From: Eledone cirrhosa
Lineage: Eukaryota
DNA length: 64,000 nt
Direction: 5' to 3'
Assembly (NCBI GenBank): GCA_964016885.1
Contig: OZ024743.1
Coordinates: 231,322,001 to 231,386,000, forward strand
Under the pieces are notes generated by a model, which was not told the DNA's origin, did no database searches, and worked only from the letters and a program-made list of their open reading frames with translations. Below are positions 1 through 64,000 of the stretch, one piece after another (positions within the stretch are counted from its first letter, which is position 1; every line of letters starts with the position of its first letter). A program made the translations under genes and the position numbers.

Positions 1-1040
1 ATAGACATCGTTATTCGATAAAACATGAAAACCAGCGTTATGTAACAACACTCGCAGACAAGGCTTGGCAGCTGCGTGAAAATAACCAACAATTTCACCT
101 AAAATGGGATATAATAGCGACTGCCCCCCCTATATTCCAATGGACAGGAATTTTGTAGATTATGTAATGTAGAATTATTTTGTATTATGAAATCCAAAAA
201 CATTTTATTAAATAACAGAATAGAGCGATCGTTATACTGTAACCATCGCTTAAAATCTACATTTTCATATTATAAATACTACCAGGATTGAACGCCTGTC
301 TCTATCCCCGTTTGATTGTCAAAATAGATATGAACATTCTTTATTAGTCTTAATTCTATCAACTCTTCTATTATTTACCTTTTAATACAAACTGCTATAG
401 ATAAAATGAGATTTCTGATTTTTTGATTCAATTCCCTAGTGCAAATACCAGCTGACCACTAGCATTGATGTTATTTAGTAGCAATCGAAATCTCCCCCTT
501 CCCCAATTGACACTTTATGATTAATACTACTGCACCAAATGACCAGCCCTGTCCACTGTCCAGTTGGTCAAGTAGAGATTAAAATCGGCACCCCCAAAAT
601 TCTTATTTAGATTTACTCATGGTATTCTCATTAAAAACCCATTATATACTTGTTTAGCAGTAAATTATTTTACCATCTGTCATATTCTATCCCCTCTGTT
701 CCTTCCTCTTTTACTAATATAAATACTTCAATTTTTCTGATTTTATCCAGTTTATCCAAAATCTCTGAAGAAGTGACAACTGATTATACATTTGCTATCG
801 AATACTTGCTAACATTATATGATTACGCAAGCAGCGATACATAGGTATTCGGTCTGTTACAGAAACATATGTCAATACCTAATAAATTCCTTTTTTAACA
901 AAAGCACTTTCATTTTATATTCATCCTTTCTACATTTCTCCGGAATATAATTTATACTCGTTGAGCAAACCTGCACGTACGCTGTTCATCTCTAACGTAA
1001 CGATATATTATCACTACATTATCGATAACCTGAAATTTTA
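1..1040 (+). mobile_element. 3' end of a Naiad-like Penelope-like element (GIY-YIG C-terminus plus 3' pLTR), ending in (TA)n
   Basis: Frameshifted translation HRYSIKHENQRYVTTLADKAWQL...CRLCNVELFCIMKSKNILLNNRIERSLYCNHR with a stop at about 291. Close inverted homologue of 14185-15110. HHR-like motif at 764-873. Confidence 0.85.
764..873 (+). ncRNA. Hammerhead-like motif with long stem II insert (PLE pLTR)
   Basis: CTGAAGA-A-GTGACA...TGTTAC-A-GAAA-CATATG-TC. Stem III is palindromic; stem I pairing is poor. Confidence 0.55.
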
Positions 1041-1044
1041 TATA

Positions 1045-1075
<31 letters not shown>

Positions 1076-1579
1076 GATGGCTGTAAACTCTGCTAAAAGT
1101 AATGCAATCGCTTGTCAAATTACAGATAATGGTGCACTTTTAGTTTAGGGGCAGCCACACGAATATGTAACATATTCTGAACAAGCAATGCCTGTGTTTG
1201 AAGATTTTTTTAAGGGGGGAAAAGCCTTGCACTCGACCAATCCCACTCTCTGGGCATCGTAAAACACTTTTAGAAAATGAGAACTGTTCAACATGATCGG
1301 ATGCTTCCAAAGCCACAGGTTTTTTTTTCCAGAGTTTCTCTCTCTTAGAAAACAATTGGCGAAAGAAAAGTACTATTTGGAAGGACGTTGACACTGTTGA
1401 GTTCCTCCGCCCTCTGCCGTATCTTGTATTTTATCCCGCAGGGTGTCCAAATATCACCCTCCTCACCAAGCAAGCTTGGTGAGGTTGCCGGTTTAGTCGC
1501 CTACCAACTGACCATGAGACACGTTGTACTGTGTAACATGTACTTCGTTACGCATAGTTAAACAAACACACATACATAT

Positions 1580-1760
1580 AATTGTTTCTACTTTTGGCAC
1601 AAGGCCAGCAATTACCATTACATTGCTGGTACTTTATTTTATCGACCCCGTAAGGATGAAACGCAAAGTTAACCTCGGCAAGATTTGAACTCAGAATGGC
1701 AAAGGCCGTAACTCTGTGTCAAAGCATGGCGTCCGACCCTCTACCGACACTGCCAAGCCA
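1580..1760 (-). mobile_element. tRNA-derived SINE (octopus-type family A)
   Basis: Reverse complement has a TGGCAGTGTCGG A-box-like motif, GAGTTCAAATC B-box, the CTTTCATCCTTACGGGGTCGATAAAATAAAGTACC body and a CCTTGTGCC...GTAGAAAC tail shared with other copies. Confidence 0.85.
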
Positions 1761-2436
1761 TAAACATACACGTATATACACATATCTACAGAAACACGCA
1801 TTTACACATACATTAACACAGGAGCATGCTTACACATATATACGTTCACGAACATGGATACACAGACACATAGATGTAGAGTAAGATGCATACAAAGATT
1901 TCATGGCAGAAACACGCAATTCTATATCTAGATGTGTCACTCTGACTCAAACACTTTGAAATCTTAATTTTCGTCCCACTTAGAAATATATATCCATATT
2001 ATAAGGAGTGTATTATATTATAGAGAACATCGTGTATTACAACAGTCATCCAGAGAGACATTTATGCACATATATTTATACACAATATATTTATACACAT
2101 ATATTTATACACAATATATTTATACACATAACTGTAGGCATAAATGTCTCTCTGGATGACTGTTGCAATACAGTATATATACACACACCTATATAAATAT
2201 ATATATATGTGTGTGTGTGTGTGTGCGTGTGTGTATGCATGTGTGGCTATGTCTGTGTGCTCATCGTATAAGAGTCATTTAAAACAAACACGCATGCGTG
2301 TCTGAGATTTACACAGACATCCGGCCGATAGACACTTCAAATTGCTGAATCATCCATACATAGATATAAACTTACTTTCACCTGCTAGAAAGAAATTTGG
2401 TCTGCAGTTACAGACCCACACATATACGTTGCTCTG

Positions 2437-3253
<817 letters not shown>

Positions 3254-3389
3254 CTCTCTATATATATGTATATATACACAGAGAGTGAGATAGAGAGAGG
3301 GGGTAGAAAGAGAGAGAGAGTTGGGGAGGAAGACTGACAGGAAACATGGAAACAAAATTATGAACAATAAAACGTATACATATGACATT

Positions 3390-3570
3390 ATTGGCAGTAT
3401 CGGTAGAGGGTTGGACGCCATGCTTTCTAGCATAGTTACGTCCCTTTACAGTCTGAGTTCAAATCCCGCCGAGGTTAACTTTGCCTTTTATCCTTACGGG
3501 GTCGATAAAATAAAGTACCAGTAATGTACTGGATAACTACTTGCTTTGTGCCTAAAATAGAAACAATTAT
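3390..3570 (+). mobile_element. tRNA-derived SINE family A
   Basis: TTGGCAGTATCGGTAGAGGG...GAGTTCAAATCCCGCCGAGGTTAACTTTGCCTTTTATCCTTACGGGGTCGATAAAATAAAGTACC. Confidence 0.85.
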
Positions 3571-3974
3571 TTATATAGACATATATATATGCTTTCATTC
3601 AGCTATGCCAATATGAAATTCCAACGTACACTTATATTCAAACAACGACTTGAAAAATAAATACTACTCGCAAATTGATGAAATTCATGACTATGACTGA
3701 TAGTCAAATCTTTGTTTTGTGTATAAAATGTTGTGTACTAGTTCAGCCACATAAACACAACTTACACTCATTCAAAAGGACTTATAGTTATGGATTAAAA
3801 ATATGCACGAATATGTAAGTAGACACACACCAACACACACATGTATATATATTTATATATGAGTGAGTTTATATGTATTTTCTCATGTATATATTTACAA
3901 ACATATTCAAAGATATATAAATATATATTCCTTTATATATATAGACACACAGATACCCGCACATACAAACAAAG

Positions 3975-4005
<31 letters not shown>

Positions 4006-4259
4006 AATATATATATGTATATAACATATATAAATATATGTGTGTGTTTGTGTGCGTGGGTTTGTGTGTTTATGTGTGTATGTATGTATATTACTAGATA
4101 TATTTAGATGTGTGTGTAAATTTACACGCGTATGTAAATGTCTGGGTTTAGTATTAAAGGTACACGCGCACACTTTATATAGCTAATATATATACATGCC
4201 CCAAACCGAGGTTGATGTACATCTATACACATTCACATTCGACGTATATATTACGTATA

Positions 4260-4870
<611 letters not shown>

Positions 4871-5645
4871 GTATAAATCTAAAGAATTGCCTCCATCGTT
4901 CTGCACGAGATAAATGCATTTATTTTCATCATCACTGATGCATCTTCCTGTACAATGACATAGCAGATGGCAGTTATACATATATTAATTTACAGTTTGC
5001 TCTGATGATTGCCATGTCAGCATTCTCGCAACAGGTTGGCGTCAGCATGTCTACATTCCACTAGTTCGAAACCACTCTAGGTGTTATTGTAGAAATTTAC
5101 CGTTAAGAACAACAACAAGAACAATAAATATAACAATAACAATAATTATAACTGTAGTCATGACGATGACAACGGCAACGGCATGTTCTGGCCCTCTTAA
5201 ACATAATAACAGCACCAACAACTATAGCGATGCTACCAGTCATATTGAAACCCCATATGGTGTCACATAATAAGGTCGAGGGGAGGTAAAATTCTCAAGA
5301 AAAGAAACGAAGAAACGTAATCCTTTTATATCGGAAATATTGGAATATTGGTGGCGATATATAAGAAGCGATATACATCTAATATTATCATGAAATATGA
5401 AGATATCTGAATCACTCAAAAGCTTCATAAACTACGCTACACAACATTAAACACATGCAGACACAGACGCAACTGCATACATATATATTCATACATACAT
5501 ACAAACAGGCATAGACAAACCTATACATACATACACATATTCACTTATAAATTTTTGAAAGTTTATAATATATACTGTTAACTTAACAACTAGTTTATTG
5601 TACTATATAAACTTCATGAACTGCTTTACACAAACGCACTCACAC

Positions 5646-5722
<77 letters not shown>

Positions 5723-5894
5723 TGAATATATGAGAAGGATGAACACCGATACAAGTATATATGTGTTCTAATTGCAAATGACCAAGTTAGCAAGGTTGAA
5801 AAAATACTGTTTTAAAACAATATGGTTTGCCTGTCTCGATTTAAAGTAATAAATCAATAAAAATAACAAACCCATATCGGGCAACTGCCTTTCA

Positions 5895-5969
5895 TACCCG
5901 AGCAGGGATAAATCTGTTTCGCAAGAATTATTAAGTGAAAGCCACCATTCCTGCGCTCTTCTGCGGGTA
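5895..5969 (-). ncRNA. Hammerhead-like motif, variant core CAGAAGA
   Basis: TACCCG-CAGAAGA-GC-GCAGGAAT...ATTCTTGC-GAAA-CAG...CTG-CT-CGGGTA. All three stems pair. It lies in a ~390 bp insert between (TA)n runs. The cleavage triplet is non-canonical. Confidence 0.55.
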
Positions 5970-6105
5970 ACAGGAAATTCGTACTTTTCACTTAAAAATA
6001 GCAGTCGGGTTTAGGAGATTAAAGTTAGCTCTACATTCGGAGCTGAGAATATCATAGAATGAGGTAGAAACTCAAAATATACATCGCTATATTTCACAGA
6101 GCCAA

Positions 6106-6165
<60 letters not shown>

Positions 6166-6168
<3 letters not shown>

Positions 6169-7870
6169 TCCGCTCGCCATCTCACAGTCTGTGGCCTTCT
6201 CCAGTGCCACGGAACACCCGCCCATCGCCTTACGGTCGAACAACGAACTATCTTCCTCTTACAGACCCACACTACCCCCGGCCTGAACTCCCCACCCTTA
6301 TTCCTTTAGCGTTCGACCGCCCCCCTCCCCCACACTTATCCCCCACTAACACACCCCTCCTTTTCACCGCCCACCCCACACTAACAATACTAACACCTCC
6401 ACTCCACCCCTCATCTGACCACCCTTCCCCAACTAACATACTAACATCCCTTCCCTCCCCTCTACTACACCCCCCTCCTTATCACACGCACACACCCACC
6501 GGCACATATATACACGCGCTCACACTAAACACACACCCTACTACCACCACTAACCCTCACCCCCCACACCTCTCACCCCCACACATCCATCCCACCACCC
6601 CGCAACTAACCTCACTAGCACCCCCTAACCCCAAGCACACGAACACACGCACCCACTTACACCACCCACCCCACACGCAACTAACATCACTAACACCCCC
6701 CAACCCCACGCACACGTACCCACACACCCTCGTACACCACCAACTCTACACACCCTACCACCACTAACCCCCACTTACACCTGCGTTCAACCCCTCCCCA
6801 CCTCCCGTATACTAACACCCACTAACACCTCTTCATCAAACTACACACACACCAGTACACCACACTCCCTCCATAGAACCACACACACCCTTCTCTCCCC
6901 GCTCCACCCACACCCTCGCTCCACACTCACTCATCCCACTAACACCCCTACTAATACACACACACACACACACACCCTCCTCACTCCAACTTTCACACCT
7001 ACCTATCCTCGCCCCCTTACCATTCCACCGACTGCTGCTATGCCCTCTGACCACCTCCCAGCACTAACAGACCACAGCACTCCCACTGCTGACCACTTCC
7101 TCTTCCGACCACCGCTTCATGGATTACCCACACGCAGAATTTGACTTACAATCAATCCACTAAACATCCTTGGAACTTACCAACTTTTCAACCATCTTCT
7201 TACGTAATCACCTATATAACTCACCCACACACACACCCCCAAAAAAAATTTTCTCCACACTCCACCCACACCCACAACACGCTTAAACCCCACACACACG
7301 TGCTTCCCACCACATATTTACACCCTCAGCCTCCGGATTCCTCTCCCCCCACCCCCCTACCCACACACGCACAGATACTCCGACCCACAAAAACACCCCC
7401 CACAAACACCTCTTCCTGAACATGCAACCCCGTTCTTCCCCCAACCCTTACTTTCACATACACACACACACACGCACACCTACACACACACACCACCTTC
7501 AGCCCTCCCCGCTCGGACACCACCCCCACTCACCCCACACGCTTCCACCACCTGTTTACCCCCCTTTTAATTTCAGTTTATTTTGATCATGCCTTTATTT
7601 TTAAATTTTCTCATTCCTTGTATTTTGATCATGCTTTATTTTTATTTTTTATCTTTATTTGGTTTTTTTCATTCGCACAGTTTCCTTTCGCTATATGTCT
7701 CTCCACCACTCCCCTACACACCTTTTGAACTCTGTTCCCACACACTTCTCACCTGAGGAAGGGCTTATGCCCGAAACGTCGTCCCCCACCTACCCCCCAC
7801 TCTCCTGAGCGTGAAATTAATAAGCATTTATTGTACTGCCTCTCTGTTTTGTCCCTGTTCAAAATTTTCC
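6166..7870 (+). mobile_element. 5'-truncated PLE: GIY-YIG C-terminal fragment plus long C/A-rich 3' pLTR
   Basis: 6166-6309 reads HSARHLTVCGLLQCHGTPAHRLTVEQRTIFLLQTHTTPGLNSPPLFL*, matching the PLE E..IF.L.T..P.GLN motif. HHR at 7753. (TA)n on both sides. Confidence 0.8.
7753..7783 (+). ncRNA. Minimal hammerhead ribozyme motif
   Basis: CTGAGGA-A-GGGC-TTAT-GCCC-GAAA-CGTCG-TC. Stem I is not evident. Confidence 0.6.
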
Positions 7871-8182
7871 ATTATATATATATATATATATATAATTAAG
7901 TATCTGTGTATGGGGTACGTGTGTAGAGGGTTTATGCAACAATACACACACATATATATATATATATTTGTAAGTATGTATGTAGTAATAATTTATGTAT
8001 TATGTGAGTGTACGACTCGTAGACTTTGTTAGGCCATTCTTCTAGGAGACGGCAACTCAGGAATCTGGGATAACCCCGACATAAATCATGCGGCTCAGTA
8101 GTTACCGATGATGTTGTTCTTTTCTTATTTTCGGGTTAAAGCTACTGTCCCGCGGTCGAGATCTCATATATATGTATATACA

Positions 8183-8214
<32 letters not shown>

Positions 8215-8219
8215 CATCT

Positions 8220-8440
8220 TAGTCGATTGACTTTCGTCAAATCGGACCGAGGGAACAATGTTTCCGTCGGTCTTTCCAATTGCTAATACTATCTATCGGT
8301 CGCAACTCCAGGTAGAAGGAGCAACGTGAAATAAAGTGTCTTGCTCAAGGACATAACGCATCGCCTGGTCCAGGAATCGAACTCACAACCTTACGATTGC
8401 GAATCCAATTCTCTAACCACTCAGGCACACGCCTTCACAA
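8220..8440 (-). mobile_element. tRNA-derived SINE family B (CORE-like body)
   Basis: Reverse complement has a tRNA head (GAGTGGTTAGAG...GAGTTCGATTCC) followed by TGTCCTTGAGCAAGACACTTTATTTCAC. Confidence 0.75.
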
Positions 8441-8954
8441 TATATATACATACATATATATATATCATGTGATATCACCATTTAGTAATATCTGTATGAT
8501 ATAAACATATACGTTACATAGATATCATTAGATAAGTCGGTAATCTCGGTTATATCACTGAAAATGTTATTTTCACTAAATCGTAAAAGAAAAACAGAAA
8601 CCAAATGTTAGTAAACAGTAAAAATAGAAATATTAATATAACCACTAATAAACAGTCAAAACATAAACAAAACATTAGAAGGTCAGCTAAGGAAATTATG
8701 ATATAACACACTATGAACACGAAGATATCATATTGAAATACTAACAAGAAAATTATTTGTCACAGGAAATTATGAGAGATAATTATGTGGAGAGGAATTA
8801 GAGTTTTTGAGTTTTCTCGTAATAAGCAAATTAGTGCAGAAACTTGAGGAATATGGTGGTAAAAATCAACTTCTTAATATCAAAGCCAATTAGTTCGTTC
8901 TCAGATCTTAATCTTACAAGATTTCATATAAGAAATATGATACCTATAACGTGT

Positions 8955-9546
<592 letters not shown>

Positions 9547-9847
9547 GGAGGGGGATGTGTGTGTGCGCGTATGTGCCTGTTTTATCTCATGAGATTAGTA
9601 TCCATATAATATGGCACATAACGATACATTAATGACGTTTGCACCGATCGACTCTTGTGCAGGAAAACGTTTCATATATAATACTTACAAACACCGACAC
9701 ACACGCACACACACTCATATACACATATATGTATTACTTTTCATATATATACATATGTGTTTTAGTATTCATATATCTATAAGTATTAATATATTTATAT
9801 ATACACGTATATATAAGAATACATATATACATCATACACACACACAC

Positions 9848-9960
<113 letters not shown>

Positions 9961-10078
9961 GTTACACGACAGGCGAACTAACATAAATGTTGTACTAACT
10001 GTTGTGTAACCAATTCTAGCTAACTGGTCCCATGGACTGAGTACTCTACCACTACGGTATTACCTTCCAGTGTTCTAC

Positions 10079-10123
<45 letters not shown>

Positions 10124-10139
10124 CTCTTCTTTGCCCACT

Positions 10140-10503
10140 TATTCCTGAGAATCTCGTGGGTGCAGAGTGGTGATTCACTCCTTCCAGTAGGTCTCCTCAG
10201 AACCAATTTTTTCCAACTGACACTGCTGTATCCCTAAACGAGACCAGCCAAGCTCATGGATGTTATTGAAACATCTTGCTCGGTGTTTACCCCTGGTTTT
10301 TTCTGCCGGTTCGTTTTGCTTGTAAAATCTGTCCAGTGGTTATTTTCTGAGACATGCTAACCACATGCCCATATTATCGGAACTTTCACCTTTGTATTCG
10401 ATGAACTAGCACTCTACCTAGAGTGACTCCCTCATCTCTGAACTACGCACTCTATCGAGTAACGTTACTCCAAAGACCCTTCGGAGGAACCCCATTTAAG
10501 CCG

Positions 10504-10507
<4 letters not shown>
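10140..10507 (-). mobile_element. RTE-like LINE 3' fragment (degenerate)
   Basis: Translates FLRRVFGVTLLDRVRSSEMRESL...YGHVV; homologous to 20520-20910 and 52100-52750. Confidence 0.7.
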
Positions 10508-10546
<39 letters not shown>

Positions 10547-11521
10547 GTGCGTGTGTATGCGTGTGTGTATGTGTGTGTGTGTATGTGTGTGTGAATTAGT
10601 CAAAACGAATGGAGAAAGGTAACTGGAATTAAAGATCTGCACCTATTTTTGTTGATTAAAATACACTTAATATCAATTATGCATTTGCTTCTCTAAATCC
10701 TTCACCAAAATCTCTCAATCTCAACGTGGTTTTTTTTCCCGTTTAACATGTGCTAATGGCAGTGTAGATCCATATTTGTATCATCTTATGTGCGCCGCCG
10801 TTTGATAATAACGGCTGTGTTGATTGTATTGGAAGTGATACATACTGTTATTGTTGTTTTTCCTTAAATATGTTATGCTCATATACATACCGAACTGTTT
10901 TTGTGTCAGGTAGTGGACACAAGTATCTAATATCTCCAAATGATGTGATTGAGGAGTTTAGAGGCATTTCAACGATGTCTACTATTACTACTTACTGGAT
11001 TGACAACATAAAGTCTCCTTAATTTCATCGTGGTACATGTTTTATGTTGCCCGGTGTGATAGCGGTGGTCGTTTGTATGAAGTTGAAAGTGATTTGCATG
11101 ACGCTAGTTGTGATATATTCTGTGTAACGCGTGTGGTGATAGGCGTAAAGGTGACAATATGGTAGTAATAGCCCTTGCTGTTTATCATGGTGAGGTGATG
11201 AATGTATTTTGAATAATTTCAGTTAGTCTACTTTCTGCATATAACACTAAATAATATATATATATATATATATATATATTGTTATACTTGGGGAGGGTCA
11301 TATTTGTGTAATATTGCCAGAATTAATAACAGAACACACTTACTGTTTGGTTGGTTTTCGCTTTTCGCTTCTGTGTCTTTTATATCGGTAATCTAATTTA
11401 CTCGGTCCTCAATGTTGCCATTGACTGACCGATGGTCAAAAAATAATACAGATACAATATAGACACAAACACATATATATAGTTTATCATTAATCTTTCA
11501 TTGCACATCAGCAACATCGTC

Positions 11522-11569
11522 AGTGGTGCTATTCCACATAAAAAACCTCGCAAAACTAATTCATCGCCG

Positions 11570-11631
<62 letters not shown>

Positions 11632-11736
11632 CGGCGATGAATTAGTTTTGCGAGGTTTTTTATGTGAAATAGCACCACTCATGTCGAATTTGTTTATCGT
11701 AAACTCGTGAGCCGATTTTCCGATACCCGATTATTC

Positions 11737-11742
<6 letters not shown>
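11522..11742. mobile_element. Inverted repeat (~48 bp arms) around (TA)n plus terminal segment of TA-targeting repeat family D
   Basis: AGTGGTGCTATT...CATCGCCGT-(TA)n-ACGGCGATG...AATAGCACCACT. The tail GATTATTCTAC(TA)n is shared with 36922-37110 and 63782-63965. Confidence 0.75.
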
Positions 11743-11767
<25 letters not shown>

Positions 11768-12571
11768 AGTATGTACATTTCGTTTCATTTTTTCCGTTTA
11801 TATATATATGAGAAATTGGCATACAAGTATTTAGGATTGTTGTTGCTGTCATGCTGGTTGCATTTTTCTGCTATGATAGGGGGTATCGTGCTACGGGTGA
11901 TAGTGAAGATGATTGTCGTGATGGTGAACGGGTTGATGTTAAGGAGTAGACACTGATGATGGCGGGCGTGTCTGCGTGTTGTTTGTAGGAGTTGCACTGC
12001 TGAGAAAAATATTTGTCATTGATCGATGGGCAATAAAGTGCCGTGGCGAGGGTGGTTGGTTGTTGTTGTGGTGATATAAATAATTGCTGCTTGCTGTCTC
12101 GGTGCTGATCATGTTTCTTGTAGGGATGGTTGGTTTGTATTGATAGCTACGATGGGAGTAGTAGTAGGTGTTCTGTTGAAACTATACGGGTGAATTTTGT
12201 GGTGGTAATAGTTACAATCGTGTTGTTTGTGATTATAGACTTAGGGATAATAGTTGTGGTGGTGTTTTAAAATATTTATAGAGTTGAGGATGGTGTTTAT
12301 GGTCGTCTTGGTGGTAGTTGTCTTGGTGTTTTATCATAATCATATGTTTATTATAGTCTGGAAGTTGTTATATGTGATCAACTTGCTCGTAGTAGTGGCG
12401 AAGGGGATGCCTATATATCGGAGTATTGCTGCATTAACGATAACATTATTTGTGCCGGTGGTGAATCTGGAGTTTCTAGTTATTGTTTTTGTGTTATTCA
12501 TTTGTATTTTGGGTTGTGGTAATGGGCGAGAACCAGTGCAAGCGTCCTTACAAACGTATACTACAAACAAA

Positions 12572-12640
<69 letters not shown>

Positions 12641-13418
12641 AACGATGAATAACGATATGATGGCGATGGGGTTAAAGTTGTTGGGGTGGAGATGCGAAGC
12701 ATTACAATAAAGAACCAGCTCATGAAGATAAATATCAGGCAGTACCCATGTCATTTTCTCCGCATCATTTCCTATTCTACAAAGATACACGTCGCTTACA
12801 CAACTCCTTGTATCTAACCCCAAATATAGGAGATCCATTATTCATGCAGGAACTACGATATTACTGCTGGTTGTATGAGTGAATGGGGTCAGTTTTACAA
12901 AGAGAGGAGATGAGAGGAAGTAAGGTAGCGAAGAAAAGAAAAAAAGAATGAAATATATACACCGGCGTACTGGCCACGTTGCCAGGTTGCCCGATTGCAA
13001 GTGGGCTCCAGCTGGTCCACGGTAACATTGCAGGGCCCAGTGTAGTATTTTAGGGGCCAATGCATGCTTTTAAAAAAATACCTGAAATGTAAGAGAAAGA
13101 ATAAATTGTTTTAAAAAACCAAATAAAACTATTAAGCAAAGCACTTGGTCAACCAATTCCCCAGGGAATTACTTGAAACCAAAATATACGATAGTGCAAA
13201 TAGCTGAAATCAGTGGTTGTACATACTACTAAATCTTAAGCTTAGTGCATGCAAACATACATATATAGAAACAGACACATAACCATATATATATATACTT
13301 ACACATACACACAAACTACTGCCCAAACAATGTTTGGTCCCAATGGATTAAAGACATCTGTCAAATCATTTAGTGGTGCAGGTGGTGTGTATGTATGTAT
13401 ATATATATATATATATAT

Positions 13419-13580
13419 AACGAAGGAAATGTGGTAAGGAACCAGGTGGACCATAACGCACCAAAGTACTCAATACTTAGGGTAGTAGAGTGGGAAATAG
13501 GAACGAGTAGGACCACTTTTAGTCCAGAATTAGCCGCCGAAACGGCTTGAGCTCAGCCGTCGGGGTCCTACTCGTTCCTA
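13419..13580 (-). mobile_element. Truncated pLTR fragment of family E with internal inversion
   Basis: AACGAAGGAAATGTGGTAAGGAACCAG...; copies at 27781, 37559 and 55851; flanked by (TA)n. Confidence 0.8.
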
Positions 13581-13648
13581 TATATATATATATATATATA
13601 TATAGCGACGAAACATAAGTCAATTGCATGAACTCATAATCCTTATTT

Positions 13649-13704
13649 ACTGGTATATATATTTCGATGATAGCCATTGAGTGGCTATGACCTCATCAGG
13701 CAGT
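13649..13704 (-). ncRNA. Hammerhead ribozyme motif in solo pLTR (13605-14075)
   Basis: ACTGC-CTGATGA-GGTCATAGCCA...TGGCTATCATC-GAAA-TATATA-TA-CCAGT; relative at 50563. Confidence 0.7.
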
Positions 13705-14131
13705 TAGTCAGTTCTTAGCTATGCCAGCTCTGTGTTTATGGTGTTGATTGCATCAGAGACTTGGGACATATGATCTTGTTAGGAATAATTTAATGTTGTC
13801 AGCAGGAATAATCTTAATTCTCATTGGTCAGTTTGTAGATACTAGTAGGGTTGGTATTTGACATCAAAGCGGCAGGTGGTGTTATAAATGTCAAAGCATC
13901 AGGCAAGGTGACAATAGTTACATATAACTGATTTTCACAAAAAGCATTCCTGGCCAGATATATATTCAATTGGGGTTTATAGTATGAAATACGATACTAC
14001 AGGTCAATCTTAAATTGAGGAATTTATGTAGGGTGATACTACTGAAAATTATGGTTAGAGTAGAATACTAGAAAATTTACATATAAAAAGACTTATGTAT
14101 ATATAGATACACCCCCCACACACACATATAT

Positions 14132-14184
<53 letters not shown>

Positions 14185-14187
<3 letters not shown>

Positions 14188-16628
14188 AAGATGAATATAA
14201 AATGAAAGTGCTTTTTTTAAAAAGGAATTTATTAGGTATTGACATATGTTTCTGTAACAGACGGAATACCTATGTATCGCTGCTTGTGTAATCATATAAT
14301 GTTAGCAAGTATTCGATAGCAAATGTATAATCAGTTATCACTTCTTCAGAGATTTTGGATAAATTGGATAAAATCAGAAACATTGAAGTATTTATATTAG
14401 TTGTAATAGAGGAAGAAGAGAGGGGAGAGTATATGACAGATGGTAATTCAATTTACAGCTAAACAAGTATATAAAGGATTTCTAATGAAAATACAATGAG
14501 TAAATGGTTTATTTTATCTAAATAAGAATTTTTGGGAGTGCCTATTTTAATATATACTTGACCAATTGAACAGTGGACAGGGCTGGTCATTTGGTGTAGT
14601 AGTATTAATGATAAAGTGTCAATTGAGGAAGGGGGAGATTTCGACTGCTACTGAATAACATTAATGTAGCCAGCTGGGGAATTGAATTAAGAAATCAGAA
14701 ATCTCATTTTATCTATAGCAGTTTATTATTAAATGGTAAATAATAGAAGAGTTGATAGAATTAAGACTAATAGAGAATGTTAATATGTATTTTGACAATC
14801 AAACGGAGATGGAGACAGGCGTTCAATCCTGGTAGTATTTGTAATATGAACATGTAGATTTTAAGCGATGGTTACAGTATAACGATCACTCTATTCTGTT
14901 ATTTAATAAAATGTTTTTGGATTTCATAATACAAACTAATTCCATATTACATAATTTACAAAATTCCTGTCCGTGGGATATTGAGGGGCCACGCTATTAT
15001 ATCCCATTTTAGGTTAAATAGTTGGTTATTTTCACGCAGCTGCCAAGCCTTGTCTGCGAGTGTTGTTACATAACGCTGGTTTTCATGTTTTATCGAGTAA
15101 CGATGTCTATAAAGGCGTGATTTGAAGGAGCTGGCTGTAGATCCCACATAGTACCACTTCTGTCTATCCGATTCGATAGTACATTTGTATATGATGTTGC
15201 GTTCAAGACACTGATTGTTCAACGGACACATTCCTGGTTGGACACAGTTACAGTTATAATTTTGCGTTGTTGTATTGTCATGGATGGGTTGATGAGGTTG
15301 CTTAGGTAGGACAGGATGTTGTTTGTTGTTTTGTGATGTTATAGCTAATGTTTTACGTGTATTGTTATGTGTTGGAAGGCGTTTATACAACCGTTTTGCG
15401 TTAAGCTTTTTTATATGTCGTTCAATATTAGGGGCGGTTGAATATGAAAGTCGAATAGTGTTAGGATTTAAGATTTTATTATATTTATGTGATGTTGGAA
15501 AGTGTTTTTTAACTAATCGAAAGAATTGTGAGGGTAGATTGGTTTTAATAGAGTTGTTATAGACCGGGTTGTACCAAATATACTCTTTACATCGCCTTCT
15601 GTTTGGTAGTGTGCGACTATTATTGTGTCTATTGCGGTAGTGTATGTATGGTGGTGATTCTGTGCTATTTCTACTCCTATGGGATTTATTTTGGGTGTTT
15701 TGGTGATCTCTGACTATATACTCTATATTATCTAGGTGTCCGGCTTTCCTAAGTGCATCATCATAATATTCGGCATGTTCTTTGAAGGTTTGTTGGTTGG
15801 ACGACAGGCGGGAGATTCTAAGAGAAACATTTCTAGGGATGGATTTAATTATAGAGAGTGGATGGTTAGAACTCGTATTTACATATTTAATGTTCTCATT
15901 TAGTTTATGGAACGGTTTAATCGTTTCTGTATTGAGATTCAAAGTAACATCAAGGAAATTGACCTCTTGAGGTTATATTCAAATGTAATATTTAATCCTA
16001 GTTCCTTAAAATGCTTTCTGATATTTTTACGCATCCTTTCTAAATTCTGGTTATTCATATGCTTAACTAATAGGAGCGCATCGTCACGGTAGATTCCACC
16101 GTGGAGATCCTTGAATTTTCCTTGTAGTCTGTGGGTGATATAAATTCCCACAAGATCTGTTACTTCCGCCGAATCATTGGAACCCATAGTAATATCAAAA
16201 TTAGAAGGTCTATCTTTGCGAACCCAGTAGCTATCATCTAATTTAACTATAGTTTTCCTCGCTTCCATAATAATTTTAATTTCAGCATCCGTAAGGTCGG
16301 AATTAGCCTTAGCGAACGAAAGAGCTTCATGTAGAGTATCAGGTGAAATTGAGGAATAATATTCATCAATATCAAACTGAATAAATTTTGATTTTTTTCT
16401 TATCAGTAATGTTATTAAACCATCTTATTGCTTCATGAGTGTTACCCCATAGTTTAATTTCTACTTTAACCTCAACTTGGGGGATAATTCTGTCTAGTAT
16501 ATATTTGCTAATTTTTGCCTATATCAGATTTAGAGGGGCATATTAGTCTAATTTTAGGGTTAGTATCGAAGTTTACCTTGTGGTCCTTCAGGTTGAAGGA
16601 TGGTATAGCTGGTGTTAAGAGTTGCGTT
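14185..16628 (-). mobile_element. Naiad-like PLE, 5'-truncated and frameshifted (RT + Zn finger + GIY-YIG + pLTR)
   Basis: Motifs KDHK..RLICPSKS, FIQFDIDEYYSSI, FDITMGSNDSAEVTDLVG, GIYRDD, WYNPVY, CNC..CPL..C, IIYKC...YYVGST. HHR-like motif at 14241-14349. Microsatellite flanks. The clade call is from recalled motif similarity. Confidence 0.9.
14956..16268 (-). pseudogene. PLE reverse transcriptase/GIY-YIG endonuclease ORF fragments
   Basis: ORFs 15939-16268 and 14956-15942 are joined by a frameshift. Confidence 0.85.
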
Positions 16629-16630
16629 CG

Positions 16631-16661
<31 letters not shown>

Positions 16662-17235
16662 ATGTGTGTGTGTGTATCTCTCTATATATATATATTTCTC
16701 CCTGTTTTCATATATATATATATATATATTGAGTGAATTTGAAAGACCAAAGATCAATATTTTTTATTGGAGAAGGTAAGATATTTTTTCTCAAAAATGT
16801 CATTGCACTGTTTTGTTTCCACTTATGTATTTTTGGAAAATTTTATTTATTAATTATAAAAATTAAATGATAGCATTCTATATGTAGGTGGGCCCCCTTT
16901 ATCTGACAACCAATATTGTTAGACCTAGTGCGCCACTGTATAGATATATTTATATTGCTAATCATATATATAGGAATAAGGTAAGCACAAATCATAGTAG
17001 ATTGAAATATCATAGAGAGGGGGGGGGGGGGTGCAACAGAAATGAAACATGGATTACAGGTTAAAATATAGTCTAGATATATGTGAAACAAAACGAGGAT
17101 ATAGTTTGTGGAACACCCAAATGATTTAGAAGTCGAATTTAAGTAGGAGCAACAATATTAGGAAGGCATGAACGACAACACAACAATTTTGAAAGTAGGT
17201 TTAGATGTATGAATTTTCATAAGATTTTCGTAGGT

Positions 17236-17305
17236 CTCTCTGTGGCCTAGCGGTAGGGCTAGAGACGGTGGAGATCCTGGCCTTGGGTTAAATCCTGGTC
17301 AATAG
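17236..17305 (+). other. Degenerate tRNA-like head (SINE head or tRNA pseudogene)
   Basis: A-box-like TGGCCTAGCGGT and B-box-like GGGTTAAATCC. Confidence 0.4.
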
Positions 17306-18032
17306 GTACATGTAACCTTTTTCAGTTTATATTTTACAACCAATAGACCAGTATCGAACTTCAGACAATATAAAATAGGTGCGCCCAAACGCATACAGCC
17401 AGAGCGATGATTAGACAATGTGAATAATACTTGAGAAAGTCGGGTAAAGAATCCAGTTTTTTCTGAAGATATACGACTACGAATGGAGTTCTATTTCCAT
17501 GAAACCATAGAAATATCTGAGGCTACATTAATCCATTATGTCCTTCAATTTCTAAATATAGAAGGTTGTTGTTTCTCAAAGGTTGACATGGTTGAGAGGC
17601 AAAGTAGAGATTACAACGCTGTTATTTTACCAATTCTACAAATCAATAGAATCTTAGTTGTCACTAGATTTATTATATTGATTTCCGGCTAATTAAAACA
17701 CTTATAACACTAAATCTAGTAGACATATGAATATTGAAGGGAAAACATCGGTTAGCTTTTTATATAGTGTCTATAAATATATATAAGTATTATGCATATA
17801 TATATATATAAGTATTATGCATATATATATATATAAGTATTAAATTGTTAAACAATATTTGATGATTATGTCAAAGAATGATTTTTACAGTAGATTGGAA
17901 GCGCTCAACGGTGGGATGAGGACGTACTGTTGTATATCCGAAATATGTATAATAAAATGTAATTGATCAAAATAACATCTATTTTATTAATACTTATATA
18001 TATAAACATATATATATATATAATGTGTGTGC

Positions 18033-18090
<58 letters not shown>

Positions 18091-18298
18091 GTGTGTGTGT
18101 ATGTGTCTATGTGTGCATGCGTGTGTGTATGCATGTGCATAGGGGGTTGTGTCTGCGCGCGCCTGATTGTGTGTGTGTATAAATCCGATTACTGTCCAAA
18201 ACGTTATTTCCTACGTTATGTTAGCTGATTGATTAATGATGAATGCTTGTTTCTTTTTGGTGTATATGCATATGGATGTTTGAAAGTATGTACATATG

Positions 18299-18398
<100 letters not shown>

Positions 18399-18683
18399 CG
18401 TGTGTATACATTCATACATTTATATGTATGTCTCTGAACAAATGTCTATGTATATATGTATTAGTCTGATGGTGTATGTCATCTTTTGTGACGGATGTAA
18501 TTCTTTCAACCGACAGGATTTTAATGTTAGATTTTCAAGGGAGTTACTGCTATTTGGTAAGCTGATGAATTTGAAAACGTTGAGCTGGTGGTGATGATGA
18601 TGATGCTGACAGCTATGATGAAGACGATGTTTATGATAAGGAGGGGGATGATGACGGCGCTAATGGTGATGATTATCGTGATA

Positions 18684-18770
18684 ATTGTTTCTACGTTAGG
18701 CACAAGGCCAGCAATTAACCAGTGCATTACTGGTACTTTATTTTATCGACCCGTAAGGATGAAAGGCAAA
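18684..18770 (-). mobile_element. SINE family A, 3' portion
   Basis: TTTCTACGTTAGGCACAAGG...TTTTATCGACCCGTAAGGATGAAAGGCAAAG. Confidence 0.8.
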
Positions 18771-19994
18771 GTGATAATGATAATAATGACAGACCTGATA
18801 AAATTAAGATGATGATGATGATGATAATAATAACGATGCTGACTTTGAGGGCGTGTTTTCATTCGTGAATCAATATTCCGAATGGATTTGGAAATGCACG
18901 AGCATACTTGCCCGAGGCAGAGTCCGCATGATCAGGTTATCCCTGATCCTTTTAAATCTCAAATTAATTCGAGTTGTAGCAATTTTGCCACCACAAATTC
19001 AATTGTTTACAAAATTGAGTTTCTATTGGGCCACCACAATAACATTAGGTAAATGTTGATGATTATGATGTTGTTTATGATGATGATGGCTGTAATCATA
19101 ATGATTGTAATAATGTGTGATGTACATGATGCTCTGGCGAGTGGTGGATATTGTCAATGTGGTACAAGTGATGGTGTTGTTACCACTGACAACAATCATA
19201 ATCATCATCACCGCCATACTCCTCATCATATATCGCATTGTACGCGATATGATATTTAAGTAAATATGTAAATAATTGAAACCTGAATAATGTTAGGCAT
19301 TATTGTATATGTTAATATTATGTAAATGTTCATCAAGTTGTTCTAAATATGTTGGTCACAATAATGCTAAAAAGCGTGAGAACAGAGATATTCTGTACAT
19401 TGAATGCCGTATACATTGATTCAACCCACGATAAAGTAAGAACTTCGTTACCGGCAATCACACTATTTTATTTCTCTAGATTTAAATAATATTTCCTCCT
19501 CTGATGCAATATTATTGCCAAACCTATTCTTCTTTTAACTACTCTTATTAAAGTAATATTTTTGGTGGAGGGTCAGAATTTTTTTCAGAACGACGTAATA
19601 TAAAAAAGTTGTAATTCTAGAAACTTATATCCAGTATATGTCAATCTAAATCTACATCATTGTCAAACTATCAATTTGATTTCACTGTAAAGCCCACGTG
19701 AAATGGAGTAATCTAAATTCCTTTATTTTAATTACGACTCCAGTTAACATTAAACACTGCATTTAAGCAGTTTTAGATATCGCTTCTATAAAAGTGGTGA
19801 TTTCCCGCTTCGTTGCGTAGTTTACTAATTAATGTCACATGCGCCATTTTATATTCAATTTAACGTTTATTCTCTAGAGACAAAATGTGAAAAAAAACTA
19901 ACAAAATTAAAAAAAACTAATTCATTTGACCACACTGAACTACCTTCAGCAATTAATTATTGCTTTTTGTGTCTCCTCGGTTGGATTGCATTTG

Positions 19995-19996
<2 letters not shown>

Positions 19997-20082
<86 letters not shown>

Positions 20083-20088
20083 CTCTCT
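19997..20088. repeat. (CT)n microsatellite
   Basis: Direct reading. Confidence 0.95.
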
Positions 20089-20519
20089 ATTTATTTTTTG
20101 TTAATGTGCGGTTCATTTTTGTTATCTATTTTTCTTCTCTCCTCTGAAATTGAATAACTGGCTTTAAGATATCGCGCAATTTATTAATGCTATCATTTTA
20201 GAGCCTGTAGCAAATGTTTAAATTCACAATTAAAGCAAATGATCAACAAACTTAAAATGAATTTTTTCAATCATTTAAACTGTATATTTTCTGTTGCTTT
20301 ATTCTTCAAATTTGTTTGGCGCAAAGAAGAATCTCCGGAGAGGAGTGTTTTGAATAATAATTTAGCAAAAATAACGAAAATATTGATTAACTCGTTGTGA
20401 ACTGTTACAATAATGTACATATATTTCTTATTCCGCATTGTTACAATTCATATGTCGTTCCAAGTTAAAGAATATACCATCGGTTATGATATCGTCCAGT
20501 AAGTTCGTCTATTCTTCTT

Positions 20520-20910
20520 GGCCCATTTATTCCTTCTAGCATGTCCTGTCAGAAGCAACCATCTCCAGCTGATCTAGCTGCATCTCCAAGTAAGACCAGC
20601 CGAGCTCATGGATGTTATCCAACCATCTTGCTCATGGTCAGGGTCTAGGTCTCCTGCCGTTTAGTTTTGCCCGTAAAATCTGTCCAGCGATTATTTCCGG
20701 AGACACTCTAACCATATGCCCATATTATCAGAGCTGTCAACTCTCAATTCGGAGAAGTAGCGTCTCTACCTGGAGTGATTCGCTGATCTCAGAGTTACGC
20801 ACTCTATCGAGTAACAGTACACCAAGAAACCTTTAGATGAACCTTATTTCGGCCGCTTGTATTCGCGATCGTATTCTTTCGGTCATTAACCGAAGATTCA
20901 TTGCCACAGG
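20520..20910 (-). mobile_element. RTE-like LINE 3' fragment (degenerate)
   Basis: AAEIRFI.RFLGVLLLDRVRNSEISESLQVE...YGHMVR...RARWLDNIHEL. Confidence 0.7.
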
Positions 20911-21163
20911 CGAAATATAAATATTTTCAACGGGGGACTCTAATTCGGGTTAACTATTGTGTAATTTCATATCGCATATAAGTAAATCCCAACTTAGATA
21001 ATATATGTGTAACATATGATATGTTTACTCTTACATAAATAGACGCATGTTTCTCTGCGTTCCTCATCAATCAAATCAGCAAACAGCCATTTGGTGACGA
21101 AATTGATGTCCATCAACAAAATATAGAAAACCATCAACATTTTATTAAAATATTATATATAAT

Positions 21164-21350
21164 TATTTCTACTTCTGGCACAAGGCCAGCAATTATCACA
21201 GTGTATTACTGGTGCTTTCTTTTATCGACCCCTTAAGAATGAAAGACAAAGTTAACCACGGGATTTGAACTCAGACCATAAATGGCCGGAACTCTCTTTG
21301 CTGCAAAGCATGGCGTCAGACCCTCTACCGATATTGCCAATCCACCGCCC
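21164..21350 (-). mobile_element. SINE family A with target-site duplication
   Basis: Family motifs present; flanking direct repeat AATATTATATATAAT at 21149-21163 and 21351-21365. Confidence 0.85.
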
Positions 21351-21865
21351 AATATTATATATAATAATGCCACTAGTAATCTGAATTGTGTTATAATTGG
21401 ATTAAGCGATCCATTTAAAGGTACTTTATTGATATTTAATAGAAATATATCTTCAGTTCGAAATCGGCCGAGATAAACATTGACTTAAATTAATAAAAGT
21501 AAATTACGAATAACCACAGGAGTTGATATATTCAAGTATTACAATACTCATGAATACGAGATGTATTAGTCATGTGATAATTATTATTGTTGAGTTAGGT
21601 CGAAGACTTAGTCAAATTCTAAATAAGCTTACACCATTAACGTTAAAATAGTGGGACATTTCCCACCACAAATCCTATAATTCGTTTTGATTCTGTGCGG
21701 AATAAAATAGTACAGTAACATCTTTAAAACACCGTGTTACATTGAAAGAGATTTTTAAATATACTAATAATTCAGTGTTAATCTTGAGGATTCATTGTTC
21801 TTTTAGTTATTGATTAGCTGCATGTCATCCTTACTAAAGTGTTCGTATTAATAGAAAGCATTCCA

Positions 21866-22052
21866 TAGGGCGGTGGATTGGCAGTATCAGTAGAGGGTCG
21901 GACACCATGCTTTCCAACATAGTTACGTCCCTTTATGATCTGAGTTCAAATCCCGCCGAGGTTGACTTTGCCTTTCATCCTTACGGGGTCGATAAAATAA
22001 AGTACCAGTAATGCACTGGGTAATTGCTGGCCTTGTGCCTAAAGTAGAAACA
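21866..22052 (+). mobile_element. SINE family A with target-site duplication
   Basis: Full A/B boxes; TSD ATTAATAGAAAGCATTC at 21847-21863 and 22053-22069. Confidence 0.9.
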
Positions 22053-22069
22053 ATTAATAGAAAGCATTC

Positions 22070-22275
22070 TTTGCAGCACAGAGTTTCGGAGGTCATGCTT
22101 TGCAGCATAAAATTACGCCACTTTACGGTCTAAGTTAAAATCAAACCGAGGTTACCTCTGCATTTTTATTCCTGACAGGGTCGATGACAGAGTACTTTCC
22201 CGTACTCGGGTCGATTTAATCGACTTCCCCCTCCCCCAAAGTTGCTGGCCTTGTGCCTATACAAGAAGCCATTAT
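22070..22275 (+). mobile_element. Older, longer SINE family A variant
   Basis: Degenerate head, GGGTCGAT body, CTGGCCTTGTGCCTA tail. Confidence 0.7.
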
Positions 22276-22422
22276 TAAAGGCATTCTGTTCCTGACGTTA
22301 CCGTCTGTTTCACTTGTACAATATGCCGCGAAAAACATCATACAGTGAATCCTTTTCTTATGTGATGGACGCGGGAAATTTGATATAAATGCCGTCTGCC
22401 ACCATTATTTTTCATGAGCCTC

Positions 22423-22607
22423 AGGCGGTGAATTGGCAGTATCGGTAGAGGGTCGGACACCATACTTTCCAGCATAGTTACGTCCCTTTACGGTCTGAGT
22501 TCAAATCCTGTCGAGGTTAACTTTGCCTTTCATCCTTACGGGGTCGATAACATAAAGTACCAGTAATGTACTGGTTAATTGCTGGCTTTGTGCCAAAAGT
22601 AGAAACA
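22423..22607 (+). mobile_element. SINE family A with target-site duplication
   Basis: TSD ATTATTTTTCATGAGCCT at 22404-22421 and 22608-22625. Confidence 0.9.
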
Positions 22608-24366
22608 ATTATTTTTCATGAGCCTAAGAGCCACGTACATCCCATCTCATATCATTGATTAATTTCAGTGAGTATACATACATATATATATACATGGAGG
22701 TTTACTGTAAACGTAAATTAAATATAACTGCGAATTATAAGACGTAGCTATTAACATGAGGAATTTGGGAGTAAGCACATTTAATTATACCTCCTTACAC
22801 AGAAAAACTTACGAGATAGCTCCTATACCTACATTTCAGACGTTATTGTCTTTCTACCTATATGGTTCAATGTATGGAAGAATATCCCTATATCACCTTA
22901 TATTTTAATAGTAATCCTATGGTCTGTTGTTTTTAATTATGAGGGACTAGTGTGTACATTATGCTTATTTCTAAATTTATGACGGTAGGGAATTGACCCG
23001 AAGAACGTTAACCTTTATTTCTATTAGTTTTTGTAGCTACCAAGATGTATCTCTCACTAGCTCATATTACGGTTTACATATTTATAATTCATTAATGGGG
23101 AATATCAAAATTGCTGTCTTTTCTAAGCAAATACCTCCGTATTACTTTCAGCAGTTGGTTGATGTTGTTCCTTAAACCTGACCCGCCCCTGATTGAGATA
23201 AACATTCATCAACGCAAATCTAGTGGTAACCATAATGTTTTTCATATATTGCAATAGGCAATATGTGTATTTAGATAATAGAGTGTGATTTTATGGAGAT
23301 TAAACAACCGTACAATGAGCAATGTTTCTATTCAACCAGTATACATTGCGTTAATGCGTTACGCAAATGGTGATATTTGGAATAAACATTGTTATTCCTT
23401 ATGAAATACACTTTAGTGTGTGTTGACGTTTACAACTTTCCATTTCTTTCCATTTTGGATTGACGGTTTCAGTTAAATATCGATTATTGACGAAAACTGT
23501 TTCGAAAAAATGTGTAAGTAAAATGAAAATAAAATGAAATAACTAAAGCCATCGCATCAGCTTTGGTGAGAAACTAGCAAATATAGTCATGTTTTTAAAA
23601 ATATACTTTGTCACATCTACGTAATCAATTCATGTAAGAGGAAGGAAAAATAATTAAAATGTTACTATATCAACAAATATTTTCTTAATATTGATATACG
23701 TATCGGCACACTGTCTCCTTCATCGAAAATATCTTTACACAAGAGAACCACATTTTTCTTAATTTTCCAATCGTTTTTGAAATCACTAAGAGATTGAAAT
23801 ATTTTTAAAAATTAGATTACAGGACATCACAAATTATTTCGCAAGAGTGATTCTTGCTGGATGAAGGATATGAGAGTATTAAAATACACAACATATTTAT
23901 ACATAGTTAGGTCCAAACATGCGAACGAAGACATAATGGTATTTCTGCATCATGTTTGTATCGCATTTCTCCAAATATATAATTGACACAAAATTGAAAA
24001 TTTTCAGTAAACGAAAATTGGAAAGAAAATTAAACAAGTTAGAAGCAAAGTTCTCAGTTTAGAATATAAAAATTCCCTTCTGCCTGAATAGTTTTCAAAT
24101 TTATTATTCGTTATCCAGAGATTTTTTCCTGGAAGGACTTAAAAAGTAAAGATTGATAATGTACTACCAAATTGACATGTATATATTTGCACGCGTATGC
24201 ATAACCGGACATAGACATAAACATTCTCGTGCGCAGTGATGTATGCACATATATACACACGTAAATGTTTAAATAAAGGACGAAAGTGATCATGATTACA
24301 GGTCTGTGTATATATATAGACGTAAGTATATTAATAGACGTGCGTGTGTGCGCGAGCCTATTAGCC

Positions 24367-24369
<3 letters not shown>

Positions 24370-24455
<86 letters not shown>

Positions 24456-24496
24456 GTATATATGTATGTATGTGTATATACATATATATATATATG

Positions 24497-24527
<31 letters not shown>

Positions 24528-24531
24528 GTAT

Positions 24532-24565
<34 letters not shown>

Positions 24566-24579
24566 GTATGTGTATATAC

Positions 24580-24610
<31 letters not shown>

Positions 24611-24652
24611 TATATGTAAATATATATATGTATATATATATATGTATGTATG

Positions 24653-24683
<31 letters not shown>

Positions 24684-24684
24684 G

Positions 24685-24743
<59 letters not shown>

Positions 24744-24860
24744 ATATGCACACACACAAATTGATATAGATGCATACATAAACATAAACATGCATATATA
24801 CATCACATATACATACATACACACATAAATACGTATATACAGATACACACACACACACAC
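24370..24860. repeat. Compound (TA)n/(TG)n microsatellite
   Basis: Direct reading. Confidence 0.95.
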
Positions 24861-25453
24861 ACAAAATGCAATAGCTCAGGAATCGACACAAATAGTAAAG
24901 ATATTATGTGATGTGAAATGTGAACATGAAAATTAACCAAGCAAATTACATCAAAAACACCTGTCATTCGACATGATAGCTTTTCCTATCAAACAATCTA
25001 TCTATCGCCATTTTGTTGACTTGCGGTCTCTCTTTTTTTAATTATCATTTTTATTTTATTTTACACAGCAAATCTTCATTGTGATGTTATTTCATTTACA
25101 ATTTAGAAAAAATAAACATCATTCTTCGGCACGCACAATAATTACTATGCAACTATCACGCTTAGTTAAGTTTACCATTAAACAATGTCGCACACATTCT
25201 TCTCTTTACTTCTGCTGACACAAACATAATAAAATGATATTATCTTTTTTTAAAGTAGTGTGTTTTATTATTAGTTTCTATGCCAAGATATTTTTTCAAT
25301 CTTACTTCGTGTATATATTTATCTTTAATTTACCAATATTTTGTATACATTTTTTTCGTTCTGTAAAAATTTACCTTTAATTTTCTCATTATATTCCGTG
25401 CACGTCATTTTATTGAACACAAATCTCAAAATAAATCAAACCTCTGATGCTCA

Positions 25454-25557
<104 letters not shown>

Positions 25558-26084
25558 TATGTGTGTACATGCATGCGAACATATATACATACAACTGTAA
25601 ATATATATACGTTACAAAGAGGGGGAGGGGGAGAGATAGATAGATAAATAGATGGATAGATGGATGAATAGATATATAGAAAGATAGATCAGTGGCCCTT
25701 CAATCCCCGAGGAACAATTATTATGGTAGCTGAAAACATTTGACAGAGAACAGTTTACTATGAAACATGTCTCCGTATCTGGGAGAATTTGACCCATCAT
25801 TGATGTCGCATTGGTTTAAATTGTTTCTGTACTCCTACTCCTGTTGTGCCTAATGGTCTATTTTTCGACACCAGTATATATTTTCTACTGCTAATATTTC
25901 TTTTATCGTTACCGTAATCTTGAAATGCAATTTCGGCCTCTACATGATTTGAACATAGAACATAAAAAGGCGGACTACATAGCACAGATATTTCTTATGA
26001 CATTTTCTTGCTGCATATGCTTGTATGTATATATATATATACAAAGTCTTAAAACGATCAAATTTTAGTTTAGATCATTTATTA

Positions 26085-26129
26085 GCTGACAATTGTTTCT
26101 TCCAGGGGGAAGTCTGGAATCATCGGAGC
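26085..26129 (-). ncRNA. Hammerhead motif, variant core CCGATGA, in pLTR-like insert 26040-26990
   Basis: GCT-CCGATGA-TTCCAG...CTGGAA-GAAA-CAATTG-TC-AGC. Confidence 0.7.
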
Positions 26130-27011
26130 ATAAGGAATGTCGAAAACCTGCAACTAGAATCCTAGTCATTTAGAACATTTTGGGTACATAGTTGTTATTA
26201 GTGTCAAAGGCTTCATGTGGAGATTCAGGAGTTAAAAAGATGTTCCGCCTGAAATAACTCAATTACAGGCAGCACTGGTCGGAAGTGTAAGTTAAAGTTA
26301 AAAGCACAAGCAAAAAAGTCACAAGCAAAAAAACACAGGGAAAGAAGTTATAAGCAAGGACAATTGGTGTACAATGCAGGAGTCAATACAGTCAATAATC
26401 ATGTATGAGGAAAGAGTTATAATGCAGTTGAAATAAACTTATTTTGTGTGAGGTGTTAAAGCATGTTATATTTGTTATAAACATTTAAGATAGTGTGCAA
26501 TTTTTTAGAGAGGCGCGTGGTGATAATGTAGGTATGTTTTATGTAAGGTGTAATGTAAAGCACTAGATAGAGTTGGGTATGTGATTTTCATTTAAGTGTT
26601 TTTGTGTTGTAGTTAGTATTGTTGTGCATGTGTTGTTTGTTACTCACAGCTATTAACCATGGGATTATTTTAAGTCGGTTATAGTCAATAGGCGTTTGTT
26701 TGTTAATTGTAAATTCCTCCGAATTACTGGCCGTGTTGTTATAGTAGGTATATTATCTCATACATTTTTTATCTGTAAATTATCTTTTCTAAGGTTTGTA
26801 TTAACCGTTATTAAGCTGTTGGTAAACCGTTAGGTTACTTAATTTTATAAAATGATTTGATCGTTTTAACACTTCGTATCTCGGCTCTGTAAAACACTCG
26901 AAAATTTGCATTGAGCCTTTTGTCATACCGGTAACCGGCTAGTACTTAGTACTACCCTACATATTTATAGTTATATCAAACATCTATAAATATAAATATA
27001 AATATAAATAT

Positions 27012-27049
<38 letters not shown>

Positions 27050-27745
27050 GGGGGGGGGGCTGTGTGTATGTGTATATATATATGCATGCAAGTGTACACA
27101 CACAAGTGCACATATATATTGTTTATATGCATGGATTTATATATAACATGAAGAGAATCTAAGTTTGGTATAATTTCCTTTTCGACTATGACGAGCATGA
27201 ATATGTTAAAATTCCTGATATAGATGTATGAATGAAAACATGAATTAAATCTAAATAGAAATACAGTATAATATAATACATAGATGAGGTAATGATGGAA
27301 TAAAATATTTTTTGGAACACAACAGAAAATATATAACATGGGAAATTATTTTACAAAATATTATTTTAATGTGAACGGGTGTGAAAAAACAATTTACACG
27401 ACTTTCTATTATCGTAAACTTAAATAGGAATGGTATTCCTATAGAGATTATGGTGCGTGCTGATGACTGCCCTCTTTGGTAAAGTGCAACTGATATAGGT
27501 TCACAGTGAAGATGTGCTTATTAACATGCACACTAACGAAAATGTCGGTAGATAGATTATTTGTTAAGAAAAGGAATTCGACATATGGAAGTGGTTCTAC
27601 GAATGGGATATCTTGCCAAATCCTTCATGTTTACATCAGAAAATTAAACATCATATGTGTGCATAAATGAGAGCTTCTCTTTCTCTATAAATCTCTCTCT
27701 ATATATATACATTCGTTAATATCCATATGTGTGTGTGCGTTTGTA

Positions 27746-27780
<35 letters not shown>

Positions 27781-27784
<4 letters not shown>

Positions 27785-28003
27785 ATGGAGGCGTGGTAAG
27801 GAACGAGGCCTGGTAAGGAACCAGAAGGACCACACCGCACCAGAGTACTCAATACTTAGGGTAGTAGAGTGGGTAATAGGAAAATGTTTAACCCCAACGG
27901 CAGAGCTCAAGCCGTTTCGACGGCTATTTCTGGACTCGCTCTAGTCCAGACATAGTCTTCGAAACGGCTTGATCTCTGTCGTCGGGGTTAAAAATTTTCC
28001 TAT
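27781..28003 (-). mobile_element. Family E pLTR fragment with fold-back hairpin
   Basis: Arms at about 27877-27936 and 27943-28003 are inverted copies. Confidence 0.8.
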
Positions 28004-28165
28004 ATATATACTTTGGGAGGGTCATGTTGCCAATAAGAAACACACGCACCAGTTGCTTTCACTTCAATTTATTATATATTTATAAATTTATATATTTACA
28101 AATCTACAAACTTTTAAATTTCTGGTTGGTTGGTTGGTTCCACAACCAGATAGTTGTTTATATAT

Positions 28166-28210
28166 AGTCATAGTCCTTTCGTCACACACTCTGTGACCTC
28201 TTCAGTGACT
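28166..28210 (-). ncRNA. Minimal hammerhead ribozyme (pLTR copy 1)
   Basis: AGTCA-CTGAAGA-G-GTCACA-GAGTG-TGTGAC-GAAA-GGAC-TA-TGACT. Confidence 0.85.
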
Positions 28211-28426
28211 GGGGATTCCTTTCTTTGTTTCTGTGCCTTTCCTTTCTTCTGTCCTACGCCATTTTGTTTCTGTGTGTGTGTTGTGTGCTCAGTTTGCGCA
28301 TGCGCCACATCCGGGTGTCTGTGTGTGTTTGTGTTCATTTATCTATTTGTTTATTTATTTATTTATTTATTTACATGTTGTTGGTTGGTTGTTTGTTCTA
28401 TGTGTGTGTGTGTTTTCATTTTGTCC

Positions 28427-31400
28427 TTAATTGTAAGTTGTGATGTTGCTGTTCCACTCATATTTTCTATTTAATTTTGGTTGTAATTCTTTTATGCTTA
28501 CTGCCTCTGTAATTTGCCTAAACATTGCATCTTTTCTGTGTGTGGATTCTATTTTTATTTCTATGTTCTCTAATTTACCCTTGTGTTCTATCTTAGCATG
28601 TTGGTAGAGCACAGATGATTCTTTATTATCTTGAAGGTCTCGCCAGTGTTCATTTATTCGTTCCCCTATACTACGAGCTGTCTAACCTATGTACACTATA
28701 TTTTTGTTTCTACATTGTCCTTCAGTACATCTTATGCTATACACTACATTTCTAGTTTTACAGTTAATATGGGGGCTTATTTTACAGGTTATACATTCTT
28801 GTCTATACATGCGGGTCTTTGGAACGGGTATGTCTTGCTAATAATTGTTTTTACGGAGGTACCTGGTCTTTCTACTATCTTAATATTGAGTTTATGTTTA
28901 TTTAGGGCCCTTCTAAATTTGTAGGCTAGTTCGCCTCTAGGGGTTCTATTGATGAACATTACACTCTGGTATTTATTGCTATCATACCATGAGTTTATTC
29001 TATTGGCCTTGTTCCTAGTTCTTTCTATTCTATTCCAAAATTTGCACCTATACAAGGGGCAGGTCCCATTTATGTCATTATTTACCATTTTTTCCCATTT
29101 GGTTCTGGCTCCTCTATACACTCTGATTCTATCTCTCTGATTGTAGCCAGAAAACTGCATACGGTGGATGAAGTGTTGTATGTGTCTCTCTAGTTCTTCG
29201 GGGTTGCACATGCGGGACAGATTTCTCATCACCCGTACCAAATCCGCAATCAGTATGTTGATTTTGGTATGGTCCGAAATGGCCGAGTTTCGGTGGATCA
29301 GATGTTTGGAAGTCATGGGTTTGGCATAATGGGAATGGAGGATTTGTTTTTGGTTGTTAATGGTATCTAACCAGAGCTCTGTGTCTAGTACAGGTAATCG
29401 ATGGTTGGGGTGTCTACTTGGGTAGTCTATAGTAACTCTAATGCTCTGGTGGATGGAGTTTGCTATTTACTGGATGCTTTCCATTGTGTTTTTCTCTTGT
29501 TCCTGACTGTTATTTAGTGGGGGTGTCTTAACTACGATGTTTATATCATCTGCGTAGCGGGAGTACATTATCAGGGTTAAGCTGTCTTCTAATTGTTCTT
29601 TAAGTTTTTGTTTAAGTCTACTGTCCCACCATACCATGAATAGGTTAGCTATGTCGCCTGCAATGCTAACACCAATGGCTGCTCCTTTCTCTTGGGCATA
29701 TGTTTTACCATTAAATTTGAACATAAGTTCCTTAAGGGTTAATTTTATGCTGGCCCCTACCGCATGTGCAATCATTTTCTTCAGTTCATCGTGGTTTCCG
29801 GGTGTCCGTATGGCTCTGGTCCACCCGTTCCATCTATCTGTGTGGGTTTTCTTGGCCATTGAGGTAATGGTAGGTGGTCTGCCTCTTGCTGGTCTTGTAG
29901 GGCACAGGTTGCTAAGGTCATAAGTGTCTAGGTAACTATTACTATCGGTAAGCTTAAGTAGAAGTCCCAGATCACTGGTATCAATCCCACGGAACTCAAC
30001 CTTGCTCTCGCTGATCATTTCTACGCATTTCTCCACAGCAAAATCCCCGTCAATAGATGGATACAGGGACACAACATCCATACTGCCTATTATGCAGTTT
30101 GTTAGGTCCCCAGATCTGTTACTCACGCCGATTCTGCTGAGGAGGTCCTCCGTGCTGCCACATACATCTGTTGCCATCTCAATGATGGGGCGTATGATCA
30201 GGGAGAGGAAGTAGGACAGTCTGTAGTTACTAGCAATGTTAGCTCCACAGACTGGCCGTGTTGTTGGTCCCGCGACAGGGTCACAGCCCGTTTTATGGTC
30301 TTTTCGAAGCCCATACAACGCCGGCACGTCATTGTTCCAGGCCTGGAAGGTGTTGGCAGTCCTTTTGTTGGGCTGCATTATATTCGTCCACATCACCATA
30401 TGGGCATTGAGGGCTTTTTCTCTATCCTCATGCTCCTGTGGTGTTACCTCTCTTGTGTTAGTGATGTGGGGTTGCATTGCCTGGATGTAGTTTGGCAGGC
30501 TGTCAACCGACATTCTGCCAGACTTGTCTGTTGGAAAGCATGCTATCTCTCCATTACGTGAGCGCTGCATGAGCTTACGCAAGCCATTTGCAGATTTTTC
30601 TCCCAGTTGCTGGGCCTCTATTCTATTATGCTACTTGCTATACTGTTCTATAATATTTCTAAGTTCGGATTTAGCAATACTAAATTGTGCTTCTGTTTGT
30701 TCATCGACCTGCGACGGCAACTGCGTGCGTTTGTTAAATGGTAAAGTCGTGGCGTAGACTCGTCGCAGGTCGAATGATTTATCGGAGGGATTATAAAACG
30801 GAGTGTTCCAGGCTGCTGCTTTATGTGTACTAGTGCTATTGTTATTGTTAGTTGCGTTGTTTCTATTTCTATTTCCCCCAACAGCCTCATGGTTGTTTCT
30901 ATGTCTCTCATAATTACTCATGTCTCTTTCCACTGGCTCAATGTTGTTATCTACCCTATTTTGTGTGTCTGTGTGTTCGTCTTGGTTATTCTCTTTGTCC
31001 TTAGTCTCCCATCTCCTTTTCCTTTTAATCTTATTACTTTCCCTTATTTCTCTGATTGCTGTGGTACTGTCATTACTTGTTTTCTGTGTCTGTGTGTTTG
31101 TTAAGATTGTGGTGGTGGTGAGAGGCATTGAATGCGTGTGTGTTGTTGTTGTTGATGTGTGCTGTTGTTGATGTGTGTTGTTGTTGTCTCCGTGTGTGTT
31201 ATCGTTGTTGTGTGTGTTGTTATTGTTGTTTGTGTCTGCGTGTCTGTTGTTGTTGTTTCTGGGTATGTTGCTATTGTTGTTGTTGTTAATGTGTGTGTTG
31301 TTGTTATTGTTGTTTGTGTCTGTGTGTCTGTTGTTGTTGGGATGTGTGTTGTATATGTGTGTGCGTATATTGTTGCTTTTGTTTTTCATGCTCCAGCGTA

Positions 31401-32117
31401 GTTTTGTAAATGATTTTTCTATTTCTGACAGACAACTAATCATATTTACCTTCTTGAATGTCGCAAATTTGGGCGGCAGACATAACGCAGATATTTCATC
31501 ATTATCTATTTTTGCGTTCCCATAAATGTTGGTGTTTTTGTTGTTGAACTCTTCTGATAATGAGGTGTCGGTCATCTTGATACCGTCAATTTTGTCGGGA
31601 TATCTATTGGTATACTCTATAGTATCCTGATTTAGCTTTGCCTGTTTAAGCCACTTTAGTTTCCTGTTAAGGTGCTTATCACATTCTTGAGTAATGTACT
31701 GTTCTTCGGGGCGTATAAGGCTTATAAATATTAGTTTCTCTGTTGGTGTGGTGATTCTAGCTACTTCTTGTATTGAGTTACGCTTTTGTTTTTCTTGATG
31801 ACTTAATTCTCTACAATCTTCTTTTTTATGTTTAGAATTAAAGTTCGTTTTAGCCTATCTGCTTGTTTTTTGGTGAGTTGTAATCTTCTAACGTCGGTAT
31901 TGATGGTGTTGGTGTAGATTCTAGAAGTGGCGGACAGCTTTATGAAGGATAGTTGTCGAGATGTTATGGTTTTTCGTAGACAACAGAACATGGTGGTTTT
32001 CAGTATCTTGTTAGCCTGGCTAAGACTTACGATATTTCGTTTCTGAATTTGTTTAGCAAGATTCTTTATCTGAAATCGTGTGTTGAAACCGATATTGTTA
32101 TACTTTGGAAGGGTCAT
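28427..32117 (-). pseudogene. PLE polyprotein (N-terminal Asn/Thr-rich region, RT, Zn knuckle, GIY-YIG), interrupted by stops and frameshifts
   Basis: PTDKSGR, LYGLRKDHK, RPVCG, SMDVVSLYPSI, KGAAIGVSIAGDIANLFM, YSRYADD, HYAKPM, NVVYSIRC...VYIG. Confidence 0.9.
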
Positions 32118-32257
32118 GTTGCCAATAAGAAACACACGCACCAGTTGCTTTCACTTCAATTTATTATATATTTATAAATTTATAATTTTACAAATCTACA
32201 AACTTATAAATTTCTGGTTGGTTGGTTGGTTCCACAACCAGATAGTTGTTTATATAT

Positions 32258-32302
32258 AGTCATAGTCCTTTCGTCACACACTCTGTGACCTCTTCAGTGA
32301 CT
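32258..32302 (-). ncRNA. Minimal hammerhead ribozyme (pLTR copy 2)
   Basis: Identical to the 28166-28210 motif. Confidence 0.85.
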
Positions 32303-33170
32303 GGGGATTCCTTTCTTTGTTTCTGTGCCTTTCCTTTCTTCTGTCCTACGCCATTTTGTTTCTGTGTGTGTGTTGTGTGCTCAGTTTGCGCATGCGCCAC
32401 ATCCCTGTGTCTGTGTGTGTTTGTGTTCATTTATCTATTTGTTTATTTATTTATTTATTTATTTACATGTTGTTGGTTGGTTGTTTGTTCTATGTGTGTG
32501 TGTGTTTTCATTTTGTCCTTAATTGTAAGTTGTGATGTCGCTGTTCCACTCATATTTTCTTTTTAATTTTGGTTGTAATTCTTTTATGCTTACTGCCTCT
32601 GTAATTTGCCTAAACATTGCATCTTTTCTGTGTGTGGATTCTATTTTTATTTCTATGTTCTATAATTTACCCTTGTGTTCTATCTTAGCATGTTGGTAGA
32701 GCACAGATGATTCGTTATTATCTTGAAGGTCTCGCAAGTGTTCATTTATTCGTTCCCCTATACTACGAGCTGTCACACCTATGTACACTATATTTTTGTT
32801 TCTACATTGTCCTTCAGTACATCTTATGCTATACACTACATTTCTAGTTTTACAGTTAATAAGGGGGCTTATTTTACAGGTTATACATTTCGTATCTATA
32901 CATGCGGGTCTTTGGAACGGGTATGTCTTGCTAATAAGTGTTTTTACGAAGGTACCTGGTCTTTCTACTATCTTAATATTGAGTTTATGTTTATTTAGGG
33001 CTCTTCTAAATTTGTAGGCTAGTTCGCCTCTAGGGGTTGTATTGATGAACATTACACTCTGGTATTTATTGCTATCATACCATGAGTTTATTCTATTGGC
33101 CTTGTTCCTAGTTCTTTATATTCTATTCCAAAATTTGCTCCTATACAAGGGGCAGGTCCCATTTATGTCA

Positions 33171-33953
33171 TTATTTACCATTTTTTCCCCATTTGGTTCT
33201 GGCTCCTCTATACACTGTGATTCTATCTCTCTGATTGTAGCCAGAGAACTGCATACGGTGGATGAAGTGTTGTATGTGTCTCTCTAGTTCTTCGGGGTTG
33301 CAGATGCGGGACACATTTCTCATCACCCGTACCAAATCCGCGATCAGTATGTTGATTTTGGTATGGTCCGAAATGGCCGAGTTTCGGTGGATCAGATGTT
33401 TGGAAGTCATGGGTTTGGCATAATGGGAATGGAGGATTTGTTTTTTGTTGTTAATGGTATCTAACCAGAGCTCTGTGTCTAGTACAGGTAATCGATGGTT
33501 GGGGTGTTTACTTGGGTAGTCTATAGTAACTCTAATGCTCTGGTGGATGGAGTTTGCTATTTGCTGGATGCTTTCCATTGTGTTTTTCTCTAGTTCCTGA
33601 CTGTTCTTTAGTGGGGGTGTCTTAACTACGATGTTTATATCAACTACGTAGCGGGAGTACATTATCAGGGTTAAGCTGTCTTCTAATTGTTCTTTAAGTT
33701 TTTGTTTAAGTCTACTGTCCCACCATACCATGAATAGGTTAGCTATGTCGCCTGCAATGCTAACACCAATGGCTGCTCCTTTCTCGTGGGCAAATGTTTT
33801 ACCATTAAATTTGAACATATGTTCCTTAAGGGTTAATTTTATGCTGGCCCCTACCGCATGTGCAATCATTTTCTTCAGTTCATCGTGGTTTTCGGGTGTC
33901 CGTATGGCTCTGGTCCACCCGTTCCATCTATCTGTGTGGGTTTTCTTGGCCAT
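33171..33953 (-). pseudogene. PLE RT C-terminal half (tandem partial copy)
   Basis: KGAAIG...YSRYVVD (catalytic DD mutated); continues by frameshift into the EN ORF 32660-33052. Confidence 0.85.
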
Positions 33954-34054
33954 TGAGACACCCCAACCATCGATTACCTGTACTAGACAAAGAGCTCTGG
34001 TTAGATACCATTAATAACCAAAAATAAATCCTCCATTCCCATTATGGCAAACCC

Positions 34055-34804
34055 ATGACTTCCAAACATCTGATCCACCGAAACTCGGCCATTTCGGACC
34101 ATACCAAAATCAACATACTGATTGCGGATTTGGTACGGGTGATGAGAAATGTGTCCCGCAAGTGCAACCCCGAAGAACTAGAGAGACACATACAACACTT
34201 CATCCACCGTATGCAGTTCTCTGGCTACAATCAGAGAGATAGAATCAGAGTGTATAGAGGAGCCAGAACCAAATGGGAAAAAATGGTAAATAATGACATA
34301 AATGGGACCTGCCCCTTGTATAGGTGCAAATTTTGGAATAGAATAGAAAGAACTAGGAACAAGGCCAATAGAATAAACTCATGGTATGATAGCAATAAAT
34401 ACCAGAGTGTAATGTTCATCAATACAACCCCTAGAGGCGAACTAGCCTACAAATTTAGAAGGGCCCTAAATAAACATGAACTCAATATTAAGATAGTAGA
34501 AAGACCAGGTACCTCCGTAAAAACAATTATTAGCAAGTCATACCCGTTCCAAAGACCCTCATGTATAGATAAGAAATGTATAACCTGTAAAATAAGACCC
34601 CATATTAACTGTAAAACTAGAAATGTAGTGTATAGCATAAGATGTACTGAAGGACAATGTAGAAACAAAAATATAGTGTACATAGGTGAGACAGCTCGTA
34701 GTATAGGGGAACGAATAAATGAACACTGGCGAGACCTTCAAGATAATAACGAATCATCTGTGCTCTACCAACATGCTAAGATAGAACACAAGGGTAAATT
34801 ATAG
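34055..34804 (+). pseudogene. PLE thumb + Zn knuckle + GIY-YIG endonuclease (inverted copy)
   Basis: CIDKKCITC...NVVYSIRC...VYIGETARSIGERINEH; premature stop. Confidence 0.85.
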
Positions 34805-35161
34805 AACATAGAAATAAAAATAGAATCCACACACAGAAAAGATGCAATGTTTAGGCAAATTACAGAGGCAGTAAGCATAAAAGAATTACAACCAAAATTA
34901 AAAAGAAAATATGAGTGGAACAGCGACATCACAACTTACAATTAAGGACAAAATGAAAACACACACACACATAGAACAAACAACCAACCAACAACATGTA
35001 AATAAATAAATAAATAAATAAACAAATAGATAAATGAACACAAACACACACAGACACCCGGATGTGGCGCATGCGCAAACTGAGCACACAACACACACAC
35101 AGAAACAAAATGGCGTAGGACAGAAGAAAGGAAAGGCACAGAAACAAAGAAAGGAATCCCC

Positions 35162-35206
35162 AGTCACTGAAGAGGTCACAGAGTGTGTGACGAAAGGACT
35201 ATGACT
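35162..35206 (+). ncRNA. Minimal hammerhead ribozyme (pLTR copy 3)
   Basis: AGTCACTGAAGAGGTCACAGAGTGTGTGACGAAAGGACTATGACT. Confidence 0.85.
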
Positions 35207-35424
35207 ATATATAAACAACTATCTAGTTGTGGAACCAACCAACCAACCAGAAATTTATAAGTTTGTAGATTTGTAAATTTATAAATTTATAAATATATAA
35301 TAAATTGAAGTGAAACAACTGGTGCGTGTGTTTCTTATTGGCAACATGACCCTCCCAAAGTATAACAATATCGGTTTCAACACACGATTTCAGATAAAGA
35401 ATCTTGCTAAACAAATTCAGAAAC

Positions 35425-35484
<60 letters not shown>

Positions 35485-36551
35485 CACATTTAGAGGATCT
35501 GCACCCATATGTGTGTATGTATATATATATATATATATATAAAAGATGTGCATACGAAGGCATTTCTGAATGTATAATATCTTTATATATGAGAAACATA
35601 AAAAAACACGTTATTAATCCCATAATGTGCGCACATCGCGATGCTTATTTGCATATTAGGCGATCTTCGCCGGATTGAATTATTTTCTGGTCTGTTTACA
35701 TGTCTACACACTCAGTTTGTAAATTTATATTAAAATGTATGCTGTGTTGCTATTGTTTAATCTGTATGTATGGAGTTACAATTTTACCATATATTTCGGT
35801 TGCTTAACGCTCACATTCATTAAAATTTTAATTTACATCCAACTTCAGCGCTAATACCAGGCTAATTAGTACGTCAGTTTCATGTTATTACTGTCAGAGA
35901 TTCAGTACATAATCCTATCGTTTACACAACTCCTTTTCTCTGTGTAGATGATGTATACGCCGTCTGATGAAAGTCCAGCATGGCTTAAAAACCAGTTAAA
36001 TCTATTCATCAGTTTTTCAATTTATAGAAAAATACGTATATGTTTACATGTTTATACAGTCAATGTTGAAATTTATATACATATTTACTTAGTCTTGGTT
36101 ACCTCTATTTTGTTTATACACCGATATAACTTTATCATATACATAAACATGGCGTATCTGTCTGGACTAAAGTGTCCTTTAGCATTACCATTCGAGAATT
36201 GACAATGGTATGAATGAGGAAATTGCATATATGAAAGATCAAACACACACATACAAAACACTTCAGATAAAAAAAGCAAATTAATAGAAATATTTTCCGA
36301 ATCAATTATATTTATCGATAATGTACGTACGCATACAACCAGGCGAGGCATCAATACGATTACATAGAAAGTGTCTTCAATCGATCGAAATCTTGCACAT
36401 TTAAGCGGAATTTGCTTTACCAGGATATTTACCTATTTGTCAGTTTATTTTGAAATATCAGATCATTTGAAGTCTCAACTATATTTTTATCTTTTTAAAA
36501 TGAATTGAATTGCGAGGACTGACTCAAAAGAAAGATACAAAAGAGAGAAAA

Positions 36552-36697
36552 ATATAGAATAAAAATATATCCATAATGCATTACAAGTGAGATGTGTTGT
36601 GTCATATCTGTCATATATAAAGACAGAGAGAGAGAGGGGAGGGAGACAGATTGAGATACAGAAATATATATGTATATATCGGACTCATACTTTTTCC

Positions 36698-36759
<62 letters not shown>

Positions 36760-36908
36760 GGAAAAAGTATGAGTCCGATATATACATATATATTTCTGTA
36801 TCTCAATCTGTCTGTCTCCCCCCCTCTCTCTCTCTGTCTTTATATATGACAGATATGACACAACACATCTCACTTGTAATGCATTATGGATATATTTTTA
36901 TTCTATAT
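36552..36908. repeat. Long palindrome: ~150 bp arms around a (TA)n core
   Basis: 36552-36705 is the near-perfect reverse complement of 36751-36908. Confidence 0.95.
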
Positions 36909-36921
36909 ATATATATATATA

Positions 36922-37110
36922 TAGTAGAATAATCGAGAATCGGAATTTCAGCCCACGAAATCACGATAAACAATATCCGATATATGTGGCAGAGGCCTCA
37001 ATAATTTGGAAAAATCAGAGCTATAACTATCGTTAAAATACCAACACATAGAGGTCATGCCTAAAATCACCCATGCAGACGAAAATGAACGACCAGGAAG
37101 ATTCGGGTCA
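36922..37110 (-). mobile_element. Terminal fragment of TA-targeting repeat family D
   Basis: Reverse-complement homologue of 63782-63965. Confidence 0.7.
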
Positions 37111-37238
37111 TATATATATATATGTGTGTATAGTAATAATAATAAATTTGAAGACTAAAATCCAAAGAGGGCTCGATATATATATATAGGAAAAAGTATA
37201 TGTATCTATCTATATATATACATGTATCTATCTATCTA

Positions 37239-37329
<91 letters not shown>

Positions 37330-37471
37330 GTGCGTGTGTGTGTGTGTGTAAGTGTATCGTATTTATGTATGCATGTTTATAAATACTTTAAAACTTTAAA
37401 ATAAGCATTACCATACATGCACGTGAATGAGCATACGGGTGAACACATACACTCATATATACATGTCTATA

Positions 37472-37558
<87 letters not shown>

Positions 37559-37560
<2 letters not shown>

Positions 37561-39760
37561 CGAAGGAAATGTGGTAAGGAATCAGATGGACCATAACGCA
37601 CCAAAGTACTCAATACTTAGGGTAGTAGAGTGGGTAATAGGAACGAGTAGGAATCCCGGCGGCTGAGCTCAAGCCGTTTCGACGGGTAATTCTGGACTAA
37701 ATGAAAATGTTTATCCTGGTAAATGAATAGCCGAACTTTTCAGGGGGTAATTCCATATATGGTAGAAGTGATTGTCACAAGGATTGGTCAAAAGAGATAG
37801 AGAGTTACTATGCTTCAATTACCTTACCGCTCCTTGGACTTTGCCGAGACACTTGCGCCCATCACCGACCAGAAAAGAAATATCATCCTCTACGCCAGGA
37901 AGACAGTCCTACTTTTCGACAACTCCAAATGGATAAAAAGAGCTCCTGACTCCCCCTTCGACGTCGTTATGGGCGCGACGCATTCGGCTGAGGTCACAGA
38001 TCTTATAGGATTATTCCTACTAGTTAAACTCACCGATATGTTTCCTGCTTTCGGCCGTGGATTGTACCGTGATGATGGGCTCTTTACCCTTAAAGGGTAC
38101 AACACCAGTAGTACAGACCGGGTGCGTAAACAATTAATCAGCTTCTTCCGCGACTGGGGATTTAAAATAACCCTACAAACGTCCCTAACCCGAGTAAACT
38201 TCCTGGCGTTACCCTTAACCTCGATAATGATCTGTACTACCCATACAGGAAATCAAACGACAACCTGCACTACGTCCACCGCCTGTCGAACCATCCTAGA
38301 AATATCACCAATAACCTGGTTAAAAACATCTCCCTCCGCATATCTCGTTTGTCCGCGAATGAGCAGATATTCGAGGAACATGCGCATAATTAGAACCAGG
38401 CCCTCAAGCGGAGTAGCTTCCGGCAGGAAATATCCTATTGTCCAGCCCCCATTGGCGGAACCAGTAGGCGACACCGGCGCTCACGCAACGTAACATGGTT
38501 CAATCCTCCCCATAACGCCGAGGTGACAACACCTATCGGGAAAATCTTCATTAGGCTCATCGAAAAACACTTCCCACTACAACACCGCTACCACAACATA
38601 ATCAACAAAAATACCATCAAACTCTCCTACAGCACCACACCAAACTTTGCACAAAACATCGTCTCCTCTAACAACAAAAACTCAACCCCTATGGAAGAAA
38701 TAACCTAGATAGCAGTGGAGAACCCACCAGGAGCTGTAACTGTCCTGATGGATCCATTTGCCCCCTCGACAACAGATGCAGATATCGTAATGTTATCTAC
38801 CAGTGCAACGTGACGACGGACACCTCCAACAAAGTTTATATAGGATTAACCGCTTGTTACTTCAAGACCCGGCTATACCAACACAGACATACTTTCCGAA
38901 ACCCAGTCCGGCGTCACGCCACTACACTTTCGGGCCACATCTGGGACCTCAAAAATGACAATATAACCTATAATCTCTCTTGGTGCTTACTGTCCAGAGC
39001 CAACTCTTACACGGGAGGATGCCGTCCGTGTAACTTATGCTCAGAGGAAACATTACAAATGGTGTTTTCGACGGACCAACTCCTAAACAAGAAAGACGAT
39101 CTGGTACTGCATGCAAACAGATTGCGTAGGACATACCTTGCCCTCAAATCCCATAATGACCCGGGGGGGGGGCAACCAAGGGCTGAAACACCCCACTTGC
39201 CGACTTTGTAATGGGTAACCCTTGCTTACAAAGGTAGACGTAACTTTTCTGTAAAGATTTTCTTATATATTTTTTATCGTTTCTTCTATATTTCCTTCTT
39301 CCCCCATCCCTCCTTGTCCTTCCATCCCAGATCTCCTTCTTTGACGTCGTTCTTTTCAGCTTCTCGCCCACCCCGAAGCTGCCCTTCGGTCCTCTGTAGC
39401 CTCAGTACCCCCACCCCTCTTATTCTATGATAGAATTGCCGATTCCGCTTTTTATAGCAGATGTGCTAGACCCCCAGATACTTGCTTTCTTCTCTGATTG
39501 CTGCCCCATTTCCGTGATTTCTAGATTTCTTAGTGGTATTTCTGCTTTAGTTTCTCGTATATCAGTATTTTTGGTTAGTCTGAATTAATTTTTCGTATTA
39601 GTTTTTAATATATATTGTACGAGCATTTATGTAGTTTGTATTAGAATTTATGTATTGTAGCAGTACTTATATATATCGTATTAGTATTCATGTTTCGGGG
39701 TTCTGAATTAATATTTCCTATTAGTTTCGGGACTCTGAATTATTATTTCGTATTGTTTCG
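37559..39760 (+). mobile_element. Naiad-like PLE remnant (RT-EN on +) preceded by an inverted family E pLTR (37559-~37800)
   Basis: FDVVMGATHSAEVTDLIG, GLYRDDG, WFNPP, CNCPDGSICPLDNRC..VIYQC, VYIGLT, CNLCSEE; frameshifted. The right boundary is approximate. Confidence 0.85.
37653..37748 (-). ncRNA. Degenerate hammerhead of family E (long stem II)
   Basis: ACCCC-CTGAAAA-...-GAAA-CGGC...GCCG-CC-GGGAT. Other copies show GCCG-TC-GGGGT, which restores GUC and stem I. Confidence 0.6.
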
Positions 39761-39762
39761 CC

Positions 39763-40620
39763 ATCAATAAAACAGGGAAAAAACCACAAGTGTATGGAAT
39801 CTATAACCTATGAAAGGCATGGTAGACACACGATAAATAAAAATATAAACTAAAGTGTAAATACGTACCTCTATAACTATATAACACACGTACAAATCCA
39901 AAGAGATCTGTTTCGTCAAGAAGTTGTTGACTGAAATGAGGTAGCCCATGTTTCATCAGCGCATGCAATACTATACATTCCAGACAATTCTAAGAGAATC
40001 TAAAGCGACTGCCCAGCTACACGAGGGAGAGAGTGTCACAGCATGTTTAGGGCAGTGAACCAGTGGTGTCTGAGGGACGAGCTGCTAGAAAGGGCAGCAC
40101 AAAACCATTCAGAGAAGTGTGCTGGACCAAACAGAGAGAGAGGAAAGATTTATAACGAGCTAAATATCACGATAAATTAACGGAGCCATAGACTCTCGCT
40201 ATTCCCTGTCAATAATGTACTCAAAGGAGAAGGAATCCTGAGTTCTTTAAAATACAATATGTTGGAAAGGTAACACACTAGAGAGAGATAGTGTGCCATC
40301 AATAAAATAGGGAAAAACCACCAGTGTATGGAATCTATAACCTATGAAAGGCAGGGTAGACACACGATAAATAATAATATAAACTAAAATGTAAATACGT
40401 ACCTCTATAACTATATAACACACGTACAAATCCAAAGAGATCTGTCTTACACACGCTGATGAACCATGGGCTACTTCATTTCAGTCAACAACTTCTTGAC
40501 GAAACAGATCTCTTAGGATTTGTACGTGTATTATATAGTTATAGAGGTACGTATTTACACTTTAGTTTATATTTTTAATTATCGTGTGTCTACCCTGCCT
40601 TTCGTAGGTTATAGATTCCA
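39763..40620. mobile_element. PLE-like remnant with direct (39763-39960, 40296-40445) and inverted (40446-40620) pLTR segments
   Basis: Repeated ~150-200 bp segment; HHR-like CTGATGA...GTCAA..TTGAC-GAAA-CAGATC-TC at 40456-40512 (+) and 39903-39959 (-). Confidence 0.65.
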
Positions 40621-40627
40621 ACACCGA

Positions 40628-41130
40628 CACATACTTATATTTAGTTATCAGCCGTACTTAGAGTGAGGAATGAAATTTCGTTTCATTCTTTTCCATTTAT
40701 CGTTTTCAGTATGCCCGGCCAACCAACTCACACGATATGCAAATTAGGCTGCTCAGCCGTTAATATGCATAAGGAAAGTATATACTTTCACACGTTCAAT
40801 CGACTGACAGGAAGGTATACGGTGCTGATGACAGCTAATAAGCTAGAAACTAGTTCATCGTTCCTTTGTCAGTGTTGAAGAAAAGGGCAACGATGGTTGG
40901 CGAGCACTGCACGGCTTAATTCGGGCTGTTTGTTTACAAAAAAGCCGAACATTATAATAAATGTTCGGTAAACCCATACGTACATATATATATATGTGTG
41001 CATGCATGTATGTATATACATACTACTGTACGTCTGTATACATATATGTATGTACGTATACATACTTATATTTAAGTATCAGCCGTAGTAAGACTGACAA
41101 ATGAAATTTCTTTTTTTCTCTTTATCGTTT
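40628..41130 (+). mobile_element. Dispersed copy of the ~400 bp HHR repeat (family F)
   Basis: Homologous to the 47530-50400 units; HHR CGGTG-CTGATGA-CAGCT-AATA-AGCTA-GAAA-CTAG-TT-CATCG at 40820-40860. Confidence 0.85.
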
Positions 41131-41969
41131 TCGTGTGTGTGTGCATGTGTGTATGTGGATGCATGTCTACCTACATGTACAGTATATGAAGGTAGAAATT
41201 GAAACTGAATATTATTTTCAAATATAACACGTACAAAAATTTTGACAAAGCATTTGAGATTGTCTGCAAAATCCCCTTGCTTGTTTGAAAATATTGAAAG
41301 AAGCCATAGCATACCCGGAACAAATGAGATTACATTCCATGATTTACCAACGGCTGGAAAATGTCCTCGACAGTGTCTGCAATTTGATATTCAATATTAA
41401 GCTCAGGCATTCATGTGTCAATACGTTGAGCAGAGTTTATCATGGGCAGATATGTCAAAACTACGTGATCTCATCATATTAAATAAAACAAGCGCAGTAA
41501 CACATGCAATTGTAGCGTTCTTTGCTATTTCAAACTATGCAATGTATAGTCGTATATACATACAGTTAAGAACTGTAAAATATAATCACTGCTTTTGCTA
41601 ACCTGTATTCTTTTCCAACGCAAGCTCTATATATATGCCTCTGCGGAGTTAACATCTGAAATACACTGCACATTGTAAACGTCACATTCCCAATATTTTT
41701 ATATACGTAGCATTATATGATGTAGTTTTAGTGCTTCAGTCACGTGGTATTTATTACGGTTCCATGTGTTCTGTGTTCAAATGTGCTTGGCACGTAAGAT
41801 ATTCATCATTCTGTATCAGATAAATAGAGTACTCGTCTATGACGATAGAAGGGTGACGTTTCTAGAGTGAGAAACCGACAGCCCTGCTGTATCTATTTCT
41901 CTATTTCGATTCTATACATTTAGATTGAAGAGACTTCTATAGCATGATTATATAGATGTAATCCACCAA

Positions 41970-42000
<31 letters not shown>

Positions 42001-42506
42001 CATATAAAGAGAGAAAAGAGAAAGAGAAAGATGTGTGTGTGTCTGCAGGTATTTATGTTTATATGTGGAGCGCCTGTTATTTAAATGCATTTAAAGCAAG
42101 AGTAACTGAAAGCCATTACACAACACAGCTAAAAGCAAATCTACATATGAGAACATTAGCGTGCAATAAATCTATATTATACAGAATTGCGAAAAACAAA
42201 TAGCCACTGGAGAAAGAAAATGATACTTATGTCTGAATGTGTCGTGAAGGTCAATATTCAGTATAATGCTCGCAACACGAGCACCATCTACTCATCATAA
42301 AAACAGGAATTATATAAAACCAGTAAAAGAAGCCAAAGACCTTCTGATGATGAGACCGTGAGGGACTGCAAACGTCAAATAAATTATCGACTTCTGAAAT
42401 TTGTCATTTCAAATGACCTGTCGAGGTCCTATTAGGAAATTCGTGTAGGTACTAATAGAGAAATTGTAAGTTGAAAATAACTTTGTCTTTACCAGAAAAA
42501 AAAACA

Positions 42507-42562
<56 letters not shown>

Positions 42563-42588
42563 TCCAGCAGTCGCAAGCGGTGGGAGGG

Positions 42589-42632
42589 ACCGTCCAGACG
42601 AAGGCCAGTCAAGCCTGAAATGCATAGACGGT
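42589..42632 (+). ncRNA. Minimal hammerhead, variant core CAGACGA
   Basis: ACCGTC-CAGACGA-AGGC-CAGTCAA-GCCT-GAAA-TGCA-TA-GACGGT; perfect stems I and II, palindromic stem III. Confidence 0.75.
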
Positions 42633-43136
42633 TGTCCCCTTGCTTCTGCTGGACACCGCCAGAGGGCGTTGGCCTCCCGGTTGTTGCATTGCTACGGCTT
42701 CCTAAAGCTGTATTTCTTTAGAAATACGAAATTTATATATATATATAATAGAAGGACGATTTGTCAAGCCTTCGTTACGTTTATTGATTGGTGACGGGCG
42801 TTTCGCCATTGATCAGCTCAAGGTACGATCTGTATCGATCTGGCCCGGCTCTGGAATTAAAAGCGCGTGGGATCTCTGCGGTTATAATGACAGAATATAT
42901 ACACCTCGCTACAGACGTGAACCTAAACATCGGGTGCTCACCTGGCTGAACCTAAAGTAATTTCACGTTACACTCCCTGGGTATATATATATATATTAGT
43001 GTATGTGAGTGTGTGTGGGGGGTGGGTATCTGTGTGTGTCTGTGTGGGTGTGTGTACCTGTGTGTGTGCGCGCGCGTGTGTGTGTGTAGGTGTATGCGTG
43101 TCTATGCGCGTGTATATATATATATATATATATATA

Positions 43137-43342
43137 GTGAACAAAATAGAGTACAAACACACAAACTCAGACACGAACACACACCATACAGAAAACACAC
43201 TCACAAACACAGGCCCAAACAGAGACAAGAATAAATAAATAAACAAATAAAAATGGCGTAGACATTACAATACAACGGGAGGAAACATAGTAGTACCACT
43301 GATGATGTCACAGGTGTGTGATGAAAGAATTTGATAGACTAT
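43137..43342 (+). mobile_element. Solo pLTR fragment related to the 28-35 kb element, with degenerate HHR (43299-43340)
   Basis: AAATAAATAAACAAATAAAAATGGCGTAG...CTGATGATGTCACAGGTGTGTGATGAAA. Confidence 0.65.
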
Positions 43343-43371
43343 ATATATATATATATATAAATATATATATA

Positions 43372-44165
43372 TATTAGAATTGGAGCTCTGAAATAGCAAT
43401 ATATATATGGATGTATATATAATGTATTTTGCAATACACTTTATGCTTAATTAAAAGCAGTTTGAAGACGGTCTTCAAAATGCTTTTAATTAAGCATAAA
43501 GTGTATTGCAAAATACATTATATATACATCCATATATATATATTGCTATTTCAGAACTCCAATTCTAATTTTTAATTTCTGCCTGACCAACAACCGCTCT
43601 GCATAATCAGCTCCTGATTATTTACTAGATTTCTATAAGAATATAACATCAATGATCTCAGTAAACAGGTGGGGTAGTTGGCCTTGATAAGCTCCAACCA
43701 AAGCGAAACAAGACTTGTCGGCTTATCTCCCCTGTTTGCTGATATCAAAGTGAGTGAATTTGTCACTACTTTAAAACAATAGCTTACGGTCTTCAAAATG
43801 TTTTTAATTAAGCATAAAGTGTATTGCAAAATACATTATAAATACATCCATATATATATTGCTATTTCAGAGCTCCAATTCTAATTTTTAATTTCTGCCT
43901 GACCAACAACCGCTCTGCATAATCAGCTCCTGATTATTTACTAGATTTCTATAAGAATATAACATCAATGATCTCAGTAAACATGTGGGGTAGTTGGCCT
44001 TGATAAGCTTCAACCAAAGCGAAACAAGTCTTATTGGCTTATCTTCCCTGTTTGCTGAGATCAAAGTGAGTGAATTTGTCACTACTTTAAAACAATAGCT
44101 TACGGTCTTCAAAATGCTTTTAATTAAGCATAAAGTGTATCACAAAATACATTATATATACATCT
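43372..44165 (+). repeat. ~316 bp tandem array with one HHR per unit and a left-end fold-back
   Basis: Unit marker GGTCTTCAAAATG at 43470, 43788 and 44104; HHR at 43680-43723 and 43996-44039; palindrome centred at ~43470. Confidence 0.9.
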
Positions 44166-44187
44166 ATATATATATATATATTTTTTT

Positions 44188-45465
44188 GATTTAATGCTCT
44201 GAAATAGCGATATATATGTGAAGACAAACATAGAATATTCGAAAATATTCTGTATGTTTATAATAAACATTTTGAAGACCTAATCGCTATAGGATAGAAT
44301 ACGTCACGTATTACAATTTGAGATTCTCGATAAAAGCAAGGGAAGTAACCTACGCGTTTCATTCTTATTAGAAATCTTCAGGATTACATATCCAATGCTT
44401 TTATCGATAATGACACAGCTAGAGACTTATAGAATACTTAGCTGTGTACAGGAACTGGTTTGAAAGAGCGGTTGCCGGTCCGGCAGAAATTAGAATTTGG
44501 ATTTAATGCTCTGAAATAGCGATATATATGTGAAGACAAACATAGAATATTCGAAAATATTCTGTATGTTTATAATAAACATTTTGAAGACCTAATCGCT
44601 ATAGGATAGAATACACAGCTAAGTATTCTATAAGTCTCTAGCTGTGTCATTCTCGATAAAAGCATTGGATATGTAATCCTGAAGATTTATAATAAGAATG
44701 AAACGCGTAGGTTACTTCCCTTGCTTTTATCGAGAATCTCAAATTGTAATACGTGACGTATTCTATCCTATAGCGATTAGGTCTTCAAAATGTTTATTAT
44801 AAACATACAGAATATTTTCGAATATTCTATGTTTGTCTTCACATATATATCGCTATTTCAGAGCATTAAATCCAAATTCTAATTTCTGCCGGACCGGCAA
44901 CCGCTCTTTCAAACCAGTTCCTGTACACAGCTAAGTATTCTATAAGTCTCTAGCTGTGTCATTCTCGATAAAAGCATTGGATATGTAATCCTGAAGATTT
45001 CTAATAAGAATGAAACGCGTAGGTTACTTCCCTTGCTTTTATCGAGAATCTCAAATTGTAATACGTGACGTATTCTATCCTATAGCGATTAGGTCTTCAA
45101 AATGTTTATTATAAACATACAGAATATTTTCGAATATTCTATGTTTGTCTTCACATATATATCACTATTTCAGAGCATTAAATCCAAATTCTAATTTCTG
45201 CCGGACCGGCAACCGCTCTTTCAAACCAGTTTCTGTACACAGCTAAGTATTCTATAAGTCTCTAGCTGTGTCATTCTCGATAAAAGCATTGGATATGTAA
45301 TCCTGAAGATTTCTAATAAGAATGAAACGCGTAGGTTACTTCCCTTGCTTTTATCGAGAATCTCAAATTGTAATACGTGACGTATTCTATCCTATAGCGA
45401 TTAGGTCTTCAAAATGTTTATTATAAACATACAGAATATTTTCGAATATTCTATGTTTGTCTTCA
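44188..45465. repeat. 312 bp tandem array with one canonical HHR per unit and an internal inversion at ~44612
   Basis: GTAATC-CTGAAGA-TTTCT-AATA-AGAAT-GAAA-CGCG-TA-GGTTAC at 44673-44715 (one stem II substitution), 44985-45027, 45297-45339 (+) and 44345-44387 (-). Confidence 0.92.
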
Positions 45466-45727
45466 TATATATATATATATATATATATAAATATATATAT
45501 ATATGGGATAATAAGTTATCGTTATAGGTGATCCACTTAGAGGTAGTCCGGTTAGAGTACTCCGTGTTGTGAATGGTTTTAACGTGAAACTTAGTTTGAC
45601 TCAACAAGATGCTTCCAAAGTGTTGCAGCGAGTTCGCCGTAGTTTCTATGCAGGTCATAATTGGAGTAATAATAGTTAAAGAAAGAAGAGTAACATGGTT
45701 GGCTGTACAATAAGGGCTTTATTAAAA

Positions 45728-45838
45728 TTGCTGACAATTGTTTCGTTGATCTGTTGCGTCTAGAGTTGGCTAATCGCTTGATGCTGCGGTAATTGATCTC
45801 CAATACGTTGTTTACAACCAGTCAACACATCAGAGCAA
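45728..45838 (-). ncRNA. Hammerhead-like motif with long stem II insert
   Basis: TTGCT-CTGATGT-GTTGA...TCAAC-GAAA-CAATTG-TC-AGCAA (A9 substituted). Confidence 0.6.
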
Positions 45839-46259
45839 GTGGATATGAAAATAATACGCAAGGCATGGCTTTTATAGAGGAGTGTTTTTAAACTAAAACA
45901 ATAACATCAGTAACAAAATAGCTCTATAGCGAATAATTAAAACAATAACATCAATAATAAAAAAAACACGCATGGTAAATAAACAGAGATGATACAGATG
46001 TATGAAGTGACATGCGAAATCTAAGATAGGGTACATTAAAAGTAGATAAAGGAATAAAATAATAAAATGTACTTAGAGTCAGATTTTAGGGTCTCAACTG
46101 TAAGTGCAATTATGAGAGATTTAGATACAAATGAGCTGTGGATCTGAAAAATGAACAACAATAAAACGGACATTAATTTATGGTTTGACAGATAAATGCT
46201 TGTAGTAGATATTTCCTAGTGAGATTGATGGAGGGAGTGTATAGAGATTTATGGTTCGA

Positions 46260-46455
46260 TGGTTGTGGAACCAACAAACCAACCGGAAATTTATAAATTC
46301 CTTAATTTATAAATTTAATTTATAATAAATTGAAGTGAAAGCGACGGGTGCATGTGTTTCTTATTGGCAACATGACCCTCCCAAAGCATAACAATATCGG
46401 TTTCAACTCACGTTTTCAGATAAAGAATCTTGCTAAACAAATTCAAAAACGAAAT

Positions 46456-46456
<1 letters not shown>
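46260..46456 (+). mobile_element. 3' tip of the Neptune-like pLTR (solo)
   Basis: Homologous to 35225-35427; ends AAACGAAATATATA. Confidence 0.85.
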
Positions 46457-47268
<812 letters not shown>

Positions 47269-47490
47269 TTTATTAAAATAACAGATTAAAGTTTAAGCAA
47301 AGAATCGCTGCTTTCACCCTTAACGGGATCTTCTGAAACTCAGTTTCAGAAGATCCCGTTAAGGGTGAAAGCAGCGATTCTTTGTTTAAATTTTAATCTG
47401 TTATTTTAATAAAAATTTGCTCTACGGTTCTTATATATTTGATATATATGTATCCTTATCGAGCCCTCTTTGGATTTAGTCTTCAAATTT

Positions 47491-47505
<15 letters not shown>
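47269..47505 (+). mobile_element. Family C pLTR fragment with near-perfect fold-back duplicating an HHR
   Basis: Palindrome centred at 47341; HHR at 47290-47340 (-) and 47342-47392 (+); homologues at 62338-62500 and 37130-37178. Confidence 0.85.
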
Positions 47506-47522
<17 letters not shown>

Positions 47523-47527
47523 TATAT

Positions 47528-50405
47528 AAACGGAAAAAATGAAACGAAACTTCATTTCACACTCTTAGTACGGCTGTTAGTTAAATATAAGTATGTACAC
47601 GTACATACATATATGTATACTGACGTACAGTAGTATGTATATATATATATATACATACATGCACACATATATATATGTACGTATGGATTTACCGAACATT
47701 TATTATAATGCTCGGTGGGTTTGTAAACAAACATCCCGTATTGAGCCGTAGTGTCCAGCAACCATCGTTGCTCGTTTGTTCAACACTGTAAAAGGAACGC
47801 TGTACTAGTTTCAGGCTTATTAGCTATCGTCAGCAACGTATACCTTCCTGCCAGATTGTTGAACGTATTTACTTACCTTATGCATATTAACGGCTGGGTA
47901 GCCCAATCTGCATACCGGGTGGGTTAATCGGCCGGGTGCACCGAAAACGATAAAGGGAAAAAATTTAAAAATAAAATTACAAAGAATCAGTCCGGAGCCT
48001 TGTAGTTATATAATAGATGTTTGGTGACGTGTGGACAACGTGTGAAAAATTCACCTCTCGGGTTTAGGCAATCACTATTACGTAATCTCTTTTGGACAGT
48101 TATTCGGGCGTCAATACATAAGCCGCACGTCTGATTTCCCCTTGCGTATGGCTTGAACTTAGTGATGGCTTTCCATTGAATGGAGTACCCTATACGTGAG
48201 TCCTTGAGGGACCATACGTGGCTCGCGAGTTTCGTGGATGAATGTCTGTCCGGGTACCTGAAGGTAGACTGGTGGTTCAGGAAACGCTCCTTGAATCGGC
48301 CCTCCGCCATGCCCACATAGTATTTGATATCCTGGGGTTCGTTTGGTCGGTTGGAAGTGACCACAGCTTCATAGATTACAGCTGGTGTGTTGCATTGTTG
48401 TTGAAGGGGGCAAGCTTCAGGCTTACGTCAAGAGCACCTGGTGGGGTGTTGCTCCTAGGAATGCTGGTGATGTGGGGCTTCATGTACTTAGCGCAGGAGT
48501 ATCCTAGTTTAACTTTGTGTCGGTTAAAGATGGAGCGGTATTTATGACCTATGGGGAAGTGTCTATCTAAGAGGGTTAGACTTTTTTTCCTACATTGGTT
48601 TTAACGTTGAGTGAGAAGGGAGGAGAGAACCAGATAGTTTGTCTATTGATGAGCTTACTTTTTTAATGGTGTTGTTGCTAGTGCGAGAGTAGCTGATAGG
48701 TTGTGAGAAGCCGCTGTTAGCCAACGCCGTGTTATAGTAGGGTGATGTCCAGCACCCATCGGTGCGGTACATCGTCAGCATCGTATACCTTCCTGCCAGA
48801 TGGTTGACCGTCTGAAAGTACATACTTTCCTCATGCATATTAACGGCTGAGCAGCCTAATTTGCATATTGTGTGAGTTCAGTCGGCCGGGCACAGCGAAA
48901 ACGATATATGGAATAGAATGAAACGAAATTTCATTTCTCACTCTTAGTACGGCACATACTTAAATGTAAGTATGTTTGTATGTATACGTACATACATATA
49001 TGTATACAGACGTACAGTAGTATGTATACATATACATACATGCACACATATATATATGCACGTATCGGTTTAACGAACATTCATTATAATGCTAGGTTTG
49101 TTTGTTTGTAAACAAACAATCAGCCCGAATTACACCGTACAGTGTTTAGGCAACCACGTCACCTTTTTGTTCAACACTTACACAGGAACGATGTACTAGT
49201 TTCAAGCTTATTAGCTATCGTCAGCATCGTATACCTTCCTGCCAGAAGGTTGAACTTCTGAAAGTATATACTTTCCTCATGCATATTAACGGCTGAGCAG
49301 CCTAATTTGCATATAGAGTGAGTTCAGTCGGCCGGGCACACCGAAAACGATAAATGGAATATTATATATATATATATATATATAAAGTACGTATACGTAC
49401 ATACATATATGTGTACAGACGCACAGTAGTATATATATATACATACATGCACATATATATATATGTACGTATGGATTCACTGAACATTTATTATAATGCT
49501 CGGTGTGTTTGTAAACAAACATCCCGAATTAAGCCGTACAGTGTCTAGCAACCATCGTTGCTCATTTGTTCAACCCTGACAAAGGAACGCTGTACTAGTT
49601 TCAAGCTTATTAGCTATCGTCAGCAATGTATACCTTTCTACCAGATGATTGAACGGCTGAAAGTATATACTTTCCTTATGCATATTAACGGCTGAGCAGC
49701 CTAATTTGCATATCGAGTGAGTTAATTGGCCGGGGTACCGAAAACGATAAACGGAAAAAAATTAAACGAAATTTCATTTCTCACTCTTAGTACGGCTGTT
49801 ACTTAAATATAAGTATATATACGTACATACATTTATGTATACAGACGTAGAGTAGAATGTATATATATACATACATGCACACATATATATATATGTACTT
49901 GAAACTTACAGTAGTATGTATGTATATATATATATATATATACATACATTCACACTTATATATATGTGTGCATGTATGTACCCCGGTCGATTAAACTCAC
50001 TCGATATGCAAATTAGGCTGCTCAGCCGTTAATATAAATGAGGAAAATATATACTTTCAGACATTCAATCATCTGGCAGGAAGGTATACGTTGCTGACGA
50101 TAGCTAATAAGCTTGAAACTAGTACAGCGTTCCTTTGTCAGGGTTGAACAAATGAGCAACGACGGTGCCTAGACACTGTACGGCTTAATTCGGGATGTTT
50201 GTTTACAAACACACCGAGCATTATAATAAACGTTCGGTGAATCCATACGTACATATATATATATGTGTGCATGTAAGTCATATATGTATATACATACTAC
50301 TGTACGTCTGTATACATATATGTATGTACGTATACATACTTATATTTAAGTAACAGCCGTACTAAGAGTGAGAAATGAAATTTCGTTTCATTTTTTTTCG
50401 TTTAT
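47528..50405 (-). mobile_element. Naiad-like PLE remnant with tandem ~400-450 bp HHR-bearing pLTR units and a terminal inverted unit (49985-50405)
   Basis: HHR CG(A/T)TG-CTGACGA-TAGCT-AATA-AGCTT-GAAA-CTAG-TA-CA(T/G)CG at 47798-47838, 49189-49229, 49588-49628 (-) and 50089-50129 (+); EN fragment 47987-48745. Confidence 0.88.
47987..48745 (-). pseudogene. PLE thumb/Zn finger/GIY-YIG fragment
   Basis: IWFSPPFS, RHFPIGHKYRSIFN..KLGYSC, CS*RKPEACPLQQQC..VIYEA, YYVGMAEGRFKERFLNH, CGLC, CPH. Confidence 0.85.
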
Positions 50406-50562
50406 ATATCTATGCATATATATATATATAATAGGAACTGGAGTCATATGACTCCAGTTCCTCAGTGAATTAACAATCCAACAAGGAACTGGGCATATCA
50501 GAGTATTGACAATAGTATACACCTAAACAACATATGTACTTGTCTATACCATACTAATTCAA

Positions 50563-50617
50563 ACTGCCTGAAGAGGTCACAGCGAAAGATGGCTGTCACT
50601 GAAATATATATAGCAGT
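50563..50617 (+). ncRNA. Hammerhead ribozyme motif in solo pLTR (50432-50765)
   Basis: ACTGC-CTGAAGA-GGTCACAGC...GCTGTCACT-GAAA-TATATA-TA-GCAGT. Confidence 0.8.
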
Positions 50618-50913
50618 AATAAACGAAGCTAAATTTTAATCATTTGACTTTTATTTAACTTTATTTTACACTACTCCGGAGTAACCAAACCAACCTGCGC
50701 CCCTCGTCGAGTGCTCCAGCCTGAATACTGAGGTGTTGGTATACAACCAACATAAACTCAAAATCTAATATATATATTTATTTATACATATATATATATA
50801 TATACATAATATATATTTATATATTTATATATATATATATAATATATATATTTATATATATATAATATATATTTATATACATATATATATAACATATATA
50901 TATAATATATATA

Positions 50914-50963
<50 letters not shown>

Positions 50964-52099
50964 GTATATTTATATACGCATAATCTCGTTTATGCTCTTT
51001 ATATGTAGTTATTATTTCAATTAATCTTTGATGCTTGGTATTGCAACCATTAATCTTTTAATTTGCTATGTATTATTTTCATTTTATAATTCCTTTTTCT
51101 TTGTTTGCTCTGTTCCGTTCTTGGTTTGCTTCTCTTTGTGTTTGTTTATGTTATTTTTCAAACATCTGTCATAATTTTTTTATTTTTACTTCTTTTTAGT
51201 TGTTTTTTGTACGTTTCATTTATTCTTATCCTGTCTTAACTTTTTTTTTTATCTTGTTTGACTTTCAGCCCGATTCCTTTCATACTTTCTTCTTTTATAG
51301 ATTTAATTATTAATATATTCACTTTTAAATAACGGCAAACGACTACTTATTTACATATTTTGTCGTATCAATTTTGTGCGTGTTAATCTTCTTTTACTTC
51401 TTCCTTACAAAATGTTTGGATTTCGTTAGTTATAAAGCTCTAAGAAAAAATGCGACATTTTATTTTTATTAACGATATTAAAATTCAACATATAAAGAAA
51501 AAAAAATGTATACATTATAATTTAAATGAAATAAAATTAGCTTCTAATAAACACAAAGAAATAATTTAATTAAAGTAATTGTAAAGGGTGACGATAATTT
51601 TTTCTCTATTGTTAATTTTTTCTCTATTGTATTTAATTATCAATATTTAAAAACAAAAAAATATATCTCATTTATATTTCATTTAATTTGTTTTTCTATC
51701 TGGTGTTGAGAATGTTGTTGTTATTGTTGTTGGTTGTGGTCATGGAGGTGGAGGTGGTGGTGGCGGTGGTGATGTGGTGGTTGTGGTGGTGGTAGTGGCT
51801 GCATTATTGCACTTAACCTTGTGTTGTCGTCGTTGTTTGTGTGGTGGCTGATTGTTCTGTTATTGTTGTTGCTAGTCGTGTTGTCATTGTTGTTCGTGTG
51901 ATTTCCTATCTTGTTACGTACATAATTTGTTTGTGTTCAGCCATTGGCGTTGCCTCTGAGTTTAAATCAATGTGATTTGTGATTTTTAAAAAGAAAAATA
52001 AATTGTTACGCACATGAATTTATATTTTAAATTTCTATTATGTTTTAAATGCGTTGTTGCCTGTAGTTGTTGTTGATATTTTCATGTACATTCTGGTTA

Positions 52100-52750
52100 G
52101 ATATTATCGCTTAGACAATGGTCACGAAGGTAGTTCGTCAAAGATCTAGTCGCAGTCCAGGCTACTATATTTAAAAACATACCATAGATCTGCTTAGAAA
52201 TACCATACACTGCCATTCGATATGCTGTAGCAGATTGCATGGTCTGTTGAGTAACAACACAAAACGATAAAATCGTCACTCTTATTTCTGTAAACTTGTT
52301 GACTTTTTTATTATTTAGGTCGAGGTCAACCATGAGAGATCTGACTTATCTCGTCTTTATAATGATATGAAGGACTAGATTCCTTGTCCAATGTGTAGTG
52401 TTCTGGGGTGGGGTTTCAAGTGAGAGAGTGATTTACGAAAGGAGATTTGGTCTTTGGAGTAACGTTGCTCGATAGGATTCGTAACTCGTAGATCTGGGAG
52501 CTGCTCCAGGTAAGATCACTACTTCTGGAAACAGATGCTATACTATGGACAAGTGGTTAAAATGTCTACCGAAAAGAACTACTGGACAGAGTTTACGGGC
52601 CACACAACCTGCGTGAGAGCCAGAGGTAAACAAAGATCAAGGTGGCTTTATAACCTCCATATATACGACCAGTCACGCGTGAAGATCCCGCCAAATCATG
52701 TGAAGAGGGCTGTTTCTGATAAGACCCTTACGTGTTTGAAGTATATGCCT
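52100..52750 (+). mobile_element. RTE-like LINE 3' fragment (degenerate)
   Basis: GGTCTTTGGAGTAACGTTGCTCGATAG is shared with the 10140-10507 copy; LYYGQVVKM...RARGKQRSRWLYNL. Confidence 0.65.
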
Positions 52751-53874
52751 CACGGCCATCACAGGAATAAATGGAAGAAGAAGAAAGATGATGAGAAAGA
52801 AGGAGGAGGGCAAAGATGTGGAGGCGGAGAAGGAGCAATAGATGATGATGATGGCGATGATGATGATGATGAAGAAGGAAGAGTAGGGAAAATGAGGGGG
52901 AGGGGGAAGAGGAGAGTGAGGATGAGGGGGAGGGTATTTAATAGCTATTCTTAGCATATAAACTGACGACATAAATCTTTTTCGTTGGCTCGATTATAGG
53001 CCTGAATATTCTCGTGATGTACATATTGCGCAATGGATTTCTCATTAGTTTTGTTGTATTTGGTAATGGACCGGATATAAAATTTTGCATTATGAATAAC
53101 TAAATTGTTTACTGAAGTTGATATATACATTTAAACGTTACATCAAATGTTAATGTTATTTAAATATATGTTCAATACACTTTGCCTCTGAATATATATA
53201 TATATACATATATATATATGTTATGTAGAAATAAAAGTGGTATTACTTCTTCTTCGTTGACTTATTCCTGTGATGTTCGTGGGGCAGAATCCATGAATAC
53301 AGCTACCATAGGATTCTCTCATAAACAACTGTCTCAAATTGTTCTGGCTGTATCCCCAAGTGTGACTAGCCAAGCACATGGTTGTCATCCAACAATCCCA
53401 TACGGGCTTTCTTCCTTGGCCCCCTGTTGCTTTGTTTGGCCCACAAAATCTCTCCTTAGAAATTGTTTTCGGCAATCAAAAGGGTAATTTCAGTGTTATG
53501 CGTAATTTAACCCAGACTTATTTAATTTCTCCCTTCGGCATACCGTAACCGTTCTATAAAAATGTGTGTTTTAGTTTCAACGTGGACAACATGAAGGTTG
53601 TGTAGGCAGTGAGTTTTTGAATGAATTCTTTTATCGGAAAGTAGGATTTAAACTCAAGTATAGAAGTACATTTGCTGGAAATGTATTACGTAACTATCGA
53701 ACCAACAGCACTCTGACAATTAATAATTCTTAACATTGGCTCAATGCCAGTACTTGTCTAATGTTTTAATTTATTGGTCGTTATCTTGATTTAGATAGGA
53801 TTTGAACTCTGAACACTATGAGCCGTTAAAATATACCACTAAGCACTCAGACAATAATTAAATTTACTTTAATG

Positions 53875-54610
53875 TGGGGGATTGGCAGTATTGTAAAAAC
53901 GTTGGACAACATGCTTTGCATCACACAATTACCACCCTTTATATTATGAGTTCAAATCCTACGAAGATTAACTTTACCTTTTATCCTTATGTGCTCGATA
54001 AAATAAAGAACCAATAATGCACAGGGGCCGATTTAATAGTTTCCCCCTTCCCTTCAAATTCCTGGTCTTGTACGAAAAGAAACAATTACTCCTGTAATGG
54101 TGAGTATTGTGTAGTGCACTGTGCATAATCATAGGGGTTATGATTTGCAGATTGCAATTGTTGAGTTCGAGTCAAGGCGGTGAGTTGTGTCATTCTGAAA
54201 ATCATAATATTTCTGGTCGCTCCAGATCACTCAGCTACAAACAATCATTGTTTGAGGTGCAATGTTCATGAGAGTTATGTTAAGTGAAATGTTCAGCCGC
54301 TTGCACGCTAAATTTCACGAGCTGCCTAAACGCTTATAAAACAATTGGAACACTTATCGTCGAAATCAAGATAGGTTCAACTAACCAAGGAATCATTGTC
54401 GGTGGATTGACAGAATCGTTAGAGAGCCGCGAGAATGCTAACCAATATATGTTTCGAATCTTAATTTCTCAGTTCAAATCCAGCCGTGGTTAATTTTGCT
54501 CTTCCTTCTGGGGGTCACAAAATAAAATAGCAGTTAAGCTGGGGGTTGATAGAATCGGTATAGCCCTTCTCGCAATTTGCCAGCCTTGCTCAAATGTTAA
54601 AATCATTATT
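53875..54610 (+). mobile_element. Cluster of three old tRNA-derived SINEs (A, B-like, A)
   Basis: B-boxes GAGTTCAAATCC (53948), GAGTTCGAGTC (54164) and CAGTTCAAATCC (54470) with degenerate family bodies. Confidence 0.7.
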
Positions 54611-55850
54611 ATTGAAATAATAAAATAGACACAAATGATTTATTATTACACTTGTCTCGTCCCCAAAATTTGATATTTCGTAATCCAGTCTGTCGCTTTC
54701 CTAGCAACAATTTGTTTAATTTCACCTGTGTAATTTTCCTTTAATTCGAGTTACTACCTCATATAGATACTACAGACTATATGCAAAATAACGAAGTCAG
54801 TTCCTTGTATATTCACTCGACCTGCTAGAAAAACAAGCTAAAATATTCCTTCAAATCACCCCATTTACAAATGACTTTGAAACATATGGCAGATAAGATA
54901 ATAAAAGGCGGTAACATGCTTTGCTTAATTCGGTAGGGCTCTCTACGCTTAAATACCACCGAGGTCAAATTTACCCTCCATTTATTCATGGTAAAGCACC
55001 CTTCACAAACATGGTACGTTTCTTCCTCAAGATCTTTCTATCTCTCAGTATTGCTCTGTTTTTTTTATTTCTGGAATAAATCAGCTCTGTTCAGATTTGA
55101 ATATTGATAGGATCTGCTAGGTATTAAGATGACCAAGACATTCCGGTTGTCTTAACAGTGATCTTATATCCATATTAGGGATTGATATTAGGATTGCTTC
55201 GTTGGACCATTAGATGCTAAGTTTGAAGACGATAAGATTTGTTGTTGGCTGCTGGAAACCATTTGAACATAAATCATTCTAATCAAAGTTGGACCTGTAG
55301 TAACCAACAACTACAACAACACAAAGCCTCACTGCAACAAGCAAGAAATAACTTTCATCCCTGCCTGTTACATTTATCAGATAGATCTACGTATCTCTTT
55401 CTCACTCTTAGAATATGTTTTTCTCTTGTGCTCTATTTTATCACTCTGTCTTTCATTATCTGCACTTTTCTTTCTCCCTTGATTTATATCTCTCTTTCTC
55501 TCTCTTACTCCTACCTTCTCTCAAAGCCCAAATCTTGCGAGAAAAAATATTAATAAATATGAGTAATATTCAAATTAACACTTCAGTTGATAGCCAGTCA
55601 AATTAACGGTAAAGGTAGACAGTAGTTAATACATTAATATATATTATACACCATCAACAATGTTTTCTTTGAGAATTTCTGAAATGTATGTTGTTTTAAT
55701 ATCCCATGTCTTTCTCATTTATATCCTAATCTTTTACAATGCGGAGATTTCTTGTAATAATTTCGAGGAGGCGGAATATCACGTGAAACTTATATTTATC
55801 AGCCTTTATATCAAACTATCTATCTATCTATTTCGTGTTTATATATATAT

Positions 55851-56030
55851 AACACGAAGGAAATGTGGTAAGGAACCAGATGGACCATAACGCTCCAAAG
55901 TACTCAATACTTAGGATAGTAGAGTGGGTAATAGGAACAAGTATGACCGCGACGGCAGAGCTCAAGCCGTTTCGACGGCTAAATTAGCTGTCGAAACGGC
56001 TTGAGCTCTGCCGTCGGGGTCATACTTGTT

Positions 56031-56035
<5 letters not shown>
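55851..56035 (-). mobile_element. Family E pLTR fragment with near-perfect fold-back
   Basis: Arms 55931-55981 and 55983-56035 are inverted; flanked by (TA)n. Confidence 0.85.
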
Positions 56036-56073
<38 letters not shown>

Positions 56074-56099
56074 ACTTATATGTAATTTGTTCCACCAGA

Positions 56100-57500
56100 T
56101 CACATTCAAAGGATTGATTATAAACTCCACTAAAATTTATTGAGTACCATTTTCCATACTGTAAAGCCCGATTATAGTAATGTATGCAATAGCCACGACT
56201 CGAACAACATTAAGTAGAGCTTACCAAGGACTAAACAACAAGACAAACTAACATTCTCTACTGTCACAGAAAATATTGCTACGGCTAAAATTTTGCATAG
56301 CGTAAATCATATATTCTTTCAATATTACTGTACATGCATTCTCCTCTTGTATTTAACGAAGAAATTTTTTTCAAAATTGATGAATATAATATTTTGTAGT
56401 TTCTCTTGTCTTAGAAAATACTGGAGTTTCAGAATTTTATGCAAGGAACAATCGCTATAGAGTGAGTAGATATATAAAACATTTATATCAGCTGTCACAA
56501 AATATTCAATGTCGAACAACCACATTAGCTGAGAAACAATTTATCATCTCTCGACTAACGACCGGAAGTAGAAGGTTACTGTCGGAATGAGCTAACTAGA
56601 TGAATAATGAAGATTTATTTAACATACAAACAGAAACAGTAGGAAGCCAGATTACATGGCTTATAGAAAATTGTGTTTTCCGCCTAGGTTTGAAGATCGA
56701 ATTCCGCTGGTATTCTCTTTCATATTTCATCACTTTTATCGTTCATACAAAAGTGTCAAATGCTATTCTTGTTATTATGTTGTTTTTTTGTTGCTGTTTC
56801 CTTGGCTTATCTTTGTGTAAGTAGATGGATCTTTAAAATATTCAAACTATGACTACGCAGTGCCCACCTTTCTCAGTAAACGTATTAACTAAAGTGGCCC
56901 TCCATTTTTTCAGCCAGTAGAGGTGACATGACTTAAGACAGATTTGACCATGTACTCTTAGTATATCGAACAATCGGATAAAGTTTCACTCGTTACCTCG
57001 ATACCAGTAATATATAAATGTATGCCGAACATACCATTGACATAGAAAGCATTCTAGTGCTTCGAAGTAAAGATGATTTCTGTAATTCTGTTCTCCGATA
57101 ATTTTTACAAGACAAGACACCATGTTCAATTATATAAATGTGAGGTCTATTAAATCTGACCCACTGTATAGAAGTTATATTATTACATTTAAGTGATGAA
57201 TGGCAACATTAAACATGAAGAAAATGGAACAGAATAACAAAAATATATGGAATTACACTCTGGTGTATATGAGCTATATTTTATGCATTCAACCAACATG
57301 TAAATTTCATCATTTAAATATCGACTGCGAAGTGTGGTATTATGAAAGGTAAAATTGGTTTATATAAAACTGATACTTAATTAATCTATCAAGAATGAAT
57401 AAATGAAAATATTTGGTGATTCTATCAATTGCAAAATTAGAATCATCGCCTGCTGCCTCTTGAAAAAGTGCAGCAACAATTCACCTCTAACACAACTTAA
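56100..57500 (+). mobile_element. Possible very old PLE RT remnant
   Basis: Faint motifs only (WLIENCVFRLG, M.TQC.P, GVY); heavily decayed. Confidence 0.35.
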
Positions 57501-57668
57501 ATATTGGGATGTATCATGAAAGATAGTAAATCATCATTGACAAAGGTTAAATTCCTACCGTCAATATATGTTTAACAGAAAGTATGCTGCTTATAAATAG
57601 CAATACGCACACACACATACATATATATGTATATATGCAAATGTATATATATATATATATATATATAT

Positions 57669-59698
57669 AGAATTAGTATATCTACCAACATGTGTATACA
57701 GATGTATACCTATGCTAGCAAATATATATGTTATGTCTTAGTACCTTTGTGGTTCTATGCAGGGGGATGCAGAAACATTATATGAAAGACGTAAAATAAG
57801 AAAATTAAAAAAATTAAAAATTAACTTACTTACTAAAATTTTCACTCCAACTAATTAGTTTCTGTAAGGGAGTAAATATAGTTACGTAATGTAACTACAG
57901 AGAATTCCTTACGTCATCGGGAGTATATTCTCAGCTAAGTTCCCAGACAATGCGCGAACACTAGGAACCCATATAAAAATAATAATTCAGTGGATGGAAT
58001 AAAGCTAGCAAGGACTAAATTCCAGAGCACTGAAAAAATTCACTGCCTACTGGGTCAGTGGCAAATTATAAAGAATCAATCACGTGACACTGAGGTCAAA
58101 CAGTGAGGAGTTGGATGGTATTATGACAAGTACCTACTACTACTACCATGAACCATGGCAGTCAATTTTGGCAAGTTTTACTCAACAAATAATTTGGAGA
58201 TAAATATAGAGAATTAGTATATCTACCAACATATGTATACAGATGTATACCCATGCTAGCAAATATGTATATTATGTCTTAGTACCTTTGTGGTTCTATG
58301 CAGGGGATGCAGAAACATTATATGAAAGACGTAAAATAAGAAAATTAAAAAAATTAAAAATTAACTTACTAAAATTTTCACTCCAACTAATTAGTTTCTG
58401 TAAGGGAGTAAATATAGTTACGTAATGTAACTACAGAGAATTCCTTACGTCATCAGGGAGTATATTCTCAGCTAAGTTCCCAGGCAATGCGCGAACACTA
58501 GGAACCCATATAAAAATAATAATTCAGTGGATGGAATAAAGCTAGCAAGGACTAAATTCCAGAGCACTGAAAAAATTCACTGCCTACTGGGTCAGTGGCA
58601 AATTATAAAGAATCAATCACGTGACACTGAGGTCAAACAATGAGGAGTGGGATGGTTTTATGACAAGTGCCTACTACTACTACCATGAACTATGGCAGTC
58701 AATTTTGGCAAGTTTTACTCAACAAATAATTTGGAGATAAATATAGAGAATTAGTATATCTACCAACATATGTATACAGATGTATACCCATGCTAGCAAA
58801 TATATATGTTATGTCTTAGTACCTTTGTGGTTCTATGCAGTGGGATGCAGAACAATTATATGAAAGGCGTAAATTAAGAACATTTAAAAAATTAAAAATT
58901 AACTTACTTACTAAAATTTTCACTCCAACTAATTAGTTTCTGTAAGGGAGTAAATATAGTTACGTAATGTAACTACAGAGAATTCCGTACGTCATCAGGG
59001 AGTCTATTCTCAGATAAGTTCCCAGGCAATGCACGGACAATAGGAACCCATATAAAAATAATAATTCAGTGGATGGAATAAAGCTAGCGGGGACTAAATT
59101 CCAGAGCACTGAAAAAATTCACTGCCTAATTTTTAAAATTTTCTTATTTTACGTCTTTCATATAATTGTTCTGTATCCCCCTGCATAGAACCACAAAGGT
59201 ACTAAGACATACCATATATATTTGCTAGCATGGGTATACATCTGTATACATATGTTGGTAGATATACTAATTCTCTATATTTATCTCCAAAGTATTTGTT
59301 GAGAAAAACTTGCCAAAATTTAAAGCCATGGTTCATGGTAGTAGTAGTAGGCACTTGTCATAATACCACCCCACTCCTCACTGATTGACCTCAGTGTCAC
59401 GTGATTGATTCTTTAGAATTTTCCACTGACCCAGTAGGCAGTGAATTTTTTTCAGTGCTCTGGAATTTACTCCCCGCTAGCTTTATTCCATCCACTGAAT
59501 TATTATTTTTATATGGGTTCCTAGTGTCCGCGCATTGCCTGGGAACTTAACTGAGAATAGACTCCCTGATGACGTAAGGAATTCTCTGTAGTTACATTAT
59601 GTAACTATATTTACTCCCTTACAGAAACTAATTAGTTGGAGTGAAAATTTTAGTAAGTAAGTTAATTTTTAATTTTTTAAATTTTCTTATTTTACGTC

Positions 59699-59703
<5 letters not shown>
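57669..59703. repeat. ~540 bp tandem array with one HHR per unit and a terminal inverted unit (59129-59703)
   Basis: ACTCC-CTGATGA-CGTAAGG...CCTTACA-GAAA-CTAATTAG-TT-GGAGT at 59561-59642 (+) and 57844-57924, 58380-58461, 58922-59003 (-). No ORF. (TA)n flanks. Confidence 0.92.
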
Positions 59704-59736
<33 letters not shown>

Positions 59737-60548
59737 GGGAGGGCTGCAAAGGAGGAGGGAGAATTGACCCCAGGTTTGAACTGTTACGTTATGCGTCGTC
59801 CAGAAAAAGATGATATAAAAAGTTGGCAGGATTTGGAAACCGAGTGTAGAGAGCTGAAGCCAATATCGTGAACAGTTTTATCCGCTGTTGTAATGACACT
59901 GACCGTTCACCACCTTTCCACTGTATGGGGCCGGTATATGGATTAAATTAATTTTAAGAGTGGTCTGATCTACACATTCTACCAAACACATAACAGTTAT
60001 GAACAACAGAATAAGGAAGCCCTTAGATTGGAGAAGAACTTCAATATTTTAGGAAGTCCACAACTATTCTTCATATATAGCCTCGTTTTCTGAGTTAGCT
60101 ACAAAAATATATGTAAGTAAAACCAACAAGTAAAAATTACACAAGAAGATAATGGAAGGTAATGATGTTGGCAAATTGTCTGGACGTATCCGAGGATAGT
60201 TCTTCATCGGGTTATAGACAATAAAAGACAATTGTATCTTTGGGAAAGATAGAGTGAGAAGAAGAAGAAGGGAACTTAGAGGGGCGTACAAGGTAAAATG
60301 AGGAAAAAGCATAGAGAAGATAAGCCATGATTTGTTGGTATTCAGGGTCATTCAAAATGAGGTTAGTGTTTTAACGATTCATTTGAGGTAGAAGGAATGT
60401 ATGCGTGCATATTTTTGTGTGTTTTTATAAAACAGTCAAAATAGAAAGGCCCTCATGTGCGTGCAAGCACATGGGATTTGGTGTGTATGTGTATGTACGA
60501 TTGTAAATTTAAAACTTAAAACGTGCATATTAATTAACACGAATACAC

Positions 60549-60586
<38 letters not shown>

Positions 60587-61154
60587 GTGTGTGTTCGTGC
60601 TTGTGTGACTCACTGTCTCTCTGTCTGTATGCATTTGGATGTCAAACTGCGTGCATGGGTGGGTGCATGTCTCACCCCCTCTCTATCTCTCTCTGTTAAA
60701 AGATGTTGACAACTATGCTTTCTATTTCGTTCCCATATACAAATTGTTGATACAGAATAATTTAAACACCATACATTTTCTTATGTATAGGAGGAGAAAG
60801 AAACGCAGAAGATAAATGATAAGTATAGAATAATCGAAGGAGTGAAGTGTTAATAAAAAAAATCGACAGTGTTGTATATTTGAATAGTAACTAATAGAAT
60901 AGTTTCTGCAACAAAAATCTGAAAAGTAAATAACAAAACTAATTGGATGTTAAAAATTTGTGGTAATTTAACGATGATAATTCTGATGCAAACTTTTCTA
61001 GGACGGAAAGAGTTCATTTAAAAAATGCTTGCGAATGGCTTTATATATGTAAAAGTGAGAAAAGGCAAGTGAGAAAGAAATTGAAGATGTTTACCTGTAA
61101 TTGGGAGGAAGTTTATATAATGAATCATGCAAGCAAATAATTAGGTGATATCTG

Positions 61155-61776
<622 letters not shown>

Positions 61777-62017
61777 GTAATCTGAGTTTTTCTAATATTA
61801 ATAATAATCTTATTTTGCAATTATGCAAATAGCCACTTTTTTAAAGCCATGTCAATAGAATAAGCCCCCCCCCCCCATTTTTGCTCTCCTGTTGGCATGT
61901 AAACAAAACTGCAGACACTAATTTTTCTGGGTATTACCCTTCATCAGAACACTTCACTGTTCAACTGCGAACTGTCGGAACCAGTGAAAATACGTGATAT
62001 TTTCTAAAATATACAGT

Positions 62018-62128
62018 GACTGATCAGTCTGGTTTGCATATTAGCAGACTAGCTGATCAGTCAGATCTACATATTAGCAGATCCATTGATCAGCCAGATT
62101 TGCATATCAGCAGACAGGTTGGTCAGTT
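62018..62128. repeat. 33 bp minisatellite (~3.4 units)
   Basis: TGATCAG at 62021, 62054, 62087 and TGGTCAG at 62120. Confidence 0.85.
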
Positions 62129-62292
62129 CCCTGTATTCGAGCAATAAATGGCGGCTTTGCCATATAAAAAAAAAATCGGTCTATATGGCTGAATAAATTT
62201 TGTTTAAAGTTCATATATATATATATATATATTATACTAGTTGTAGAACATCTCATTTTTTTCTTGTATTTTATACCCCGCTCTTTTTCTTA

Positions 62293-62341
<49 letters not shown>

Positions 62342-62445
62342 ATAATACATTTGAAGAATAAAATCATAAGAGGCCTCGATAAGGATAAATATATATCAAA
62401 TATAAATGAACCGTAGACCAAATATTTATTAAAATAACAGATTAC

Positions 62446-62496
62446 AGTTTAAGCAAAGAATCGCAGCTTTCACCCTTAACGGGATCTTCTGAAACT
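62446..62496 (-). ncRNA. Hammerhead, variant core CAGAAGA, in family C pLTR
   Basis: AGTTT-CAGAAGA-TCCC-GTTAA-GGGT-GAAA-GC...GC-TT-AAACT. Confidence 0.7.
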
Positions 62497-63781
62497 ATAA
62501 AATTCAATCCCGGAACGAAAAAGTAAATATTTCGAAAAATGTTGCAACTGAAGGAAGACAGGAAGACTATACTTTGGTTCGTGGAAACGTTCCCTGGCAA
62601 AGAAATGGGAAAAAACTAACATAAAACGTCATTATTTGGGGCGTTGAAAACAATTACATGCAAAGCAAAACCACGTTTATGGTATAACTGAAGTCGTAGA
62701 CTAAAATTCTATTTAGGAAACCGAATGATTCTCGGCTTCAGAGTTAAGAATAATGTTAATAAATTACAGAGGTAATTGAAATCAACAGAAATTAAATATA
62801 TACATGCACACATCCATATACGTACATACACATGCGAAAACACCCGTCATGGGTATGGAAATTCAAGCATGTACACAAAAAAACAAAAAAAAACACGGAC
62901 GCCAAATACAGAACCCACGCAACGCCTGTACCCGCACACATACTAACGTATACACCAAATACACATAAAAATATATATAAATATATATATATATAAAATA
63001 TATATAAATATATATAAAATATATATAAATATATATAAATATATATAAAATATATATAAATATATATAAAATATATATAAATATATATAAAATATATATA
63101 AAATATATATAAATATATATATGTGAAGTAATTCCGTCGGAAAAGTTCAGGAAAAAAGAATGCTCTATGTAGGTAACAGAGCTTAATAGTTAGGTAATAA
63201 ACAACATAAGGCAATTATTCCATTTACCAGTAATTTCTTAAAAGCAAAAGATTTTGCTTTCAATCCTCAGAATGAAAAAATCCTGGTCTGTTTATTGAAT
63301 TTGGATTTTAAAAACAAAAATGCAATCTATATGAAAGTGAGGCTGGAGAAGGAAGAAGGAAAGGAAAAATAAAATAAAACTACATATGCAAACACACACA
63401 CAAAAACACAAAAGCATACATACACACACACACACGATGAACGAAATCCAGCCGTGACCATCTCCACTGAAAGTTTTCATGAAATAGTCTTTTAAGACTA
63501 TACAGAGCATTTGATGTTATTCCAAATTGAAGGATAAGTGTTTCAGAGTTTATTTTATCATGAGTTAAAGGTCTATGGATTTTTCCCTGGATTTTACTAA
63601 ATTCTGTGGATGAATTTATATCCTGATTCTCTTTTGAGATGAGTTTGAGTTATTTTTCCTAAATCTTCCGTTAACTACTTTTCCCATCTTGACGTTATAG
63701 TCGCATATACGTTATAGAATGCCGTTAGCTTCTTGCTAAAACAATCTCTATACCTCTCATTTATATATATATATATATATG

Positions 63782-63965
63782 CGAATCTTCCGGATCGCAA
63801 ATTTTCGATCGTACGGTTGATTATAGACTTGTTCTATGTGTGACGGTATTTTAACGATAGTTATAGCTCTGATTTATCTAAATTATGGAGCCCTCTGCCG
63901 CTCATATCGAATTTTGTTTATCGTGAACTCGTGCGCCGATTTTTCGATACTCGATTATTCTACTA
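63782..63965 (+). mobile_element. Family D terminal fragment
   Basis: Homologous to 36922-37110 and 11680-11742. Confidence 0.7.
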
Positions 63966-64000
63966 TATTTAGCTCTAGACCTAGCTATTGACCAGTTAAT

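Follow-up and report, generated by a model that had tools for sequence, protein, structure and literature searches.

A dispersed 316-bp repeat family of Eledone cirrhosa, probably a non-autonomous Penelope-type retrozyme, and the compensated 3–8 pair of its predicted hammerhead

The 316-bp array found in a 64-kb stretch of Eledone cirrhosa DNA (the window) is probably one insertion of a non-autonomous Penelope-type retrozyme, a non-coding repeat dispersed over the genome that carries a predicted type I hammerhead. We also lean, with some reserve, towards a history in which the 3–8 pair of this hammerhead switched between C–G and U–A at least twice, both bases together and without an unpaired founder, the active fold being selected during the spread of a Penelope-mobilised RNA, against the reported dispensability of cleavage in vitro. 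The gain is incremental, since neither the class of element nor the base swap nor the way of insertion is new; what the family adds is a countable history of compensated switches.

Layout of the locus and its predicted hammerhead

The window lies in a 3.0-Gb assembly rich in (AT)n and reverse-transcriptase fragments. TRF placed the 316-bp array, with 2.2 copies at 95%, at 43468–44175 and found a second array, of 312 bp, at 44612–45474, which confirmed the neighbourhood of the two arrays described in the original prediction. The self-BLAST of the region added an inverted arm at 43373–43472 that had escaped that prediction and forms a hairpin ~200 bp long. The whole 316-bp element consists of the 2.2 tandem units plus this inverted arm and spans 43373–44177. 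The features of the locus are as follows, in window positions; the positions within the hammerhead follow the standard numbering scheme.

43340..43374: (AT)n tract bordering the element on the left, likely target site (TRF; family junctions at fixed ends)
43373..43472, minus strand: inverted, truncated element arm that includes the tail and terminates outwards at fixed end 2 (self-BLAST of the region; end typing)
43468..44177, plus strand: forward arm, 2.2 units of 316 bp joined head to tail, which lacks the tail and terminates outwards at fixed end 1 (TRF, self-BLAST, end typing)
43658..43742, plus strand: predicted type I hammerhead fold of unit 1, with a long distal stem I (constrained folds, pair counts)
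43684..43690, plus strand: core of unit 1, U3-U4-G5-A6-U7-A8-A9, with U3 at 43684 and A8 at 43689 (sequence, genome counts)
43691..43719, plus strand: stem II, GAAA, stem III and GUC triplet of unit 1; predicted cut after 43719
43750..43870, plus strand: possible relic intron, speculative, with a GT donor-like site at 43750 and an AG acceptor-like site ending at 43870 (sequence scan, alignment)
43860..43885, plus strand: tail of 26 nt bounded by the two fixed ends, with further copies at 43544–43569 and in the inverted arm; the position of fixed end 2 shifts by up to ~7 nt
44000..44039, plus strand: hammerhead of unit 2, core kept, 15.2–16.2 pair broken (44033), C17U (44035) (sequence, folds)
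44163..44183: short AT/T tract separating the 316-bp element from the 312-bp element (sequence)
44184..45474: sister element (family B), a separate insertion, with an inverted arm at 44184–44614, a forward 312-bp array at 44612–45474 and a C3–G8 hammerhead

The region of the 316-bp element has a GC content of 36%, no ORF of 120 aa or longer overlaps it, and stops are present in all three plus-strand frames. Tandem, non-coding, low-GC units of 170–400 nt with a hammerhead in each are a trait of retrozymes, and the element shows it.

The core of unit 1 reads TTGATAA at 43684–43690; GAAA follows at 43705–43708, and C17 is found at 43719, with the predicted cut just after it. This unit carries the type I core (U4, G5, A6 and A9; G12, A13 and A14), the A15.1–U16.1 pair and an NUH triplet, and its stem II is closed by G10.1–C11.1. 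A C at 43694, which the original prediction did not mention, breaks the fourth pair of stem II and was found in one of 62 copies. The core of unit 2 is located at 44000–44006. As predicted, the core is kept in both units, and unit 2 has substitutions in stem III and at the cleavage site (16.2 G>A at 44033 and C17>U at 44035); judged from these changes, its predicted hammerhead is likely impaired. Since both units carry stem mutations that are rare in the family, the window copy is a slightly worn member and not its best representative.

A type I descriptor found five sites with a Watson–Crick 3–8 pair in the window, that at 43684 included, whereas 20 block shuffles gave 0.2 sites on average. 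Neither unit 2 nor the 312-bp family was picked up by this descriptor. No Rfam match to the 316-bp element reached the gathering score, the best hammerhead being Hammerhead_HH9 (20.5 bits, E 0.075, cut-off 52). The miRNA-family matches at 43408–43532 were rejected, as they come from the inverted-arm hairpin and lie far under their cut-offs.

The pairing of the three stems, with stem I open, was compared with that of slid controls: 92.9% of the cells were paired versus 38–46%, for a structure drawn from the same sequences. Changes on both sides of a pair were present in stems I, II and III, and those in stems II and III occur within the A group, which includes the 316-bp family (family A), as well. 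Eight pairs had such changes, a number reached in 56 of 500 shuffles, and most of the changes reflect the single split between families A and B.

In all seven A-type copies that were folded, the hammerhead lay 4.2–6.2 kcal/mol above the lowest-energy structure in a model without tertiary contacts, and in most of them the competing fold paired U3-U4-G5 with the 5' strand of stem III. Three older copies had a gap of 0–1.2 kcal/mol, a further one had 7.3 kcal/mol and B had 3.6 kcal/mol. The structure of the whole unit exceeded all 100 shuffles (z −4.1). None of the records listed as matching the element was an RNA record. Contigs from four runs of unspecified kind contained variants and no joints, in a form of data that does not display ends or circles.

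Several other repeats were seen in the window. A tandem-plus-inverted Penelope-like element with RT and GIY-YIG frames occupies 28007–35432 and has a C3–G8 hammerhead motif at 28205, 32297 (minus strand) and 35167 (plus strand). Broken RT/endonuclease-like frames, Penelope-like by eye, are located at 14956–16424, 37801–39211 and 47987–48427, only one of them having an RVT_1 match, a weak one. A different repeat family with tandem and inverted copies is found at 40631–41130 and 47499–50433, with a CTGATGA...GAAA motif near 40827 noticed by eye, and a tandem-plus-inverted repeat with a period of ~540 bp lies at 57659–59707. The profile of family A detected nothing further in the window.

Insertion ends and the sister family

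The copies of family A provided 44 distinct terminal junctions, of which 20 fall at fixed end 1, 21 at fixed end 2 and three elsewhere; end 2 mostly lies 26–33 nt beyond end 1. An (AT)n tract is entered by 33 of the 41 junctions at the two fixed ends, in line with the AT-rich or microsatellite targets of Penelope-like elements. As the junctions lie in (AT)n, a target-site duplication is indistinguishable there. The two-armed inserts, that of the window included, have one end of each kind in 20 of 20 rows, which represent ~17 independent loci after overlapping and duplicated loci are merged. The combination of an inverted truncated arm, a tandem arm and a one-sided tail that marks Penelope-like elements is thus present in the family. 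The predicted cut lies ~140 and 165 nt upstream of the two fixed ends, indicating that it does not define the insertion ends.

Penelope-like elements are described as having an inverted arm, a tail of 30–40 bp at one end only and a bias towards microsatellites (PMC8557442; PMC3846280). In a reconstituted Penelope-like system, both target strands are cut and extended, and copying begins within the RNA at two neighbouring sites, the tail being the sequence between them (accessible text of PMC11167929). The geometry of family A agrees with this published tail signature.

The original prediction had pointed to blocks of sequence common to the 316-bp and 312-bp units as possible signals for reverse transcriptase. 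The first of these blocks sits inside the tail. The third lies just beyond it and is excluded from the outer ends of the insertions, yet it is conserved; a template that continues beyond the start site, such as a multimer or a circle, would fit this pattern. With one block in the tail and another just beyond, a role as recognition signals is plausible by analogy with the system of PMC11167929, as far as its accessible text goes.

The tail block also resembles a splice acceptor. A putative donor-like site 121 nt upstream of it was seen in the alignment of A and its closer relatives and not in B, and the two putative signals enclose an AT-rich interior. The segment 43750–43870 is possibly a relic pLTR intron.

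The alignment of the A and B units showed that the blocks are indeed shared and that the homology extends over the whole unit: 196 of 305 aligned positions are identical (64%), with a score of 231 versus a shuffled maximum of 107 (200 shuffles). The segment between the named blocks scores 76 versus a maximum of 55, above all 200 shuffles. The two arrays are diverged relatives, as had been proposed. The hammerhead of the 312-bp array, which had been called a different one, turned out to be a homologous motif that has diverged. A swap of the ribozyme module between A and B was considered and rejected, since neither the homology nor the pairing is interrupted at the ribozyme and there are intermediate forms. 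In family B, stem II is closed by a U10.1–U11.1 mismatch, and stem III is short and palindromic; this mismatch is a published natural variant (accessible text of PMC3088659). The core pattern of B gave 13,835 genome matches, with C3–G8 in all of the first 100 listed, and the shared-block pattern gave 17,138.

The B element of the window is built like its neighbour and ends in (AT)n. Among 62 overlapping A-family loci of ~3 kb, a B copy of at least 85% identity was found only at the window's own, and a functional adjacency of A and B was rejected. As no other fetched A locus adjoins B, the preferred interpretation of the arrangement is that two elements inserted into a single (AT)n tract; A and B probably lie side by side since both target (AT)n.

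For the main reading, we propose the following route. The family would borrow a reverse transcriptase–endonuclease, with a tandem or circular RNA as the template. The enzyme would nick both strands of an (AT)n tract, and copying would start at two internal sites 26–33 nt apart, one per strand, which would give one arm with the tail and one without it. Tandem units would result from copying round the circle or along the multimer, the hammerhead would cut the multimer down to unit length, and only templates with an intact 3–8 pair would found new subfamilies. The 312-bp neighbour would belong to a sister family and would have inserted into this microsatellite as well.

The 3–8 pair across the family

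The DNA search of the genome with the 316-bp element produced 783 candidates and 126 scored matches, the full-length ones having 94–100% identity, and the best BLAST matches were spread over nine contigs. A core pattern with positions 3, 7 and 8 left free matched 633 sites, 616 of them with the exact core. A looser A-type pattern matched 2,011 sites, of which 2,003 had U3–A8, none had C3–G8 and, by difference, eight were unpaired. The family is thus dispersed in many copies, as retrozymes are, and keeps a Watson–Crick 3–8 pair; neither CTGATGA nor unpaired copies predominate. All these whole-genome counts were obtained with patterns that demand the remainder of the core, and the young A subfamily is ~98% identical throughout. 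For both reasons, the A-type counts alone do not show selection. The likeness of the two window units is equally uninformative given this identity, and that part of the argument for selection in the original prediction falls away.

Head-to-tail units keep the exact 316-bp period, with up to 26 in one array. The one-armed array of 26 A units (G000:C1:293635331-293643461; L128, L129, L132) ends at fixed end 2 and lies directly upstream of a decayed RT/GIY-YIG element. Another hammerhead family with a B-like stem II and a long stem III was seen at L019:2826-2933(-), L039:7193-7300(+), L044:2806-2913(-) and L035:4798-4905(-); it stops ~20 nt past its predicted cut at AT-rich tracts, and one copy has U3–G8. 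An unrelated hammerhead-like motif with U3 and A8 and an imperfect stem I was seen as a single copy at L014:458-565(+).

Older relatives were fetched by a motif upstream of the ribozyme, independently of the core. This motif had 2,830 matches, and the first 30 were taken. The older relatives have 70–78% identity to A, and the 30 loci comprised 20 with C3–G8, six with U3–A8, two with C3–A8, one with U3–G8 and one that was unreadable. A second U3–A8 group, family E, had U3–A8 in 67 of 70 matches, C3–A8 in two, U3–G8 in one and C3–G8 in none, eight of the 70 lying in one duplicated block. These eight copies are spaced at ~3 kb (G000:C10:51300587-51325676; L124-L126), and the block also carries a tRNA-like gene, read by eye.

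Trees of 42 and 55 rows were built with the columns of the core and of stems II–III removed, and again without proximal stem I. From the 30 upstream-motif loci, three truncated ones (L082, L085, L094) and three duplicates (L081, L090, L093) were left out of the trees, and their states remain in the count of 30. L066, which was not extracted, was also left out, as were seven of 20 family E loci (two represented by the locus of L087 and five not extracted). In the ribozyme-free trees, the window lineage forms a starred clade together with four older rows, three of them with U3–A8 and one deleted over position 8. This clade is nested inside C3–G8 rows, and E stands apart from it. A single U3–A8 clade was rejected with p-AU values of 0.0001, 0.0005 and 0.011, and we therefore conclude that the 3–8 pair switched at least twice. 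Three changes of the pair were counted on the trees, or two if E is one clade. Judged by its place in these trees, the U3–A8 of the window arose within a C3–G8 lineage. The trees do not fix the exact place of E, which falls close to the long branch leading to B, and hence give no direction for its switch.

The U3–A8 of the predicted core is a compensated 3–8 pair, and the covariation of positions 3 and 8 across the subfamilies upholds the original proposal that it preserves the pairing. Template switching could move a core between lineages; the stem II of E resembles that of the main C3–G8 group and not that of A, so that a swap confined to a few bases would be needed. The A lineage combines U3–A8 with the canonical G10.1–C11.1, where two C3–G8 sister groups have A–U. 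As E lacks G10.1–C11.1, this pair is not obligatory with U3–A8. When the majority letters of eight lineages are compared, three of these lineages having been fetched by core-demanding patterns, nine core positions show no change, versus 75 of 206 other columns (36%). No unpaired core was seen as the founder of an amplified subfamily. The switches, at least two and compensated, support selection on the ribozyme fold, and it is on this covariation that the claim of selection in the original prediction can stand. They suggest that the predicted self-cutting is likely needed for the spread of the element.

An alternative that we regard as unlikely keeps the same Penelope-type route and holds that the fold is maintained as a structure, for protein binding, folding or protein-aided cutting, with unit-length cutting unneeded for insertion. 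According to the accessible text of PMC11167929, hammerhead mutants still inserted normally in the reconstituted system, no reads ended at the cut site, and hammerhead cleavage required the protein of the element. Minimal Penelope hammerheads cleave poorly (PMC4209133), and only one of nine frog retrozyme dimers was cleaved in vitro (10.64898/2026.07.22.740005), as far as these sources are accessible. The competing fold predicted for A-type monomers and the position of the insertion ends away from the cut site would also suit a purely structural role. Yet the 3–8 pair is specific to the active conformation, according to the accessible text of PMC3088659, and it covaries at least twice, which is against this alternative, as is position 17, which is C or A and never G across nine lineage majorities.

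Autonomous partner and relation to known systems

We regard it as very improbable that the copies are solo or truncated pLTRs of an autonomous Penelope-like family, whose need for the hammerhead would conserve the core. It is true that most minimal hammerheads in animal genomes are described as single motifs tied to truncated elements (accessible text of PMC4209133), and the intron-like signal with an 18-codon open stretch past the tail resembles a pLTR–ORF junction. The head-to-tail joins at the exact 316-bp period, up to 26 per array, are against this explanation. So is the finding that, in 34 stretches examined past a divergent shared block, no reverse transcriptase frame was entered, as is the absence of homology to the repeats flanking Penelope-type ORFs, either in the window or beside the long array.

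Targeted attempts to find the autonomous partner gave none in the window, at the fetched loci or along the 34 stretches, which were taken from 57 matches that diverge after the shared block and are mostly copies with indels or truncations. The 8-kb stretches around five isolated-looking matches yielded only family B copies, and a motif from a loose end gave no matches. The Penelope-like element at 28007–35432 is not homologous to the 316-bp unit. Nor does the decayed RT/GIY-YIG element next to the array of 26 units share homology with the A unit, and it was rejected as the partner. The 3-kb-spaced C10 cluster, considered as a tandem of repeat and ORF, was rejected as well, being the duplicated block.

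That the family is an ordinary satellite spread by DNA-level duplication, its ribozyme likeness a relic and its U3–A8 a product of drift, is hardly credible: stem mutations occur in both window units and some copies did spread by segmental duplication, such as the C10 cluster, but the end geometry, with two fixed ends in unrelated flanks and one of each kind per two-armed insert, largely refutes this explanation, and the paired changes of positions 3 and 8 across lineages are also against it.

On the reading as a non-autonomous Penelope-type retrozyme, the family falls in the class of the animal non-LTR retrozymes. It resembles those described in its tandem non-coding units of 170–400 nt with low GC and one type I hammerhead each, and in its dispersal as monomers, dimers and multimers (PMC7229834; 10.64898/2026.07.22.740005). 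Such retrozymes have been proposed to be non-autonomous derivatives of Penelope-like elements (10.64898/2026.07.22.740005). Unlike those described in the accessible texts, the 316-bp family has a U3–A8 core; its inverted arm, two fixed ends and (AT)n targeting are likewise not among the retrozyme features that these texts list (PMC7229834; 10.64898/2026.07.22.740005). Expression, circles and cleavage were demonstrated for the retrozymes of coral, mussel and axolotl, according to the portions of the reports available, whereas the 316-bp family is known here from DNA alone.

With Penelope-like elements, the family shares the inverted truncated arm, the partial tandem, the one-sided tail, the AT-rich or microsatellite targets and the type I hammerhead (PMC4209133; PMC8557442; PMC3846280; PMC11167929, in their accessible parts). 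In contrast to them, it has no reading frame, and compared with minimal Penelope hammerheads, its stem III is longer and its distal stem I is long.

The surprise that the original prediction implied for U3–A8 is not supported, since the variant is already published. Covariation from C3–G8 to U3–A8 occurs in several natural hammerheads and is described as proven active in vitro (accessible text of PMC3088659), and it is also reported for ~1,300 motifs of Schistosoma, which are connected with a Penelope family (accessible text of PMC4209133). The natural core variants of PMC3088659, in the part of it available, are scattered examples, whereas here both states are present in one superfamily with a tree, which makes the switches countable. 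The literature search for U3–A8, conducted outside supplements and most subscription papers, retrieved only PMC4209133 and no report of repeated switching. Nothing usable was retrieved on C3U/G8A or on rates for the 3–8 pair; the supplementary figures of PMC3088659 may hold rates.

Whether Penelope-like elements and retrozymes need hammerheads for their movement is an open question. One in vitro system says no (accessible text of PMC11167929), and a phylogenetic survey asks whether hammerheads merely parasitise Penelope-like elements (accessible text of PMC8557442). Descriptors requiring CUGANGA would miss ~2,000 copies in this genome. Repeated change of a pair of the active state, always in compensated form, points to the active fold as the object of selection, and the family offers natural variants for a direct test. 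If our reading is true, these would constitute a natural panel of matched C3–G8 and U3–A8 ribozymes within one lineage.

Follow-up and report, generated by a model that had tools for sequence, protein, structure and literature searches.

The systems closest to the repeat described here are the non-LTR retrozymes, which carry hammerhead ribozymes (HHRs), and the Penelope-like elements (PLEs). In one coral genome, type I HHRs number more than 6000 and fall into 16 families (PMC7229834). From shared HHRs, co-occurrence, and pLTR similarity, the retrozyme papers regard PLEs as the likely mobilizer of retrozymes and leave the mechanism open (PMC7229834; bioRxiv 10.64898/2026.07.22.740005). PLE insertions are described as partial tandems with 5' truncation; many have an inverted copy at the 5' end and a tail of 30-40 bp that is often found at one end only, and nearly all PLE families of the Hydra clade target (TA)n (Craig et al., 2021; PMC8557442). 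A purified PLE protein cut and extended both strands, with two internal start sites as the boundaries of the tail (Frangieh et al., 2024; PMC11167929). According to PMC4209133, the canonical metazoan type I HHR has a 6-bp helix I, a 4-bp helix II, and a helix III of 1-2 bp with a palindromic loop and is active as a dimer, whereas the min-HHR of PLE pLTRs has a helix II of 7-8 bp, a helix I of 4-5 bp, and a dispensable helix III.

Here we analyzed a stretch of 64,000 nucleotides of Eledone cirrhosa DNA, referred to as the window, that harbors a 312-bp repeat in two opposed arms. We consider it highly likely that this element is a young non-LTR retrozyme insertion whose arms were both laid down in one step by the RT/endonuclease of a PLE.

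Results

The 312-bp element is a young head-to-head insertion in a (TA)n run

The insertion at 44184-45474 is built from a 312-bp unit and has two arms that meet head to head, a minus arm of 431 nt and a plus arm of 863 nt (Table 1). A preliminary description of this DNA had proposed a tandem array of near-identical 312-bp units, and TRF analysis of the plus array at 44612-45474 bore this out with a period of 312, 2.8 copies, and 99% matches; compared to the middle plus unit, each of the five arm segments shows 0-3 differences. The inverted arm (44184-44614) is complementary to 44758-45188 at 99%, and the orientation flip, previously placed at about 44612, could be assigned to 44612-44614. The array indeed covers 44188..45465, as had been proposed, but its true ends lie at 44184 and about 45474, where both enter TA. 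As (TA)n is present on both flanks, any target-site duplication is unreadable.

The array had been called non-coding, and in agreement with this, the longest ATG frame within it has 34 codons. The GC content at 44001-46000 is 0.325, which is under the retrozyme bound of 50%. Regarding the properties by which non-LTR retrozymes are recognized, the unit of 312 bp lies within 150-450 bp, every full unit has a type I HHR, and the element is young, non-coding, and dispersed at many loci, so that the earlier assignment to a retrozyme-like family holds. The 312-bp element is a young copy of an abundant, non-coding, retrozyme-like repeat with a predicted self-cutting motif.

Table 1. Coordinates of the 312-bp insertion, its structural features, and associated elements
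Feature	Position	Strand	Details
Left arm	44184..44614	minus	431 nt; unit positions 147-312, then 1-~262/265
Left arm outer 3' end			B type (with tail); then short A run, then (TA)n
Right arm	44612..45474	plus	863 nt; two full 312-bp units and positions 1-239
Right arm outer 3' end			A type, in AU tract 232-239; continues as (TA)n
Head-to-head junction of both 5' ends	44612..44614		3-nt microhomology, letters fitting either arm
Left (TA)n target run	44165..44183		common to the 312 element and the right end of the 316-bp element
Right (TA)n target run	45465..45504
Unit positions 232-272	44843..44883	plus	AU tract (A end) to B end; tail interval of ~27-33 nt
Type I HHR copy 1	44673..44715	plus	core 44679; predicted cleavage after 44709
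Type I HHR copy 2	44985..45027	plus	core 44991; predicted cleavage after 45021
Type I HHR copy 3	45297..45339	plus	core 45303; predicted cleavage after 45333
Type I HHR copy 4, inverted arm	44345..44387	minus	core 44381; predicted cleavage at 44351
Extended stem I around HHR	44649..44737	plus	one per unit; covaries between families
Hairpin just upstream of A end	44801..44834	plus	unit ~190-223
Neighboring 316-bp insertion	43373..44175		flip ~43470; HHR with U3:A8 core at 43684; one B-type and one A-type end
PLE with Neptune-like motifs	28007-35432	minus	partial tandem; flip 33957; HHRs at 28205, 32297, 35167
Hydra-like PLE remnant	14180-16424	minus	CxCX5C linker visible in two of the three remnants
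Hydra-like PLE remnant	37801-40624
Hydra-like PLE remnant	47520-50440
Hydra-type PLE	L214: 4965-7278	minus	open 758-codon frame directly after HHR

The hammerhead motif has canonical type I geometry

The core, the 6-bp stem I, the ACGCGU palindrome, and the GUA site, all claimed in the preliminary description, are present in each of the four copies, together with a 4-bp stem II above a U-U pair. Copy 1 has a private C-to-A exchange at 44689 by which one stem II pair is lost. Four HHRs at an exact 312-bp period had been described; three are in register, but the fourth sits on the opposite strand. When the unit was shuffled with preservation of dinucleotides as a chance control, the HHR pattern with a stem I of at least 6 bp turned up in 2 of 5000 shuffled units. 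A search of the 64-kb window with Rfam at the gathering score gave 0 matches, which we do not count as evidence against the HHR. By the definition in PMC4209133, the sequence of the motif fits the canonical metazoan type I geometry. The min-HHR label had to be dropped, as helix II has 4 bp, helix I has 6 bp, and helix III is present; of the wording "canonical minimal HHR", only the first part applies.

Helix III of the monomer would require a loop of 2 nt, and the self-duplex of the ACGCGU palindrome is calculated at -7.5 kcal/mol. As the monomer is thus constrained and the palindrome can pair with itself, the HHR of the 312 unit is predicted to act as a dimer. Rare variants in 11 core sites numbered 3 of 170 with 6 expected, a difference too weak to show purifying selection.

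The HHR is embedded in an extended stem I, for which the second copy gave a fold z of -7.26. Upstream of the A end, the 8-bp inner stem of a hairpin is paired in nine of nine aligned family members, and this hairpin is a candidate RT-binding element. In the structure alignment of nine copies, 20 of 38 named pairs had changed on both sides in a compensatory manner, and 96% of the cells were paired, compared to 42-51% with the partners slid. As these nine sequences are related and represent about four families, such counts are not independent events. The sole common change in the catalytic core sits at the free N7 position.

The 312-bp family is one branch of a larger clan

A count of genomic copies, as the preliminary description had suggested, gave at least 969 exact matches to the 34-nt HHR core at many loci of the 3.0 Gb genome, with 0 in the control. 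A DNA search with the unit yielded 232 matches in 40 scored candidate places, and full-length units among the matches listed were 96-100% identical. Of the 30 loci taken along contig C1 in the order of the list, 27 belonged to a 310-bp sister type.

The preliminary description had regarded the repeat as a second, independent family, and this view could not be upheld. The 312-bp and 316-bp units are colinear from end to end with 64% identity and an alignment score of 241 (best of 100 shuffles, 125), with compensatory changes in every HHR stem. A family of ~320 bp is likewise a colinear homologue of the 312 unit (66% identity, score 250, shuffle maximum 125). The core pair switches between families from C3:G8 to U3:A8, and a motif common to the related families has 21,934 matches in the genome (control, 0). 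Because the 312, 316, and ~320 units are colinear homologues, the 312 family is one branch of a larger clan. At 3974-4241 of locus L134, we also noticed a third variant of the core, in which C3:G8 is combined with G at position 7, on a scaffold of the 316/320 type.

The 312 element is nested in the terminal TA run of the neighboring 316-bp insertion at 43373..44175, which is a separate, adjacent event of a homologous family. By eye, the segment 43129-43340 resembles a fragment of a PLE terminal repeat with an HHR-like core; it ends in the TA run that took up the 316-bp element.

Inverted copies carry one end of each of two types

We compiled 58 distinct insertions from three sources. Eighteen came from 30 loci of the DNA search, of which 12 were dropped as overlapping views of one insertion; 30 represent all loci behind the first 100 listed matches to the 34-nt core (in list order, contig C1); and 10 were hand-picked from the DNA search, several of them for long arrays. 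The head-to-head inversion is the family norm and not peculiar to the locus in the window, as 46 of the 58 insertions, and 24 of the 30 in the list-order set, have the inverted form. All 46 consist of a minus arm followed by a plus arm, with the 5' ends central and the 3' ends outermost.

The outer ends fall into two classes, A ends at unit positions 221-240 (around 239, in the AU tract 232-239) and B ends at 255-273 (around 266). One A and one B end were combined in 43 of the 46 inverted copies; one copy had two B ends and two had an atypical end. With free choice of ends, one A and one B in 43 of 44 has a binomial p of 5e-12. Within the window, the 312 element has its B end on the left and its A end on the right, and the 316-bp neighbor likewise has one end of each type. 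The 12 one-armed copies ended at A in nine cases and at B in three. In 94 of 104 cases, the outer end entered TA/AT. At many A ends, the letters just before had been replaced by TA, which is what primer pairing would do. The interval between the two end positions (44843..44883 in the first plus unit) would be the gap separating two RT start sites.

The inner 5' ends are spread over the whole unit. Permuted start points, which had been proposed as a rolling-circle signature, are thus found at the inner ends only, the outer 3' ends occupying two fixed positions. Where the arms meet, an overlap of at least 2 nt was seen at 28 of 41 junctions compared to 21% in simulations, a count that BLAST edges may inflate, and none of the 46 junction positions recurred.

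Two loci deserve mention on their own. The only insertion with two B ends (L065, 2056-4153) has the same short interrupted TA flank, inverted, on both sides, which suggests a copied flank or a DNA-level duplication. In L064 (2489-2754), one arm contains a jump between unit positions 242 and 273 that roughly repeats the A-to-B interval and possibly represents re-initiation at the second start site.

The regularity of the ends bears on the origin of the inverted arms. Long, near-perfect inverted arms and tandem units would be expected of a satellite or of a fold-back or MITE-like DNA element, in which the arms would be terminal inverted repeats or replication fold-backs and the HHR a passenger. 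However, the two ends are systematically unequal, and this A versus B asymmetry largely refutes the idea. The arm lengths of the same insertion are also uncorrelated (Spearman 0.19, p = 0.23), 12 of the 58 copies are one-armed, the center differs at each locus, and the HHR stems covary across families. We therefore regard a DNA element of this kind as very improbable.

An assembly artefact from chimeric or fold-back long reads is less probable still and can practically be set aside. It is true that among the contigs of four sequencing runs none (0) spanned the whole unit. The tandem joint of the unit is nevertheless present in an independent short-read assembly, as are (AT)n loose ends behind 44850, the A position, in seven contigs of run X1. 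One end rule also applies at 43 loci with locus-specific junctions and again in a coding PLE family (see below).

Each insertion represents one haplotype

At common variant sites, the two arms of one insertion differed at 1 of 380 comparisons in the 312 type and at 1 of 232 in the 310 type, compared to 1154 of 9563 and 200 of 4797, respectively, between insertions of the same type. Rare substitutions were evaluated in arms with at least three covering units (n = 123): 107 were confined to one unit, eight were present in all units, and eight in some. Eight rare variants were found in all covering units of the two arms, as in L061 with 19 of 19 units. As 107 of the 123 substitutions are private to a unit, most arrays formed before their mutations arose, and the eight shared by a subset of units point to some later turnover at the DNA level or to multi-unit templates.

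Coding PLEs of the same genome share the insertion anatomy

The 312/310 family displays a PLE-type signature, with an inverted 5'-truncated copy in 46 of 58 insertions, a one-sided tail of about 30 nt in 43 of 46, and (TA)n at 94 of 104 ends. We are accordingly highly confident, even more than for the reading of the window locus as a whole, that PLE-type machinery is behind the insertions of this family.

PLEs are also present in the window itself. The element with Neptune-like motifs, a label that rests on motifs and not on a tree, has two TA-flanked ends about 65 nt apart and broken frames. The Hydra-like remnants at 37801-40624 and 47520-50440 carry HHR motifs, and the latter contains tandem and inverted HHR repeats of ~400 bp. 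The PLE family represented at 47987-48427 is abundant and older, with 85-91% protein identity among the best 150. A further array, at 57659-59707, has a 541-bp unit, a head-to-head flip at 59127, and TA on both ends; no HHR core was found on either strand of this unit.

An HHR profile run over the window and 183 loci pointed to a Hydra-type candidate in locus L214. Its frame contains the motifs RWR, DKT, CxCX5C, and GIY-YIG, and by these motifs, without a tree, the element fits the Hydra description. The family is very young and abundant: identity among its best 150 endonuclease copies is 97-100%, and 13,425 matches were obtained with a 27-nt pattern taken from its HHR. In 12 of 12 minus/plus pairs of the L214 type, a short end, 11-22 nt past the cleavage site, was combined with a long end at 88-94 nt, corresponding to a tail of ~69 nt; some of these loci had been chosen for opposed HHRs, with the end types unseen at choice. 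As a coding Hydra-type PLE pairs its ends in the same manner, the A and B rule characterizes PLE insertion in this genome, and the retrozyme obeys it.

This shared anatomy also speaks against mobilization of a SINE-like element by a LINE. Twin priming, as for L1, produces head-to-head inversions with microhomology at the junction and could in this respect account for the arms, and a few B ends (L001, L069) have a short A run. However, both ends of the 312 family are fixed internal positions of a tandem unit, a general poly(A) tail is not seen, and where one arm starts internally is independent of where the other was primed. With the coding PLEs of the same genome built alike, we consider a LINE improbable, if slightly less so than a fold-back element.

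The 312 element is not an autonomous PLE, as neither the array nor any copy of the family among the loci examined is linked to an RT/EN or RT/GIY-YIG frame. Regarding a possible partner, the L214 family resembles the 312 family in age and target, and its HHR matches the 312 unit at 25 of 28 letters over core and stem II. Outside this part of the HHR, nothing aligns between the two, and a search in one orientation for a chimeric HHR junction of L214 type and 312 unit gave 0 matches. That the young L214 family is the source of the enzyme is a possibility that we rate as rather doubtful. Among the loci of the older family at 47987-48427, 1 of 30 had a 25-nt match to the unit, and none had a longer one. 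Neither in 26 loci with the shared motif nor in 30 loci of a more diverged relative was a unit in sense associated with an RT/EN frame, and a 3'-region profile over the window and the 183 loci gave no convincing match outside the family. Two joins with a PLE that is Neptune-like by its motifs, in L010/L151 and L147/L152, were considered as template-switch chimeras and not accepted, as both are single events for which nested insertion plus deletion is a sufficient explanation; the L010/Neptune-like junction is single-copy, and L147 has long-type ends on both sides.

Discussion

How a PLE could produce two arms with unequal ends can be envisaged as follows. Multi-unit transcripts would self-cleave as HHR dimers and may circularize; for Xenopus retrozyme dimers, eight of nine were reported without in vitro cleavage (bioRxiv 10.64898/2026.07.22.740005). 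A PLE protein would bind the RNA near the conserved hairpin (unit ~190-223) and cut both strands of a (TA)n run. One 3'-OH would anneal to the AU tract (232-239), and the second would prime at ~264-272, 27-33 nt further 3'. Each cDNA would be extended over a variable length, often over several units, and finally the cDNA 3' ends may anneal by a few bases and copy each other, resulting in the inverted pair.

The strict pairing of A and B ends, together with the single haplotype of each insertion, favors that both primings took place on one RNA molecule, which would need strand displacement; we hold this to be reasonably probable. Two independent RNAs would hardly yield such pairing. With respect to the template, a circle is mildly favored over an uncleaved linear multimer. 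That 65 of 86 arms are longer than one unit, with lengths compatible with an exponential distribution (KS p = 0.10), suggests a circle as the simplest source of long arms, and none of the 46 junctions recurs, although an RT run through the source locus might repeat them. Inner 5' ends within 5 nt of the HHR site numbered 5 of 104 with 3.7 expected; this lack of an excess argues only against cleaved linear monomers, which we rejected as templates.

PLE-type insertion from an uncleaved linear multi-unit transcript, or from two RNAs, without any circle and with long arrays growing later by unequal exchange, is nonetheless a serious contender, to which we assign somewhat less than an even chance. 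In agreement with such a route, HHR cleavage was dispensable for insertion in vitro (PMC11167929), later local amplification is favored in bioRxiv 10.64898/2026.07.22.740005, 8 of 123 variants are common to subsets of units, and L065 combines two B ends with the same short flank on both sides. It is a variant within the best explanation and not an alternative to PLE mobilization. From genomic data, a circle and an uncleaved multimer are indistinguishable. None of the six runs listed is recorded as RNA. Contigs of two of the runs fit both templates as well: runs X4 and X6, which stand under other organism codes and whose run type is unrecorded, each contain one closed contig of 342 and 340 nt, respectively, that matches 44612-44923 and corresponds to the unit length plus 30, of a single haplotype at depths of 18 and 12. 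As collapsed tandem DNA would give the same contigs as a circle, they do not separate the two.

In its most complete form, the proposal is a single event in which a PLE RT/endonuclease dimer, starting from both ends of the cut (TA)n, would prime a single circular ribozyme RNA at two sites about 30 nt apart, roll round with strand displacement, and let the cDNAs prime each other. We put this forward tentatively, with less confidence than the linear route just discussed. If true, such double priming on one circle would explain jointly why the PLE tail is one-sided, how the inverted arm and the second strand are made, and how retrozyme tandem arrays originate. As exact priming positions are predicted on a 312-nt RNA, the unit offers a compact substrate on which to study how PLE inversions and tails, as well as retrozyme arrays, arise.

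Since roughly four fifths of its insertions are inverted, the family could supply hairpin RNA, and a read-through transcript across both arms of the window copy would, by its sequence, fold back over 431 bp. As the sense arms point apart, such a transcript would need transcription from a flank. In transgenic Drosophila, siRNAs matching inverted Penelope arms have been described (PMC3681739).

As an element, the 312-bp repeat is ordinary, and its value lies in the evidence on mobilization. Non-LTR retrozymes, their proposed PLE origin, and PLE inversions and tails are already in print. The new part is the insertion anatomy: the 312/310 family bears the PLE integration signature directly and countably, as seen in the ends, one A and one B in 43 of 46 inverted copies, and in the single haplotype of each insertion. 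In the literature searched, with supplements and subscription papers outside its scope, we found no description of a paired-end inverted anatomy for a retrozyme; in the text searched of PMC7229834 and of Li, Clavereau & Pollet (2026), inverted arms, fixed paired ends, a tail, or a (TA)n target are not mentioned for retrozymes.

In comparison to known systems, the 312 family agrees with the metazoan non-LTR retrozymes (PMC7229834; bioRxiv 10.64898/2026.07.22.740005) in its non-coding tandem units within 150-450 bp, each bearing a type I HHR, its low GC content, its many dispersed copies, and the presence of PLEs in the same genome, and with axolotl HHR_Amex2 in the U-U pair below stem II. Expression and circularity have been shown for retrozymes of coral, mussel, and axolotl (Cervera & de la Pena, 2020; PMC7229834). 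With EN+ PLEs, especially those of the Hydra clade (PMC8557442; PMC11167929), it shares partial tandems, 5' truncation, the inverted 5'-truncated copy, a tail of ~30 nt on one side, the HHR in the repeat, and the microsatellite target. Unlike these, the unit has no RT or GIY-YIG frame, and in the coding families surveyed, only the 28-nt HHR core showed homology to the unit. Non-autonomous PLEs of Chlamys such as MRC1 (PMC8557442) are similarly non-coding, multicopy head-to-tail insertions moved by PLEs, but are described as generally having 3' sequence in common with an autonomous family and as belonging to a clade without canonical HHRs; the 312 unit has a canonical HHR, and among the loci examined, no autonomous partner sharing its 3' sequence was found. 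Finally, the Anolis PLE initiated without homology (PMC11167929), whereas the A end of the 312 family appears to pair the (TA)n primer with the AU tract of the unit.

What the first reader, a model, noticed from the sequence alone, without database searches (positions are those of the whole stretch)
47528..50405. Possible intermediate between PLE pLTR and free HHR array
Seen: the ~400-450 bp HHR unit directly follows the GIY-YIG stop, so it acts as the 3' pLTR. It also forms a ~2.7-unit tandem with no ORF in between, an inverted unit, and a stand-alone copy at 40628-41130. Inference: pLTRs can multimerise and move without the ORF, a plausible origin for the ORF-less arrays at 43-45 kb and 57-59 kb.
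Basis: partly seen in the sequence, partly recalled or inferred. Interest (0 to 1): 0.72.

Follow-up and report, generated by a model that had tools for sequence, protein, structure and literature searches.

The report
Hammerhead retrozyme joined to Penelope gene
A very abundant 430-base repeat with a predicted self-cutting RNA motif sits here both on its own and joined to the end of a broken Penelope-type jumping gene, which suggests that it arose from that gene's end piece and is likely copied by its enzyme, a route already proposed for such repeats.

Summary
A ~430-bp type I hammerhead unit follows a decayed Hydra-clade Penelope-like (PLE) endonuclease ORF after a 37-nt spacer. It also occurs as ORF-less head-to-tail copies, an inverted copy and a 1.2-unit solo.

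The '2.7-unit tandem' is not one array. Neighbouring units are 84% identical, a (TA)n tract splits them, and they belong to different widespread variants. Local crossover does not explain it. In public runs the unit is laid about 10-20 times deeper than the ORF, and its end-to-start junction is common, so it behaves as a non-LTR retrozyme. Its 70-nt tail resembles this ORF's own end and not four other Hydra ends, which supports a pLTR origin. Whether the ORF-unit junction recurs elsewhere is not settled.

The 43-45 and 57-59 kb arrays are other families, not offspring of this unit, but show the same two-armed PLE footprint. The idea is in print (Li et al. 2026 preprint; Craig 2021; Cervera 2020), and this scan noted the footprint many times elsewhere in this genome. 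Verdict: new member of a known kind.

The parts
47526..47949 (-). Copy E: full unit behind the ORF, ends at the 'long' 3' end in (TA)n
47797..47839 (-). Type I hammerhead of copy E (core 47833-47827, predicted cut after 47803)
47950..47986 (-). 37-nt T-rich spacer between stop codon and unit start; its last 14 nt repeat the unit's own 3' end
47987..48745 (-). 5'-truncated, frameshifted Hydra-clade PLE ORF (end of RT thumb, linker, GIY-YIG-type endonuclease); open frame 48427-47990
48746..48903 (-). Copy D': C-type head up to the hammerhead core, then a short E-type piece (48765-48746) that abuts the ORF
48904..49362 (-). Copy C: full unit of a distinct variant (start 49349) with a 13-nt lead-in from a previous unit's end; hammerhead core 49224
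49363..49385 (.). (TA)n tract between copies B and C, the likely target of the two-armed insertion
49386..49746 (-). Copy B: unit ending at the 'short' 3' end (no tail); hammerhead core 49623
49747..49898 (-). Copy A': last 152 nt of a unit joined exactly to the start of B
49899..49981 (.). TA-rich centre between the two back-to-back arms
49982..50405 (+). Inverted arm: near-full unit ending at the 'long' 3' end in (TA)n; hammerhead core 50094
40629..41133 (+). Solo 1.2-mer: 72-nt tail, full unit 40701-41125, 8 nt of the next start; hammerhead core 40825
43373..44183 (.). Other family: 316-bp units, two-armed, U3-A8 hammerhead-like core
44184..45474 (.). Other family: 312-bp units, two-armed, same hammerhead layout as the unit but different sequence
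57659..59707 (.). Other family: ~541-bp units, two-armed, long helix II hammerhead

Best explanation
The ~430-bp unit is a high-copy, ORF-less repeat with a predicted hammerhead ribozyme (a non-LTR retrozyme) that likely arose from the 3' end of this Hydra-clade Penelope-like family and is likely copied by that family's reverse transcriptase/endonuclease into (TA)n tracts. Shown: copies join exactly end to start, have two fixed 3' ends ~60 nt apart, and lie as back-to-back arms in (TA)n. Inferred: multimer transcripts would self-cleave and circularise, and the PLE enzyme would prime on both strands of a (TA)n cut and copy slightly more than one round, giving 1.0-1.4-unit arms. The cluster is best read as at least two or three events: an older ORF-bearing copy (D' tail, ORF, E), a C-D' piece, and a two-armed ORF-less insertion (inverted arm with A'-B), with a later local deletion or crossover making D'. 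The neighbouring arrays are separate families that likely use the same route.
For: Exact end-to-start junctions at 4 places (A'-B, C-D', solo 5' and 3') plus a 13-nt lead-in on C. Reads at 80% likeness: median unit bin 20-22 times the median ORF bin, 9-10-fold step at the boundary; loose ends at 47964 read as the unit's own end (1817 and 1426 reads), head-to-tail joints 47953>47530 and 47936>47530, and a second end at 47585 running into (TA)n. C-type letters are abundant in reads (loose ends at 47591 and 47775), so C is a widespread variant. Stem I changes keep pairing (U-G, A-U, G-U). ORF is Hydra-like: 110 of 176 homologues hold CxCx5C; DKT in 6 of 14 long ones. The unit's 70-nt tail aligns to this ORF's last 33 nt plus spacer (p 0.002-0.017 for 5 of 5 tails) and not to 4 other Hydra ends (p 0.19 or more). 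Stop-to-core 153 nt. The U-helix II-U layout matches many published Hydra hammerheads. The ORF has E-type sequence on both sides (18 of 20 nt, p 0.002). Subtracting the 47964 loose ends leaves 1736 and 1351 reads on the unit side against 1288-1600 and 1171-1419 on the ORF side, compatible with a recurring junction.
Against: No read or contig is shown bridging stop and unit; 1699 loose-end rows were hidden, so the depth arithmetic is not proof. Without the last 14 nt the tail likeness weakens (p 0.005-0.15; 3 of 5 under 0.05), and one control window (H15) was placed off register. E's 5' letters are near-absent from reads (about 1-3% in raw reads), so E cannot be shown to be an ORF-linked subfamily. 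The unit runs 273-333 nt past the hammerhead window, longer than 23 of 24 published Hydra ends (87-210 nt). Two metagenome Hydra loci have long helix II hammerheads unlike the unit's. Summed depth is no copy number; the 4 runs are at most 3 samples and 2 studies, hold only 0.25-0.27 of the words, and may be the source or a relative. Cleavage is untested: 8 of 9 predicted Xenopus retrozymes did not cleave in vitro, and cleavage was not needed for insertion by an anole PLE.
Confidence: 0.6

Rival explanations
1. The unit is an independent retrozyme, and the ORF-unit junction is a one-off chimera: the reverse transcriptase switched between retrozyme RNA and a Hydra mRNA at the shared 14-nt T-rich stretch, or the two were joined by recombination. 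It would still be moved by a PLE enzyme but is not this element's pLTR.
For: The junction lies in a 14-nt match to the unit's own end. The unit is far more abundant than the ORF. D' joins the ORF at a point that is neither fixed end. The unit extends further past the hammerhead than most Hydra ends.
Against: The tail resembles this ORF's last codons, beyond the 14-nt match, and not other Hydra ends. It needs two switches with E-type RNA (both ORF flanks). Read counts on the two sides of the junction balance.
Confidence: 0.25
2. All copies are simply 5'-truncated partial tandems of an autonomous PLE made by repeated template jumps; there is no separate retrozyme RNA or circle.
For: PLEs give 5'-truncated tandem and inverted copies with a tail. 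A 14-nt direct repeat flanks the unit in E and could guide jumps.
Against: Truncation should fall off gradually; depth steps 9-10-fold at the unit boundary. Junctions recur at one point, and the solo copy reads through the junction twice. Variants keep stem I pairing.
Confidence: 0.1
3. The tandem grew locally by unequal crossover at the internal microsatellite.
For: D' looks like a local recombinant between a C-type and an E-type unit. C and D' are 95% alike.
Against: Junctions are at the unit end, not in the microsatellite. B and C are 84% alike and split by (TA)n. The tree joins only C with D' (100/96). C-type letters and the junction are abundant in reads.
Confidence: 0.04

Closest known systems
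Metazoan non-LTR retrozymes (Cervera and de la Pena 2020, PMC7229834; passages and section 13 read)
   Same: 150-450 bp AT-rich units, canonical type I hammerhead with short palindromic helix III, head-to-tail copies, no ORF, strongly self-paired predicted circle (z -5 to -8.6, partly from the TA-rich hairpin).
   Different: Here one copy is joined to a PLE ORF, and arms are back-to-back with two fixed ends. Circular RNA and cleavage are not shown for this family.
Retrozymes as non-autonomous PLE derivatives (Li, Clavereau, Pollet 2026, bioRxiv 10.64898/2026.07.22.740005; parts 1-3 of 5 read, supplements closed)
   Same: Same thesis: 24 of 57 Xenopus retrozyme families match annotated elements, nearly all PLE termini; monomers, dimers and multimers coexist.
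   Different: Their homology test is on Xenopus. They state that they did not test other organisms and lean to local amplification for arrays; this case is a Hydra-clade element in an invertebrate and the cluster is not locally amplified.
Hydra clade of endonuclease-bearing PLEs (Craig et al. 2021, PMC8557442; passages, section 11, supplement parts 2 and 52 read)
   Same: C-terminal endonuclease, CxCx5C linker, CxxC and CxH motifs, no CCHH, (TA)n targets, hammerhead near the 3' end, tandem/inverted copies with a tail. The paper also reports non-autonomous Chlamys elements with multicopy head-to-tail insertions.
   Different: No ORF-less multimer of a Hydra end was seen in the parts read. Helix III is 2 bp here against 3-4 bp in listed Hydra motifs, and the 3' end is longer.
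Anole Poseidon PLE in vitro (Frangieh et al. 2024, PMC11167929; parts 1-2 of 4 read)
   Same: Cuts and extends both strands at AT-rich DNA and starts reverse transcription at two internal sites that define the tail, which fits two arms with two ends.
   Different: There the pLTR overlaps the ORF start and the tail is 30-40 nt; here the tail is ~60 nt and resembles an ORF end.

Membership tests
Non-LTR retrozyme | Type I hammerhead in each unit | tested here: met
   5 of 5 near-full copies parse as type I; D' is broken and A' lacks the region
Non-LTR retrozyme | Short (150-450 bp), low-GC units in head-to-tail copies without ORF | tested here: met
   419-445 bp, GC 0.36-0.39; exact junctions in window and reads
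Non-LTR retrozyme | Two consecutive units with complete hammerheads (Li et al. 'active' rule) | tested here: inconclusive
   B and C both complete, cores 399 nt apart, but split by (TA)n and of different variants
Non-LTR retrozyme | Self-cleavage and circular RNA | not testable with these tools
   needs bench work or RNA reads
Hydra-clade PLE (ORF) | CxCx5C linker | tested here: inconclusive
   This copy reads C-S-stop-R-K-P-E-A-C (second Cys is a stop); motif present in 110 of 176 homologues
Hydra-clade PLE (ORF) | C-terminal endonuclease with CxxC and CxH, no CCHH | tested here: met
   CGLC and CPH in the frame; invariant columns of 30 homologues. Pfam gave no hit on this frame; the GIY-YIG label rests on homologues and the paper
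Hydra-clade PLE (ORF) | RT motifs RWK, DKT | tested here: inconclusive
   RT core missing at this locus; DKT in 6 and RWK/KWK in 7 of 14 homologues over 400 aa
Hydra-clade PLE (ORF) | (TA)n insertion and hammerhead in the 3' end | tested here: met
PLE pLTR | The sequence is the regular 3' end of ORF-bearing copies | tested here: inconclusive
   one junction in the window; depth arithmetic compatible but indirect
PLE pLTR | Repeated at both sides of a full-length ORF | tested here: inconclusive
   ORF is truncated; 20-nt E-type piece lies upstream of it
PLE insertion footprint | Inverted 5'-truncated copy and optional tail | tested here: met
   one long and one short end in 4 of 4 two-armed ORF-less structures examined

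The most novel reading that the evidence does not exclude
The locus preserves a retrozyme's birth record and its driver. The unit would be the hammerhead-to-hammerhead interval of two Hydra 3' ends that landed in one TA tract (last 11 codons, 3' UTR, hammerhead, 183 nt to a normal Hydra end, then a TA-rich hairpin), cut out and circularised by its own ribozyme. The same sequence would now serve as the 3' end of an ORF-bearing Hydra family and as a far more abundant parasite of it, giving a matched enzyme and RNA pair for a direct test of rolling-circle copying.
Probability: 0.3. Interest if true: 0.65.

Novelty: new member of a known kind. Interest (0 to 1): 0.4.

Why it matters
Which enzyme moves animal retrozymes, and how they arise, is proposed but not shown in the papers read. 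A family in which the same 430-nt sequence is attached to a Hydra-clade ORF and also spreads alone would name a candidate enzyme and substrate, and would extend the Xenopus result to an invertebrate clade that the preprint did not test. The concept itself is published and the footprint was already noted many times in this genome, so the gain is a test case, not a new class.

Tried and rejected
Rfam scan: microsatellite-driven microRNA matches, no hammerhead family among the 150 rows shown. No whole genome held, so no genome-wide copy map. Pfam: 0 families on 4 window frames and only sub-threshold hits on 5 homologues. Word-based protein search for longer relatives: none. No RNA holder listed among 7 runs; this is no evidence on expression. 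Exact 26-nt hammerhead pattern in metagenome contigs: 0 matches. Sequence look-up in earlier findings: none. Cluster members of 10 homologues carried no names. Rejected: descent of the 43-kb and 57-59 kb arrays from this unit; local crossover as the origin of the tandem; E as a mosaic with an ORF-family-specific 5' part (its letters are rare in reads); reading the in-frame TGA in the linker as selenocysteine (the copy has frameshifts nearby, and I have no test). An attempt to read the junction from restriction-site logic in the RAD runs was inconclusive, since uncut sites are common.

Full report
Context. The window is AT-rich animal DNA (GC 34%), crowded with (TA)n tracts and PLE relics: Hydra-type frames at 14.9-16.4 kb and 37.8-39.2 kb and another RT-bearing element at 28-35 kb. 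No whole genome is held. An earlier scan note calls the genome a cephalopod; I did not test that.

Anatomy. On the minus strand the locus reads: A' (last 152 nt of a unit), B, a (TA)n tract, C, D', a truncated ORF, a 37-nt spacer, E, (TA)n. An inverted near-full unit lies back to back with A' and ends in (TA)n. A further copy at 40629-41133 holds a 72-nt tail, a full unit and 8 nt of the next start. The same unit-start motif follows a unit end at 4 places, and C begins with 13 nt of a unit end. B stops ~60 nt short of the end used by E and the inverted arm.

Hammerhead. Five of 5 near-full copies parse as type I: 6-bp stem I with an extension beyond a bulge, CUGAnGA core, 4-bp helix II with an AAUA loop between two U residues, and a palindromic CUAG helix III. 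One stem I position varies as U-G, A-U and G-U; copy B has one mismatch. This is the canonical animal layout, described as working in dimers (PMC4209133, passages). The U-helix-U pattern recurs in many Hydra motifs of PMC8557442 File S2. Rfam listed no hammerhead among 150 of 210 rows shown. Units fold as circles 5-8.6 SD below shuffles; the 5' 260-284 nt alone give z -2.3 to -3.9, so much of the signal is the TA-rich hairpin.

ORF. The open frame 48427-47990 has 4109 relatives at E up to 0.001, best 45% identical. Homology starts at 48745 and has frameshifts. CxCx5C is in 110 of 176 proteins held, and DKT in 6 of 14 over 400 aa; in this copy the second Cys codon is a stop. With CxxC, CxH, no CCHH and (TA)n flanks this fits the Hydra clade (PMC8557442 section 11). 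Pfam found nothing on the frame.

Is the tandem local? No. Pairwise identity is 83-90% among full copies, B-C 84%, C-D' 95%, A'-inverted 95%. A tree of 6 rows supports only C with D'. In 4 public runs laid on 47530-48800 (at most 3 samples, 2 studies), letters typical of C appear as the largest loose-end classes (23748 and 9799 reads in X5), so C is a widespread variant. D' is the exception: its head is C-type and its last 20 nt match E (18 of 20, p 0.002; C p 0.47), which looks like a local deletion or crossover.

Does the unit spread without the ORF? In the two contig runs the median unit bin is 20-22 times the median ORF bin, with a 9-10-fold step at the boundary (summed depth is no copy number). 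Loose ends at the unit start read as the unit's own end (1817 and 1426 raw reads), head-to-tail joints are listed, and a second 3' end at 47585 runs into (TA)n as copy B does. Two ends, two arms and (TA)n targets match the PLE footprint. The same long-and-short end pattern is in 4 of 4 two-armed ORF-less structures of the window; earlier scan notes prompted that check.

Is it this element's pLTR? For: stop-to-core distance is 153 nt; the unit's tail aligns with this ORF's last 33 nt plus spacer for 5 of 5 tails (p 0.002-0.017) and with none of 4 other Hydra ends (one control off register); E-type sequence flanks the ORF on both sides; and after removing the loose ends at 47964, reads left on the unit side (1736, 1351) match those on the ORF side (1288-1600, 1171-1419). 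Against: no bridging read is shown and 1699 loose-end rows were hidden; without the last 14 nt only 3 of 5 tails stay under p 0.05; E's own 5' letters are rare in reads; the unit runs 273-333 nt past the hammerhead window against 87-210 nt in 23 of 24 published Hydra families; and two metagenome Hydra loci have a different, long helix II. The distance to the unit's internal TA tract, 183 nt, lies in the published range, which suggests, as inference, that the original end was there and the rest was captured from a neighbouring truncated copy. The recurrence of the junction stays open.

Other arrays. The unit does not match the 43-kb (p 0.18) or 57-59 kb arrays (p 0.44) and is marginal to the 44-kb array (p 0.03, one of 14 tests); the 43- and 44-kb arrays match each other (p 0.01). 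The helix II of the 57-59 kb array matches that of two unrelated Hydra loci (21 of 25 nt, p 0.001 for L002; p 0.006 for L001), a hint that it came from another Hydra end.

Known work. PMC7229834 defined animal non-LTR retrozymes and named PLEs as likely movers. The 2026 preprint finds 24 of 57 Xenopus families homologous to annotated elements, nearly all PLE termini, and only 1 of 9 cleaving in vitro. PMC8557442 reports non-autonomous head-to-tail Chlamys elements. Three searches listed no paper on a Hydra-linked retrozyme in a cephalopod; the library is incomplete and the preprint's supplements are closed. The scan noted PLE-footprint retrozymes repeatedly elsewhere in this genome (16 notes shown); none of the lines shown describes an ORF-unit junction of one family, though one mentions a hairpin shared with a coding family.

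Verdict. A real and well-formed example of a known kind. Retrozyme behaviour is well supported by sequence, origin from this Hydra family is likely (about 0.6), and cleavage, circles and the enzyme link are untested. Interest 0.4.

Noticed in passing
window 43684 and 44000: The 316-bp array has a U3-A8 hammerhead-like core instead of C3-G8, a variant reported in PMC4209133.
   Followed up: partly
window 57659-59707; L002 887-930; L001 1941-1990: Helix II interior of the ~541-bp array matches the hammerheads behind two metagenome Hydra ORFs (p 0.001, 0.006).
   Followed up: partly
window 28007-35432: RT-bearing PLE of another type in three pieces at 98% identity, tandem and inverted, each with a hammerhead-like motif; related short copies near 43.3 and 46.3 kb.
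   Followed up: no
window 14180-16424 and 1-935: Hydra-type element with a 338-aa frame; its 3' part recurs inverted at the window start (90%); hammerhead-like motif near 14350 is degenerate.
   Followed up: partly
window 37801-40624: Third Hydra-type relic followed by a tandem/inverted repeat with an atypical hammerhead-like motif at 39959 (-) and 40456 (+), which abuts the solo unit.
   Followed up: no
window 48428-48430 (-): In-frame TGA at the second Cys of the CxCx5C linker; more likely decay than selenocysteine, since indels lie beside it.
   Followed up: no
window 11522-11679, 36552-36908, 47155-47529, 55931-56035: Several near-perfect palindromes, some centred on (TA)n, which may be short two-armed insertions.
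   Followed up: no
window 1572-1760, 3390-3576, 18681-18772, 21154-22614, 53876-54534: A dispersed ~185-bp repeat family in at least 8 copies on both strands.
   Followed up: no
window 13699 (-) and 50568 (+): Two related hammerhead-like motifs with a TA-rich helix III, of yet another family.
   Followed up: no
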